Assembly (NCBI GenBank): GCA_951406725.2
Contig: OX597821.1
Span: 118,358,001 to 118,422,000, forward strand
Length of the DNA stretch: 64,000 bases
Reading direction: 5' to 3'
Origin: Octopus vulgaris
Taxonomy: Eukaryota
A program made the position numbers and the translations under genes. The notes below the pieces were generated by a model, which saw nothing but the letters and a program-made list of their open reading frames with translations, did not search any database and was not told where the DNA came from. This document shows positions 1-64,000 of the stretch, piece by piece. How positions within the stretch are numbered: position 1 is the stretch's first letter; the number at the start of each line of letters is the position of its first letter.

Positions 1-438
1 ACTAAACTGTATTCTCTTTATCCTAACTAAATAACTCACGTATTGATTCGGTACAGGATTATCCATAGATTTGTAATAGAAATAAGCTGAATGCCTTCCA
101 AAATAGCGGAATTTGTGAAATATATATTTTGCTTAATGAAGGCGAAAATAAGGATTAAAAATGTTGACAAAAAAACTTAATGACTTTCTACGAGAGTATC
201 AGGTAAGCTCCCTTATTCGAAATTACCTGCGAATATAAGATGTTTTATAGGGAGCCGTGACATAGAATATACGGAAGCTGTTGGAAATATTAGTAACTCA
301 GAAGTGTACAGAGAGGAAGTGTAGACAAAAGCACGCATAGAAAGAGACACGCGCATGTATATATAATGCATAAATACATGTAAATACATATACATATATG
401 CAATTCCACGTTCATTCAAGACCGAAATGTGACTTTAC

Positions 439-492
<54 letters not shown>

Positions 493-595
493 ATATATAT
501 ATATATATATATATACGTATAGGATATTCGTACGTTTCTATAATTGGAAAAATACAGTTTTCAACGGAGAATGGTCATTTAGAACAAATTTGCGA

Positions 596-2080
596 CGAGG
601 GTGGGCTGAAAAGTTCATAGGCAAACGATGAAGGAGTGATACTAGAGCAGTGAAGTGTTGCCTGCATTAATTTTAACCCCACTTATTAATTGTTTCATTC
701 CAAGTAATTCAAAGAAGATTTCAAAAGTAACTAGTAGCGACAAGAGACAAGGCGTCAACATCACTGCAGTACTAGTTCCCAGTAGTGGAGGCGCAATGGC
801 CCAGTGGTTAGGGCAGCGGACTCGCGGTTTCGATTCCCAGACCGGACGTTGTGAGTGTTTATTGAGCGAAAACACCTAAAGCTCCACGAGGCTCCGGCAG
901 GGGATGGTGGTGATCCCTGCTGTACTCTTTCACCACAACTTTCTCTCACTCTTACTTCCTGTTTCTGTTGTACCTGTATTTCAAAGGGCCGGCCTTGTCA
1001 CTCTCTGTGTCACGCTGAATATCCCCGAGAACTACGTTAAGGGTACACGTGTCTGTAGTGTGCTCAGCCACTTACACGTTAATTTCACGAGCAGGCTGTT
1101 CTGTTGATTCGGATCAACCGAAACCCTCGTCGTCGTAACCGACGGAGTGCTTTCCACTCCACACTAGTTCCCAGTGAAGTGTTTTTACATAGGGAACAGT
1201 TGATAGTCAAACAGGGCCAAATCAGGGGAATTTGGAAGGTGATCAAACAGTTCACAGCCGCAATACTTCTGTGCTGGATGAAACAACATCTCTTTCGTCA
1301 GTTTCCCTGGACGTTTGTTCCTGGTAGCTTTTCGTAACTGCAACAGCAATTTCGTGTAATACTCTGCATTGATAATGGGATCCTTTCGAAGATTATCAAT
1401 AAACGAAATACCTTTTTTATCTACCCCTACAAAAACATGAGGCCATTATTTTCTCTGCTGATGAAACAACCTTGGCCTTCTTTGGAGCAGGTGAGGGTAG
1501 GTGTTTCCACTTCACGGATTGTCTCTTTGTTTCTAGCTCAAAGTGATGAGGCCAATTCTCAACATATGTTAGGAAACGTTTAAGGAAACCAGCTGGATCT
1601 GTCTAAATGTCAGATATTCTCGTGATGTGATCAGCTGCGTTCGCTTTAGATGAGTTGTCAGAAGACTGGCAACAAACGAGCAAGCCAAGTCCATTGTGTA
1701 GAATGTTCTCAACTCGCACGGGATACGCTAATCGCATTGGTTGTTTGACTTATAGTCAATTGCCTGTCGTCCTTCACCATGTGGTGAGCACGATCAATGT
1801 TTTCTTGGTTTTGGTAGTTGCAGATTGTCCATACCTTGAGTTATATTCAAGAATCTCTCTTCCCCTCACAAATTCAGCTGCCCTATATTCAGCATTAATG
1901 TTTTGGGGGGCTAAGCTGTTTTTCTGCAGGTGCTTCATAACATTATAATGCAAAACCTTATCCATTTTCAAGGAAAGTCGCTTAAAAGTTACTTCTGATG
2001 TTTTCTTTAAATTATCAAACGTCAGGTTAACTCGAAGGAAAAATGCAGTTTACTAATAAGTAGATTTGAAATGAATGCAT
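596..2080 (-). mobile_element. Degenerate mariner transposon interrupted by a SINE
   Basis: Mariner-like TIR CGAGGGTGGGCTGAAAAGTTC near 596. Minus strand 1190-1245 reads DHLPNSPDLALFDYQLFP, matching the YSPDLAP motif. Right boundary approximate. Confidence 0.7.
784..1162 (+). mobile_element. tRNA-derived SINE (tRNA-Arg-like head, Octopus OR-type)
   Basis: A-box TGGCCCAGTGG and B-box-like TTCGATTCC. Exact 13-bp TSD ACTAGTTCCCAGT at 771-783 and 1163-1175. Same head at 25280-25389 (-). Confidence 0.85.
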
Positions 2081-2670
2081 CCAAAATTCCGCATCTCTAG
2101 TATCAAGCCTCCAAGCGTCAACTTTGCTAATTTTCAGAGCAGAGAAACTTTCAAGGCTGAATCAAATTAACTAAATATCTCATGTAATCGTATTCACTGA
2201 CTCTACCAAGCCTCTGAGCGTTAATTTATTACACAGTCAGATGTGTCGGTGCCAGGTGAAACTCGACGAAATCTATCTCAGTTCTTGATCTGAAATTAAT
2301 TTTATCTATTATAAATATAAAAAGACAAAGTTGATTTCGGCGAGAATTGATCACAAATTAATAGACTGACTGTTGGTAATCATATTGTGAGACTTTTACT
2401 GACTCAACCAAAATGATAATTTCATACAATACGCACAAGATTTCGTACGTGAAGGAAAGGGATAAGTCTTGATTTTATATCATCGACCCCATTTTCACTC
2501 ATCAGTTGGCCCTTATCAAACGAGGAACATAAAAAAAGCCTTTAACTAAATACCACAGTATTATGAACATTTTCTCAATCCACCAAGTCCTGACTACAAC
2601 ACAATAGCACTAAATTAATGTGAAAAAGAAGTTGTAAATGGAATGCAAATAATTGTATGGTGTTTCTTAC

Positions 2671-2719
2671 CTGTTACAAACAGCAGGAGAGCGAAGATGG
2701 TTAATGTTCTTTGCATCAT
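2671..2719 (-). CDS. First coding exon of a secreted-peptide gene: signal peptide MMQRTLTIFALLLFVT, phase-1 donor
   Basis: GACC-ATG context, 16 codons + 1 nt, hydrophobic core LTIFALLLFV, donor CAG|GTAAGA. TATA box and Inr lie directly upstream. Confidence 0.8.
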
Positions 2720-3900
2720 GGTCGTCTTTTGGTCAATTGCCAGATCAAAAACTGATCCGGGAAGGCTTTAGCGTCGGTATTTATACATTTGGTGAACAAT
2801 TGAAACGAATTGCAAAACGAGTGTGATGGGAATATCTCACGAAAATAATTAAGAAAACAAAAGATGCAAATTAAGACTGACAAAGATCATCCGAAATACG
2901 AATGTCTGAAAGTTATTTTTAATCATATGCTTTTGTTTGTGGAAGCATTAATTGTTTACATTAAAGCAAACTGGATTAGTGGCGTTTGAAATCACCACGT
3001 TTTGTAACACCTGATAGAAATACTATTGTATCTTGGGTAATTTTTCTACACAGAGGAGTCAATAGAAGAAATCCTCCCTTTAAAATGAAAAATATCTTAA
3101 GTTTGTAAATTTTTAAACGTTTACTATATACTAGAACAAATATTTCAGTACGATACTACATGCATTTGTGCACAATAGCGTCGTTAGAAAACTATCAAAT
3201 AATATTACAATAGGATGTACTAGCATCTGTTAAGAGTCCCCGTTCTATAAACAAATTTTGAAAATAATAAAATAAAAGACCACTTAGACGAAGGGTTTCA
3301 ACCGGGGTACATGTTAGATTTTTAGGGACCCACGGGTGCAATATAGTAAATTGGGGAGCCAGTGTACTTTAGACCAGTAGTTTCCAGAGTGGATTTCTAG
3401 TCTTCTAACATTCCAATGGTGCTCTTCCAGGTTTAGAAACCTGTTTAAAAAACGTCCTGAAAAATGTTGTTAGAAATCCTGTCTTTCCTAATTTATTTAT
3501 TACTTTCTTTTCAAAACAAAGACAAAGAATAGATAATTTAAAGTCCCCCAAACATTTATCTATGAAGCTGAGCAGAAAATTCCCCAGGGAATTCCCGAGA
3601 AAAGTGAAAGAAATAATAGTGAGCATAAAGAAAGTCAACAACAATGATGCTGTAAACAGCAGTAACAACAAAATTTAAAAGAATATATATACGCATACAC
3701 TCACACACTGAACGTTTACTATCTACTGGAATATTCAATCTGATACGGCGTGCATTCGTGCACAATAGCGTCGTTAGAAAACAACCGATTAATGTTCCAA
3801 CAGGATGTTCTAACTCACTTCTAGCATCTGTTACAAGGCCCTGTCTTATAAACAAAGATTGAAAATAACACGATGAACGTTACTTAAAATCTATCACAGT
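2717..3900. repeat. Duplicated upstream region, copy 1 (paralogous to 43232-44400)
   Basis: Long near-identical stretches, e.g. 3240-3495 versus 43770-44025. Confidence 0.95.
2750..2785 (-). promoter_or_regulatory. Core promoter: TATA box plus initiator
   Basis: TATAAAT at 2785-2779 and ATCAGTT (TCAGT Inr) at 2756-2750. Putative TSS 2753 is 32 nt from the first T of the TATA box. Both motifs are conserved in the copy at 43266-43301. Confidence 0.75.
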
Positions 3901-3962
3901 ATATATACATCTATGTCCGTGTACAAAAAGTATATATATACATATATATATATATGTTCTGT

Positions 3963-4030
<68 letters not shown>

Positions 4031-4189
4031 CCATACGTCGTCGTAAATATTCAATTACACACACACAACACAAACCTACACACACATATAAACACACGAA
4101 CGTTTGGCATTGATTACAAAGAACAGAGTTCACTGCCCTCTAAACTAGTCGCAGTCTTCAAATCCCCAGAGAATATTTTGAAATTCGGG

Positions 4190-4810
4190 TAAAATACTTA
4201 GCAGCGTTTCGTCCGTCTTTACGATTTAAGTTCGAGTTCCTCCAAGGTCGATTTTTCCTTTCGTCCCTTCGATAAAATAAGCACGAATCGAACACTGAGG
4301 TCGATGTAATCGAACTTATCCCTGCCACCCCTGCATAATTGCTGGCCTTGTGCTAAAGTTCGAAATCAATATAGGCTTGAAATTATAGACTCATAAATTG
4401 ATTAAAGTAACACTACCATTAAAGGCGGTGAGCTGGCAGAAACGTTAGCATGCCGGGCGAAATGTGTAGCCGTATTTCGTCTGGCGTTACGTTCTGAGTT
4501 CAAATTCCGCCGGGGTCGACTTTGCCTTTCATCCTTTCGGAGTCGATTAAATAAGTACCAATTACGCACTGGGTCGATATAATCGACTTAATCCGTCTGT
4601 CTGTCCTTGTTTGTCTCCTCTGTGTTGAGCCCCTTGTGGGTAGTAAAGAAATAGGTAATTCGTCTGTCTTTACGTTCTGAGCCCAAATTCCGACGAGATC
4701 GACTTTGCCCCTTATCCATTTGGGGTCAATAAGTTAAGAACCACTGGGGTCGATTTAATAGATTGGCACCCTTCCCAAAAATTCCGGGTCTTATGCTCAG
4801 AGTAGAAAAC
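4190..4810 (+). mobile_element. Cluster of tRNA-derived SINEs with the GACTTTGCCTTTCATCCTTTCGGGGTCGAT core (Meta-domain-like)
   Basis: Best copy 4422-4655 (AAGGCGGTGAGCTGGCAGAA...GAGTTCAAATTCC...), flanked by partial copies. The family recurs many times in the window. Confidence 0.8.
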
Positions 4811-5499
4811 AAAATAACAATGCCATTATAAATATAAAACAATATGCCATAATTTTTTAAATTGTTGGAATTTCTTAAGAAGTATATAATATTACTTGTG
4901 TTGTAGAGTTCTAATCACAATACGCCATTTAATCAGCTCGAATTATTTTTTTTAGGAGTTTTCGACATTTTTCAAATCTAACTTTTAGAGACTATTATTA
5001 TGGATTTTTAAAGACATTTAATTAAATACTTTGTTGGATTTTCGGAATAGTTGTCTTACATAAACTGGAGTTAAATGTGCGTGGGAGGAGGGGGAGATAT
5101 CTGAATTCTCTCATGTTTTGTAGTACAACGCATTTCAAAACATTCGCGGAGTGACTTTTTCCAAAAAAAAAATAAAGTATTGTATTTCGTGTTTTCTAAT
5201 GTCCACCAATCCCCTCACTGGATCTTCCGAATACCAATCACCACTGGAATTATTTTATTTATTTATTATTTTCCCTCATGTTACATTCCCACATTTTGAA
5301 ACACTTGTAAAAAAATACCCATCATGCATAAATCGTAATTTTCCCGGTTTTGTTTTCGGGATTTTAATCGTGAAACGCAAAATAAAGAATGGGTTTCGAA
5401 GTTTTACTTCCCAAAAGTACGGATTGCATATGTTTCAAAATGTGGTATATACTACACAATGCAAAAATAACGGAGAAGGAAAAGATTTTTAGCATTTGC

Positions 5500-6620
5500 T
5501 GCTTTCCTGAAGGTACGCTTGAGACGTTTAAAATGATGGATTAATTTTTATGCCAAGCTTCCTCTTTTATTTTGAAATGTGTTATAGAAAACAATTTTCA
5601 AAAATTTGGCAAAAACAAAAGAAATTCTGTTATATGGAACAGCTATTCCAAGATTCCGTCGCATTATATGTTTTATTCAAGATTTCTGGTTAACGACCAT
5701 CTCGACCAACAAATTGTTGCAGCTAAATGTGATGTATTTTACTTATGAGATAAATTTCATGAAATAGATTTTGCTTACTAAACTGCTTCAAGGAGAAAAC
5801 TCTGATCTTAGATCCTCTAAAGGAGCAATTACTGCTTTTCTAGGGTACAGCTCTACAAAATGAATATTGTACGTCGGGCATAATTACAGTTTTCTAGTTT
5901 GGAATCAATGAGCAGGTTCCGAACGATGATTAACTTGTAATGTAAGCAGAACATTAAAAAAACTTGCATGATGATAAATAAGCTCGATTTGGGTGACACT
6001 TCTTTTTGAAGTGACCAGCTCAAGTTAAATATAACGCTTTGGGTGACACTTCCTTTTGAAGTTAATTTTGGTGATGTACTGATGTAGTCATCTGTTTGCA
6101 GGAGAATCGCATTGAACTGCTGAGTGATGAAATATTTCAGACAAGATTTAACGGTGGGAAACATAATGTATGGAGGAAGCGAAGGTGTACTTTACTGCTT
6201 TTCCTTCACCTTACCTTGTGTCACTAAATTACTGTAAAATGCCCATAAACGCCTCTAAATTGTAGAAAGAGGTGATCTTTGATTCTCATTGACAACGTTG
6301 AAGCCGTATATTGCAAAACTAGCAGAGCAGCACCAACCGCAAGGTCCGTTCTACATAAAGCAGCACTAAAGTATTATCTTCTTTTAATAAACACTTCCTT
6401 ATAATATATGTGACTCCTTTTATTAGTGAGCATTCATTTTCCATAGAATTTACTTATTAAAGTTTGTGTGCAAGAAATTGGTGATACATCTACAATATAC
6501 AAAATATTTTAATAAATGTTCTAATATATCCAGATAATATTTAGTTATAAAAATATAATACGATTTTATATACATCGAATGGCTATGTGCGACCCACACG
6601 AGTAAAATAAATTAGGAATT
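5500..6620 (+). mobile_element. Decayed hAT (Buster/Charlie-like) transposase remnant
   Basis: Broken frames resembling the hAT C-terminal region (LLQGENSDL; EP.IAKLAEQHQPQ). No intact ORF. Confidence 0.45.
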
Positions 6621-6797
6621 CAATGGATTCATAGGTAAAGAATGACTGACTGTGTGGTAAGTAGCTTGCTTATCAACCACATGGTTCCGGGTTCAGTACC
6701 ACTGCGTGGCACCTTCGGCAAGTATTTCTACTATAGCCTCGCGCCAACCAAAGCCTTCTGAGTGAATGTGGTAGACGTAAACTGAAAGAAGCCCGTC

Positions 6798-6870
<73 letters not shown>

Positions 6871-7058
6871 TAAGTAGTTGAATGAATTATCCTAGTATGG
6901 ATAATTCGGTTAACCGATACCCGGGTAGCAAATTTACGTCAGAAATCACGGTTGAAGCTACATGCCAAGGGCAGAAATCACGTGCTTTCGTGTGGAAATT
7001 TGTGTTTTTTTTACTATAAATAAATGAAAGAATGGAGTCGAACGACGATTTAACAAAA

Positions 7059-7157
7059 TTCCTTTATTCTCGACATATGTTTCGAAGACTGCATATTCTC
7101 AATTCCGAAGGAATAAAGGGTGCATTATGCCGCCTTCTCATCAGGAAAAACAAGGAA
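7059..7157 (-). ncRNA. Type I hammerhead ribozyme (inverted-arm copy)
   Basis: Reverse complement of 8329-8427. Confidence 0.8.
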
Positions 7158-7566
7158 CTTATGTCAGCATCATGATGAACAAAAACTTTTAGATGAATGC
7201 CCACACGGAGTCCATAGTGATAATGAGTGTTTCTTTAAAATATTCCGTTATAAGCAGTGACGTCAAAATTGGTTGGATGGAGAAGATTCTAAAGAGTTCA
7301 AAAGTTCAAAAATGGTTGGAATGGGAAAGTTCTAAGAATAGGAGGGTGACAGAGTGCAAGTCGTATGAATGGTGGTGCGTTGTTGTTTGCTTTTGCTAAT
7401 GAGATTGAGTGCCTATGTGTGTGTGTATGTATATAACTGCATTCGTGTCTATGTGTGTGTATGTGTGTTCGTGATTGTGTGTGTGTGTGGGGGATAAATG
7501 TCAAATACATCTAGTGGTGAAGTGACAGTTTTGTGCCTGTGTGCTTGATTGTGCTTATGATAGAGA

Positions 7567-7603
<37 letters not shown>

Positions 7604-8328
7604 AGAGGTAGAGAGACAAAGGTTGAACATACCCCAGAAAATATTGTGCCGTCTGTAATTCCGAACTTTTCTATATACTATATTCTCTTTAGTAAACACA
7701 ATGGTAGAAAAATCCTATAGGTGCATGCACTGGAGGAAGCACACCTTCCACTCATATGAATGAGGAATAATATAGTTAACCTCCTTGAATTTAATAATGT
7801 GGTTCCACTTCTACAACAACGCCATGGAAAAATATTTTTTATACTCAGTTACATGGAGAGCTACTGCCAAACTCGTTGGGGTATGTTCTACCTTTGTCTC
7901 TCTACCTCTCCCCCCCCCTCTCTCTCTCTCCCTCTCTCTATCATAAGCACTATCAAACACACAGACACAAAACTGTCACTTCACCACAAGATGTATTTGA
8001 CATTTATCCCCCCCCACACACAATCACGAACACACATAGACACGAATGCAGTTATATACATACACACACATAGGCACTCAATCTCATTAGCAACAGCAAA
8101 CAACAACGCACCACCATTCATACGACTTGCACTCTGTCACCCTCCTATTCTCAGAACTTTCCCATTCCAACCATTTTTGAACTTTTGAACTCTTTAGAAT
8201 CTTCTCCATCCAACCAATTTTGACGTCACTGCTTATAACGGAATATTTTAAAGAAACACTCATTATCACCATGGACTCCGTGTGGGCATTCATCTAAAAG
8301 TTTTTGTTCATCATGATGCTGACATAAG

Positions 8329-8427
8329 TTCCTTGTTTTTCCTGATGAGAAGGCGGCATAATGCACCCTTTATTCCTTCGGAATTGAGAATATGCAGTCT
8401 TCGAAACATATGTCGAGAATAAAGGAA
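8329..8427 (+). ncRNA. Type I hammerhead ribozyme
   Basis: Stem I TTCCTTGTTTTTC/GAGAATAAAGGAA; CTGATGA at 8342-8348; stem II GAAGGC/GTCTTC; GAAA at 8403-8406; palindromic stem III ACATATGT; cleavage triplet GTC at 8412-8414. Confidence 0.85.
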
Positions 8428-8989
8428 TTTTGTTAAATCGTCGTTCGACTCCATTCTTTCATTTATTTATATATATAAATATATATATGCATGTGTGCGT
8501 CTGACTTTGTCTCCCTAACATCGCTTGACAATCGATGCTGGTGTGTTTACGCCGCCGTAACTTAGCGGTTCGGCAAAAGATACCGACAGAATAAGTTTTG
8601 GAGAAAAAGAAAATAGTGACAATGGGAATTAGTATTACAATATTAGTAATTGTTTGGCAAATAATGCATATATATATATTCTATTGTCGTTCTTTTAAGT
8701 GGAAATACCATTCCTTTTAAACATAGTTAATAAGATCTGACATGTCAATTGTAAACGCTATAATTATTTTTCTGAGAGAGAGAGAGAGAGAGAGAGAGAG
8801 ATACAGAGAGATTTCGGGCAAAATTACTCTATATTACATGCCTCCTGCATGCGCATAACAGTCGTAATGATTTCAGCGTAGACAAGGATAAATGTTGGTA
8901 CTGTTGATTAAATTATGTCATCATTTTCCTTTGATATGTCGATCACCCATTTGAAATTCAGTACCATGGAACAAAGCTGGAAATATCAG

Positions 8990-9650
8990 TCTGAGAGTTA
9001 ATATGGAGAAGAGCGAAATAATGAAACTTTAAATTTGATGACCGTTGAACAACAACAATCATAAAAATCAATTATAAAATATCGAATTATAAGAGATATA
9101 AAAGAGAGATTCATATATCCGAATAGCATGATCTGTTACCAAAGCATTATTGAGACCGATGGTACCAATGGAACTGGCCAAGGGGCAACCGTATTCAAGA
9201 GAATCAACAATATCTGGTTATTTACCACCATCGGCTAAACACGCAAAGATGCAAATTTATAATAAAATGGTTCTCCCAACAGCTTTTTATGCCATTTAGA
9301 CAAGGAAGAGCACCATAAAAACAAAACACTAAATGTATTCCATCAAAGATGCATGGGAAGGACCATTTATCTATTGAAGACAGGAAAAGTGTTACAGAAG
9401 GAAGATAAAACTAGCAAACCACCTATTCCGGGTACCAAAACAACACCATTCTAAATCAGCTTTCAAGGAGACATCAATGGATTGAAAAAGAAAATGAGGA
9501 ACAACAAAAAAAAGCGGAGCCAATAGGAACTAGAAACAAAGAATTTCCCCTTCTATGTGTTTACGAGCCCAGGAGAAATTGATAATGATACTTTTTCGAA
9601 GCCGAAGAATAAAAAGGTATAGTGGACCTTGTAACAAAAACTGCAACTTT
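8990..9650 (+). mobile_element. Highly decayed RTE-type LINE 3' fragment
   Basis: Remnants such as FKRINNIW, KMQIYNKMVLPT and LNVFHQRC. Homologous to 48330-48680. Confidence 0.55.
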
Positions 9651-10187
9651 ATGGCAATATTCTCACACTAAAGCGAAGAAATACTAATTTATGCATCATA
9701 ACTTAGGAAAACAATTCAACATCAAAGTCCCATGTTACTTAACTGGTTTTGAATTGAAACTTAGCAATGTGCATATGGATTTGTGTGAAATGAATCAATA
9801 CTGAAAATAAAGACATCATGAATATTTAACAGCGTTTTGTGTTAACATGTAAAAAACACACGCGCATACACACACACACACACACACACACACATAACGC
9901 TTGTATGTGTATGTATGTATTTAGTTATGTATGTACGCATCTATGTTGTATGTATATTCGTATGCACGTGTACGTGTATATATGAATGCATTTGTGCATG
10001 AATATATGTATACACAGATGTATGCTTGTGTATATACTTTAACATACATTTATGTCCTTTCCATATTTTATTCATCAATCTTTCTGTCCATGAATGTGTG
10101 TGTGTGTATGTATGTATGTATGTATGTATGTATGTATGCATGCACGTATGTACTGACATATAAGAGAACAAAGTGTACATATGCCGC

Positions 10188-10224
<37 letters not shown>

Positions 10225-10407
10225 CAAAATGGGACAAGGATGCAAAACATCCGGACAACTAGATGATAAAAAAGGGACAACAAAACATTCATATAGACGA
10301 TACAAAAAAACAAGGACAGGTCATTTGAAGCCTTTTATCTTCAGTCAAGAACCGGATCATCCTCGCAATTTCGGATATATACATTTACTCGTATGTATGT
10401 AAGTATG

Positions 10408-10453
<46 letters not shown>

Positions 10454-10454
<1 letters not shown>

Positions 10455-10723
10455 TATATAAAAGGGCTTAGTAAAATAAATTACTTTGCCGCATACTGAA
10501 CTCATTAGAAATAGCAGCTAAAAAACTTTTTTAAAGCTATTTCTAATACTTAAAGAAAATCTCTCTCATATAGTGTTTGCTTGTGAGTTGAGTCAAGCAA
10601 ACACTATATGAGAGAGATTTTCTTTAAGTATTAGAAATAGCTTTAAAAAAGTTTTTTAGCTGCTATTTCTAATGAGTTCAGTATGCGGCAAAGTAATTTA
10701 TTTTACTAAGCCCTTTTATATAA
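10454..10723. repeat. Near-perfect palindrome, 130-bp arms with a 10-nt loop
   Basis: 10454-10583 is the reverse complement of 10594-10723; loop TGAGTTGAGT; (TA)n on both sides. Confidence 0.95.
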
Positions 10724-10817
10724 TGTAATAATTTGAATTCGCCTTGAATGGTCCCTTTGCATACTGAACACTTGGTGAAATTGATTAATAATTAATTAAT
10801 TTTACCCTCAATTGTTG

Positions 10818-10865
<48 letters not shown>

Positions 10866-11044
10866 TATATATATAGGCACATATATGTACCTATATATAT
10901 TTTTATATATGTACATATATATATGTTTATATATACTTATATGCTTATATATATATATACATGTTTGTGTGTATGTATGCATATATATATATATATATAA
11001 TTTTAATCCAAACGGGAAACAAAAAAACAACAACAAGGGAACAA

Positions 11045-13222
11045 TTACAGTATTATTATTAATAGGCGCTCAGGAAATGGAAGCAGGGAGGTATGACGTT
11101 TCGAGCGGAGCTCTTCGTCGGAAACATAAAGAAGGAAGAGAGAGGAAAGAAAGATCCCGGAGCGGGCAACGGAGATAGAGAAAAAAACGGCTGGTGTTAG
11201 CAGAAGCACATGGTGAAAGGCGGATGTTTACGATAACAAGAGCAAAGTGGGTTTTTAAAGGCAAAAGAGTGGAGACAAGGTTGGTAACGCAACAGATGTG
11301 TGTGTATGTGTGAGTGTGTGCGTGTGCGTGTGTGTATGTGTGTGTGTGAGGCGAGGTAAAAAAACAAAAAATATATGTATGTGTTAGTGTGTGCGTCTGT
11401 GTGTAGGCGTGTGAGGTAGGGCGAGACGGTGGTCAGCATAGCAGCAGCATAGCAGACAAAGGTCAGTAGTGAGAAAAGGGAGGAAGGAGGAAGGGAGGGA
11501 GGGGAAGGGGTGGGGGCGTATGTAGCGTGCCAGCGTGTGTTGAGTAGTAGTGTGTGTGTGTGTCCAGTGTCGTGGTAGTATTAGTGGCGAGTAGATTGAA
11601 TGTGTGTAAGAGTGATGTATATGTTTAAGCAATGTGTGTATATGTGTGCGCGTGTGTGTAACGAAAAAAAAGGGGGGGGGGGTTTAGGAAAAGGACTCCA
11701 GCGGAGGGGAAGATGGAGGAGTGGTCCCGCGGAGACGGGCGTGGGAAAACCCAACGACAAGCGACATCCCAGGAACGGGCGGGAGGTCTCGTCGGATCCA
11801 AGGGCGAGGTGCATGCGGGCGCATGCGTGCGCGAACCGGCGCAAACGCGTGTGTGCGCGAGCCTGCGAGTGTGCGCGTACGTATGTGTGCGTGTGGATGT
11901 GTGAGTGTGTCTGTGTGTATGTCTGGGTGGCAGTGTGTCCGATGAATGTATGTGAGTATGTGTGTATATATGTGTGTGCATAGATGTATGTCCGTGTGTG
12001 TGTGTGTGTGTGTATGTGTGTATGAGTGTGTATGTATGTACGTGTGGGTGTGGGGAAGTGTGTGTATGTGCATGTGTGTGCGCGAACATACAGGTGTGTG
12101 AGTGAGTGCGTGTGTGTGTATGTATGTGTGAGTGTGTATGTATGTGTGTGTAGGATGCATGTATGTGTATGGGTGTATGTATGCGTGTGTGTATGTATGT
12201 ATGTGTACGTGCGTGTGTGTGTGTGTATGCGTGTAGGTGTGCGCGTGTGCATGCGTGCATGTATGTGCATATGTGTGTGTGTGTGCATGTGTGTGGGTAT
12301 ATATGTGTGTGCGTATATGTGTGTGTATGTGCGTACATGTGTGTGTGTGTGCATGTGTGTGTGTAGGTGTGTAGGCGTGTGTGTATAGGTGTATGTATGT
12401 AAGTATGTATGGGTGTGTCCGTGTATGTGTGTATGTATGTGTGTGTATGTAGCTGTGTGGGCGTGTGTATATGTGTGTGTATGTAGGTGTGTAGGCGTGT
12501 GTATATAGGTGTATGTATGTATGTCTGGGTGTGTCCGTGCATGTTTGTGTGTGTGTGTGTGTGCATGTGTATGTAGGTGTGTGTGTACGTGTGTAATGTA
12601 TGTGTGTATGCGTGTGTATGCGTGCGTGTGTGTATGTAGGTGCGTGTGTATGTGTGTGGGAGTGTAGGTGTGTGTGTGCGTGTGCGTGTTTATGTTGGTG
12701 TGTGCGTATGTGAGTGTGAGTGTATGAGTGTTTGTCATGCATGTGTGTGCGCGTGCAGGTGAGTGTGTGTGTAAGTATGTGTGTGTGTATGTTTGTGTGA
12801 GTGTGTATGTGTGTATGTCTGTGTGTATGTATGTGCGTATAGGAGTATGTAGGTATGTGTGTGTGTATGTATATGGGTGTATGTATGTGTGTGTGTGTGC
12901 ATGTGTATAAGTATATGCGTGTGTGCGTATGTGTGTGTATGTGTATGTGTGTGTGTTTATGTATGTGTGTATGTATGTGTGTAGGCGTGAGTGTGTAGAT
13001 GTATCTATGTATGGGTGTGTGTCAGTGTGTGTTTGTGTGTGTGTAGGTAGATGTGTGTGTCTGAGTGAGGGTATGGCTGTGTAGGTGTGTGTGTGTATGA
13101 ATGTAAGTGTGTGCGTATACAAGTGTAATGTATGTATGTGGGTGTGTGTGTGTGTGTATGTGTACGTGTGCGTGTGTATGTGTGTGTGTGTATGCGTGTG
13201 AGTGTGGGTGTATGGGTGTATG

Positions 13223-13225
<3 letters not shown>
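11045..13225 (-). repeat. Probable PLE 3' region: long degenerate CA/TG tract, GC-rich core and terminal hammerhead-like motif
   Basis: About 1.3 kb of cryptic TG repeat (11880-13225), GC-rich block 11690-11880, hammerhead-like motif at 11091-11127. Confidence 0.55.
11091..11127 (-). ncRNA. Minimal PLE-type hammerhead-like motif
   Basis: Minus strand CCGACGAA-GAGC-TCC-GCTC-GAAACGTC. U4 is changed to C and stem I is weak. Confidence 0.5.
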
Positions 13226-13281
<56 letters not shown>

Positions 13282-13410
13282 AGGAGGAAAATAAGGCTGT
13301 AAACACCCAATCTTTCACTGACTCCATGTTAAATACCGAATACTTATAGATTAAATCCTTACAAATCACATGGGTATATATTAAATTTATAAAAAGGAAT
13401 AGAAAATAGA

Positions 13411-13469
13411 GATATACAATTGTTTCGATACTTACCCATAATAAAATTAAAATAATCTCTTCAGTGTAA
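13411..13469 (-). ncRNA. Degenerate hammerhead ribozyme
   Basis: Minus strand CTGAAGA-GAT...ATC-GAAACAATTGTA. Same palindromic stem III as 54689-54700; stem I is eroded. Confidence 0.55.
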
Positions 13470-14732
13470 TTTTTGATATATAAGGATTCACAGAGCCAAG
13501 AAAAGACTGAATTTAAATATATTTATGTTATCTAATGTGAACGTCAATAAATAAAAACAAAAGCAAGCATAAAGAAGATAATAAATAAAATATGAAAATA
13601 AAAATATAACGGTCATAAAATATACTTGTATACTATTAAGTATTTTAATCTAAATATATCTTAACGCATTAGAATTTTAAAATACAAGGAACAATATTTT
13701 TAAAATATTTTTTTTTTAATATTTAAAATACTATAGGGAAATGATAATTATCCCTTCCATTCTTTCATTTTATTAAAAAATACGGGTTATTATAATAATA
13801 ATACTCTATTCATCTACGGGTAAACAGTAAAATAATATATAAGGATATATAGAGAGAAATAAGAAGAACACGAATGTATAAGCATATATATATTTATGTA
13901 TTTGCAAAACAAATCAACATGGACTACAAAAGAATCCCTAGAAAACTAAGGGAAGAAGCCATATTATTTGAAGTCCCACACTTAAATACACATACACACA
14001 CACACACATACATACATACATACATACATACATACATACATACATACATACATACATGCAATAATAATTGGCTCTTTTCGTCTATGCAGACGGTCAATTT
14101 AGCTTAGAGGTCACTTAATCGAACATATCAGGGGCTCCCCTTCTTGCATCTTCTTTCATGGCTGCTTCTTCCTATGATTGAAGCACAGCTTCTGTCACAT
14201 TACTTGCATACCAAGAGGGTAACTCGGCGCGCGGCATTTCTGTTGTTTTTCTTTCGCCGCTGACGCTTCTCAACTTGGTTGTTTCTGTAGCTGCTCCGAT
14301 ACATGCGTATATTCTGATACATATATATGTACATATATACTTGGATATATATTCAGATCAATAATGCATCCATAAAATAAAAGTAAAATATAGAATAAAT
14401 TTATAATTATAATTATAAGTATTAGAAATTTAAATCCTGCAAACTATTTAAAATAATTATAGCTAATATAGAATTATAATATATTGTGATGGAAATTAAA
14501 TAACGGTTGTTATAAGATTAATTTACTCACAATATACTTTTAGAGTAATAAATCTTTAGCATCATATTACTTAATAAATTATTGATTATGAATAAATAAT
14601 TCTAAATAATTCACTAAATAATAGTAATCATACATATACATACAATTATACAAATGTATGTGTGTGTGTATATACATACACATATACACACATATATACA
14701 TACACACTTTATACATGCTTATACGTATATAT

Positions 14733-15180
14733 TCAGGGCTTGGACAAAATAATGGAAACACCTAGCATCTTAGATTCATAATTCTGAAATATCTATAAAA
14801 CCGTCAAAAATTTGTTTATTTTAATGTTTATTTTATTTATTGTTAGTGTTGTTTAATATGCTTTGCTAAAATTGTAGTTTCTTTTCAGATATCATCAGGA
14901 AAAAGGACTACCTCGAGAACCCAGTTTCCACGAAAACTGTTCTCCAGGAGCTGCACAACGCCAGGTTTCACGTGCGGGCTGCAATCAGAAAACCATTGTT
15001 TTCAAAAACAAACGTTGCAAAGCGTTTAGAGTGGAGTAAAAACCTACAGAATTGGTCCCTAGAGCAGTGGAAGAATTACTTTCTCGGACGAGTCATCCTT
15101 TACCTTATGTCTGACCACCGGCTAAGTATACGTGTGGAGACAGTCAACAGAAGCATTTGACCCAGACTGCCTTCTTCCAA
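14733..15180 (+). mobile_element. Tc1-like transposon remnant
   Basis: TIR-like CAGGGCTTGGACAAAATAATGGAAACAC; translation RAAIRKPLFSKTNVAKRLEWSK...WK..FSDES. Confidence 0.75.
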
Positions 15181-15389
15181 ATAATCAATTCAATTTAATT
15201 ATATTTTCTAAACGCATATTTTGAAGGGTGCTAGGACAATTCGCCCCCAATTATTTCGTCTCTGCTTAATTTGTCCCCGGTCAATTCATCATTGACGAAT
15301 TCATCCCCAGGTCAATTCGTCCTAATATATACTTAAATGTGATTTTCGATGGTAAGTTAAGAACAATCACACTTTTTTAAGCACCGAGG

Positions 15390-16155
15390 CCCTGTCGAGA
15401 AACATAGATGTTTCTTCCTTTTTTAAGCACCGAGGCCGTTTCGAGAAACATGGATGTTTCTTCCTTATGTCCCAATATTGACCACAATGAAGGGGCAGAA
15501 GCATGCATGGATGCCTTCAAAAGCGGTCAAACAAAATTATTCCCTCAAATTTTCTATGTAGATTATTGAGGCTTGTGTTAGAAAGTAACACAATGAAGTT
15601 TAGACAAAGCGTTTACCAACACACGAAGGGTTGCGCCATGGGTACCCCATGGCATTTAATTTCGTTAATGTCTTCATGACGAAATTCGAGACACAGTTAC
15701 TGAAGACATTCAAATACCTTCATGGTCATGAACCAATACTCTGGTTACGGTTCATTGACAACGTATTTTTTGTCTGGGAAGGATCACAGGATAGTTTAAT
15801 GGACTTCTTGCATTTCTGTGACTGTTATGCTAGAAATTGTGGCTTTAAGTCCAACTTAAAATTTACATCTAGTTTTTCAAAAACTAGCGTTGAATTTTTG
15901 TACACAAAAGTCAAGTTTTCTGGAGGCTGAATGGTGACAGAGTTATTGTGCAAAAGTGTTGCATGAAAGTTACCAGCATGTGGCAAAAAAATCTCGTTTC
16001 AAGCAGATATTTCCTCAGCCGCCTATTGTAGCCTTTAGACGGCATAAGAATGTAAGAGAATTATTGACTTCTATTTCTGACTCCAAGAAAACAAACATTG
16101 GAGTATATACACGTTTTACTTTGAAAAACAGTCGCAAGAGAGGTAAGCCCTGTTC
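15390..16155 (+). mobile_element. Decayed Penelope-like (Neptune-type) RT fragment
   Basis: MDVSSLCPNIDH, G.AMGTPMA.NF.N.FM, WLRFIDNVFFVW and FPQPPIVAFRR in broken frames. Confidence 0.8.
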
Positions 16156-18519
16156 ATTGTAGAACAAGATGAGTCAAATGAATTCCATCAGGAATCATAA
16201 CAGAAATGTTATGATGTGTACAGAAGTGCGTGTGTGCGTGTGTGTGTATAATGAAAAAATTGTAATAAATTAACATACGAACGTATACTAGATACACAGA
16301 TAAACAGGAAACAGAGGAGGTAACCGACTCCACTTCAGTTATCGCCAGTGTGTCAAGCGCAATTTCGGCCATTATTGATAATATTGCTTCCAAGGGCTCG
16401 GAGTTACTTCATAATGTTAGCAGATGCAGTTTATTAAAAATTTGCATCACTTTCTCTCCTCTAATATTTTGGCTTTATGTAAGCTGAGTAAGTTTTCTCC
16501 TTACCACACACGCACGCAAGCGCAAGCACACACACATTTATGTATTTATACTAGATCATTTTTGTTCTCGAATGATTGCGACCACCCCAGTGTGATTAAA
16601 AGTGGACTGGACATTAATGTTAAACAGACAACTGTCGAGTGGTCAGAAGTTCGTGTTGGTAGCCGTTCACTGAGAGCTTTCGGTATAGAGCTTTGAGTCT
16701 CGTGTAATAGTAGTGCGTTGTGTATATACTTTCTCCCCCTGCTTCGTTATATTGCATATGCAAAAGCAGTATATAAAAGTGTCGACGAGTTGTTTGAAGT
16801 TTGCGCTGGAGGTTTAAAATTTTTTTCTTTTTGGTACGAAACCAAAGAAAAAATCGTTTAACATTGATCCCTTATTGGCCTCCGTGATGTAGTTACAACA
16901 GCTACTACCGTCAAAGCAAAATGTGCATACAATTTTCGTCCAAGGACTGTTTTATAGATATACGTAATTATTACCGACTATTCAACGTCATTTATAATGT
17001 TGTCTATTTCATTTCTTTGAGTTGTTAGTGATTCCATTTAATAAATGTATCTGATTAAAAAAATTCCAATATTCTATTGTTTAAATAGAATATCTTTGGA
17101 GTAAGCCATAAGATATTTTTGAAAATTAAAACCTGTCCACGTACAATTTAACCTCATTTGAAACCGTATCATAAAATTGGCCACTTCAAGGACACTGCAA
17201 ATAACACATGCATTAACAACCAGTAATGTATTGTTCGAAATTAAAACACCAGAGTTATCTACGAAGTATTGTAAGCAACATGCTAAATTTACATATCACA
17301 ATTATTCTGTTGCATTTGGGGTTTTTTTGTTCAATTGTTAGAGCGGATAAGAACTAGTGCAGCAGGAAAATCTTGTTCTAAATCATAAATCAGAACTGTG
17401 CATAGTCCTTCAACATATAATTAGAAACATGATTAAAATACTAAACATTTAATTAACATTTAATTAACATTACTTATATGATTAACCTGATTGTAATAAA
17501 TTTCCATAATCAATTTAACAGGATAAATGAGGAGGGAGAGTATATGCCACGCGTAGGAGAGTGTGACATGGGAACATGTAAGATGATTTTGCTACTAGAT
17601 TTAGACATCTCTATAGTCAGCAAGAAACACAGGCAATCTCTTGGCCTTACCACACATCATCCAGAGGAACAGCGACGAACTGGTAGATGGGGTGTGAGAG
17701 GTCATTCCACCAACGCAAGATGAAAAATATGTAATAAAAGACTCAGCAAAACAACAGTCCAGGGATCGAAATGACGATCTTATAATGTTTAGATTAACAT
17801 ACCAACCAACATGCCATGCTCCTACACGAGCTCTATGTAAACAGGAAAATTATTACTTATAAAATACATTTGCTTCTCACTCACTCAGCATCTCTCTTTG
17901 TATCTGTGCCTATACGTGTTAGACTGTCGTCTTAAATGTACTCACAAGTGCTCAGTATGTGTGTTGATACGCACTGTGTGTTGTATTTCATTAGAAAACT
18001 ATTCAATTGCGATGAAAACTAGAGAATGAATGAGTGAAGGATAAGTGTAAAAGAATCGTGGTAGCAGAGCTTGTGAGATGTGAAGAAGAAGAGGGAAAGA
18101 GAGAAAATTCGAGAGAAAAGTAACGAAACGTTTGACAAACATTGTTTGAGGATTATTTGTTGAGACGAAGTGGGTACACAAAACATCCGAAGATGTGTAT
18201 GTTAAGCCAAAATTCATATAGAAGGGCACTAAACATCTCAGCATAATCTAAGTTTCCGTTGGAATTGTAATCTCAAATGCGACTTCAATATCGTATGTGA
18301 TTCGTGTAATCTTTGAAGCTTCATTTTGGATTGCTTCATCTTGTTGATGATAATCGTCTCACACTCGGCCTGGTTGTTCTGATTTACTTTCATCATTGCA
18401 AGTGCGTGGATGTCTATCGCCATAAGACTATATAAAATAGAGAAGGGATCAAGAAATGAAATGATAGTGAGATACCCCTAACCCTAACCTTAAGAAAAAC
18501 TTATACAACACTTTTGCAG

Positions 18520-18732
18520 TGAGGAGATGGTGAAAAGTTCCTGGTTTTAAGTGTATCGCGAAAGGCCTGGTTGCAATCCCAACCTTCCCAGTTCTTTTAC
18601 AGGACTTAGAAAAACTTAAGGACTGCTGCAACGAGAGTGTGAATCTGAGAGCGGAATGTATTGAATAAAATCAGAATTAACTGATCCTACTGTATTTTCT
18701 TTTACCAAAAGCCAGGAACTTTTCAGTACCTC
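18520..18732. mobile_element. Mariner-derived MITE remnant
   Basis: Imperfect TIRs GAGGAGATGGTGAAAAGTTCCTGG and CCAGGAACTTTTCAGTACCTC. Confidence 0.55.
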
Positions 18733-19127
18733 TTTGTGTTGTCCCGGTTACCATAGTAGGTTCCAGTGACAAGCATTAAAACATGACTGGAACTAACTGA
18801 CTACAAGTGTTATGTCAGAGTATATTCTAGAAAAGCTGCCTTCTCCACGGTAGCCTTTTCCGTCCCAGGTAAATATAACATTTAGATATGACCCCGACAG
18901 ATATTATCATACCGGGTCAGAATGAACCTGGGAGTAATGATACTTAAGGGTTGATTTCATGCTCCCCACTCTGCCAGAACTACCGAACTTGATCTTCACA
19001 ACATGATGAAGTTTAATTTCATATCCAGAACGCACTACTATGACAGAGTACCAAGTGTAATTGCAGGCGTGAAACCAATCTGGTAACTTTCTGATCGTTT
19101 ATAACCAACCGTATACTACTCGACCAC

Positions 19128-19179
<52 letters not shown>

Positions 19180-19650
19180 AGTTTTGACTTGCTTTGACTC
19201 TTATTTCTAGCATGCACGTACTATTTTTGTACCCTGATTTTTTAAATTTAAAATTTTTCCTATATGGATGTATGCATGTTGCCACATATCACTATTATTA
19301 TTTATTTATTTATTAATAATAAGATCTTCTTGTATTTTATAATTGTTATTCTTCCCGATCGATTTTGAAGTTGCCACGGCATTCAAACGGTTATTATACA
19401 CACATGGTGAGATGGATAATTCTGGCCTTCTATACGGTGTTATTGCACTGACGAGTACTAAATGATTGTTATTATCATAAAGCATGAAATCACGTGATAT
19501 GGATAGATTTGCAATTCTTTTGCAATTTTTAAATTGTAAAATGTTAAGTTGGTTTAATTTTCTCATTTCCTCGCTTTCACCCTGTGTACATATGTGACAA
19601 ATGTGGTTTTGGCCCTTATTTCTAGCATGCAAATCCGATTTATGTATATA

Positions 19651-21157
19651 CTAGCAGCATAGCCCAGCGTTGCCCAGGTATGTAAGAGCCCCTAGTAGGC
19701 AACGACTAATCCCGATCTAGTCCTTTCCCTCTAGGGAACGAAGGCGCATGTGTAGGTTGCAATGTCTTCTCTTCACTCGAATACTTCTGTGTATACGATG
19801 TTCCTAGCTGTCCCTTTGGGTGAAAACATTAAAACATCATTGCGCCTCCCAACACGTGAACAGCCCACGTAGAGTTGACCGTGGGCGAAGCACTGTTCGC
19901 CCAAATGTAACCCAGCAACTTATAGCGTTTGGCCTTGGGATTTAAGCTTTTTGCGAGAGGCGCAAGGCGGTTTCCTCGTGGGTCTTGCGTGCTCTTCAAG
20001 CCCTAGTAGCCGATGCCTTGGTCGTCTGAGGGCTGAGGAGGGTCCTTCTCTTCTTGGATGGCATTTTGGTGGATAGCAATGTGTTTGGCAAAGGTGTAAT
20101 ATAAAGGAACACGTGGAGTAAGTATTTTGGTGGAAACAATGAGTTTGGCAAAGGTGTAATAAAAAGGAACACGTGGGGTAAGTATCCCAAAATGTATAAA
20201 AATGTACCAAAACGGCAAAAAAGCGGGCAGCAATGTGAGTGACAACAACGAAAAGTGAAAAGTGACCAAACTGAACAAACGAATGGAAAAGGTTTTTTGG
20301 TGCACACGACAAAAGCGGCTTATAATAAACCAATAGTTTGCAAGTAGCGTCCGAGGGCCCTTAGGGTACGTCAAAAATTTAAGGTAAAACGTTTGGGGTG
20401 GTAGTTATAAAGAAAGTCTAAACAAAAAATGGATTCGAATAACTTGCGGCTGCAGCAGCTATTAGCAGAAGTGGAGATGTTGGGGGTAAATTCTCGAATG
20501 TAATTTTTTCCTGATAGGAATTGGTTGGGTTGAATCATCGATAGCTGTTTGATATTTATTTGAGAGTGTAAGAGAGTTAAAAAGGTCGAGTTGTGTCCCC
20601 TAGACAGTCTGTGGTTTGTGTTTAATACACAAATCGGTTTGCTATGTGTGCCACATATGATTTAATTAACCGATTTTTCCAGTAATAAAGTATCCTATTG
20701 GAATAAAAAGGGACATATAGCTCCTTGGAGCAGACATGATGCTCGCTGTGAATTTAAAAAAAATTCCTGCCAATTTGTGAAAGATATTGTCGAAAATATG
20801 TCATCTTGAATTTGAACGCGATTTCCCAAAATGGCATGATTTTATCGATTTTTTCTGATGGTAAGGTATTGCATGGAAAACTAACGTCAGAATTAAGTTT
20901 ATTAGGGTAACATTAAGCTTCACCATGAGTTTGGTGAAAATCGATTGCAAGTTACGAAAACTACAACAGAAAATGTGTTGCATATAAAAAGCTTAGATTC
21001 TCGACCCCATGTCGAATTTATCGATTTTTTTCAGAACTGGGGGAACTTTTCAAAATTTTCGCTGCGTTAGTTTTGAATTATGACATTGGGCTATGTGTGT
21101 GTCAGGGTAAGGGTACAACATGACAGACAGACAAACTGCCGTTTATATATAGAGAGA
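19651..21157 (-). mobile_element. Internally deleted Helitron
   Basis: 5' A|TC start, 3' hairpin CTGGGCAACGCTGGG and CTAG|T end. Retains the Pif1 helicase C-terminus KSQGQTL*VAGLHLGEQCFAHGQLYVGCSRV...NIVYTEVF (about 19777-19945) joined to an N-terminal stub. Confidence 0.9.
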
Positions 21158-21269
21158 TGTATGTACATAGGTACATACATTGATACATACACATATTCAA
21201 TCACACACACACATGCATAGACCCCCACACACATATATATCTATCAACTGTGTATATATGCATACAGAC

Positions 21270-21630
21270 ACACACTTTGAAGGCTATGCCTTTGCAATCC
21301 GGGAACAGGAGATTGCCACAAAGTACCTGGTGAACAAGAGAGACAGTGGATGCTCTTGTGATACTAAGTTGCAACCGCGTGTTTATGTCAGGTTTCTGTG
21401 GGAGACATCACGCATGTGATTAGCAGCTGTCCTTAAATTTCGTCACGGTACTACCTCCCTATGCGATACGATGTTGTTGCTAAATCTATTTACAATGCCA
21501 TTCGCAAAAAAGACTGTTCTGAAATAAACCTTAGAAAATCCCTCTGTTATGGAATACTCATAAACACCAACCCACGGAATACTGGTGGAATATTTCCATC
21601 AAAACTTCTGTCAAATGTGAATATAACAGA
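21270..21630 (+). mobile_element. R4/Dong-type LINE fragment (zinc knuckle region)
   Basis: EGYAFAIREQEIATKYL and MRYDVVAKSIY. Homologous to 59650-59860. Confidence 0.7.
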
Positions 21631-22830
21631 AAATGAAGAAAACACTATATTTAGAAAAGTGGTCATTGCATTTTAATGGTAAACGTATTGAGGACTAAGT
21701 ATATTCAAGTGCTAGTTTTAGAGAATGAACAGATAAAATTAAGTTAGAAGCACTCCAATAACCAAAGGGAAAAGTCGATGCTCTTGTGAAAGGAATAACA
21801 AGTGTTTTAGATGAATACAATTTATGAAACTATATAAAGATGATTGCCGCTGATACAACGAGTGTGACCACTGGAAAAAGAAATGGCATTGTCACTCAGT
21901 TGGAAAGACTGTTTGCTCAAAAGGATTTGATAGAGTTCTTCGTGTTGTAATGGATAACAAACTTGGTAAAATAAGTCATCTCCCAAGTAATTAGGAGAAA
22001 CACCAGGCTAATTTCAACAATGGTGAAGAAAAGATTACTGAATCAGCAGGATGGCGAGATGACATGAAAGATGGAATTCTCGAACAATACTAGCTCTTTT
22101 GGCATTTCTCTAACAGAAACAATAGCTTTGTTTCTCAATGTTTGTCGATTCATCTGTTATAGCTGGGCAGATTTTTGGTTTAGTGAGCAAATGTTCAATG
22201 CACATGATTATCAGAATTTATGTGGTAGAATGCATTGAACTGGGTAAAAAAAACCTATTGGAGTCGAGAACTATCAAAACTGGAAATTCCTAGAACAAAT
22301 CAGAATGCAGAACGGGCAATTAAGTGCCTTCAAGATCTTTATGATGTTTGTAAAAAGAAGGAGAAACTTCAGCTTCGATTCATTTTATCTAACAAAACAT
22401 TAATTATTTGTTTAAAAATTTGCTAACATTCAGCACTCTTTTTCTTATACACTTATTCAAAATTGAAATTAAACCTATAAAGTTAAAAATATGCATTGCT
22501 TTTAATTTTATATGTTATCGAATACTTGTAGTGGCCTCTGAACATTTGCATAGAGAAATTTTAATACAGTAATCTTTAAAATGTAGAGATACACTTTTAT
22601 TCCACATTTCCCTTATATTTACAAGGATTTAGGCAATGGAAATACTGAAGTGTGAATCTAGTGCCACCCTGTGATTATAGTTTAAAAAGCCGATAACTCT
22701 GAAATTGCACCTAGAAAGCTTAAATTTCATATATACTATTTCTGCATTGCACTGAGTCAGCACACCAAGTTTGGTAAAAACTTGAGCAGGCATTATGAAC
22801 CCCGCTAGAATTTTGCATGATTTGGGTCAA
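21630..22830 (+). mobile_element. Decayed DDE DNA-transposase remnant, superfamily unassigned
   Basis: Fragments ADTTSVTTGKRNG and IPRTNQNAERAIKCLQD with many breaks. Confidence 0.55.
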
Positions 22831-23009
22831 AAGTGGTGATCAATTCCTCAAGTTAGTTTCCTGATATTTATGTAATTGTTTATCGAATTAACTGACAGAT
22901 CAATACAAACTAGAATCCCCGATTTAGTAGTGGTAGATAAAGAGAATAGAAAATGCCAAATAATTGACTTCATAGTGAAAAGGTCAAAATGAGAAGTATA
23001 GAAAAAAAA

Positions 23010-23408
23010 AGTAATATACCAGGCTCTTACCACTGAATTAGAGAGGCTATTGAAAGTGAGGCTAAAATGTATCCCAGTAGTTATAGGTGCATTGGGATCT
23101 GTCCCTAGATGTCTGAACAGATGGATAGAGGAAATAGGCGTAAAATCTAGTTTAGAACAGCTTCAGAAAACAATGTTATTAGAGACAACTAGGATATTTA
23201 GGAGGCTTCTTGACATCTAAGTTTACTTGTTGTAGCCCTATGTTAGGAATTTATTCCTTTCTAACAGTCTAGTTTGTCCTGTGCAAATCAGCATTGCTTG
23301 CAACATCAAGAATTCTTCGTAGACCAGTAAAAAAGTGTCTCCTTTGTCTGCTGGCTGTGGACAGATGGCACTTTCCATCTTACCCAGGAAACTAAGCTGT
23401 GAGTTTTC
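23010..23408 (+). mobile_element. R4/Dong LINE 3' end followed by (TAA)n
   Basis: IPVVIGALGSVP...LEQLQKTMLLETTRIFRRLLDI*, then a TAA microsatellite, the known Dong target. Confidence 0.75.
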
Positions 23409-23412
23409 ATAA

Positions 23413-23486
<74 letters not shown>

Positions 23487-23491
23487 TAACG

Positions 23492-23560
<69 letters not shown>
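23409..23560. repeat. (TAA)n microsatellite
   Basis: Direct observation. Confidence 0.98.
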
Positions 23561-23561
23561 T

Positions 23562-23782
23562 ATTTCTTTACTACCCACAAGGGGCTAAACACAGAGTGGA
23601 CAAACAAGGACAGACAAACGGATTAAGTTGATTACATCGACCCCAGTGTGTAACTTGTACTTAATTTATCGACCCCTGAAGGATGAAAGGCAAAGTCGAC
23701 CTCAGCGGAATTTGAACCCAGAACGTAACGGCAGACGAAATACTGCTACGCATTTCGCCCGGCGTGCAAACGTTTCTGCCAG
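23562..23782 (-). mobile_element. SINE, same family as 4422-4655
   Basis: Reverse complement of the 4422-4655 sequence. Confidence 0.85.
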
Positions 23783-24535
23783 TTAATAACAACAACATTA
23801 ACGTATACTAAGAAACTCTCTTTACAAAACAAACTTGTTCCAATAACGTCGGTGCAATGAAAGGAAAATTTCAGAATACGCGGGAAAAGTTCTCTTAAAG
23901 CATAGGAGCTAATAAATCGGGAAGACTTTTGTTATATTAAGTGTAGTTTCTTTCTTAAATGCGCGATATCTCAATACGACAACCGCGAGAAGTCGAAACC
24001 AGCAACAAGAACACTGGAAAAACACAATTTACACAGTATGTACGTAAACTGAATAATTATCTTTACATGCAGCTGCCCATGCATCCATGTGCACATGTTA
24101 ATATTGATAACCAGCACAAACAATGTATACACAACACAAACTGACACATACAGGAAATAAAAGAATAGCGCGTCACTCGAGCGACGCCGAACCAAACAAA
24201 ATCAAATCGAATGCCACAAACGAATGAAAAGAACAAATTAGTTACTTAGTTCAAACGATCACTAAACAGCTATGCCAGGAAAACTGCTACCAAACGAATA
24301 GAGGCGATTTTCGATATATTAGTCTATATATGACAAATATATCCATTCGAAGAAGAAGGAAGCGATGTCGTGTCAATAAGTCAACCATGCACAAACAGAT
24401 CACTTCAATGCTTTAATGACAAGCCAAAACTCATTCCAGATCGGTCATCGATTGGGACAACAAGGACCGCGTCACCCAGAGGAGAATCAGTCAGATTGGG
24501 GTCAAAAAGTTTGCTACTGGAACAAACACTCAATA

Positions 24536-24630
<95 letters not shown>

Positions 24631-24631
24631 G

Positions 24632-24671
<40 letters not shown>

Positions 24672-24785
24672 CAGATGAATATGGTACTTAAGTTAAAGGC
24701 ACCAGAAGTTGGTATGGTATTATCCATGTAAATCAAATGGGGTGATTATAATCAATATATATGCAACAAGGATATCCAAAGTTAG

Positions 24786-24873
24786 TGTAGTACACTCGTT
24801 TCATGCTACTTCATTTAATTAAAAAATGTAAGTATTACATCAGTTTTAAAATGCAGAGCAATCTTCAGCCACA
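24786..24873 (-). ncRNA. Hammerhead ribozyme within a pLTR-like fragment (24668-25020)
   Basis: Minus strand TGTGG-CTGAAGA-TTGCT...AGCAT-GAAACGAGTGTA-CTACA. Flanks are homologous to 54600-54820. Confidence 0.7.
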
Positions 24874-25027
24874 TATGGAATTTTAAAAATTAAAATGACA
24901 ATGTCCATTTTTATAATTATCCCATTTGCCATCATTACAAAGTGGGTAGATATATAGACAGAGAGGTGAATTTCATCAATAAAAACATGCCAGTAGGAGA
25001 TCTTAAATCATGGGCAGATTATATATG

Positions 25028-25093
<66 letters not shown>

Positions 25094-25094
25094 C

Positions 25095-25387
25095 AATCAC
25101 GTGATCATGTGATCGACCAGACCATCAGATGTTGTTACACATCGCTGGTCACAATGCGTTCGCATTGTTTTAGCCTTCGCATAACGCCACCCCGCTGGCT
25201 AAGCGAGCAGGCCAACAGAAGAAAGAGTGAGAGAAAGAGTGGTGAAAGAGTACACCAAGGTTCACCACCCCTGCCGGAGCGTTTAGGTGTTTTCGCTCAA
25301 TAAACACTTACAACGCCCGGTCTGGGAATCGAAACCGCGATCCTGCGACCGCGAGTCCGCTGCCCTAACCACTAGGCTATTGCGCCT

Positions 25388-25389
<2 letters not shown>
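25095..25389 (-). mobile_element. tRNA-derived SINE sharing its head with 784-1162 but with a different tail
   Basis: Head GGAGGCGCAATAGCCTAGTGGTTAGGGCAGCGGACTCGCGGTCGCAGGATCGCGGTTTCGATTCC; shared middle; unrelated 3' part. Confidence 0.85.
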
Positions 25390-25477
<88 letters not shown>

Positions 25478-25732
25478 ATAGTAATGCAATACGTAAGTAT
25501 TGCTTTCCAGTAAAGGATAGCCCGTAAGGGTAAAATTATACATATAAAAGTAAATAAATGGTACAACGAAGTACCGATATTTACTGGAAAATAGCGATCG
25601 TAATAAATACGACGCTATAGTATAGCTTCACTGCATATATACTAGCAAAGACGTGTGTGTGCAACAAACATGAAAGAATTTGTCTTACCTCTAGGAAGAA
25701 CATCTGAAAATTGAAAAACCTAGAAACTGATA

Positions 25733-25803
25733 ATGCAGGACCGGTTTCAGACTCTTCAAATACGTTTGACAACGTAGATTTGATTTGTCCTCATCAGCTG
25801 CAT
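25733..25803 (-). ncRNA. Type I hammerhead ribozyme
   Basis: ATGCAG-CTGATGA-GGAC...GTCT-GAAACCGGTC-CTGCAT on the minus strand. Confidence 0.9.
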
Positions 25804-26161
25804 GTACCTAGACAAAATTTCAACTGTTGCCACATCTATGCCAGTACACTCGTCTGAACGCCAAAACGTTAACAGAACGAGAACAGTGAAGAAGTTTCAA
25901 TGAAAATAGTAATGCAATACGTAAGTATTGCTTTCCAGTAAAGGATAGCCCGTAAGGGTAAAATTATACATATAAAAGTAAATAAATGGTACAACGAAGT
26001 ACCGATATTTACTGAAAAATAGCGATCGTAATAAATACGACGCTATAGTATAGCTTCACTGCATATATACTAGCAAAGACGTGTGTGTACAACAAACATG
26101 AAAAGAATTTGTTTTACCTCTAGAAAGAACATCTGAAAATTGAAAAACCTAGAAACTGATA

Positions 26162-26232
26162 ATGCAGGACCGGTTTCAGACTCTTCAAATACGTTTGACA
26201 ACGTAGATTTGATTTGTCCTCATCAGCTGCAT
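26162..26232 (-). ncRNA. Type I hammerhead ribozyme
   Basis: Identical motif 429 nt from the previous one. Confidence 0.9.
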
Positions 26233-26428
26233 GTACCTAGACAAAATTTCAAATGTTGCCTCATCTATGCCAGTACACTCGTCTGAACGCCAAAACGTTA
26301 ACAGAACGAGAGTATTGCAATACTATTTTCATTGAAACTTCTTCACTGTTCTCGTTCTGTTAACGTTTTGGCATTCAGACGACTGTACTGGCATAGATGT
26401 GGCAACATTTGAAATTTTGTCTAGGTAC

Positions 26429-26499
26429 ATGCAGCTGATGAGGACAAATCAAATCTACGTTGTCAAACGTATTTGAAGAGTCTGAAACCGGTCCTGCAT
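26429..26499 (+). ncRNA. Type I hammerhead ribozyme
   Basis: Stem I ATGCAG/CTGCAT; CTGATGA at 26435-26441; stem II GGAC/GTCT; GAAA at 26484-26487; cleavage triplet GTC at 26491-26493. Confidence 0.9.
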
Positions 26500-26713
26500 T
26501 ATCAGTTTCTAGGTTTTTCAATTTTCAGATGTTCTTCCTAGAGGTAAGACAAATTTTTTTCATGTTTGTTGTACACACACGTCTTTGCTAGTATATATGC
26601 AGTGAAGCTATACTATAGCGTCGTATTTATTACGATCGCTATTTTCCAGTAAATATCGGTACTTCGTTGTACCATTTATTTACTTTTATACATATATATA
26701 TATATATATTTAA

Positions 26714-27470
26714 CGATCTCCTGTGTAACCAGAGCCAAGATAACACTAGCCCTAACCCTGTAGAGTCCCCGCCAAAAACATCACATGTAGCAAAACGCAT
26801 AAAATGGACTACAGAGGATTATAGAGATATGTTGAAAGTTTTCTACACAGACCAACCAAACCCAAAGAATAACCGCATTGTACAAACATATACTTCACGT
26901 AGAAACATAGTAGGCAACGAAGTATGCAGATATATAGGCGCAAATAAATTAAGGAATGTACGTAGAGACATAACTAAGAATAAAATGTTAACTGACGCTG
27001 AAATTAGTCAAATTAGGACACAAATATCTCATGACAGGCCAAATGAAAACAGCAACGATGCAGATGAAATAGTTAACAGATACAGAGAACCAATTGTACG
27101 AGCAGTACATCCCAACGAAGAAGCAGAAGAAAGAATAGCGAAGAACAAGTATGTGATAAAGGAAGAGAAAGTATACCTACCTCAAGAACACCAGAATAGA
27201 TATGACACAGAATTTGAGGTGAAAAATAAAGAGAAGGTCGTAGAAGCAAAAGAAGATATTATGAGAGAATTAAGAAAGACTGAGTTTACTGGCATGATCA
27301 ATGGAGGAACGTTACCAAAGCTCTCAAAGAGCATAAAAAAAATAAAACGTAATCATTATATATAATGTTGCTCTGAAACAGATCTCAAGAAATAACGGAA
27401 ATGAAATAACAACCTTAAATAACATAATCTTTTCCACTGCTAAAGTTGTAACTGCTGAACTAGGTATGAG
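26714..27470 (+). mobile_element. N-terminal fragment of an R4/Dong-type LINE ORF
   Basis: KRIKWTTEDY...NKLRNVRRDITKNKMLTDAEI resembles the R4-clade N-terminal domain. Confidence 0.6.
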
Positions 27471-27479
27471 GACGACACA

Positions 27480-29830
27480 GAAAAGAACTGGCCATGTCAA
27501 TAGACTTATTGACATAACCAGAGACATACAGCCTAAAGAAAGCACCAGAAATCTCCCCAATCCGAACTCCCACAAAGCAGATTGGAAATCGATCCAAAGA
27601 GAGATCCCCAGAGAGGACTGGCCCAAATATCTCTCCACACCAGACATTGACATGAAACTAGAATGTTTCATGTCTTCTGTGCAAGCCATATGCCAGAAAT
27701 ATGTCCCGGAGCACAAGGCCAAAACAAATAGGAGCAAGATTCCAAGAGAGAGGAAGATCCTCATGAGACGACGGACGAAGGTTGCAAATCGACTCAACCA
27801 ACATCCCATAAGTAGCAAAACATCACGCCTAAAATCAACACTGATGGAGATCGAAAAAAGGCTGCAACAATCCTATGTGAGGGAGAAAGCAGACAAAGAA
27901 GCCTGGGTTATAAAAATATTAAGTCAAACCCAAAGGCCTTCTTTCATTACGCGAAAGAAACAGCCTCAGTACACTACAAGATAGGACCCCTCCTCCAAAA
28001 GGATGGCTCCCTCACAGACAGTCCAACTAAGATCAGTGAGATACTGAATGACCAGTTCAAAAGTGTCTTTACCACCCCGTTGGAACACAGACAAGTGAAC
28101 GAACCAGTGGACTTCTTTGCCGCCTCACCTATAATCAGCGAGGCAGTTACAATGGAATACATTGATATTAGCGAAGAAGATATACTAATAGCCATAGATG
28201 AAGTGGACACAAACTCAACTGCTGGTCCTGATGGTTTCCTAGCAATCTTCCTCAAATTGTGTAAGCATGCCTTGGCAAAGCCCCTCCAGATTCTCTTCCA
28301 GAGCTTTCTTACAAATGGCAAACTGCCAAGCAAGCTGAAGGAGGGAATAATATGCCCAATACATAAAGGGGGAAGTAGAGCAGATGCCAAAAACTATAGG
28401 CCTATCTCTCTGACTTCACACATCAGCAAAGTCATGAAACGGATAGTCAGAGGGAAACTAATCGCATTCCTTGAAGAAAATAACTTGCTGAGTGATACCC
28501 AGCATGGTTTTCGACCAGGTAGGAGCTGCCTGACCCAGCTCTTACAACATTATGACTGGGTGTTGAGGCAGTTACTCAACAAATCAAATGTGGATGTAAT
28601 ATACTTTTATTTTGCAAAAGCTTTTGACAAGGTGGATCATGGTATGATATGCCATAAACTGCGTAACCTTGGGATAGCTGGAAAACTTGAGGAGTGGTTA
28701 CATGACTTCCTGAAAGATAGGAGTCAGGCAGTAGTAGCTAATGGAGCCACCTATATGAACACACATATAGTGTGGTGTTCCACAGGGCACTGTCTAGGGA
28801 CCACTGCTTTTTATACTGGCCCTCTCAGATATTCCCACAAATGCCCAAATAGCCACCCTTGCATACTATGATACGAAAGTCTCGCAGAAAATACAGAACC
28901 CCAGCGATGTTGCACAACTGCAGCAGGAGTAGGACTCAATTTACAAATGGGCTGAGGAAAATAATATGCAGTTTAATGCTGAAAAATTCCAAGCCCTTGC
29001 GCTACCAGCATCCAAAACTGAATATGAAACTTACAGGGTACACCGGTCCACAGGGAATTTCAATCCCAGAGCCTAAGTCAGTGAGGGACCTGGGTATCGA
29101 CATGAGTGATGATACCTCTTTCCAAGTGCACATTACTAGGATGGCTACAAAGTGCAGACGATTGGCTGAATGGATCCTAAGAACATTCAGAACCAGAGGT
29201 AAGGAAACCATGATGGTCCTCTGGCGGACATTCGTCCTCAGCCACCTGGATTACTGCTCACAGCTATGGTCACCCACCAGTGTGAAATTAGCAGCGGACC
29301 TTGAAGCAATCCAGAGAAGATTCCCAAAGAAGATTGCAACAGCTCAGCTACTGGGAAAGGTTGAAACAGTTAAGACTCTACACCTTGGAGAGAAGACGAG
29401 AGAGGTATGCAGTAATATATATCTGGAAGATCCTGGAAGGAATTGTGCCAAATTTTGGCATTGAAAGCTACACCAATGCCAGAACGGGACGACACTGCAT
29501 AGTGCCAAAGATCCCAGCAATGCCATCACGCTTCAGGACCAGTTACTGCAACAGCCTGGGTTTCAAGGGCCCACAGCTTTTTAATATTCTCCCAAAGAGT
29601 CTGAGGAACTTGCACAAAGTAGATGTAGGGGTTTTTAAATCAAAGCTGGACCTCTTCCTGTCGAGAGTCCCAGATGAACCTACCTCACGGCAAGAGGTGC
29701 AAATGAGGGTAGCTATATCAAACTCCATTCTTCACCAAGTGCCACATATTAGAGGAGGCTCTTAGTAATAACAGTGTAGCAAAACGGCGGTGCATCAGCA
29801 TGGCCACAGCTCTAAGCTGAAACTAGAGAA
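27480..29830 (+). mobile_element. CR1-group LINE, 5'-truncated, frameshifted RT
   Basis: AGPDG, NYRPISLTSHISKVM, QHGFRPGRSCLTQLL, FAKAFDKVDH, VRDLGI, HLDYCSQLWSP and LERRRER spread over several frames; 3' tail followed by (TACA)n. Confidence 0.92.
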
Positions 29831-29885
29831 GAAAATATATATACATACATACATACATACATACATACATACATACATACATACA

Positions 29886-29921
<36 letters not shown>

Positions 29922-30116
29922 TATATATTTATATACATGATTACTTGTGACAAACAATTTTAAGATGTTTGTAATGTGTAACTATATAAAACATACATAC
30001 ATACATACATACATACATACATACATACATACATACATACATACATACATACATACATACATACATACATACATACATACATACAATCGCCGTTGGCGAT
30101 TTCTTTTTTATCTGGC

Positions 30117-31560
30117 ATTTTCTGGCATTTGTATAACTCTCAATGCTGAAATTAGGTACTAACCCTTCTAGTGTTTTCCATACGTAGATTATCACATATC
30201 TGTCGCGCTTTCGCTCCAGGGAGTAAAGTTGCAGTTTGCTCAGCCTATCCCTGTACTTCATCCTCTGCAGTGTTTCAGTCTTTTTTAGTGTAGTAGTCTT
30301 GGACTGCCTCAAGCCCGCTGTTAGTTTGGCACTGTGTGGGGACCATAACTGGGGGCAGTAGTCCAGGTGGCTGAGAACAAAAGTTCTCCACTGGGTCAAC
30401 ATAATTTCTGGATCTTGCTTTGGAAGACCTCAGTATCCATACTGCCAGTTGTCTGCACATTGCTGCCATCTTGGTAATGTGCATATAAAATGATGCGTCA
30501 TTGCGCATACTGATCCCCAAATCTTTTACTGTTTGTGTCTCTAAGATTGTAGTGCCTTCGGGACCTGTGTATGCAGGCTGTAGTGCATTCGTGAGTTGAT
30601 AGTATTGTGCTTGAAATTTTCCAGCATTAAACTGCATGTTATTTATTTCAGCCCACTTCTATATCGAATTCAGGTCCTGCTGTAAGCTTGTGACGTCATC
30701 TTGATTTTTTATTGTCTGTGATAATTTTGTATCATCGCTATAGCTGGTGACAGTGGCTGTCCGAGTGACCGGTGGGCATGATTAAGAAGGCTATTATGAA
30801 CAGCAATGGCCTCCAGAACAGTTCACTTAGGATTTGAGTTTCCTCAGAAAGGGCACCATTGGCTGCAACTACCTGAGTTCTGTCTTTAAGGAAGTCATGT
30901 ATCCATTCTCCTAGTTTACCAGCAATGCCAAGGTCGCGTAGCTTATGATATATCATGCTATGATCCACCTTATCAAATGCCCCTGCAAAGTCAAGGTATA
31001 TCACGCTGACATCTGAATGGCTTAACAGCTGTTTCAAAACCCATTCATGGTGTTGTAGGAATTGTGTGAGGCATGCTGTGTATTGTTCAGTGAGTTATTT
31101 TCTTCTTGGAACATTACCAATTTCTTTTTGATGATTCGCTCCATGACTTTACTGATATGTGAAGTCAGAGAGATTGGCCTGTGATTTTTGGCCTCTACTC
31201 TGCTTCCACCTTTGTGGATATAACATATAATGCCTTCTCTCAGATTTTTTTTAGGAAGTTTACCACTTGCAAGGAAACGTTGGAAAACTATCTGAAGTGG
31301 TTTCGCTAAAGCTTGCTTACATGATTTCAGGAGAATAACCGGGAAGCCACCAGGGCTAATTGCGGAGCATGAGCTCATTTCATCTATGGCCGCTCATACA
31401 CGTCCCTTTTAGAGCTGCAATATTAAAGAATTCAACCGTTTTTTTATCTGCATGTATCCAATGGGGTGGGGAGTGAAGACACTTGTTCACTTCTCCTTCC
31501 TGGGTCCGCAGTCAGTGAGTCATTCTCTTGGAACAATGGTCCTATTTTATATTGTATTGT
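30117..31560 (-). mobile_element. Older CR1-group LINE fragment, tail-to-tail with the previous one
   Basis: RPISLTSHISKVMERI, IYLDFAGAFDKVDH and HLDYCPQLWSP in broken frames. Confidence 0.9.
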
Positions 31561-32499
31561 GGCTGTTCCCTTTGTGATTTTCTAGAAAGCTATGGGCATT
31601 TTGGTTTTTATACTTCCCACAGTTTTCTTCTCTCTCTCCCCTCTCTCTCTCTCTCTCTCTCTCTCTGCTCTTTCCCTTTCGCGAGAGACTTTGGTCTTGT
31701 TTTCGATCTCTTGGTGTGTCCGTATTAAGAAATACTTCTCCCTATCCTTCAGTTGCTTATTCAGTCGCTTTGGTTTCAGAGAAGATACCTAACCCTAACC
31801 CTAACCCTCCTACACACACACACACGCGCGCGCGCGTGCACCTGGTTATCAGATTGACTTATATAACTCGTTCACTTCTAATTAGCTTTTTTTTTGGTGT
31901 ACCTGAAGTACCACTGCTGATTCTCCTCTAAATTTGGAATACCTATTTCTCGAAGCCCCGTACTCCACATAAAATGAAAGCCGTGTTTTCTCCTTTCGTT
32001 TTTAGTAAACTTGTTCCATGTGAATATATATGTAGCCCCTCTACAGCAAGAAACCTGTTCTTCTCGGTCCCATTTTCTCTCATACTTTACCCTATTTCAT
32101 TCCTCGTTTCTTCGGCTAAAGTTGTCCCCCCCACCCCTTAGAATTTATTGTCTTGCAAAATTCATGGCAACCTCGTTAGTGCTGGCTGCATGAAACAAAC
32201 AAACAAACAAAACGCACACAGAACATACTGCGAAAGGATTGGTGTTAGGAAGGGCATCCAGACATGGGAACCACGCCAAAGCAGACACTGGAACACAAAG
32301 CAGTCCTTGGAGCCACCCTGTCTAACCAGGCAAGGATCGATTCCAGCCAATCCCCTCTGCTGTTGCTGTTGATTCTGAAAGAATGTTCTTTTTTGCTGAG
32401 ATTTCAGCTGCTTAGAGACATCCCCCACCCAAATTCAATATCCTTTTTCCACCCCCACGTGATAAGGACAGCCATTGCAAGATTTCACCAGTTTTCCTG

Positions 32500-33180
32500 C
32501 CTCTGAAATAAAGAAGCTTTGCAGTTTGTGTTCGTGGTTGAGTCCCACAGGATGGCATCTGAGGCATGTGAGTGGATTTGGTAAACGGAAACTGGAAGAA
32601 GCACATCGTATATAGATGTATATTTATATACGAGGCGTGGGGTGTGTGTGTGTACAAAAGTAGGTACACAGTATGTATCACATCAATGTTGTAATAATTT
32701 AATTCATTAAAATTATTAACACATTTAATTAGTTGGCCTCATTTTTGATATTTTCAGTGTCATCAATCATAATAATACATTTTTCATAACTATAATAATA
32801 ATTTTATCGAAACTTTTAATTATTTTTGGTAAAAAATAGACGTGTATTGTACGTGTTTTCTTTTTTCCTAACTGTACACCTACTTTTGCATCACACTGTA
32901 TCTATATTTATGTGTGTGTGTATCTTTGTGTATGCGTTTGTTCCCCATCACAGCTTGACGACCGATGTTGGTGTGTTTACCTCGCAGTAAATTATCGATT
33001 CGGTAAAAGAGACCGATAGAATAAAGAACCAAGCAAAAACAAACAAAAGAAGAAGAAGAAGAAGAAGAAGAAGAAGAAGAAGAAGAAGAAGAAGAAGAAG
33101 AAGAAGAAGATTTATTCGACTAAAAATTCTTCGAGGAGGTGCCCCAGCATGGCCGCACTCTAATGGCCGAAACAAGTAAA
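32500..33180 (+). mobile_element. Degenerate SINE (6645 family) interrupted by a Tc1-like MITE and (AAG)n
   Basis: GGATTTGGTAAACGGAAACTG..., then GGTGTGTTTAC... and tail GGTGCCCCAGCATGGCCGCA. Confidence 0.6.
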
Positions 33181-33435
33181 ATATTGTCCGTTGCCGTTTA
33201 AAGATTTAATGAAAGGGAGAAAACTGAATTCTTATTTAATTAAAGAAAATTCATGAAAAACAAAAAACAATTGAAATTTTTTCTTTTTTCTTTCTCTCTT
33301 TTTGTTTTTAATTTTTTTCAGCTGTGTTCTCTGTTTTGTCCAGCTTTCTAGTTTTATTTTGTAAAACGGTAAACACTGTGAAGAAATAAATAAAAGAAAT
33401 TATAGGGGGTGAAAAAAAATTGAATTGACCTCTGA

Positions 33436-34235
33436 ATATTTGGGGTTAATGCAGTTTCGCACCTCACCTTCAAAAATGCATCTAAGAAACAAAAATTCTT
33501 CGGATTCCTTACATGTCGGAGATTACGAATATGCAAAAAAAAAAAAAAAATCAAAATGTTACCCCCCACCATCAATTTTGAATGTATTGAAATATATTGA
33601 AGTGTAGGAATTTCATTAAAGCAGGTATGTAAAGTACATTTTCTATGGGGCTTTTTCCCTTTTGAACGGCAGATCCAGAAATTAAATTTTTTGTAACTAA
33701 ACACTTTCAAACTTCGGACACTGGTAGAAAGTGTCCAACTGCAGTAATTTTATTCGGCTGAATACACGTCATTGATTGGTTGAAATTACCGAAATACGAC
33801 AACTTTAACACGAAACAACTTCGTAAATAGAAACTTTTCTCAAAAGCGCTAAGAGTAAAAGATATTTTATATGACACATTCTAGCTGTGTCCGAAGTTTG
33901 ACAGTGTTTAATTACAAAAAATTAATTTCTCGATCTGCCGTTCAAAGGAAAAAGATCCCTTTCTATGTTCATTTGGCTAAACTGTAGAAATTGTTGTTTT
34001 GATATTGTTAAAATCCCCGCATTTTGCCATGTTGATTAAATAAAAAAAAAAACATTTCGAAAAAGTTTGAAATTCAAAAGTGGAATTGGGGTGGGTGGGT
34101 TACATTTTGAAAAAAAATTATTTTTTCACATATCGTAATCTCCAACATCTAAAACGTACGAATTCAAAGAAATTTCTTCAAAAAGAAATGCATTTTTGAA
34201 GGTGAGGTGCCGCACCGCATTGGTCGCCGAATATT
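33436..34235. mobile_element. Nested MITEs
   Basis: Outer imperfect TIRs of about 140 bp (GCACCTCACCTTCAAAAATGCAT / ATGCATTTTTGAAGGTGAGGTGC). Inner element 33648-33959 has about 85-bp TIRs and an 8-bp TSD TTTCTATG. Confidence 0.85.
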
Positions 34236-35611
34236 ATTAATGCTTCATTTGTCGATCTCAGATGAATGAAATAGCAGCTAAATCTCCCTTAAATCACATC
34301 CAACATCTTAAAAAAAAAGGGAAGAAGGATAAACTTGGGATAATGTCGTCCTTCTTCAGAGATGTAAGGGATAGTCAGGGCTGGAACGTCTTTGATCCTA
34401 AATTTTCTCTAGCAGGGTTAAGCAGCAGCAAATTAGTGTATGGCCTAACAATGGAAACTACGCGGTCATTGAACATGTTAGAAATAGCAACCACAAGCTC
34501 ACTCAATTCATATCCCACGGTCCTAAAAAGGGATATTTTTCATAATATTTGCTTTAGACACCATTTCAGTGACAAGGGACTTTCATAATATTGTTTTAAC
34601 TATACAAAAGGACGGGATGGTCATGGCTAGAATTCCTTTCGTTATACGTCTGTTTGGTCAGGACTGAGTAAAATCTAAGCAGCAACAACAACAGTACTGA
34701 AATCTGTGTCACTGACATGCAAGTAATAGCAGTCAAATGTCCTTCACAGTAACTTTTACCCTTCAGAAAAAAAGAGACGAATATATTGTGGAAGTCAATT
34801 CTGCTATACACTGGGACCTCACGTATCTAATATAGTGAATTGACAAAAACCAAGATTAAATGAACTTATCCATACAATTGTAGACAGAATCCTTCGAAGG
34901 CGGGATTTAAATTTCTGAAAAAGAGGGAAAAAAACCATGTAAGGGAGATAACTCCAATAAACTTAATGAAGTTTTGAAAAACTAAAGGAAAAGGCTGACT
35001 TTGGTGGAACTGAAGAGAATTAAATAAAACTATGCAGATCTAGAAGGAAGCATTTACGAGGTTGATTGACATGCTAGAAATAGCAGTTCAATTTCCCCCT
35101 ACCGTCTTAAAAAGGGGCTCATTAGGTTATGTAGTGCGAGATATACTATTCTAGGAAAACACGAAGAAAAGAATGAAGATGTGTTGGTCGACATGGCAAG
35201 GAGTTGGTGTATTTGAGGGTCATAAACAGACATTCGATCAGTTAGTTTGGTGCTATAGATCTTCTTGAGCAGAACTCACTCAGCAAAAATAACATCGATT
35301 AACCTCGTTGGCGGACAAGAAGCTTCAGGCTCTTTACATTCAGAGTTCAAACCTTGTCGGGATCGATAAAATAAGTACGAATCTTGTTAAAATCCTTCCA
35401 ACAATTTTAAAGTATTTCAAATTTTCTCCAGCTTTTAGTTTTTTCAAACTTTCTACACTGATGCAATTTCTTTATTATTAAGTTCCTAGAAAAAAATAAG
35501 TACCTGATTTTCGTCACTAGCATTCAAAAACTACATTTGTTTGAAAATAATTTGGTGAGATTTGAATTACTTCAAGTCGTTGGAAAAATTTTAGCAAGAT
35601 CCATAAGTACT

Positions 35612-36020
35612 TTTTCTTTATTACCCACAAAGGGCTAAACACAGAGGGGACAAACAAGGACAAACAAACGGATTAAGTCGATTATATCGACTCCAGTGCG
35701 TAACTGGTACTTATTTAATTGACTCCGAAAGGATGAAAGGCAAAGTCGACCTCGGCGGAATTTGAAGTCAGAACGTAAAGACAGACGAAATACCTATTTC
35801 TTTACTACTCACAAGGGGCTAAACACAGAGGGGACAAACAAGGACAGGCAAACGGATTAAGTCGATTATATCGACTCCAGTGCGTACTTATTTAATCGAC
35901 TCCGAAAGGATGAAAAGCAAAGTCGACCTTGGCGGAATTTCAACTCAGAACGTAACAGCAGACGAAATACTGCTATGCATTTTATCCGGCGTGCTAACGA
36001 TTCTGCCAGCTTGCCGCCTT
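35612..36020 (-). mobile_element. Dimeric SINE (4422 family)
   Basis: Two tandem bodies with one head ending AAGGCGGCAAGCTGGCAGAA. Confidence 0.85.
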
Positions 36021-36175
36021 ATATGATCCCTAAGTACTAGTTGAGCACTGGGTTCGATGCAGGCGACTAACCCCTCCCACCACAGAATTACATGTCGTAC
36101 GCTTATATTTAATTAGGAGTTTTATTACAAGGGGGACTGTTCTTTAGTAAACACCGGTTATGCCTGCCAACAACC

Positions 36176-36259
36176 ATGCCGATGGTTTGTGGTGTAAATA
36201 TTTTATGTCGCCGTCTCTTCACACCCACCAGTCAACGATGGACCCTTCATTCCGTAAAG
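36176..36259 (+). CDS. MRPS9: Mitochondrial ribosomal protein S9, exon 1 (presequence MPMVCGVNILCRRLFTPTSQRWTLHSVK)
   Basis: CAACC-ATG; Arg/Ser/Thr-rich with no acidic residues; phase-0 donor AAG|GTATAT matches the frame of the next exon. Confidence 0.65.
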
Positions 36260-36948
36260 GTATATTTCTTTAATGCTTTTTACTGTATGATCCCGAATCA
36301 ATTTATGGTTTACATATTTCTGACAGCGATGCTATTTACAGTTTTAGTTCCCCGACTAAGGTCTTGGAGATCATAATTAGGCGACTTTGCTTCGATGCTC
36401 GATTGTAGTTAATTAGCATTAACATTAATTAAGCCGTTGATGGCACTGAGAAATGTATGAACGTCACACCTTCACATCTATAATTCCATGCCGCATGTCT
36501 GTGAATATACGAAGATTCATTCTCTCTCCTCTGTCCCAATCCAGAAGGTTAAACTCGCATTTTCAGTCCATGGCCTTTAAACTATAGTGTTTTGACCCGG
36601 GCCGGAAAAAACTAAAAAAACTACTTGTTCTAAACACACACACAAAGAGAAATGGTTGGTTCAAGGCAAGTGTGAATTGAACTGAATTTAAATAAGCAAG
36701 AAAGATATTATCAAAGAAAAGGCCATAGCACCATCTTTAATATGTTGTTGTTATTATTATTATGGAGTTGAATGTGTGTGTGGTGAAGTTATTAATATCA
36801 ATACCAATACATTACCCAACACCATTGAAGTGAAATAATAGTTTCTATACGATCCTTCGGTATAAGTACACACGTGACTTTGTTTACATTTCTGAAGATA
36901 ACAGAAACACTTTTCTCCCACCCCTAATCCTAACCCTAACCCCCCCCC

Positions 36949-37006
<58 letters not shown>

Positions 37007-37609
37007 CACTTTCTTGAAATGTATCCGGTACTTACACCGAAGTTACGCCCTATACTTTTGGTTTGGCACTACTGAATTGAGTCAAAGACTATATAATACA
37101 AGTCAGCAGAAAAAAAAAATGCGATATCCATAACAGTAAAGAAATAAGACCTCCCCCAAGCAGTTACCCTTGTGTTTAAAATCTCCCTAACAAAAAGAAG
37201 AGAGGTTTTTGGCTATGGACTACATTGATCTTTCCAAGTTGTGGTTTAGCCACTATTTACACTATTTTTTTTTGTTTATTTTTGTGCCCGAGTCAGACGC
37301 TTTCAGAAATTCACAATGTGAATTTTCCGAGTCCTCTCCTCCACCCCCTTTCGCGAGCGCGCATCTTTTTTTGTCATATTCGTTTAGAGCAAGTTGTTTT
37401 TCACCACTTCACAACCAGTGTTGTTTTGTTTGTCTCCTTAACTCAGTGGTTCGGCAAAAAGAGACCAAAACAATAAGTACTAAACTTATTAAGTACTGGG
37501 GTCAAAATTGCTAGCCTTGTGCTTATAGTAGAAATCATCATCATCATCATCATCATTATTATTATTATTATTATATCGAAAAGTGGCGAATTGGCTGATG
37601 AAAAATGCT

Positions 37610-37845
37610 TTATTCTTTTGCTCTTTTACACGGTTCAGTCATTTGACTGTGGCCACGCTGGGGCACTGTCTTTAATCGAACAAATTGACCTCAGGATTTA
37701 TTCTTTGTAAGCCTAGTACTTATTCTACCGTTCGCTTTTGATGAACCACTAAGTTACAGGACGTAAACACACCAACATCAGTTGCCAAGCGATGGTGGAG
37801 GTACAAACACAGATACACAAATACATACATACACACACACATTTA

Positions 37846-37900
<55 letters not shown>

Positions 37901-38062
37901 ATAATAATGATAATAATAATAATAATCTGTCTATAAATCCACTCACAAGGCTTTGGTTGGTTTGAGGCTCTACTAGAAGATACTTGCCCAAGGTGCCATG
38001 CAGTGGGACTGAACTCGGAACCATGAGGCTGAGAAGCAAGCTTCTTATCACACGGCCACACT
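37610..38062 (-). mobile_element. SINE (6645/59140 family)
   Basis: Head, internal microsatellite and CAGTCAAATGACTG tail are present. Confidence 0.8.
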
Positions 38063-39504
38063 TATGGCATTTTTTTTCTAAATTTATGCTCTGAGTTCAA
38101 ATGCTACCAGAGTTAACTTTTCCTTCCATTCAGGGTCAATAAAATAAGTACAAGTTGAGGACTGGTCAGTGCTATGAACTTACGCTCGCTTCCAAAATTT
38201 CAAGCCTTGTGCATGGGTAATACAATGGATTATTATTATTTCTTGTCTATCATACTGCTGCCAACTTGGATGGCTGGTCCCTCTGTTAGGATCACAGTAA
38301 GAAGATCTCCTCTCAGGCGTACTCCACATCTAACAACCTGTAATGGTGGCACTTTTATGCCCCATTCCAGGCTTAGTTTTTGGCTTTTATGACTGTTTAA
38401 TTCACTGTTCCACCACCATGTCAACCTTGGTCTGGCTAAAACTTTGCTCCAGCTACAGATTTGGTTTTTAACAGTCAGGCAGGAGCAGTAAATCTGTGGG
38501 GGAGCATCAACATCATTTTGAGAGGTTCTGTTATATTTTTTATTATTATTATTATTGAAAAAGGAGGAGCTGGCAGAATCGCTAGCAATCTTTATTGAAC
38601 GAAATGCTTGAGCAGTATTTCGCTCATCACTACGTTCTGAGTTCAAATTCTGCCGGGGTCGACTTTGCCTTACACTGGGGTTGATGTAATCAACTCATCC
38701 CCACCCTTGTGGCAAAATTTGAAACCATTATTATTATTATTGAAACTTGCAAGAAAAGTCCCATCCTGTATTTTGCGAGGGTCCTAAGTAAAATTCTTGA
38801 GATTGAAGCCTGGGGAGACTTGTTATCACCAATTCTCAAGATAACCCATTCCTGTTATGTAATATAGCGTGGAATAGTTATATAATAATAAATGTCTCCA
38901 ATATAGTCTCAGGGCCTGAAATTTAGAGGAGAGTAGTTGATGCCATCAACCCAGTACCTGAGTTTAACTTCATTTTATTGAATCCAGTTGGAAGAATAGC
39001 ATAGTTGGCTTTGGCAGGACTTGAACTCAGAATAAGTCAGAAGTAATACCACAAGGCATTTTGTCCAGTGCTCTAATAATTCCTCCAAGCCACCACCCAA
39101 CAATGATGATGATAATAATCCTTTCCAATAAAAGGAACAAGGTTTGAAATTTGACAATGGCTGGTAAGCTGAAAGGCTGCTTGATTGTTGACCCTGGTGC
39201 TCAACTGGTATTTATTTTATTATCACTAACCATTCCAAGATAAAGTTAACTTCAGTGGGATAATAATAATAATAATGGTAATAATAATAACAATAAAAAT
39301 TAAAAATGGCCTGATGAAGCAGCAGGCAATGGCTCTCATGGTTTCTAAATTGAGTGATCAGAAGTGTTATGCACATTGTTTGGTCTTGGTATAAAAGATG
39401 GGCTACAACAAATATTCTGCTCAATACCACAGATTTGCTTGTCAGTTGCTGGACCATAACCATTTGAACATGTCTCTTACTGGCTGACGATATGTGCATC
39501 TTTG

Positions 39505-41130
39505 ATCATCATCATCATTATCGTTTAATGTCTGCTTTCCATGCTGGCATGGGTTGGACGGTTTGACTGGGGACTGGCAAGCCATGACGCTGCACCAGGT
39601 GCCAGTCTGATCTGGAGACAGGTTTCTACAGCTGGATGCCCTTCCTAACACCAACCACTGAGAGTGTAGTGGGTGCTTTTTATGTGCCACCAGTAGGGGA
39701 GCCAGTTGGGGTAGGGGGGCTGCCATCGACCTCATTCGGATGGTGCTGTTTATGTGCCACTGGCATGGGGAGCCAGTCAGTCAGGAGCAGAAATAGTGGG
39801 GGAGCATCATAGCCATATGTTGAGAGGAAAATTCTTTGGAGTGGTGATTGACACAGATGGTAGAGTTTTGGACAACATGGGTGCATCATCCTTAACCAAT
39901 CTTTATTCAGGAACCTTTTGAGGAGGATGGGCTGCTCAACATGAACAAAATTCTAACTGGGCCCCACCTGCAAAGTCATGTGCTCTTCATCTTGATATGA
40001 GGTCACCATATTGCACACATATGTTTGTGATGCATGTGCCTGGTGTACCCTTATCAGATGGGTAGTCATGATGGGTGTGTATTGGGTTTTGTATATTTGT
40101 ACCCAGGCATCAATTTGGTGGCATATGCTAATCTCTCATTCACTTATTTTATTGACCCCCAAAAATGAAAGGCACAGTTGACCTTGGCAGAATTTGAACT
40201 CAGACCATGAAGATGGATGAAATACTGATAAACATTTTGCCCAACATGGAAATGACTCTGCCAGCTTGCCACCTTAGGAATAATAATAATAATTTCCTAA
40301 TGCCAACCATTCCGAGAGTGTAGTGGGTGCTTTTTATGTACCACTGGCACGGGAGCCAATCAGATGGCACTGGCAACGTGCTGCCTGACTGGCTCCTGTG
40401 CTGGTATCACGTAAAAAAACACCATCCGAACATGGCTGATGCCAGTGCCACCACCCCAACTGCTGCTGTGCCAGTAACACATAAAAAACACCATCCGAAT
40501 GTGGCCAATGCCAGTGTCACCACCCTGACTGGCTCCTGTGCTGGTGGCACGTAAAAACCACCATCCGAACGTGGCCGATGCAAGTGCCGCCTGACTGGCT
40601 CTCGTGCTGGTGGCACGTAAAAAGCACCCACTACACTCTTGGAGTAGCTGGCATTACGAAGGGCATTCAGCTGTAGGAACATTGCCAGATCAGATTGAAG
40701 CCTGGTGCGACCTCCTGGCTCGCCAGTCCCCAGTCAAACCGTCCAACCCATGCCAGCATCGAAAATGGATGTTAAACGATGATGATGATTACCAAAAGCA
40801 GTTGTGCATCAGAGTAGATTTCTTAGTGTAATTAATTTCGTCTTTACAAATTCTAGGTTCAAATCCCCGCAAAGGTCAACCTCCTGGGGTCGATAAAATG
40901 CATCAATCATCTCTAAGGGTTAATATAATTGATTACATCTCTTCTACAAATTTGTTCCATTGTCATCATCATCATCTTTTAACATCCATTGTCCATGCTG
41001 GTATGGGTTGGACAGTTTGACCAGGGCTGGTAAGTTGAAAGGCTGCACAAGACTTCAGTCTGATTTGGCATGGTTTCTATGGCTGGTTGTCCTCTCTAAT
41101 GCCAACCATTCCAAGAGTGTAATGGGTGTA
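39505..41130. mobile_element. Cluster of SINE / RTE-tail-like repeats ending in (GAT)n
   Basis: Repeated CCATGCTGGCATGGGTTGGACGGTTTGAC motif at about 39540, 40735 (reverse complement), 40995 and 42080; internal GGTGGCACGTAAAAA subrepeats at 40330-40630. Confidence 0.7.
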
Positions 41131-41281
41131 GCCTTGAAATGATAATTACATAATAATTATAATTAGTAAATTATTACCGTAACACATACTAATGATGTTG
41201 ATGGTTAATGAGATGTAAGCTTGTGTAAATTCTAATTCTTATTTCTTTTTTGTTTTCTTCTTTTTTTTTTTATATTTTCAG

Positions 41282-41414
41282 TTGCGGTTTATATCTCCTG
41301 AAGCGACTTCATCTTTGATAAAGCTTTCAGAGCATAGACAGAGGAGACCCATAAAAAGCAGAGAAGATTAGCCGAGCCATGCTTGCCTATATCGAAGCAG
41401 AGCAAAAGCACATG
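41282..41414 (+). CDS. MRPS9: MRPS9 exon 2 (contains apparent indels)
   Basis: Long polypyrimidine tract, TTTTCAG acceptor, G|GTATCT donor. Encodes LRFISPE..., then AEKISRAMLAYIE and RAKAH in different frames (compare the KISKAMKAYLERA motif of invertebrate mRpS9). Confidence 0.75.
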
Positions 41415-41449
41415 GTATCTCTCGCTTTCTCTTTATAACCGAAATATTA

Positions 41450-41689
41450 TTGGGTTGGGGAATAATTATTGTGGCTTTTTCCAACAAATTTTATTCAACA
41501 AAAATAATAACATGTAATGGAAACATCTTTAAATGATTATTCTGGAGCATATTCACCATCTACTTCAATTACTGCTTCCCATTTGCTTGGCAGACGGTCA
41601 GACCGTCATTTAAAGATGTTTTTGTTAAATATTGTTATTGTTTTTTTGAAATTTGTTGAAAAAGCCGCAATAATTATGCACCAACCCAA
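41450..41689. mobile_element. Mariner MITE
   Basis: TIRs TTGGGTTGGGGAATAATTATTGTGGC and GCCGCAATAATTATGCACCAACCCAA, flanked by TA. Confidence 0.8.
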
Positions 41690-42949
41690 TAATAGTGAAT
41701 CTACAAATTTTTGATTGTGTTAAGCTGGGAAAAAGTGTGTGTGTGTGTATGTGTGTGGAGTAGTGAAGGCTGATACAGATGGTAGAGTGTTGGACAAAAT
41801 ACACTCAAGTATATTATTTTGAGTTCAAATCCTGCCAGAGTTAACTAACTACACTTCCATTAATCTTGGGGCTCATGAAAGCATGGCTGTGTGGTAAAGA
41901 AACTTGCTTCCTTACCGTATGGTGTCAGGTTCAATCTTAGTGTAGCACCTTGGGCAAGTGTCTTCTACCATAACCCCAGGTTGACCAAAGCCTTGGGAAT
42001 GGATTTGATACATGGAAACTTAAAGAAGCCTATTTCATAAATATATCATCATCATCATCACTGTCATTTGTTTGTTTTCCATGCTGGTATGGGTTGGACG
42101 GTTTGACCAGGACTGGCCAGCCAGAGAGCTGCACTGCCAGGCGCCCTTGGTTTCTTTTGATGTGGTTTTCTATGTTTGGATGCCTTCCTAATGCCAACCA
42201 CTTTCCAGTGTGTACCAAGTGCTATTTATATGGCACCTGCACCAGTGCTTTATACGTGGCACCAGCACAAATGGTTCTTTATGTGGCGCCATGCCCTTGT
42301 CTTGATTTCTTGTGATGGTTATAAACAAACATCACCATCATACAAGTGATGTTGTTCATTTTCGGTCTTCTTTGAAAAACGTGTCAGGCCTTGGGGAAAA
42401 TATTACTTTATTTCAAAACCGGTGAGGTTTGGCAACAGGAAGGGATTCCATCTTTTTGAAAATTTGATCCCAACATATTCTGTCTGACTTATTCATGCAT
42501 GGAAAGTGGATGCGCAGGAGTGGCTGTGTGGTAAGTAGCTTGCTTACCAATCACATAGTTCCGGGTTCATTCCAACTGCATGGTACCTTCGGCAAGTGTC
42601 TTCTACATTGCAATGAGATGTCTTCTCCTTTGTACCTTACATCTCACTCTCTGGGTATTCATCCACATAAATGTGTAAATTTTATGGATTTGTTTTAAAG
42701 TAATTACCCATCCATCCATCTCCTCTACCCATTATTCCTTCTATAGAGTTCCTCTTGGAACCAACAGCCAATACACTTCCCTGCTGGATTCCCAAGCATG
42801 ATCATTTTCCACCCATCTCATTCTTGGTCTACCCCTAGGTCTCCTGCTGGTTAGTCACAGCGAAGAATTTGTCTTGTGATCCTTTCCTATGGCATTCTAA
42901 CTCCACATGCTAAGATGACAAATATTCATCAAATTTTCTTTCTTGACAG

Positions 42950-43052
42950 ATGCACAGATGAAAGGAAAATTGCACAGTATGAAATTGGTAAAAGACATTT
43001 GGCCAACATAATGAGTAAAAATGCAGAGACTTTCACTCAAGAAGACATAGAC
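42950..43052 (+). CDS. MRPS9: MRPS9 exon 3
   Basis: TTTCTTGACAG acceptor, GTAAGG donor. [25 protein letters not shown] matches the conserved [22 protein letters not shown] block of mitochondrial S9. Confidence 0.9.
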
Positions 43053-43131
43053 GTAAGGGGTTTTCTCTTTTATCTTTGACAGTTTGCAAAAATAGTCTTC
43101 TGGAATTCAGATTTAGATAATCAATTGCCAG

Positions 43132-43231
43132 NNNNNNNNNNNNNNNNNNNNNNNNNNNNNNNNNNNNNNNNNNNNNNNNNNNNNNNNNNNNNNNNNNNNN
43201 NNNNNNNNNNNNNNNNNNNNNNNNNNNNNNN
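43132..43231. other. Assembly gap (100 N)
   Basis: Run of N. Confidence 1.
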
Positions 43232-44397
43232 CATGGTTGTCTTTTGGTCAAATTGCCAGATCAAAAACTGATCCGGGAAGGCTTTAGCGTCGGTATTTAT
43301 ACATTTGGTGAACAATTGAAACGAATTGCAAAACATGTGTGATGGGAATATCTCACGAAAATAATTAAGAAAGCAAAAGTTGCAAATTAAGACTGACAAA
43401 GATCATCCGAAATACGAATGTCTGAAAGTTATTTTTAATCATATGCTTTTGTTTGTAGAAGCATTAATTGTTTTCATTAAAGCAAACTGGATTGGTAGCG
43501 TTTGAAATCACCACGTTTTATAATACCTGATAGCAATATCATTATGCCTTGACAAATTTTTCCATACAGAGAATGGGTCAATAGAAGAAATCCTCCCTTT
43601 AAAATGAAAAATATCTTAAGTTTGTAAATTTTTAAACGTTTACTATATACTAGAACAAATATTTCAGTACGATACTACATGCATTTGTGTACAATAGCGT
43701 CGTTAGAAAACTATCAAATAATATTACAATAGGATGTACTAGCATCTGTTAAGCATCAGTTAAATGTCCCCGTTCTATAAACAAATTTTGAAAATAATAA
43801 AATAAAAGACCACTTAGACGAAGGGTTTCAACCGGGGTACATGTTAGATTTTTAGGGACCCACGGGTGCAATATAGTAAATTGGGGAGCCAGTGTACTTT
43901 AGACCAGTAGTTTCCAGAGTGGATTTCTAGTCTTCTAACATTCCAATGGTGCTCTTCCAGGTTTAGAAACCTGTTTAAAAAACGTCCTGAAAAATGTTGC
44001 TAGAAAACCTGTCTTTCCTAATTTACTTTCTAAAACAAGGTCAATGAAAAGATGATTAATAAAAAAAAAACAGAACATTTATATGTGAAGCTGGGCATAA
44101 TACTTAGCAAAAACAACGTCAACAACAAGGATGCCGAGAACAGTAGCAACAACAAAAAATAAATTTTAAAAAAGCAAACACACATACACACAGACTTATC
44201 GTTTACTATCTACTGGAACAAATATTTCAGTCTGATACGGCATGCATTTGTGCACAATAGCGTCAATCGAATAATATTGCTACAGGATGTACTAGCTCAC
44301 TTCTAGCGTCTGTTATAAGCCTCCGTTCTACAAACAATGAAAATAAAACGATGAACGCTACCCAAACTCTATCAGAGTATTGTGCATCTATGTGTAC

Positions 44398-44400
<3 letters not shown>
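43232..44400 (-). promoter_or_regulatory. Paralogous promoter, 5' UTR and ATG of a second secreted-peptide gene; coding exon lost in the gap
   Basis: Aligns to 2717-3900. ATG at 43234-43232, Inr 43272-43266, TATA 43301-43295. Confidence 0.8.
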
Positions 44401-44471
<71 letters not shown>

Positions 44472-44509
44472 TACTAATTAGATATCGGGATTGAAATTAA
44501 TGGAAAAAT

Positions 44510-46420
44510 GTGGATAACGTATGATTAACAAGAATTAATTGGGGTCGTGGGGACGCCACAAGCCACGTACCGTCACTGATCACTTTTCTATTTGTCTATA
44601 GATATTTGCGCTCAAGTTAGATCATTCATGCTCATCAAACGCTCCACACTCTTCTATCTTACTGCAAACTTCCGCGGTGGGAGGTACTTTCTCTCCATCC
44701 TTATTTTCCTTTTTAGTTGGTATTTAAAATGCTTTACCAAACCAAGGCTGGAGAGAAAGATGCCTTTAGCAATTCCTTTCAAGCGTGTCAACCATACGAC
44801 CACTTTTTGCGACAGCCACAATGCAAGGAAAGTTAACAACCTTTCCTTGTTAAGAGAAGGCGGTGGATCGATCTGATTAGGGACTCGGTAGATAGTTGTA
44901 CTCTTTCTATGCGTGGTGGCAGGTATTCGACATAAACTCTTAGTTCTGATATCCGCGGGCACTGTACGATCGCGTGCAAGACAGTTTCACTTCTCTGCTC
45001 GCATCTCGGACATGTAGGCATGGTAGAACTACTGTGTCTAAAAAGCTTATCTCGAACGTGTAATGCTCCTCGGTAGCACTGCCAGGCCAGGGGTTTCCGA
45101 TAGTTATTGATAGGCGTCGTCCAAAAGTCCGCCGGAACAGACCGGCAAGTTGACTGTCATCGAAACCCAGAGTCTCCCGTAGGACGTCATCACATGTGCT
45201 TGTAACGAACCCTCTATAGAAGGACGAGGTGGAACCCCAACTGCTCGCATTGGCCGTCTAGGAGAGAAGAGAAGGTGTGCTTGACGGCACTCCGCTTGCA
45301 ACGAACTCAGGTAAATGATGACAGATGCGATGAACACATTTGCTACCTCCACCCTTCCTTTCAGGGATAGCTTCCTCCCAAACCATGTTTAGGTTAGATG
45401 GGCCACCGTGCTCGTAACCACCAGTACATTTTCATTGAGCCCTGAATAGCTAAAGAGTGATCTTGACTTAAAGAATATTTATTTTGAGAAAAAATCTGCA
45501 TCTTATTAGATATTATATGCCGGTCTTTATTGGAGAACAGGGGACAATGGAATATGTTGATTTATAAATAAATTAAAGTTACCGCTTTTATTAAACCAAA
45601 AGAAGTGCGCGATGCTATTTCTAATAAATAGATATTAAATTGAACAATACTTCGACGTCTATCTATCAATCTGGGACTGAAAAGGAAAACTGAAAACTAC
45701 GTAGGAAACGTTGCGCTTGGTGGATGAGAAAATATTCACTCCAAACTAGGAGATTTGTCTGAAATATATTGGTAACGTTCATGCTACACTTTCGAAATGT
45801 TAGCGAAATTTCACCACCAGATTATCACTAACGGAAGTCCGTCATTCTCACAAGCTTATCACTAAAGGAACTCTTGCCATTCTAGGCAAAGGTGGAAGGC
45901 AAGGTATCATCCTGGATTATAAACAGTTCGGTTATACATGTCACAGCAGCTGTTTTGATATAATTCCACACGCCAGCAATGCTCGGACTTTGTACAACTA
46001 CATGCAGAACGCATGCGTCGCTCTGTGTATATTTCAGGCAAGCCCAGCAGACGGCACTACCGAAACTGTAGACTGTACCTTGAACTGGCAATGCTCCTAC
46101 TCCTTCCAACAGAATAGCCAGGTTAAGGATTTTTGGAAGGCTGGACGTCCTACTGGAGAGACCAGATAGTTGATTCTTTTAAATTCCGAGAATCTTACCG
46201 AAGACATCATCGCAATTGCCTTTATAGAAGGCCATGATGGATCATCCACCGATTACATTGCCCTACTAACAGAAGGCCATGAAGCCTGAAGACACACTTG
46301 GCGCCAGGCACTCTGCCTCGACCTATGCTGAATCCTGCACTGCAGCTAAGGAGAAAAGACAAGTTGTGAAAAACTGTGAATAAAATAATGGCGTCTGCAG
46401 AAGTAGCAGCCTGCCGAAAT
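44510..46420 (-). mobile_element. L1/Tx1-clade LINE remnants (two pieces)
   Basis: LAWQCYRGALHVRDKL...CPRCEQRSETVLHAIVQCP zinc-knuckle region; a second decayed copy at 45860-46420. Confidence 0.7.
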
Positions 46421-46440
46421 CATTCAAGAATTTTATAGTA

Positions 46441-46986
46441 TTGGGTTATCCGGAAAGTTCCTGCCGATTTATAGTAGCTTACCTTTCGACTTATTTTAGA
46501 ACATGGTTGAGTCCATAAAATAGGATTTGACTACACTTCCATTTAGAGCACAGTTTAAGCTATCTTTTCGTGGAAGAAGGTTTACGTTCCTATAACCCTT
46601 TAAAATGAAGATAAGAAAGTTCCTTTTCGGCACTTGATGCTTTGGGAACCAGACAAAAATTGCCGCAACTCACCTGAGATGTGTTACTCCACCCTCCATA
46701 TTCACCAGATATTGCTCTTTAGGATTTCCACTTATTCAGGTCTCTGCAGAATAGTCTTAATGGTAAAAATTTCAATTCCCTGGATGACGTAAAAAGATAC
46801 CTTGATGAATTCTTTGCCATGAAACCACCTCAATTCTGGGAAGAGGGTATTTTCAAGTTAAAGGAAAGATGGAGACGCATTGTGCAACAAAATGTTTCAT
46901 ATTTGGTTGATTAAAATGTAATGGCAAGTATTTATTGACCTTTTTCTTTCCTTTAAAAATTCGCATGAACTTTCTGGACAACCCAA
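46441..46986 (+). mobile_element. Internally deleted mariner
   Basis: TA-flanked TIRs TTGGGTTATCCGGAAAGTTC and GAACTTTCTGGACAACCCAA; HPPYSPDIAL*DFHLFRSLQN...ERWRRIV. Confidence 0.9.
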
Positions 46987-46989
46987 TAT

Positions 46990-47745
46990 ATTCTATGAGA
47001 TGTAATTCGAACAAAGAACAGCTCAAATGCGGCAGTGAAGAATTGGCAGGTAACAACATAGCTGACAAAAGAACTAAATTACCGATGGCTGGAACACTTT
47101 CAAGAAATATTTAACGAACTGTACAGCAATGGCCAGCAAAAGAATAAGCTAGCCCTAGATGTAGATACAGATCAAATAAGGAGCGGACAACGAAAGCAAT
47201 CAAAGAGTGAAAATACAACGAGGCTACTGAATTCGATGAAATCACCGTAGGAATGCTCATAGATAGAGAAAATACTGTAGTGAGTTAATTGCTATGTCTG
47301 GTGGGCAGAAGGTGTAATATAAGTGGCGAGAGGGAATCACTGTGGAATTGCGAAATAATGGAGATCTGTCCATCAACAGTAACTGGCTTTTAGTGTCGGG
47401 TCAATTTTTTGGTGCAGTACTTCTAAACAAGACAAGGGAAGCTGTAGAAGTTATACTGTAACACAAGAGGAACAAGATGAATTTCGCAACAACTTATTCT
47501 GTCCTGAGCAAATCTTCCCACTCAAAAATTTAATTGAACAGTATGTTGAGTATCAAATATCACAAAAGCTAAAATTTATTGACTTTAGAAAGGCAGTTCA
47601 TAGTATCTACAAAGAGTCCTTGTGTAGAAAAGCTTGGAACTATGGCTTTCCTTAATACCTTGTCAATCTCTTTAAAGAATTTTACACAAATTCGCTATGC
47701 CTTTTTCCAATGGAAACAAGGAAAATAGACTTCTTCGACAGTTTT
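46990..47745 (+). mobile_element. Decayed RTE RT fragment
   Basis: RWLEHFQEIFN and FIDFRKA remnants. Confidence 0.6.
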
Positions 47746-47749
47746 TTTT

Positions 47750-48330
47750 CTGTCTTTAACCCTCCAGCACGGAGTATAGGCCACTCATAATTGAATTCCA
47801 TGTCGCATATTTTTTCGCTTCTGTACTTATACTCTGCCATGAAAGTCCCTCTTTCTCTAGTTCTTTTTGTGTTAATCTACGCCACGAGTTCTTAGGCCTA
47901 CCTTTCTTTCTATATCCATCCGGATTCCACTGTAAATAACTTTTCGCTACATTTGCTGTGTCTTTTCTAATTGTGCTACCAATCCACTTCCAGTTTTTCT
48001 TAAATATTTGCTCCCTAATCGAAACTTGATTTGTTCTTTGCCATAGCTCCATATTGCTTATGTGTTTGGGCCATCTAATTTTAAGTATTCTACGCAAGCA
48101 TCTGTTGATGAATGATTGTATTTGCTTATTTGACTTAACTGTTGTTCGCCATGTCCCAGCCCCATACAATAACACCGCTTTTACGTTAATGCTAAAAATT
48201 CATATTTTGTTCTTTATTGAAATTACCCTTGAATCTGTCGACAACCGTGGAATTAGTAAAGCTGCAGATGTATTCCTGAGAATCTGTGCTATTTGGTCTT
48301 CCACCACCATCGGCAAATCTACAATAGAAT
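47750..48330 (-). mobile_element. RTE-clade LINE 3' end
   Basis: LLYGAGTW...QSFINRCLRRILKIRWPKHISN...LQWNPDGYRKKGRPKNSWRR. Confidence 0.88.
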
Positions 48331-48885
48331 AGTTCTCCCAACAGGCCTTTATGCCAGCGAGACATCGAAGAACATTGTGAAAAGAGAAAACTAGATGCGT
48401 TCCATGAAAGATCCTTGAGAAAGATCCTGCGATCGTTCTGGCAAGACCATTTATATATTGACGACAGCAAAATCGTTAGAGAATGAAGACTAAAATTAGT
48501 AAGCCATAAATTCCGGCTACCAAAACAATACCATTCAAAATCAACGGACTGAAAACGAAAGAGAAAAACACCAGCGAAAAGCGCAGCCAATAGACACCAG
48601 TGACAAAGTATTACCTACCCTATGTGTTCTTCACCCCAGGGAAAATTATGATATTTTATCGAGCCTCAAGAAGAATAACAGGTATAGTCGACCTTGTAAC
48701 AAATCAGACAACGTTATGGCATTTTCTCACACAAAAACAAAGAAAAACTGATTTATGCATCATGCAAGTGAACTTAAGACAATTCATGTTACATAACAGG
48801 TTTTGAGTTGAAACTTATAAATGTGCATATGATTATAAGGCTGTCTATTTACTTCTGTCATGTCAGTACTGATATATGTGTATAT

Positions 48886-48944
<59 letters not shown>

Positions 48945-48945
48945 A

Positions 48946-48992
<47 letters not shown>

Positions 48993-49123
48993 ACACATAT
49001 ATATATGTATGTATGCATGTACGTATTCCTATCTTTTGATATGTGCATATACATACATAAACACACATATGTAATTATATGTATTTATGTGTGCGTGTGT
49101 GAATATATATATGGATATATCTA

Positions 49124-49182
<59 letters not shown>

Positions 49183-49261
49183 AGTTGAGTTGTGGGGTAT
49201 CACACGAGTGGGATTATATAAGAAAAAAGGTTTGAAAATGCAATTTAAACGATGTTTATTT

Positions 49262-49302
49262 ACTTAACCGGTTTCACTCTTTGGTAAAAGATTGTCAAAA
49301 GT
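49262..49302 (-). ncRNA. Minimal hammerhead variant (U3-A8)
   Basis: ACTT-TTGACAA-TCTTTTACCAAAGAGT-GAAACCGGTT-AAGT on the element sense strand, near its 3' end. Confidence 0.6.
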
Positions 49303-49317
49303 TACATTTAAGGAAAC

Positions 49318-49545
49318 ATTGAATAATATGGGTTCAAAAAAAGTTTTTTACATAATTGTCACATTGAATATTATGCATTCAAAAAAGTTTTTTACATAAT
49401 TGTCACATTGGATATTATGGGTTCAAAAAAAGTTTTTTACATAATTGTCACATTGAATATTATGCATTCAAAAAAGTTTTTTACATAATTGTCACATTGG
49501 ATATTATGAATTCAAAAATGTTTTTTTATACATAATTGTCACATT
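49318..49545. repeat. About 44-bp tandem repeat, about 5 copies, inside the pLTR
   Basis: Unit TTGAATATTATGCATTCAAAAAAGTTTTTTACATAATTGTCACA; fewer copies in the other arm (54130-54290). Confidence 0.9.
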
Positions 49546-50111
49546 ATTTGGGAAAATTTGGCAGAAAAGGATAAAACAAATATATTATTGGGAATTGGTT
49601 GCGTTAATTATTGGTTGTCGCAAATTGTCACATTACATGTATATATATACAATCTTTGGTATATATATACAGCGTTTTGACAGCAAAAATTAAAATGGAT
49701 TTTTTGTACATCTCAGAATATTTTAAGTATGTTTTTACTGACCTGTCAGTATTAGCAGAAAGGCTGAACTGAGAGAACAGAAGAAGTAGCCAATGTGGTG
49801 TATACTTCCCCTTTATGCATGAATGATTTTGGGGTTATCAGGAGGTTAGTATGCGGGTGTGAATAGATGTGTCCGTGCCTGCTGGTCAGACAGCGTCTGT
49901 TTGTCACACACATATATATACACACAAACACACACACACACAACAACAACACACACACACACACACATAGTATACAAACACACACCACATACAAACAACA
50001 CACACACACACAGAACACACACACCCACACACAACGCACCCACATATATCACATATACACACAGCACACAAATATAACATGTATCTATATATAACATACA
50101 CAGATATATAA

Positions 50112-50158
<47 letters not shown>

Positions 50159-50966
50159 CACACGCACACATACATACATAATATAAATATCACACAAATA
50201 CACCTAGCATATATATACACACATACAATACACACATACAGCATGTAAGTAATATACATACACAATATATGCATGCAATATACATACGCAATACATACAT
50301 ATAATATATATATATATAGACAATGCATATACATATATACACATATACATATAAATAGTGTTTACATACACATACATAGATGTACCACATATACACACAA
50401 CACACATACATACAATGCATACACATACACGTACGCATACATATAATATATATATACACACACACACACATAACATACATACACACACAATGCATACATA
50501 TATATACACGCAATGCATATACATGTATTCATGCACATATAGCACACCTACAATATACATATATACAGTGCACACATACACACAAATATATACACTTAAT
50601 TGTACACGTACATATACAATACACATACATACAATATACATATACACAATGCGCATGCAAATAATGTACATGTTTATACACACATAAACATGCAAATAAA
50701 TATACGCACACACACATACACACACACACATATATATACACATATATATATATATATATATACACACATACATACATACATACATGCACATACATATATT
50801 TTTTCACACACATACACACACATATATATATATAAAAAATTCACCACCCCCCACACACACAAATTACAAACCTATAGCGTACACACTCAAATATATCTCT
50901 ACATGCCGCACACACACACAAACAAAGTACTAACATATACACACATACCATGCATATACACACACA

Positions 50967-51003
<37 letters not shown>

Positions 51004-51169
51004 AAAACAGATACATATGTAAATACATACACACGTACACAATGCTCACACACACACACACACACATACACACACACCCGCACACAGTGCACACACACAC
51101 ACACACATATACACACGTGCACACACACACACACATACAACGCGCGCACACACACATGCACACAGTGCT

Positions 51170-51209
<40 letters not shown>

Positions 51210-51403
51210 CACACACAACACTCACACACATACATCACCTACATATATATAATGCATGCGTGTGCATGCCACGTATGTGTGCGGTCAATGCCCGCTAGTG
51301 TGTCCTATGCGTGCCGATGCGCGCATGTGCCCGCCCGCACGATATGCTGTGAGCGTGCGCGCGTCCCTGTGTGCTTGCTCTGGATGTGCTTCCAGGGGGT
51401 ATG

Positions 51404-53257
51404 TTAGAGTATGTTTAGTTGTGGTCTGTATTTTTGAATAAGATTACTTTCCTTATTTATTCGTGTTTGGTCTGTGGTGTTGTCCGAGCATTGGTATAGT
51501 GGGAAGACTAAGAATTTGGGGGACTTATTGTGTGCACAAAGGTCTAAGTGTCCACTTAGTGGTATCTGTCTTGTGGAGGGGTCCCTCAGTTGTTGTCGGT
51601 GAACTGTCATTCTGTCTCTGAGGGTAAGGCTCGTTTGCCCTATGTAGTCTTCGTGGCATCCTTCACACCTTATGACGTAGAGTAAATTTTTTGATGCGCA
51701 CGTGAAGTTATTTTTTATGATGAATGTGTGTCCCGAGTGGAACTTGTACGACGATCCCTCAATGAGGTGGATGCAGGTCTTACAGTTGGGGCGACCACAT
51801 TTTTTGATGGTGGGCGGTGGGTTTGTGTTGTGTAATTTTGCGTTGGTGAGGAGGTTTTTTAGGGATTTAGGTTGTCTCTTACTTTTTATTATTTTATGAG
51901 CTGCCAGTATTTTTTTCAGGCGTGGGTCTTGATTTAGTTGTGGAATGTTGTTGTATATAATAGTGTAAGCTTCTGCATTCCTTGGGTTGTGTGTTGAGAG
52001 ATAAGGGAGGCTATTGACTGTACTGTGGATGTGTTTGGGTTTTCGAAGGTCTTGAATGTTGATTGATTTGGCCCGTTCTATTCCGTTGTCTACTAGTGAT
52101 GCCGGGTAATGTCTTTCGAGAAGAATTGCCCTTAGTTCCCGGAGTCTTCTATTTCGTGTTGTGTCATTTGAGACAATAGTGCAGATTCTTCTCGCTAGGT
52201 TGAAGGGGATATTTGTCTTTGTGTGTTTTGGGTGATTGGAGGTGAATAGAAGGTATTGTTTAGAGTCAGTGGGTTTGTAATGGATGTCAGTTTCAATGTT
52301 GACGCCTTTTTTAATGATTAGGATGTCAAGAAAAGGGAGTTGGTCCTGACTATATTCCATTGTGAATTGAATGTTGTTATTTACACTGTTGATAAGGTTT
52401 TTGAAGTCTATAAGTTGGTCGAGTGTGTGGGACCATAGGATGAGGCAATCATCTAAGTAGCGTTTCCAGTTCTCCAACAGGTATTTGTGGAAAGACTGGC
52501 CGTACTTATATTTGGATTTTTCATAGATATGTGATTCCAGGTAGGCCATCACCAGGTTTGCATAGGTAGGTGCAACTTTCGTACCCATTGCAGTCCCTGA
52601 GACCTGTCTGTAAGTGTTGTTGTGGAAATACATGAAGTTGTTTTGCAGAATAAATTTGAGGCCCTCAATTATGAATTCTTTTTTAATTCTTTCCGGGATC
52701 TCATTGGGATATTTATCCAGCCAGAATTTAATGGCTTCCAGTCCAAATTCATGTGGGATTGTGGAGTAAAGATTAATAACATCAAAAGAAACGATTAAGG
52801 TGTCTTTATCGGCATGTTTGGGGAGATGGTTTAATAGGTCCAGGTCATCTCTTACAATACTTGGAATGTGTTTCAGTATTGGCTTTAAGATGATATCTAT
52901 AAAGTTGCTAAGTCTGTGTGTTTCACAACTTGGGCCTGCCACTATTGGTCTCAGTTTGAGATCAGTGGGATGTGGTATAGTGATGCAGGTTGAAGTGGAC
53001 TTTTTGCAAGCTTCTGTGATAATTTGACTCTTGTGTATTTTTGGAAGCCCATAGAGTGTGCTGGTTTTGCAATTAAATTTAGTAATGTAGTCGCATTCCT
53101 TTGCTGTCAAGTCATTCCGGTGTTGGTAAATGAGTGCCTTCAGATTGGTCATTGTTTTGGATTGCTGGTAGTCGACTACTCTTTCGTAGTATGTGGTATC
53201 CTCTAAGAGGAGAGATACAGAGTTTTTATATTGCTCAGTATTCATAACGTGGTACAT
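51404..53257 (-). CDS. PLE reverse transcriptase plus GIY-YIG endonuclease (617 aa, uninterrupted, N-terminally truncated)
   Basis: LYGLPKIHK, LRPIVAG, SFDVINLYSTI, GTAMGTKVAPTYANL, RYLDD, LPFLD, YKPTD; CGRPNCKTC linker; LYVIRCEGCHEDYIGQT...R...H...H. Confidence 0.95.
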   Translation of the reverse strand: MYHVMNTEQYKNSVSLLLEDTTYYERVVDYQQSKTMTNLKALIYQHRNDLTAKECDYITKFNCKTSTLYGLPKIHKSQIITEACKKSTSTCITIPHPTDLKLRPIVAGPSCETHRLSNFIDIILKPILKHIPSIVRDDLDLLNHLPKHADKDTLIVSFDVINLYSTIPHEFGLEAIKFWLDKYPNEIPERIKKEFIIEGLKFILQNNFMYFHNNTYRQVSGTAMGTKVAPTYANLVMAYLESHIYEKSKYKYGQSFHKYLLENWKRYLDDCLILWSHTLDQLIDFKNLINSVNNNIQFTMEYSQDQLPFLDILIIKKGVNIETDIHYKPTDSKQYLLFTSNHPKHTKTNIPFNLARRICTIVSNDTTRNRRLRELRAILLERHYPASLVDNGIERAKSINIQDLRKPKHIHSTVNSLPYLSTHNPRNAEAYTIIYNNIPQLNQDPRLKKILAAHKIIKSKRQPKSLKNLLTNAKLHNTNPPPTIKKCGRPNCKTCIHLIEGSSYKFHSGHTFIIKNNFTCASKNLLYVIRCEGCHEDYIGQTSLTLRDRMTVHRQQLRDPSTRQIPLSGHLDLCAHNKSPKFLVFPLYQCSDNTTDQTRINKESNLIQKYRPQLNIL

Positions 53258-53478
53258 CTATGTATGTGTATGTAAACACTATTTATATGTATATGTGTAT
53301 ATATGTATATGCATTGTCTATATATATATATATTATATGTATGTATTGCGTATGTATATTGCATGCATATATTGTGTATGTATATTAATTACATGCTGTA
53401 TGTGTGTATTGTATGTGTGTATATATATGCTAGGTGTATTTGTGTGATATTTATATTATGTATGTATGTGTGCGTGTG

Positions 53479-53529
<51 letters not shown>

Positions 53530-54306
53530 TTATATATCTGTGTATGTTATATATAGATACATGTTATATTTGTGTGCTGTGTGTATATGTGATATATGTG
53601 GGTGCGTTGTGTGTGGGTGTGTGTGTTCTGTGTGTGTGTGTGTGTTGTTTGTATGTGGTGTGTGTTTGTATACTATGTGTGTGTGTGTGTGTGTGTGTGT
53701 TGTTGTGTGTGTGTGTGTTTGTGTGTATATATATGTGTGTGACAAACAGACGCTGTCTGACCAGCAGGCACGGACACATCTATTCACACCCGCATACTAA
53801 CCTCCTGATAACCCCAAAATCATTCATGCATAAAGGGGAAGTATACACCACATTGGCTACTTCTTCTGTTCTCTCAGTTCAGCCTTTCTGCTAATACTGA
53901 CAGGTCAGTAAAAACATACTTAAAATATTCTGAGATGTACAAAAAATCCATTTTAATTTTTGCTGTCAAAACGCTGTATATATATACCAAAGATTGTATA
54001 TATATACATGTAATGTGACAATTTGCGACAACCAATAATTAACGCAACCAATTCCCAATAATATATTTGTTTTATCCTTTTCTGCCAAATTTTCCCAAAT
54101 ATTCTCATCAATTTGAACTGTATAAAACACTATATTTATAATTCATAATAATCCAATGTGACAATTATGTAAAAAAAACATTTTTGAATTCATAATATCA
54201 ATGTGACAATTATGTAAAAAACTTTTTTGAATGCATAATATTCAATGTGACAATTATGTAAAAAACTTTTTTTGAACCCATATTATTCAATGTTTCCTGA
54301 AATGTA

Positions 54307-54347
54307 ACTTTTGACAATCTTTTACCAAAGAGTGAAACCGGTTAAGT
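54307..54347 (+). ncRNA. Minimal hammerhead variant (U3-A8), inverted-arm copy
   Basis: Reverse complement of 49262-49302. Confidence 0.6.
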
Positions 54348-54386
54348 AAATAAACATCGTTTAAATTGCATTTTCAAACCTTTTTT

Positions 54387-54496
<110 letters not shown>

Positions 54497-54615
54497 CTAT
54501 TTGGTGATAGGTTATGGAACTACCTCTTATGTTCTTAAAATTTAAATCTACATCTTTGTCTGTATATCTTATATATACTTGATTTGAAAGCTTTTGTATT
54601 TATGGAAAACTTATA

Positions 54616-54708
54616 TAATTGGCTGATGAGCACTCAGCATCTTACATCTGCTGTAATACTTACAACTTTTAATAAAATGATGTAGTGCGAAACAATTGTA
54701 CCAAATTA
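54616..54708 (+). ncRNA. Type I hammerhead ribozyme within a pLTR-like fragment (54498-54838)
   Basis: TAATTGG-CTGATGA-GCACT...AGTGC-GAAACAATTGTA-CCAAATTA. Confidence 0.85.
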
Positions 54709-54834
54709 CCGGAGTCATTCTTGTTGCTTATTTTGATTATAATCACCCCGCAAATTTTTATGGATAACACCATTCAAAATTCTGGTGCATCTAAATTGAG
54801 TACCATATTCATTCGAATCTAAATTTTTGCTGAA

Positions 54835-54885
<51 letters not shown>

Positions 54886-55296
54886 AGAGTTTACGAAAAA
54901 AAAAACAAAAGACGAAGACAGGTGGTGTACAAAACGAACAGATGTATTAGTATGACATATATATATATATATATATATAATCTCCGAACGAGATATAAGT
55001 AGTAAAAAGTCTGCACGGTAACATATTAATGCTGTACTCATTCACCACAAGTTTCTCTCACTCTTACTTCCTGTTTCTCTTATATGCCCCATTATTCGAC
55101 TATTTTCCTAGTCATTGCACAGCGATCACTATAAGCTTTAAACTTATACTAATCCCGATAATATATATACACATACATACACACACATACACACGCGCAC
55201 ACACACACACACACACACGCATACACACACACACATATATATATATACATATATATATATATGTATACATATACATATATACGTATGTGTGTGTGT

Positions 55297-55336
<40 letters not shown>

Positions 55337-55337
55337 A

Positions 55338-55719
55338 GTTGAAATTTATAGAAAAGACGAAGACAGGTGTGTGAACTGCAAGCAAGTATTTTAGTTTGAC
55401 GCCCAGGAAAATGAAAAAAAGTCATTTATATTTCGTGCCTGCGCTCTTCAACAGAAAAAGAGAAGAGAAAATAAAGTGAGAGAGAACAAAAAAAAAAAAA
55501 AAACTTGAAAGAAATGGAGATAAAAAAAAGGCTGGGTTGAAAGAGATGAGAATATATGTATATATGTGCTTGATCGCTAAATCCACGCGTGCTTTTTTTT
55601 AATCCTGTCCCTGTTTATTTTCTCTTATTCCTTTCTGTTTCGTAGACTCGAAACATAAAAGACTTTCTCACTTTCCCGAGCATCAAACTAATACACCTGT
55701 TTGTTGTATATACAACTAT

Positions 55720-55722
<3 letters not shown>
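55338..55722. repeat. Decayed inverted pair of a PLE-tail-like repeat
   Basis: 55338-55470 versus 55620-55722; eroded CTGTTGAAGAGCG...CGAAA motif; related fragment at 54882-54951. Confidence 0.55.
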
Positions 55723-55768
<46 letters not shown>

Positions 55769-55863
55769 AGAGAGAGAGAGAGACATACACACACATATTC
55801 ACACACAGACACAACTTATCACAATACACGCACAATCATATATACATATACATACTTACAACA

Positions 55864-55929
<66 letters not shown>

Positions 55930-56028
55930 ATATACATGTATATATATACGTATATACATACACATATATACATGCATAAAAACACATAGACATGTACATG
56001 CACGCATGCACACACAGATACATATTTA

Positions 56029-57319
56029 CGAGGGACGTTCAATAAGTAATTCCCCTGACCCATTTGCAGTTGTTTGATCTAGTTGAAATTTTGCATGTGC
56101 AATTATTTATATCTCTATAGATGAAGTAGAAAATAACATCTTTGAACTAATTGTGGTTTCTGATTTACAGGTGTTTGAACTGAGTCAAGTGTGAAATGGA
56201 GCATGTTGAGTGTCGAGCAGTGATTCGGTTTTTGTATTTGAAAGGACGCACACCACGGGAGACTTTTGATGAAATGAAAGTAACTTATGGTGATGATGCC
56301 CCATCATATGACCTTGTAAAACGCTGGCATCGTGAATTCAAACATGGTCGGAACTCTGTGGAAACAGCTCCCAGATCTGGTCGCCCCTCTTCTGCCGTCC
56401 ATGAGGCATCTGTCCGTCAGGTTGAGGCTGCCATTTTGGAAGATCGACGCATAACTATTCGCCAAATAGCCCATGAGGTCAAGATTAGTACCGGGTCTGT
56501 GGAAACTATCATTCATGACCATTTGCATATGCAAAAGGTGTCTGCCAGATGAATTCCCAGGCTGCTCACACCTTTCCAGAAACAAGAACGCGTCGAGTGC
56601 TCGAGGATGAATTTGGAGATGTGCCAAGAAGATGAGTCAAAATTTTCAAAAGACTGATTACACAGGATAAAACCTGGGTCCATCACTATGATCCAGAGAC
56701 CAAAGCCCAGTCAATGCAGTGGAAGCACCGTGATTCACCTTCTCCAAAGAAGGCAAGGGTGCAGCCCTCCGCTGGTAAGGTCATGCTCACAGTCTTCAGG
56801 GACCAGGACGGAGTAGTGATGGCAGATTTCCTGGCAAAGGGTACCACAATTACAGGAGCCTATTGTGCTTCACTTTTGAGGAAATTAAGAGAAGCTATAA
56901 AAATCAAGAGGCGGGGCAAGATCAGCAAAGGTATCCTCCTTCTGCAGGATAACGCTCCGGTCCATAACTCGCTTGTCGCCAGATCAGAAGCACAGGCGTG
57001 CGGCTATGAACTCCTCCCCCATCCCCTACTCTCCTGACCTTGCACCCTCTGATTTTCACCTCTTCCCAGCCATGAAGTTGTTTTTGAAAGGAAAAGCGTT
57101 TCCCAGATGATGCAGCCTTGATTTTTGAAGTCACGTCGTGGTCGGATGACCAAGCTGGGGTCTTCTAAAAAAACAGTCTCCAGAGCTGCATCAAACGATG
57201 GGAGAAATGCGTAACTCTGGGTGGTTCCTATGTAGAAAAAGAATAATAACTGTGCCAAGTTTCGTTGCTCTACTGCTATGGGAAGTGGGTCAGGGGCATT
57301 ACTTATTGAACGCCCCTCG
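56029..57319 (+). mobile_element. Full-length inactive mariner (DD34D, irritans-like)
   Basis: TA TSD and TIRs CGAGGGACGTTCAATAAGTAAT / ATTACTTATTGAACGCCCCTCG. Transposase from ATG 56196 has a stop in AR*IPRLL and frameshifts; QDNAPVH and YSPDLAPSDFHLF are present. Confidence 0.95.
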
Positions 57320-57542
57320 TATGTATTCATATATATATATATATATGCGTACATTTAAAACTATATGATACACCTTGCAATAATGGCAAATTTTTGTTGA
57401 CTTTAGGATCTTGAAGAGACTGTTTCAAATCTATGTTGATGTCAAAGTGTAATTTGATTGCAACTCATATAAATTGGGAGTCCTTATATTCATTTAGACT
57501 TTGTCTTATGAAAAACGAAAAAGAAACTAGAATACACCAAAT

Positions 57543-57561
57543 TTTATTTTAGTCTTTTATT
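57543..57561 (-). terminator. Polyadenylation signals of the peptide gene
   Basis: Two AATAAA (57561-57556 and 57548-57543) about 320 nt after the stop, followed by a GT/T-rich tract. Confidence 0.55.
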
Positions 57562-57876
57562 AAATTCTGTGTGCAATGATGCTTTCTCAATTTAAACAAA
57601 TTATCTATGACTGACGAAAGAAAGATAACAAAATATTTGTATGAAGAAAAATATTTTGTTAAGTTTTATGTTATAGACGAAAAAGGTTTGAAATGTCGGT
57701 GTCAGCGGCATTATATAAACTATATGAATAATAGCATCATTTATCGCATGGGAACATTAGTAATCTATATAACGAAAGTTATTATATAAGTGATTGGATC
57801 ATTGAGAGAGGATCGAGCAATTTGTCATATTTCATCCTTGGTCGCTTACAGAATTAGTATCTTGCTGGGATTTATC

Positions 57877-58046
57877 TCAACATACGAGATGCCAATGCCA
57901 ATGCCTATTCCACCAAGGCCACCCATGCAACCATCCACGACAACAATGTGCTCTCCACCAGGGGATTATCGTTGTTCCACAACACCTCTGAGTATATGGA
58001 TTATACCAGTGACCACCACAGTAATTCCAATAGCAAGACTGCACTG
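57877..58046 (-). CDS. Terminal exon of a Trp/Cys/His-rich secreted peptide: (A)VQS-CYWNYCGGHWYNPYTQRCCGTTIIPWWRAHCCRGWLHGWPWWNRHWHWHLVC*
   Basis: Acceptor TTTTCTTATTTTACAG|CAG, phase 1, open to TGA at 57879-57877; VQS signal-peptidase site; galaxin-like dicysteine motif; downstream polyA signals. Confidence 0.8.
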
Positions 58047-58643
58047 CTGTAAAATAAGAAAATAATCGAAATGAGTACAGGAAAGTGTATTATACACAAA
58101 TACACACACATTTAAAAAAATAAAATTTATTCAGTCAAGAAGTTCTTATTGCATTAAAAAGCTATATGAAATATATCTAAATTATATGAAAACTTGTTTT
58201 AGAAAAGCTAATTCACAAAGATCTGAATGTATGGAAATGCCCGGGGTTCTTTTTTGTTTGGCTGCCGGTTTTTCAATTTCTGCAATTTTGTTCCAATTGA
58301 TTTCAAGTTTGGTGTTGTTAAGTATGCTTATTATTGACATGAGATGAACTTTCGTCATAAGTCAATAAATTAAGAACTAATAGCTCTAAAGGGTTGCAAA
58401 TTTTGAGTTGTTTTAGCCGATCGAAACCCATCGATATATATATAACGCTGGAAAAGTGATTACAAAAGACCACGTGATTTTTGTGCTGTTTTCCAGCTTG
58501 TGCCCATCTTTTTCTACTCTTAAAAATAATGTGTTGTTTAAACCTTTTTCGAATTAAATGCATACTGATTGCGAAAACCTACAAAATATGCTGCTTACAC
58601 GGTTTCTTAAAATCATTTTCGCTTATTAAATACTTAAAACATG

Positions 58644-58966
58644 TGCTTCCATATGATCTCCGTACGTTGACCTCTTCGGTTTGGCTGCAACGTTCACATT
58701 ATAGCTTAGTCGTCTTACGATCGCAGTCACGCACAAAACGACAACTCCCAAATGCTTTCTTTTTTGTCGACTGAATATAAATTACCACAATTCAAACCTC
58801 TGTAACTATTTTCAAAATTTTTCTGGATCAAAGGAATTAAATCTTGCAATGCAGCGTCAAAAATTACATCAATACACCAAATTTGAATATTTTCACTTAA
58901 TTTTAAAATTTCAAAAATTGCAGCCAAACCGAAGAGGTCAACGTACGGAGATCATATGGAAGCATT
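58644..58966. mobile_element. MITE with about 45-bp perfect TIRs
   Basis: TGCTTCCATATGATCTCCGTACGTTGACCTCTTCGGTTTGGCTGCA and its exact reverse complement. Confidence 0.85.
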
Positions 58967-59139
58967 TTTCGCGGCCTTTAGCATTTTATTCGAACATGTT
59001 ATCAGGTAAACATTATAACACGTGTTTGGAAAGTGGAAAACGAAGAAAAGTCTCTTGGTCAAATATTCATACCTGAAATTTGTGTTATTTTGCATATTTT
59101 TAGAAACAAAATTAAATTTGAAATCTATTTTCATATCTC

Positions 59140-59545
59140 TCTTTACTCTCTTTTACTTGTGTCAGTCATTTGACTGCGGCCATGCTGGAGCATCGCCTTT
59201 AATCGAGCAACTCGACCCCGGGACTTATTCTTTGTAAGCCCAGTACTTATTCTATCGGTCTCTTTTGCCGAACCGCTGAGTTACGGGGACATAAACACAC
59301 CAGCATCGGTTGTCAAACAATGCTAGGAGGACAAACACAAACATATACGCACACACATATATACATATATATACATATATACGACTGGCTTCTTTCAGTT
59401 TCCATCTACCAAATCCACTCAAAAGGCTTTGGTCGGTCCGAGGCTATAGTAGAAGACACTTGCCCAAGGTACCACACAGTGAGACTGAACCCGGAACCAT
59501 GTGGTTGGTAAACAAGCTACTTACCACACAGCCACTCCTGCGCCT
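59140..59545 (-). mobile_element. Full-length tRNA-derived SINE
   Basis: Head GGCGCAGGAGTGGCTGTGTGGTAAGTAGC...GGTTCAGT, internal TA/TG tract, tail GCATGGCCGCAGTCAAATGACTG. Confidence 0.9.
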
Positions 59546-59634
59546 ATATATTCTTAATATAAAAGGAAAGGAAAAATATTTTTGTCAAATTTATATCTAC
59601 AAATGCATATACATAAATACACACATTCATAGAA

Positions 59635-60395
59635 GCCACCCACATCATAAGCAGTTGTCTGAAAATGTCATCACGGTATTATCTACCGATGAGACACGAC
59701 GTTGTAGCTAGGACACTCTATGATGAAATCCGTCGGAGGGATGGCCCCCGAGGACAAAGAAATAAGAACCCACAGTATGGTAGAAGCTATATTCACTCAT
59801 AATAAAAAGGAATACTGGTGAAATATACCAAAGAGCTCAATAAAATGTAAGCACGATAGACCTGATATTATGATTTGGGATAGAGAAGAGAAACTGTGTA
59901 CAGTTGTGGAAATTAGCTGCCCAGCGGATGTTAACATAAAGCTGAAGATCAGTGAAAAAGAGAATACCTACACTGAACTATTAAGAAATCTTCACTTACT
60001 CTATCCAGATTACAAGTTCAAGTTTATACTTGTAATTATTGGGGCAGTAGGATATGTAACGCACTGCCTAAATACCAATCTTGAGAAATTTGGCTTCTCA
60101 AAACCAGAAAGGAGAAAGCTAATTCGAAGACTACAGATCCAATCCATCACTGGAACTGTAAAAATCTGTAAAACTTTCCAGAAGTTTATCATTTAAATAT
60201 ATATGAGCATGTCTAGATATGCAACTATATGCATGAGAATACATACATAAAGCAAAACATACAAATCTGTACACATATACATACATACAAACAAAAATAC
60301 CCTGTTGTTGATGTTGAAATTCCAATGAAGGAGCCTTGAATCTAGGTTAGAAACCGGTTCTTCCTCTATTGGCAAGAAATCTTGAAATAAAATGA
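59635..60395 (+). mobile_element. R4/Dong LINE 3' end with restriction-like endonuclease
   Basis: YLPMRHDVVAR; HDRPDIMIWD...VVEISCPAD...K...Y; VIIGAVG; stop at 60196, then 3' UTR. Confidence 0.85.
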
Positions 60396-60489
60396 ACGAT
60401 GACAATATATATGTATGTGTGTATGAATTTATGTTTATGTGTGTGTTTATTTGTATGTGTATGTGTGTATATGTGTGTGCGTGTGCATG

Positions 60490-61270
60490 CATCAAAGGTT
60501 ATGCGGGCAAACTTAAAAGATTGCATAAAAGGAAAAGAAAACTTAATCTCTTATCCAGAAATGAAATTATTAAAAAAACCATCCACTAGCTTATGGCCTG
60601 GAGATAACAGTCGACTCAAGGTAGCCGTCCACATCTTCCACCACGGCGTCGAGTCTTTTCCGGAACCTAGTAGTGCGTCCCTCACTATATCTTTGGAAAG
60701 ATCTTCAAACACCTTCACTTTCGAGCTCCTTGATCTTTACCACCAGTACGATCTTTGTATTACAGGCACAGTGGCTGGTGTCTTCTTAAACCGCACCCCA
60801 CATACAGTAATCCATAGGATGACAATAGGAGGAAGTAGGAGGCCAGAAATCAGGGCATGTCAACTCGTAGAAATTCTCCGACAACTATTCTGTTTCTTTC
60901 CGTCACATATATGGTGTTCAATTAGTAACCCTTTCCGGCTATGGTTTGACCAATCTCCAGAAGATTCTCATACCATCTGAATTGAGACTTGCATTCTGTT
61001 CAAAGAAGATGGATGAACTTCGAAGCGCAGGCACAGTCAGAACGCCTGCTATGTCCCTTCCTGCCGGCCAGTTTCGTAGTCTCCGTCTTAAAAGTGATCA
61101 CAGTGCATTTGGCAGCACTCATGATATCAACATTTTTTTACCCGGGACAATTCATCATGATGTAGATAAATCTTTTTCAATATTCTAGCCCTGCATGGCA
61201 GCTAACATTTATCTGATAGTTACAACTTTAAGCTGTTCATCAAAATATCGAGTTGTCTTGAAAAATGAGA
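60490..61270 (-). mobile_element. Decayed Tc1/mariner (maT, DD37D-like) remnant
   Basis: PDFWPPTSSYCHPMDYCMWG resembles WPPxSPDxNPLDYxVW; FRKRLDAVVE follows. Confidence 0.65.
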
Positions 61271-62181
61271 TGTAAGAAATCAAACAGAACCTGATACTCC
61301 TGTACACACACACACACACACACACATACACACACACACACACATACACACACACACACACACACAAGCACATACATATAAATATGTAGAAACATACATA
61401 TATATATATGCGTGTGTGTGAAACATTTAATTCATTATGTGAATTTGAAAATAGGTTTATATATATATATATATTAATACTTGCGGGTCCTGACAAACAG
61501 TACCAGCATGCTAAATATAGCAGTCAAGATGACTAAACCACAAAATTTCATTTAGACGCAATAGTGGACGCGGGCAAACGAATAAATATCCCAAAATCCT
61601 CTACCAATGAGGAAAATAATCGAAAGTTGAAGAAGCCAGACATACCCGTATCACCGTCATATCGAACTTCAATGAGTTTATCTTCAATGAGTCTTATTGC
61701 TACAGGGTTATAGAGATTATTCATCTCACCAATTTGTACGATGACCGTTTTTAATGCCGAAGCAAATTTTCGAAAATGATAGAAGTGAATAAAAATTATT
61801 TAAATATATATGAGGATAATGTTATTTATGATAATATCAGTGGCTTAACATGCATAAAATACCCATAGCGTTAAAAAAATATCGATTAATAATTAAGGGT
61901 ACTAATAAGCAGTACTGGCTTATAAATATAGCAGTCAAAATGACCAAACCACAACGATAAACTAAGAATTTTTCTCAATGTTCGAAATCGCGATGCCTTT
62001 TTCAGTTTAGGATTTAGGATTTTCTGTCATTTACCTGCTTTCAACTTGGTGTTTTAGTGAAAAATTTGTGGTTTGGTCAAGTACACTTAATTATTAATTG
62101 ATATTTTTTTTCACGGTTATCGGTTTTAACGCATGCTAAGCCACTGATATTATTATAAACAATAATATCATTATACATACA

Positions 62182-62215
<34 letters not shown>

Positions 62216-62249
62216 CATACATACATACATACATACATACATACATACA

Positions 62250-62297
<48 letters not shown>

Positions 62298-62715
62298 CAC
62301 ACATATATACTTATGCAATTTTATTTTGGGATCTTCTATATGTATATATGAAAAATTCTCCTCCGTCTGGCTGTTTTTCTCTCTACAAAACGGGCATTTG
62401 TATTATGGAACAGTCATTTTAACGATATTATTTATTTAGTTATCACCGAACGAGATACGTCTGTACCACTGGATACTCCTGAACCAGTTTTTTTTTTGTG
62501 TGTCCAACAGTATATTAGTAGTAATTAATTTTAGCATGCGATTGCTTAAGGATACTTGCTCCTACATATATCTAAAGCAGAAGAAAGACATTTGTATTTA
62601 ACTATGCCATTATGAAGCTGCTATTATCGCTTGCTAGTGATATATTTCAGTACTTTATTAATACTATATGTTTTTAAGAGATGTTTTCTCGAGATGAATG
62701 CCGTAGTTTAAGTCC

Positions 62716-62908
62716 TACAATAGAATATTTGTTCTATGACACATGTATTGTATTGCTTTATATACATATCCATATATATATATATATATATATGTACATA
62801 TATATATGCATATATATATATGCATACACACACACACACAATAGAATATTTGCTCTATGACACACGTATTGTATTGCTTTATATATGTATACATATATAT
62901 ATACATAT

Positions 62909-62940
<32 letters not shown>
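62716..62940. repeat. Local duplication of about 120 bp embedded in TA/CA microsatellite
   Basis: ACAATAGAATATTT...GTATTGCTTTATATA occurs twice. Confidence 0.85.
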
Positions 62941-62959
<19 letters not shown>

Positions 62960-62972
62960 TATATATATGCAT

Positions 62973-63008
<36 letters not shown>

Positions 63009-64000
63009 GCTAACTTCATCCTGAGGCTCAAAGGCAATGAAATGGAGCATACAACCCACCGGTCTGCTATAAAAATGCTGCACACAATACAACAGAACAT
63101 CATGGGTGTGCAATTTATGTTTAGACGAAACCTTGGAGAACAGTACACCCAGAGAAAACATAATTAATAGGGATTCCAAACTTATTATACTATGTAAATA
63201 TAAAAGCTAATCCTCATGCTTAAAATTAGAAAAAAAAGACAAAAAGAAAATAAGTCCAACATCATCACAGACATCTCTACCCTCTCTTTCTACCACCTTT
63301 CACAAATCCCTACCAAACACATAAAAATGCCCACATACCCCAGTCAACTTTCTCATTTGTCAAAATTCATAAAAAAAACCATCCGTTAAGCATGTATTAA
63401 TATTATTTTGCTCGAAGAACTGAATGCATGAACATGATGTAAACGAGGACACTGGTTGCCCATGGACTACATTGCATTTATCCTAAGAATATGGTCTATG
63501 CTATTAAGAAATTTGTAAATTGTGGAAACGCGCGTAGCGATGCAATAAAATATTTATAAATTCCATCGATGGATTATTATTGTAATTGCTGTATATACAC
63601 TTGTGTATTTATTATAATATATCCCCTTGCCTGGATGTTATTACTGCTGTGTATTTCAAAAATGGAGGTGAGAATATGATACAAATTTTATATACAATGA
63701 TATCCGCTTGTGGAAGGAATAATTTCATAGACATAATACACAGCACTCACCTTCTTTCTCTCTCATCATCCGTACTTATAAATAAAAACATTTTAACTGT
63801 AGTTAGGACATACCTATTTCTATTTTTTCTAATTACTCGACTTTTCATACTTGATCATAAAACAAATTAATGTGTGTCATAGACCTGACACAGTTGTTAT
63901 TCAACATTTGATATTTAAATGTGACACTAAGAAAGTTGACTAAATTGTATTCTCTTTATCCCATTTGAATAATTCATGCATCGAATGTGTACAGAATTAT

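What the first reader, a model, noticed from the sequence alone, without database searches (positions are those of the whole stretch)
2671..2785. Signal-peptide exon with textbook promoter that fits the Trp-rich exon: a probable tandem gene family
Seen: TATA, then Inr 32 nt later, then ATG and MMQRTLTIFALLLFVT ending in G|GTAAGA (phase 1). Joining it in silico to the 58046 exon gives MMQRTLTIFALLLFVTAVQS/CYWNYC..., a complete 20-aa signal peptide obeying the -3/-1 rule. This exon lies downstream of the 58-kb exon on the same strand, so the two cannot be the same gene in this assembly. Inference: they belong to different head-to-tail paralogues, with at least three copies touching the window (exon 1 at 2.7 kb, promoter at 43.2 kb, exon 2 at 58 kb).
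Basis: partly seen in the sequence, partly recalled or inferred. Interest (0 to 1): 0.72.

Follow-up and report, generated by a model that had tools for sequence, protein, structure and literature searches.

The report
Octopus short galaxin-like peptide gene cluster
This is the first exon of one of at least three neighbouring octopus genes for small secreted cysteine-rich peptides; they share a nearly fixed export signal but differ strongly in the mature peptide, and they belong to a family already known from squid, where it helps control bacteria.

Summary
It is exon 1 of an Octopus two-exon gene for a short galaxin-like secreted peptide. Its 16 residues match 16/16 the start of an O. sinensis 'galaxin-like' protein and of one unnamed protein. 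The 58-kb exon matches an O. vulgaris 72-aa protein exactly, but that protein's exon 1 differs from this one at 3 of 16 residues. New support: bases 1-62 and 63939-64000, one in each gene's intron, are 79% identical. This predicts the missing exons near -5.9 kb and +66.6 kb. Corrections: the array is not plain head-to-tail, because an MRPS9 gene on the other strand and a 100-N gap separate the copies, and the 43-kb copy is cut at its ATG. Function is untested. Microbe control at epithelia, as for squid galaxins, is the best guess (about 0.45). A new member of a known kind.

The parts
2780..2785 (-). TATA box of copy A
   Evidence: conserved in copy B
2750..2755 (-). Initiator-like element of copy A; predicted start site 2753 (inferred, no transcript seen)
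2671..2753 (-). Exon 1 of copy A: about 34 nt 5'UTR, then coding 2719-2671 (first 16 residues of a 20-residue signal peptide, phase-1 donor)
   Evidence: 16/16 identical to P0006 and P0005; 12-13/16 to P0002, P0003, P0019
1..2670 (-). Intron of copy A, running off the left edge; no exon 2 inside it
   Evidence: tblastn and family HMM find no mature-peptide exon here
1..62 (-). Intron segment of copy A homologous to the intron of copy C
   Evidence: 49/62 ungapped, E 1.3e-8 against the window; next best site on either strand 33/62
2717..4004 (-). Upstream block of copy A shared with copy B: a mosaic of about 80% and 97-99.5% identical segments
43232..44471 (-). Copy B: upstream block, TATA (43301), Inr, 5'UTR and ATG (43232-43234), cut by the assembly gap
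43132..43231 (.). 100-N assembly gap that hides the rest of copy B
57877..58046 (-). Coding part of exon 2 of copy C: last 4 signal residues, then a 52-residue mature peptide (7 Cys, 10 Trp, 6 His, no acidic residue) and stop
   Evidence: identical to P0002 residues 17-72; composition
57543..57561 (-). Two AATAAA polyadenylation-like signals of copy C
   Evidence: use not shown
58047..64000 (-). Intron of copy C, running off the right edge; holds no exon 1
63939..64000 (-). Intron segment of copy C homologous to positions 1-62

Best explanation
The 2.7-kb exon is exon 1 of one paralogue (copy A) in a local cluster of Octopus two-exon genes for short galaxin-like secreted peptides. SHOWN: the promoter-like elements, exon and donor; three co-oriented partial copies (A, B, C); relatives named from three Octopus species with a nearly fixed signal peptide and a variable mature part built on one Cys, two to four Cys-Cys pairs and a terminal Cys. 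INFERRED: a TATA/Inr promoter drives a short transcript. Exon 1 splices in phase 1 across an intron of about 8.6 kb to a single exon that holds the cleavage site and the whole mature peptide. The peptide is secreted and folds as a disulfide-tied stack of short beta-hairpins. Copies arose by local duplication; the proximal promoter was later homogenised between A and B (conversion-like tract) while mature exons diverged, gaining or losing whole Cys-Cys units. Copy C is the shortest known form, with a Trp/His-rich cationic tail and one unpaired Cys. MOST LIKELY FUNCTION (about 0.45, by analogy only): epithelial peptides that inhibit or select bacteria, as squid galaxins do. The confidence figure is for the gene identity and architecture.
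For: Signal 16/16 to O. sinensis galaxin-like P0006. P0006 and P0003 pass the Pfam Galaxin_repeat cut-off (37.4 and 50.1 bits against 28). Among four paralogues the signal is 15-17/20 identical and the mature part 31-50% (6 of 6 pairs). Cys spacing of 9-19 residues is shared. A/C introns match 49/62. The A/B block has 99 mismatches in 1135 aligned bases, with a longest identical run of 234 that 0 of 10000 permutations reach. AlphaFold gives a signal helix plus short strands (P0002 pLDDT 70.3; P0006 77.9). The top Atlas structure neighbours are galaxin-repeat clusters (TM 0.44; 0.57). Copy C's mature peptide has pI 8.8 and charge +4.2 at pH 7. Squid EsGal peptides inhibit bacteria (PMC12773714 section 8).
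Against: No transcript or expression data seen. P0002 is a 'hypothetical predicted protein' and may come from the same genome, so it is not independent proof of splicing. Copy A's own exon 2 is outside the window, so its product is unknown. Copy C scores below the Galaxin_repeat cut-off (16.3 against 28 bits). Models rest on 4 sequences, pTM is 0.40-0.49, and the Trp/His tail is under pLDDT 50. Disulfide pairing was not shown by any tool. Squid peptides were active only at 50-300 uM and were partial peptides. P0003's mature part is neutral (pI 7.1). No 'galaxin' hit in three octopus proteome or transcriptome supplements (one cut when stored, one only 393 characters).
Confidence: 0.8

Rival explanations
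1. Same genes, structural function: the peptides are cross-linked matrix components (cuticle, beak, sucker lining, egg coat), with His/Trp and the free Cys serving cross-linking or metal binding.
For: Coral galaxins are skeletal matrix proteins and di-Cys proteins occur in mollusc matrices (PMC2726143 passages; PMC5604590 passages). Copy C has an odd Cys and 6 His. His-rich squid beak proteins are recalled, not checked.
Against: Coral galaxins are about 300 aa and acidic; these are 52-76 aa and neutral to basic. A fixed signal with a variable mature exon is more typical of defence or venom families (own knowledge). The nearest studied cephalopod relatives are in symbiotic epithelia.
Confidence: 0.3
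2. Assembly artefact: copies A and B are two haplotypes of one locus, or contigs are mis-ordered so that this exon 1 is really the partner of the 58-kb exon.
For: A 100-N gap cuts copy B at its ATG. MRPS9 stops at the gap, with no later exon recognised to the right (0 of 133 plus-strand fragments of 35 aa or more hit Ribosomal_S9; motif checks). MRPS9 frames break near the gap. The 11 bases at the gap's left edge recur only in copy A's 5'UTR. About 410 bp of A/B are 99.5% identical.
Against: Two A/B segments are only about 80% identical with indels, and the 10 kb upstream share only one dispersed 554-bp match. A and C introns are 79%, not about 100%, identical. P0002 pairs the 58-kb exon with another exon 1. 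B lies downstream of exon 2 with no gap between them, so B cannot be C's promoter.
Confidence: 0.12
3. One or a few exon-1/promoter units splice to alternative mature exons (cassette choice), rather than each gene being self-contained.
For: P0005 and P0006 have the same 16-residue exon 1 but different mature parts; the four acceptor-side residues are the same in P0002, P0003, P0005 and P0006, so exons are frame-compatible.
Against: The window shows separate promoters and homologous introns, as whole-gene duplication predicts. P0005 is an unnamed model fused to a MANEC-type protein, probably a prediction error, and its species could not be looked up.
Confidence: 0.08
4. The peptides are salivary or venom components, or signalling ligands.
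For: Small, disulfide-rich and secreted, with fixed signal and variable mature region; weak IGFL profile score (E 0.004, below cut-off).
Against: No match to solved structures. No family hit in the O. vulgaris posterior salivary gland supplement (file cut when stored). The IGFL profile also hits bacterial repeat proteins, so it is non-specific.
Confidence: 0.1

Closest known systems
Database 'galaxin-like' proteins of Octopus (P0006 O. sinensis; P0003 and P0019 O. bimaculoides; P0002 O. vulgaris)
   Same: Same signal peptide (16/16 with P0006) and the same Cys, (Cys-Cys)n, Cys frame; copy C's exon 2 is identical to P0002.
   Different: These are automatic annotations. Copy A's own mature peptide is unseen. 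Copy C has only two Cys-Cys pairs, an extra N-terminal Cys and a Trp/His tail.
Euprymna scolopes galaxins EsGal1-10 (PMC12773714)
   Same: Cephalopod multigene family with di-Cys repeats; cationic (+5 to +21.5 in squid, +4.2 for copy C); predicted beta-rich fold.
   Different: Squid genes are tied to light organ and accessory nidamental gland and have up to 7 repeats. Sequence relationship to this cluster was not tested because no EsGal sequence was available. The paper counts only two earlier-described O. bimaculoides galaxins; whether these are P0003/P0019 could not be seen (SI PDF too large).
Coral galaxins sensu stricto (Galaxea, Acropora; PMC2726143)
   Same: Signal peptide followed directly by di-Cys units of similar spacing.
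   Different: About 300 aa, pI about 4.5, dibasic processing site, skeletal matrix; here 52-76 aa, neutral to basic, in an animal with no such skeleton.
Granulin-type beta-hairpin stacks
   Same: Weak structural echo: best VIA-align row for the P0006 model is zebrafish granulin, Z 2.3, rmsd 5.0, 48 aligned; Atlas feature hit 0.76.
   Different: Both scores are at chance level; a lead only, not homology.

Membership tests
Galaxin-like proteins (broad sense, Pfam PF24748) | N-terminal signal peptide | tested here: met
   Arg then hydrophobic core (KD 3.06); helix 3-19/20 in both models; small residues at -3/-1 in the natural proteins. No dedicated signal-peptide predictor was run.
Galaxin-like proteins (broad sense, Pfam PF24748) | Regularly spaced di-Cys motifs filling the mature protein | tested here: met
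   Copy C/P0002 2 pairs, P0019 3, P0003 and P0006 4; spacing 9-19 residues. Copy C has the minimum, about one coral-type repeat.
Galaxin-like proteins (broad sense, Pfam PF24748) | Pfam gathering score of 28 bits, for proteins sharing this exon 1 | tested here: met
   P0006 37.4, P0003 50.1. P0005 (fused model) had no hit; P0019 was not scanned.
Galaxin-like proteins (broad sense, Pfam PF24748) | Pfam gathering score of 28 bits, for the 58-kb exon (copy C) | tested here: not met
   16.3 bits, E 0.0099. It links to the family through P0003 (E 1.7e-8), so it is filed as a divergent short relative, not a profile member.
Galaxin-like proteins (broad sense, Pfam PF24748) | Copy A's own mature peptide has di-Cys repeats | not testable with these tools
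   Its exon 2 lies outside the window; no eukaryotic genome collection was available.
Coral galaxin sensu stricto | About 300 aa of tandem 30-aa repeats, acidic pI about 4.5 | tested here: not met
   Mature 52-76 aa, pI 7.1-8.8 against PMC2726143.
Squid EsGal antimicrobial galaxins | Net positive charge | tested here: inconclusive
   Copy C +4.2, P0006 +3.0, P0003 +0.1 at pH 7; squid range +5 to +21.5.
Squid EsGal antimicrobial galaxins | Epithelial expression and antibacterial activity | not testable with these tools
   No expression data found (unreadable).
Squid EsGal antimicrobial galaxins | Orthology to an EsGal clade | not tested
   No EsGal sequence was returned.
IGFL (PF14653) | Pfam gathering score of 25 bits | tested here: not met
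   17.6 bits; the profile cross-reacts with unrelated Cys repeats.
Granulin fold | Structural match | tested here: inconclusive
   Z 2.3 only.

The most novel reading that the evidence does not exclude
Octopuses carry an undescribed, fast-diversifying family of miniature galaxin-derived host-defence peptides organised like toxin or defensin clusters. A conserved promoter and signal exon, kept uniform by gene conversion, feeds hypervariable single-exon mature peptides that gain or lose disulfide modules. Copy C has reduced the scaffold to one repeat and added a Trp/His-rich, pH-switchable membrane- or metal-binding tail with a free Cys. This would mean galaxin-based control of microbes is general in coleoids and not limited to squid symbiotic organs.
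Probability: 0.3. Interest if true: 0.55.

Novelty: new member of a known kind. Interest (0 to 1): 0.32.

Why it matters
The family is already in databases as 'galaxin-like', so the gene is no surprise. What is added is its anatomy: a clustered two-exon family with a fixed signal and variable mature exon, a conversion-like promoter tract, and an unusually short Trp/His-rich member. If antimicrobial, these 52-76 residue peptides are complete natural galaxins small enough to make and test whole; squid work used only partial peptides. That would bear on what galaxins do outside corals. I found no paper describing this octopus cluster in 7 searches, which cover open-access PMC and bioRxiv only. 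The locus also appears poorly assembled and mis-annotated (gap, fused model P0005).

Tried and rejected
Searched the window for a second exon 2 or another exon 1 by tblastn, blastn and family HMMs: none (next best HMM E 0.6 and 0.43 among 3158 fragments). Single-sequence homolog searches returned only P0002; the relatives came from the HMMER library (17 hits, 13 of them longer repeat proteins matching by Cys repeats only) and a profile search (4 of 23 candidates). Only proteins of 30-168 aa were candidates in those three searches, so longer or fused relatives were not sought there. PDB sequence search with P0006: 0 hits. Fold searches gave nothing significant; this does not show a new fold. 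IGFL and granulin were considered and not accepted. A control on window-edge overlaps was swamped by microsatellites and is uninformative (last part). The upstream MRPS9-like exon had no PDB hit. Supplement searches for octopus galaxin identifiers or expression found nothing relevant (the one hit in 82 was an unrelated enzyme); the PNAS SI PDF and the PMC11431876 supplement could not be read and may bear on which octopus galaxins are already described. Cluster look-ups could not be made, so accessions and the species of P0005 are unknown. No complex prediction was run.

Full report
Observation. The feature is on the minus strand and is as described. TATAAA begins at 2785, TCAGTT at 2755, the first ATG at 2719, and the frame runs 16 codons plus one base to G|GTAAG at 2671. 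TATA plus Inr alone is not rare: 7 sites in the window against a simulated mean of 2.06. The whole pattern occurs once, and at least once in 3 of 200 simulations; that pattern was set after seeing the site. The 58-kb exon runs 58046-57877, with two AATAAA signals 315 and 328 nt after the stop. The third element, at 43.2 kb, is a 1.2-kb copy of the upstream region ending exactly at its ATG against a 100-N gap.

What it is. The 58-kb peptide found one database protein, P0002, a 72-aa 'hypothetical predicted protein' of Octopus vulgaris, identical over the whole exon. Its first 16 residues differ from the 2.7-kb exon at positions 2, 7 and 11, and no such exon lies in 58047-64000. A full HMMER search gave 17 hits, of which P0003, P0005 and P0006 besides the query match from residue 1. 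A profile search named P0006 as O. sinensis 'galaxin-like' and P0003 and P0019 as O. bimaculoides. The 2.7-kb exon is 16/16 identical to P0006 and P0005, and each continues into a different mature peptide. The window is therefore octopus DNA, and the exon is the signal exon of a short galaxin-like gene whose partner is not the 58-kb exon. These are predicted proteins, possibly from the same genome; no cDNA was seen.

Evidence for separate paralogues inside the window. Positions 1-62 (intron of copy A) and 63939-64000 (intron of copy C) match at 49 of 62 bases, ungapped and in the same orientation. The next best site on either strand scores 33 (mean 17). The offset, 63938, predicts copy C's exon 1 at about 66609-66723, copy A's exon 2 at about -5.9 kb, and an intron of about 8.6 kb, if the introns are collinear. 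An unrecognised dispersed repeat is not excluded. Copies A and B differ at 99 of 1135 aligned upstream bases, arranged as 80.6%, 99.5%, 80.2% and 97.3% segments. The longest identical run, 234, was reached in 0 of 10000 permutations. That looks like old paralogy with recent conversion (inference). The 10 kb upstream of the block share only one dispersed match, which argues against a haplotype duplicate.

A plus-strand exon at 42950-43052 matches mitochondrial ribosomal protein uS9m (E 8e-8). A probable upstream exon lies at 41282-41414, identified by a recalled motif only and not confirmed by PDB. No later MRPS9 exon was recognised right of the gap (0 of 133 plus-strand fragments hit Ribosomal_S9; shorter fragments were not scanned). 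The order is thus A, MRPS9 (opposite strand), gap, B, C. The gap either hides much more than 100 bases, or B and C sit in an MRPS9 intron, or the join is wrong. Copy B's completeness is unknown.

How it probably works. Across P0002, P0003, P0006 and P0019 the signal is 15-17 of 20 identical and the mature part 31-50%. Each mature peptide has a single Cys, two to four Cys-Cys pairs and a final Cys; copy C adds one N-terminal Cys, for seven in all. I infer a disulfide ladder in which modules are gained or lost whole, and a free thiol in copy C. PMC2726143 (passages) raises the alternative that di-Cys motifs close on themselves. AlphaFold models from a four-sequence alignment show a signal helix and short strands (pLDDT 70.3 and 77.9), with copy C's Trp/His tail unresolved. 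No solved structure matched. Copy C's mature peptide has 10 Trp, 6 His, 4 basic and no acidic residues, with charge +4.2 at pH 7 and +8.5 at pH 5.5. In squid, ten galaxins are expressed in symbiotic organs, three were localised to epithelia, and partial peptides inhibit bacteria at 50-300 uM (PMC12773714: passages and sections 8 and 13). By analogy, microbe control is the best guess (about 0.45), against structural matrix (0.3) and salivary or signalling roles (0.1). None was tested.

Comparison with what is known. Galaxins are defined by a signal peptide and di-Cys repeats, and non-coral members resemble each other mainly in those motifs (PMC5604590 passages). P0006 and P0003 pass the Pfam cut-off; copy C does not. 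None is a coral galaxin in the strict sense. Short mollusc galaxin-repeat proteins already form an Atlas cluster (83 aa, 90 members), so shortness alone is not new. Octopus also has big defensin genes (PMC7203481, one passage), so this would not be its only defence peptide family. PMC10329180 and PMC10755191 (passages) added nothing on octopus galaxins. For PMC10138644, PMC7693380 and PMC12607849 I saw only the search listing and a supplement search; for PMC11431876 only the listing. Heath-Heckman 2014 was seen only as cited.

Verdict. A real gene feature and a correct inference of a paralogous cluster, in a family already annotated as galaxin-like. New member of a known kind; interest 0.32. 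The cluster's anatomy and the Trp/His-rich minimal copy appear undescribed in the literature searched (7 searches) and are easy to test.

Noticed in passing
window 41282-41414 and 42950-43052, + strand: MRPS9 (uS9m) exons beside the gap; the second hits PDB uS9m at E 8e-8. The frames appear to break at runs of A: either homopolymer sequencing errors at a contig end or a pseudogene.
   Followed up: partly
window 43121-43131 and 2733-2743: The last 11 bases before the gap occur elsewhere only in copy A's 5'UTR (9 of them also in copy B's); rough chance 2.5e-5, post hoc. Unexplained; may mark a misjoin or a duplication breakpoint.
   Followed up: partly
window 58049-58044, - strand: The exon-2 acceptor is a tandem NAGNAG; the second AG would drop one residue from the signal peptide (seen).
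   Followed up: no
protein P0005: A 350-aa model joining this family's N-terminus to a MANEC-type membrane protein. Probably a prediction fusion, hinting at a MANSC-type neighbour gene; its MANEC part has no match in the window.
   Followed up: partly
window 3116-3267, 3711-3868, 43635-43797, 44200-44346: The upstream block holds an internal direct repeat of about 150 bp (74-77% identical), present twice in both A and B; possibly duplicated regulatory sequence.
   Followed up: no
window 56184-57365: Mariner/Mos1-type transposase remnants just past copy C's 3' end (Pfam Transposase_1 and HTH_48).
   Followed up: no
window 49076-54492: Inverted repeats of 1.3 kb (90%) flanking a 617-aa minus-strand ORF at 51404-53257 that looks like a Penelope-type reverse transcriptase with GIY-YIG end (label from own knowledge).
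   Followed up: no
window 26619-31393: Two inverted, decayed LINE-like reverse-transcriptase copies, with 412-bp tandem and inverted duplications at 25472-26696 (label from own knowledge).
   Followed up: no
window 7015-8471: A 622-bp inverted repeat at 94% identity, like a foldback or MITE element.
   Followed up: no
window 31600-31900: CT microsatellite, CG-rich patch and three TAACCC units that resemble a 5' gene region, possibly the start of MRPS9; not tested.
   Followed up: no

Follow-up and report, generated by a model that had tools for sequence, protein, structure and literature searches.

A short tryptophan- and histidine-rich peptide of galaxin-like descent encoded by a two-exon gene in an Octopus vulgaris tandem cluster

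Coral galaxins and sponge calcarins (PF24748, PTHR34490) are described, in the accessible parts of the source papers, as secreted proteins with dicysteine (CC) pairs spaced 10-15 residues apart and a single cysteine at each end, and they are predicted to form chained beta-hairpins in which the first Cys of one pair bonds the second Cys of the previous pair (PMC12419799). Calcarins carry 10-23 CC pairs (PMC12419799), coral galaxins are acidic proteins of ~300 residues (pI about 4.5; PMC2726143), and both are tied to biomineral matrix (PMC2726143, PMC12419799). The closest cephalopod system is that of the squid Euprymna scolopes, whose ten cationic dicysteine-repeat proteins (EsGal1-10) are expressed in the light organ and the accessory nidamental gland, three of them having been localised to epithelia, and of which synthetic single repeats inhibit bacteria at 50-300 uM, as the accessible part of that report has it (PMC12773714). 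What galaxins do outside biomineralisation is an open question, and the squid evidence comes from artificial fragments. To our knowledge, Octopus vulgaris has neither a light organ nor an accessory nidamental gland.

Here we describe an octopus gene whose product shares with coral galaxins and calcarins a signal peptide and the CC spacing, may share the end cysteines and the chained hairpins predicted for them, and has in common with the squid proteins a cationic dicysteine-repeat character. Judged by their descriptions, EsGal1-10 are set apart as long multi-repeat proteins that were active as synthetic fragments, whereas this gene yields about one repeat as its whole product, with a Trp/His-rich tail. 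The gene lies partly in the window, by which we mean the whole 64,000-nucleotide stretch of DNA that was analysed. On the minus strand, 170 nt in frame 3 read VQS, a 52-residue peptide with 10 Trp, 7 Cys, 6 His, 4 Arg, 4 Tyr and no Asp or Glu, and TGA, and these are preceded by a pyrimidine tract and TTTTACAG/CAG. Joining this exon in phase 1 to a 49-nt exon with a GT donor gives exactly CAI9727409.1 (A0AA36B4X6), a 72-residue "hypothetical predicted protein" of Octopus vulgaris and the sole match of the protein search. Since the join equals a database protein, the exon is not a chance reading frame: it is the second exon of a two-exon octopus gene that has already been annotated but not named. 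The intron (8,049 nt, phase 1, GT-AG) starts at a GTAAGA donor and places exon 1 ~2.1 kb past the window end, and a pattern search for a signal exon inside the window returned no match. The features of the gene, all on the minus strand, are:

57877..58046, minus strand: coding part of exon 2, with (A)VQS, the mature peptide C21-C72 and the stop codon; read from the sequence, equal to CAI9727409.1 and found in spliced contigs
58047..58076, minus strand: pyrimidine tract and acceptor, with the used first AG of a NAGNAG at 58048-58047; from the sequence and contig ends
58047..64000, minus strand: part of the intron lying in the window, continuing past it to exon 1; from the exon join, loose contig ends and the read-through contig of run X18
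Extended position 66096-66144 (G000:C8:118424096-118424144), outside the window, minus strand: exon 1, a hydrophobic signal-peptide exon of 49 nt; the join equals CAI9727409.1
57542..57876, minus strand: 3' UTR, with AATAAA at 57561-57556 and 57548-57543; from the sequence and the ends of contigs X5 and X6
58033..58035, minus strand: codon TGC of the extra Cys21, aligned with TAC (Tyr) in paralogue B
57880..57939, minus strand: 20-residue W/H-rich tail from after the last CC to the terminal Cys, with a doubled TGGCAT hexamer giving HWHWH

The initial annotation, made from the letters of the window alone, had proposed a hidden phase-1 acceptor exon of a signal-peptide precursor. The exon and its role are real, and the peptide, its residue counts and the two AATAAA signals (~320 nt past the stop codon) were all reproduced from the sequence, but the exon was not hidden, as the assembly annotation already holds CAI9727409.1. 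Among all stop-free 52-codon stretches in 364 kb read in six frames, this peptide has the highest Trp count, and the next highest (9 Trp) belongs to a simple repeat.

Sequencing-run contigs show that the gene is transcribed and spliced. Contigs leave the genome at 58050 in all four runs of the first set and in three of the four runs of the second set; in total, contigs stopping at this position come from 6 runs, 6 studies and 5 organism labels, with the junction letters seen for three. First-set contigs continue 68-103 letters beyond 58050, off the genomic stretch, and in three second-set runs the loose ends agree with the terminal stretch of exon 1 for 30, 27 and 21 nt, so that contigs of three runs carry the exact exon 1-exon 2 junction. 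Although the runs were taken as RNA by guess and not by record, the join crosses an 8-kb intron and no processed copy was found in the genome, which argues that these contigs represent spliced RNA; the contig of run X18, in turn, reads across the acceptor into the intron, as expected of genomic DNA. Since exon 1 itself ends ACAG, a stop at 58050 means that the first AG was used. The NAGNAG option that had been proposed is thus present in the sequence, and every spliced contig seen takes the first AG, none taking the second (contigs drop rare forms). As for polyadenylation, which had been expected alongside splicing, the contigs of X5 and X6 stop at 57542 and 57546, shortly after the first AATAAA, but no poly(A) tail was seen in the contigs.

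The gene belongs to a tandem cluster of galaxin-like genes. Its signal exon recurs at window 2719 (paralogue B), at extended position 103990 (C), at 43234 (D) and twice at C8:35.92-35.96 Mb (G and H). In both B and C the second exon is intact and lies in the same acceptor context as in this gene, with which they share the 3' UTR (75% identity), the signal exon (82-88%) and the intron flank. G and H, with 14 and 10 CC pairs respectively, share the signal exon and part of the 3' UTR. Two members of the cluster reach into the window:

2671..2719, minus strand: signal exon of paralogue B, whose exon 2 (4 CC) lies ~1.5 kb before the window start, at L014:8253-8491
43232..43352, minus strand: 5' flank and ATG of paralogue D, a probable fourth copy broken by the assembly gap 43132-43231

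The shared signal exon and intron flanks, together with the 3' UTR shared with B, show common descent with accepted galaxin-like members, so that the galaxin resemblance first suggested by the cysteine pattern is borne out through neighbouring paralogues. Against the Pfam Galaxin_repeat profile PF24748 (cut-off 28 bits), G (C8:35.95 Mb) scored 120 bits, O. bimaculoides A0A0L8FU16 50.1, B 37.5, O. sinensis XP_036361356.1 37.4 and C 19.1, whereas the peptide itself scored 16.0-16.3; relatives that pass the cut-off carry 4-14 CC pairs. With its two CC pairs and its score under the cut-off, the peptide is a truncated galaxin variant rather than a canonical member. The closest named phmmer matches are Octopus proteins of the galaxin-like family, including A0A0L8FU16 ("Galaxin-like repeats domain-containing", E 1.7e-8) and XP_036361356.1 (annotated "galaxin-like"), and the initial view that the peptide lies outside any described family is therefore not supported.

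A search for the family across the whole genome returned 47 matches, and the 30 that came with loci were considered. Together with this gene and C, they amount to at least 11 intact CC-array ORFs, besides fragments and tandem-repeat artefacts; four tandem-repeat matches to PF24748 (L063, L074, L080, L083) are likely false and were not counted. The octopus galaxin-like family thus exceeds the two members cited in the accessible part of PMC12773714. The number of CC pairs runs through 2, 3, 4, 9, 10, 14 and 28 within this one genome, as if the repeat acted like an accordion. A second cluster at C8:35.99-36.17 Mb (L061, L062, L064-L066, L082) holds five 9-CC ORFs with PWW and a degenerate copy, and four of the five end in His-rich tails. 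No convincing signal exon turned up in a crude scan for the five ORFs of C8:35.99-36.16 Mb, which were consequently counted as ORFs and not as complete genes. The 28-CC ORF (L055, G000:C1:213.36 Mb) has an N-terminal W/H/P repeat region, and none of the signal exons listed by the signal-exon scan belongs to it.

Several further observations concern the other members. A 100-N assembly gap directly follows the ATG of the probable paralogue D, and the 1.2 kb upstream of D match the corresponding sequence of B at 83% identity. The leader of XP_036361356.1 equals that of B exactly, while its mature part reaches at best 42% identity in this assembly; since this mature part has no close match here, its orthologue probably lies in the gap. 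Moreover, in CAI9727408.1 (350 aa) the first 56 residues of B are joined to a membrane protein with a MANEC domain; this fusion is probably an error in the gene model and masks the 95-residue galaxin-like B. All six paralogous 5' flanks (L004, window 2720-2800, L042 and L045) keep a TATA-like box ~28 nt before a TCAG initiator-like motif, which we take to be the core promoter. Searches by title and by the start of abstracts, outside subscription journals and the PNAS SI Appendix, found no paper on this gene or cluster, and no literature was found on cephalopod peptides rich in both Trp and His. The accessible part of a skin-mucus proteome supplement (PMC10138644) contains neither the word "galaxin" nor the accessions of three relatives.

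The mature peptide (52 aa, 6.7 kDa, pI 8.8) is 27% aromatic and 19% Trp, with a computed net charge of +3.6 (about +4) at pH 7.4 and about +8.5 at pH 5.5. The leader encoded by exon 1 is hydrophobic (Kyte-Doolittle peak 3.6) and common to annotated galaxin-like proteins, and on this hydropathy and homology the product is likely secreted, with a predicted cleavage after VQS. Its two CC pairs are spaced by 13, within the galaxin range, with the single Cys C26 lying 12 residues before C38, as in galaxins, and C72 lying 20 after C52, a longer distance than theirs. The cysteine count is even in all 12 relatives, which have exactly two single Cys flanking the CC array (in the 36-Mb and C1 ORFs, the exon start was chosen by eye). 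This copy alone, among 13 sequences, has a third single Cys, Cys21, at the predicted mature N-terminus, so that the odd count noticed at the outset is real and peculiar to it.

Comparison of single CC units suggests how this architecture arose. Unit 1 matches the first unit of B, XP_036361356.1 and A0A0L8FU16 (scores 56, 42 and 51), and unit 2 matches the fourth unit of B and A0A0L8FU16 (54 and 53), while in XP_036361356.1 the third unit fits better (31 versus 18); the other units of B and A0A0L8FU16 score at most 17. This pattern points to an internal deletion, and an in-frame loss of the two middle CC units from a B-like four-CC ancestor is likely and would be the simplest account of this copy. 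A0A0L8FU16 and XP_036361356.1 resemble the peptide in signal type, in the first CC unit and in having an aromatic/His tail that closes with a single Cys, and A0A0L8FU16 also in a PWW-bearing last unit and an HLVC end, but both have 4 CC and 10 Cys in ~75 residues and 3-9% Trp, where this peptide has 2 CC, 7 Cys and 19% Trp. Since A0A0L8FU16 already has a WWW/His tail ending HLVC, the W/H tail would predate the loss of units. It was likely lengthened here, partly via the doubled hexamer, and is 7 residues longer than those of B and A0A0L8FU16. The 36-Mb and C1 ORFs likewise have ends rich in Trp and His, and the tail, first regarded as foreign to any described family, is thus of a kind found across the octopus galaxin-like family.

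As for the fold, an AlphaFold2 model of paralogue H is a hairpin chain (pLDDT 78), while that of the peptide itself is uninformative (pLDDT 49), and its first three structural neighbours in the Atlas are galaxin clusters with TM below 0.5. By the chain rule of galaxins, the disulfides would be C26-C38, C39-C51 and C52-C72, the last of which would close the W/H tail as a 20-residue loop, leaving Cys21 free.

The mature part has diverged faster than its surroundings. Compared with B, 46 of 123 nt of mature codons differ (37%), versus 72 of 292 in the 3' UTR (25%; Fisher p=0.012) and ~18% in the upstream 1.2 kb (17-25% in flanking non-coding sequence overall). A conserved leader with a hypervariable mature part is typical of defence and venom peptides. 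The paralogue comparison by dN/dS that had been suggested gave values below 1 against B (0.49/0.70 across 41 codons aligned by hand, and 0.62/0.69 once Cys is left out), and since a ratio of ~0.7-0.9 rests on ~20 synonymous sites, positive selection of the mature part is not established; relaxed constraint or alignment error could also be the source of the divergence. In the signal exon, dN is 0.09 and dS 0.31, from few sites. A ~99% identical contig of run X18 carries R48K, H50Y and H69Y, with no synonymous change listed, and the contig of X11 carries H69Y; three non-synonymous changes out of three in X18 are unremarkable (p about 0.57). No change at Cys or Trp was listed among the four second-set runs.

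Considering these features together, our tentative preference, held at slightly less than an even chance, goes to a disulfide-tied, cationic, Trp-rich antimicrobial peptide acting on an epithelial or egg surface. The secreted 52-residue product would carry a three-disulfide chain of galaxin type that pins the W/H tail as a loop; the free Cys21 might dimerise the peptide or tether it to mucus or matrix, Trp and Arg would bind bacterial membranes, leading to killing, and protonation of His at low pH could strengthen it. The peptide has the features of its class, being cationic, aromatic-rich, short and made with a leader, and we prefer this reading over a structural matrix because the product corresponds to about one repeat, is charged at both neutral and acidic pH and is rich in Trp, and because synthetic single repeats of Euprymna inhibit bacteria. 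The fast divergence of the mature part behind a conserved leader was also counted in its favour, as was the absence of acidic residues, unlike in coral skeletal galaxins. In its high Trp content, Pro-Trp-Trp, Arg and lack of acidic residues the peptide also recalls indolicidin; this is a likeness in composition only, as indolicidin-type peptides are short linear cathelicidin products of unrelated origin, without a disulfide chain. Against the antimicrobial reading stand the synthetic nature of the partial squid repeats and their high micromolar active levels, a dN/dS against B that does not exceed 1, a disulfide map drawn by analogy only and the 16 bits of the peptide alone. Galaxin-like proteins elsewhere, moreover, are mostly matrix or biomineral proteins in the accessible parts of PMC12419799 and PMC2726143. 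The strongest competitor, rather unlikely in our estimate, is a component of a structural matrix or coat, such as that of sucker cuticle, mucus, egg chorion or the cement of egg strings, in which Cys21 would cross-link chains while Trp, His and Tyr faces self-assemble through aromatic and pH-dependent interactions. Terminal cysteines of secreted galaxin matrix proteins have been proposed to make intermolecular bonds (PMC2726143, accessible part), Cys21 is unique to this copy with no change listed there in four runs, the His-to-Tyr changes preserve aromaticity, and other octopus galaxin-like ORFs bear W/H/P low-complexity ends. However, shrinkage to two CC pairs and fast mature divergence are more in keeping with a small effector than with a scaffold, and the peptide is cationic, with no acidic residues.

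In a Cu/Zn-binding or pH-switched peptide, the six His in 52 residues, with the HWHWH run, would be the functional ligands, and His-rich tails do recur in the galaxin-like ORFs at C8:36 Mb. But H69Y appears in two runs and H50Y in one, and the replacement of two of six His by Tyr speaks against their being fixed metal ligands; paralogue B has FEY at the aligned place, and the mature N-terminus lacks Xaa-Xaa-His, the N-terminal metal-site motif. The metal-binding and pH-switch roles raised initially are thereby weakened, and we consider them improbable. Egg protection and a high-refractive-index secreted material, also raised initially, are further candidate roles. We give a similarly low probability to a duplicate drifting under relaxed selection, in which the deletion, the slippage expansion and the stray Cys would be early decay: the dN/dS near 0.7-0.9 and the wholly non-synonymous (if unremarkable) X18 differences would suit it, but the frame is open, neither the GT-AG sites nor any of the seven Cys is damaged, whole CC units were removed in frame, spliced-type contigs come from 6 studies and 5 organism labels, and the signal exon appears constrained at its few sites. 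Least probable of all is a salivary (venom-gland) peptide. Its size, disulfides and divergence pattern would fit, as would the two-exon layout of signal and mature parts that many venom peptides have; nothing, however, links the gene to a gland, and no venom or salivary title appears among the papers listed for galaxin and octopus.

The antimicrobial reading can be taken further, to a natural single-repeat antimicrobial with a three-disulfide mini-scaffold, a Trp/His loop, a newly gained free-Cys anchor or dimer and an acid switch, set within an octopus expansion, so far unrecognised, that comprises at least 11 galaxin-like ORFs. This extended version, as a whole, we consider unlikely. If true, it would represent the first natural galaxin cut to its minimal active unit, and the octopus expansion would undercut the tie of galaxin expansion to squid symbiotic organs. 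A natural product of 52 residues and about one repeat can be synthesised whole, which makes both the choice between antimicrobial and matrix function and the predicted disulfide chain directly testable. Small to the minimum, dense in Trp and with a presumably free Cys, this product also lends itself well to such tests.

Other identities were considered and set aside. A transposable-element origin, which had been named as a possible refutation, was rejected: the DNA search found three places and the protein search one strong place (both lower bounds), and the exon is spliced to a signal exon, although a mariner remnant lies only a few hundred bases past the 3' UTR. For the IGFL family (PF14653) the score was 16.8-17.6 bits, drawn from positions 9-47 of the 83 in the profile and below the cut-off of 25; it likely stems from the shared C..CC..CC pattern. 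A sequence-profile search of the PDB had no hit at E up to 1 and Foldseek with the model of paralogue H no match at E up to 0.001, so that neither search found a solved structure for the galaxin-like family; an ESM Atlas feature search returned no usable hit, and a word search with exon 2 of paralogue B no candidate.

The surrounding DNA also holds mobile elements. The mariner remnant is a broken mariner/Mos1-type transposase with HTH_48 and Transposase_1 pieces (window 56050-57310), and a very high-copy SINE-like repeat inside the intron (window 59149-59550) dominates the matching contigs. Two broken LINE-type reverse-transcriptase copies lie in opposite orientations at window 26600-31400. 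Finally, an intact-looking 617-residue reverse-transcriptase ORF (RVT_1; window 51404-53257, minus strand) has duplicated sequence on its flanks and presumably belongs to a Penelope-like element.
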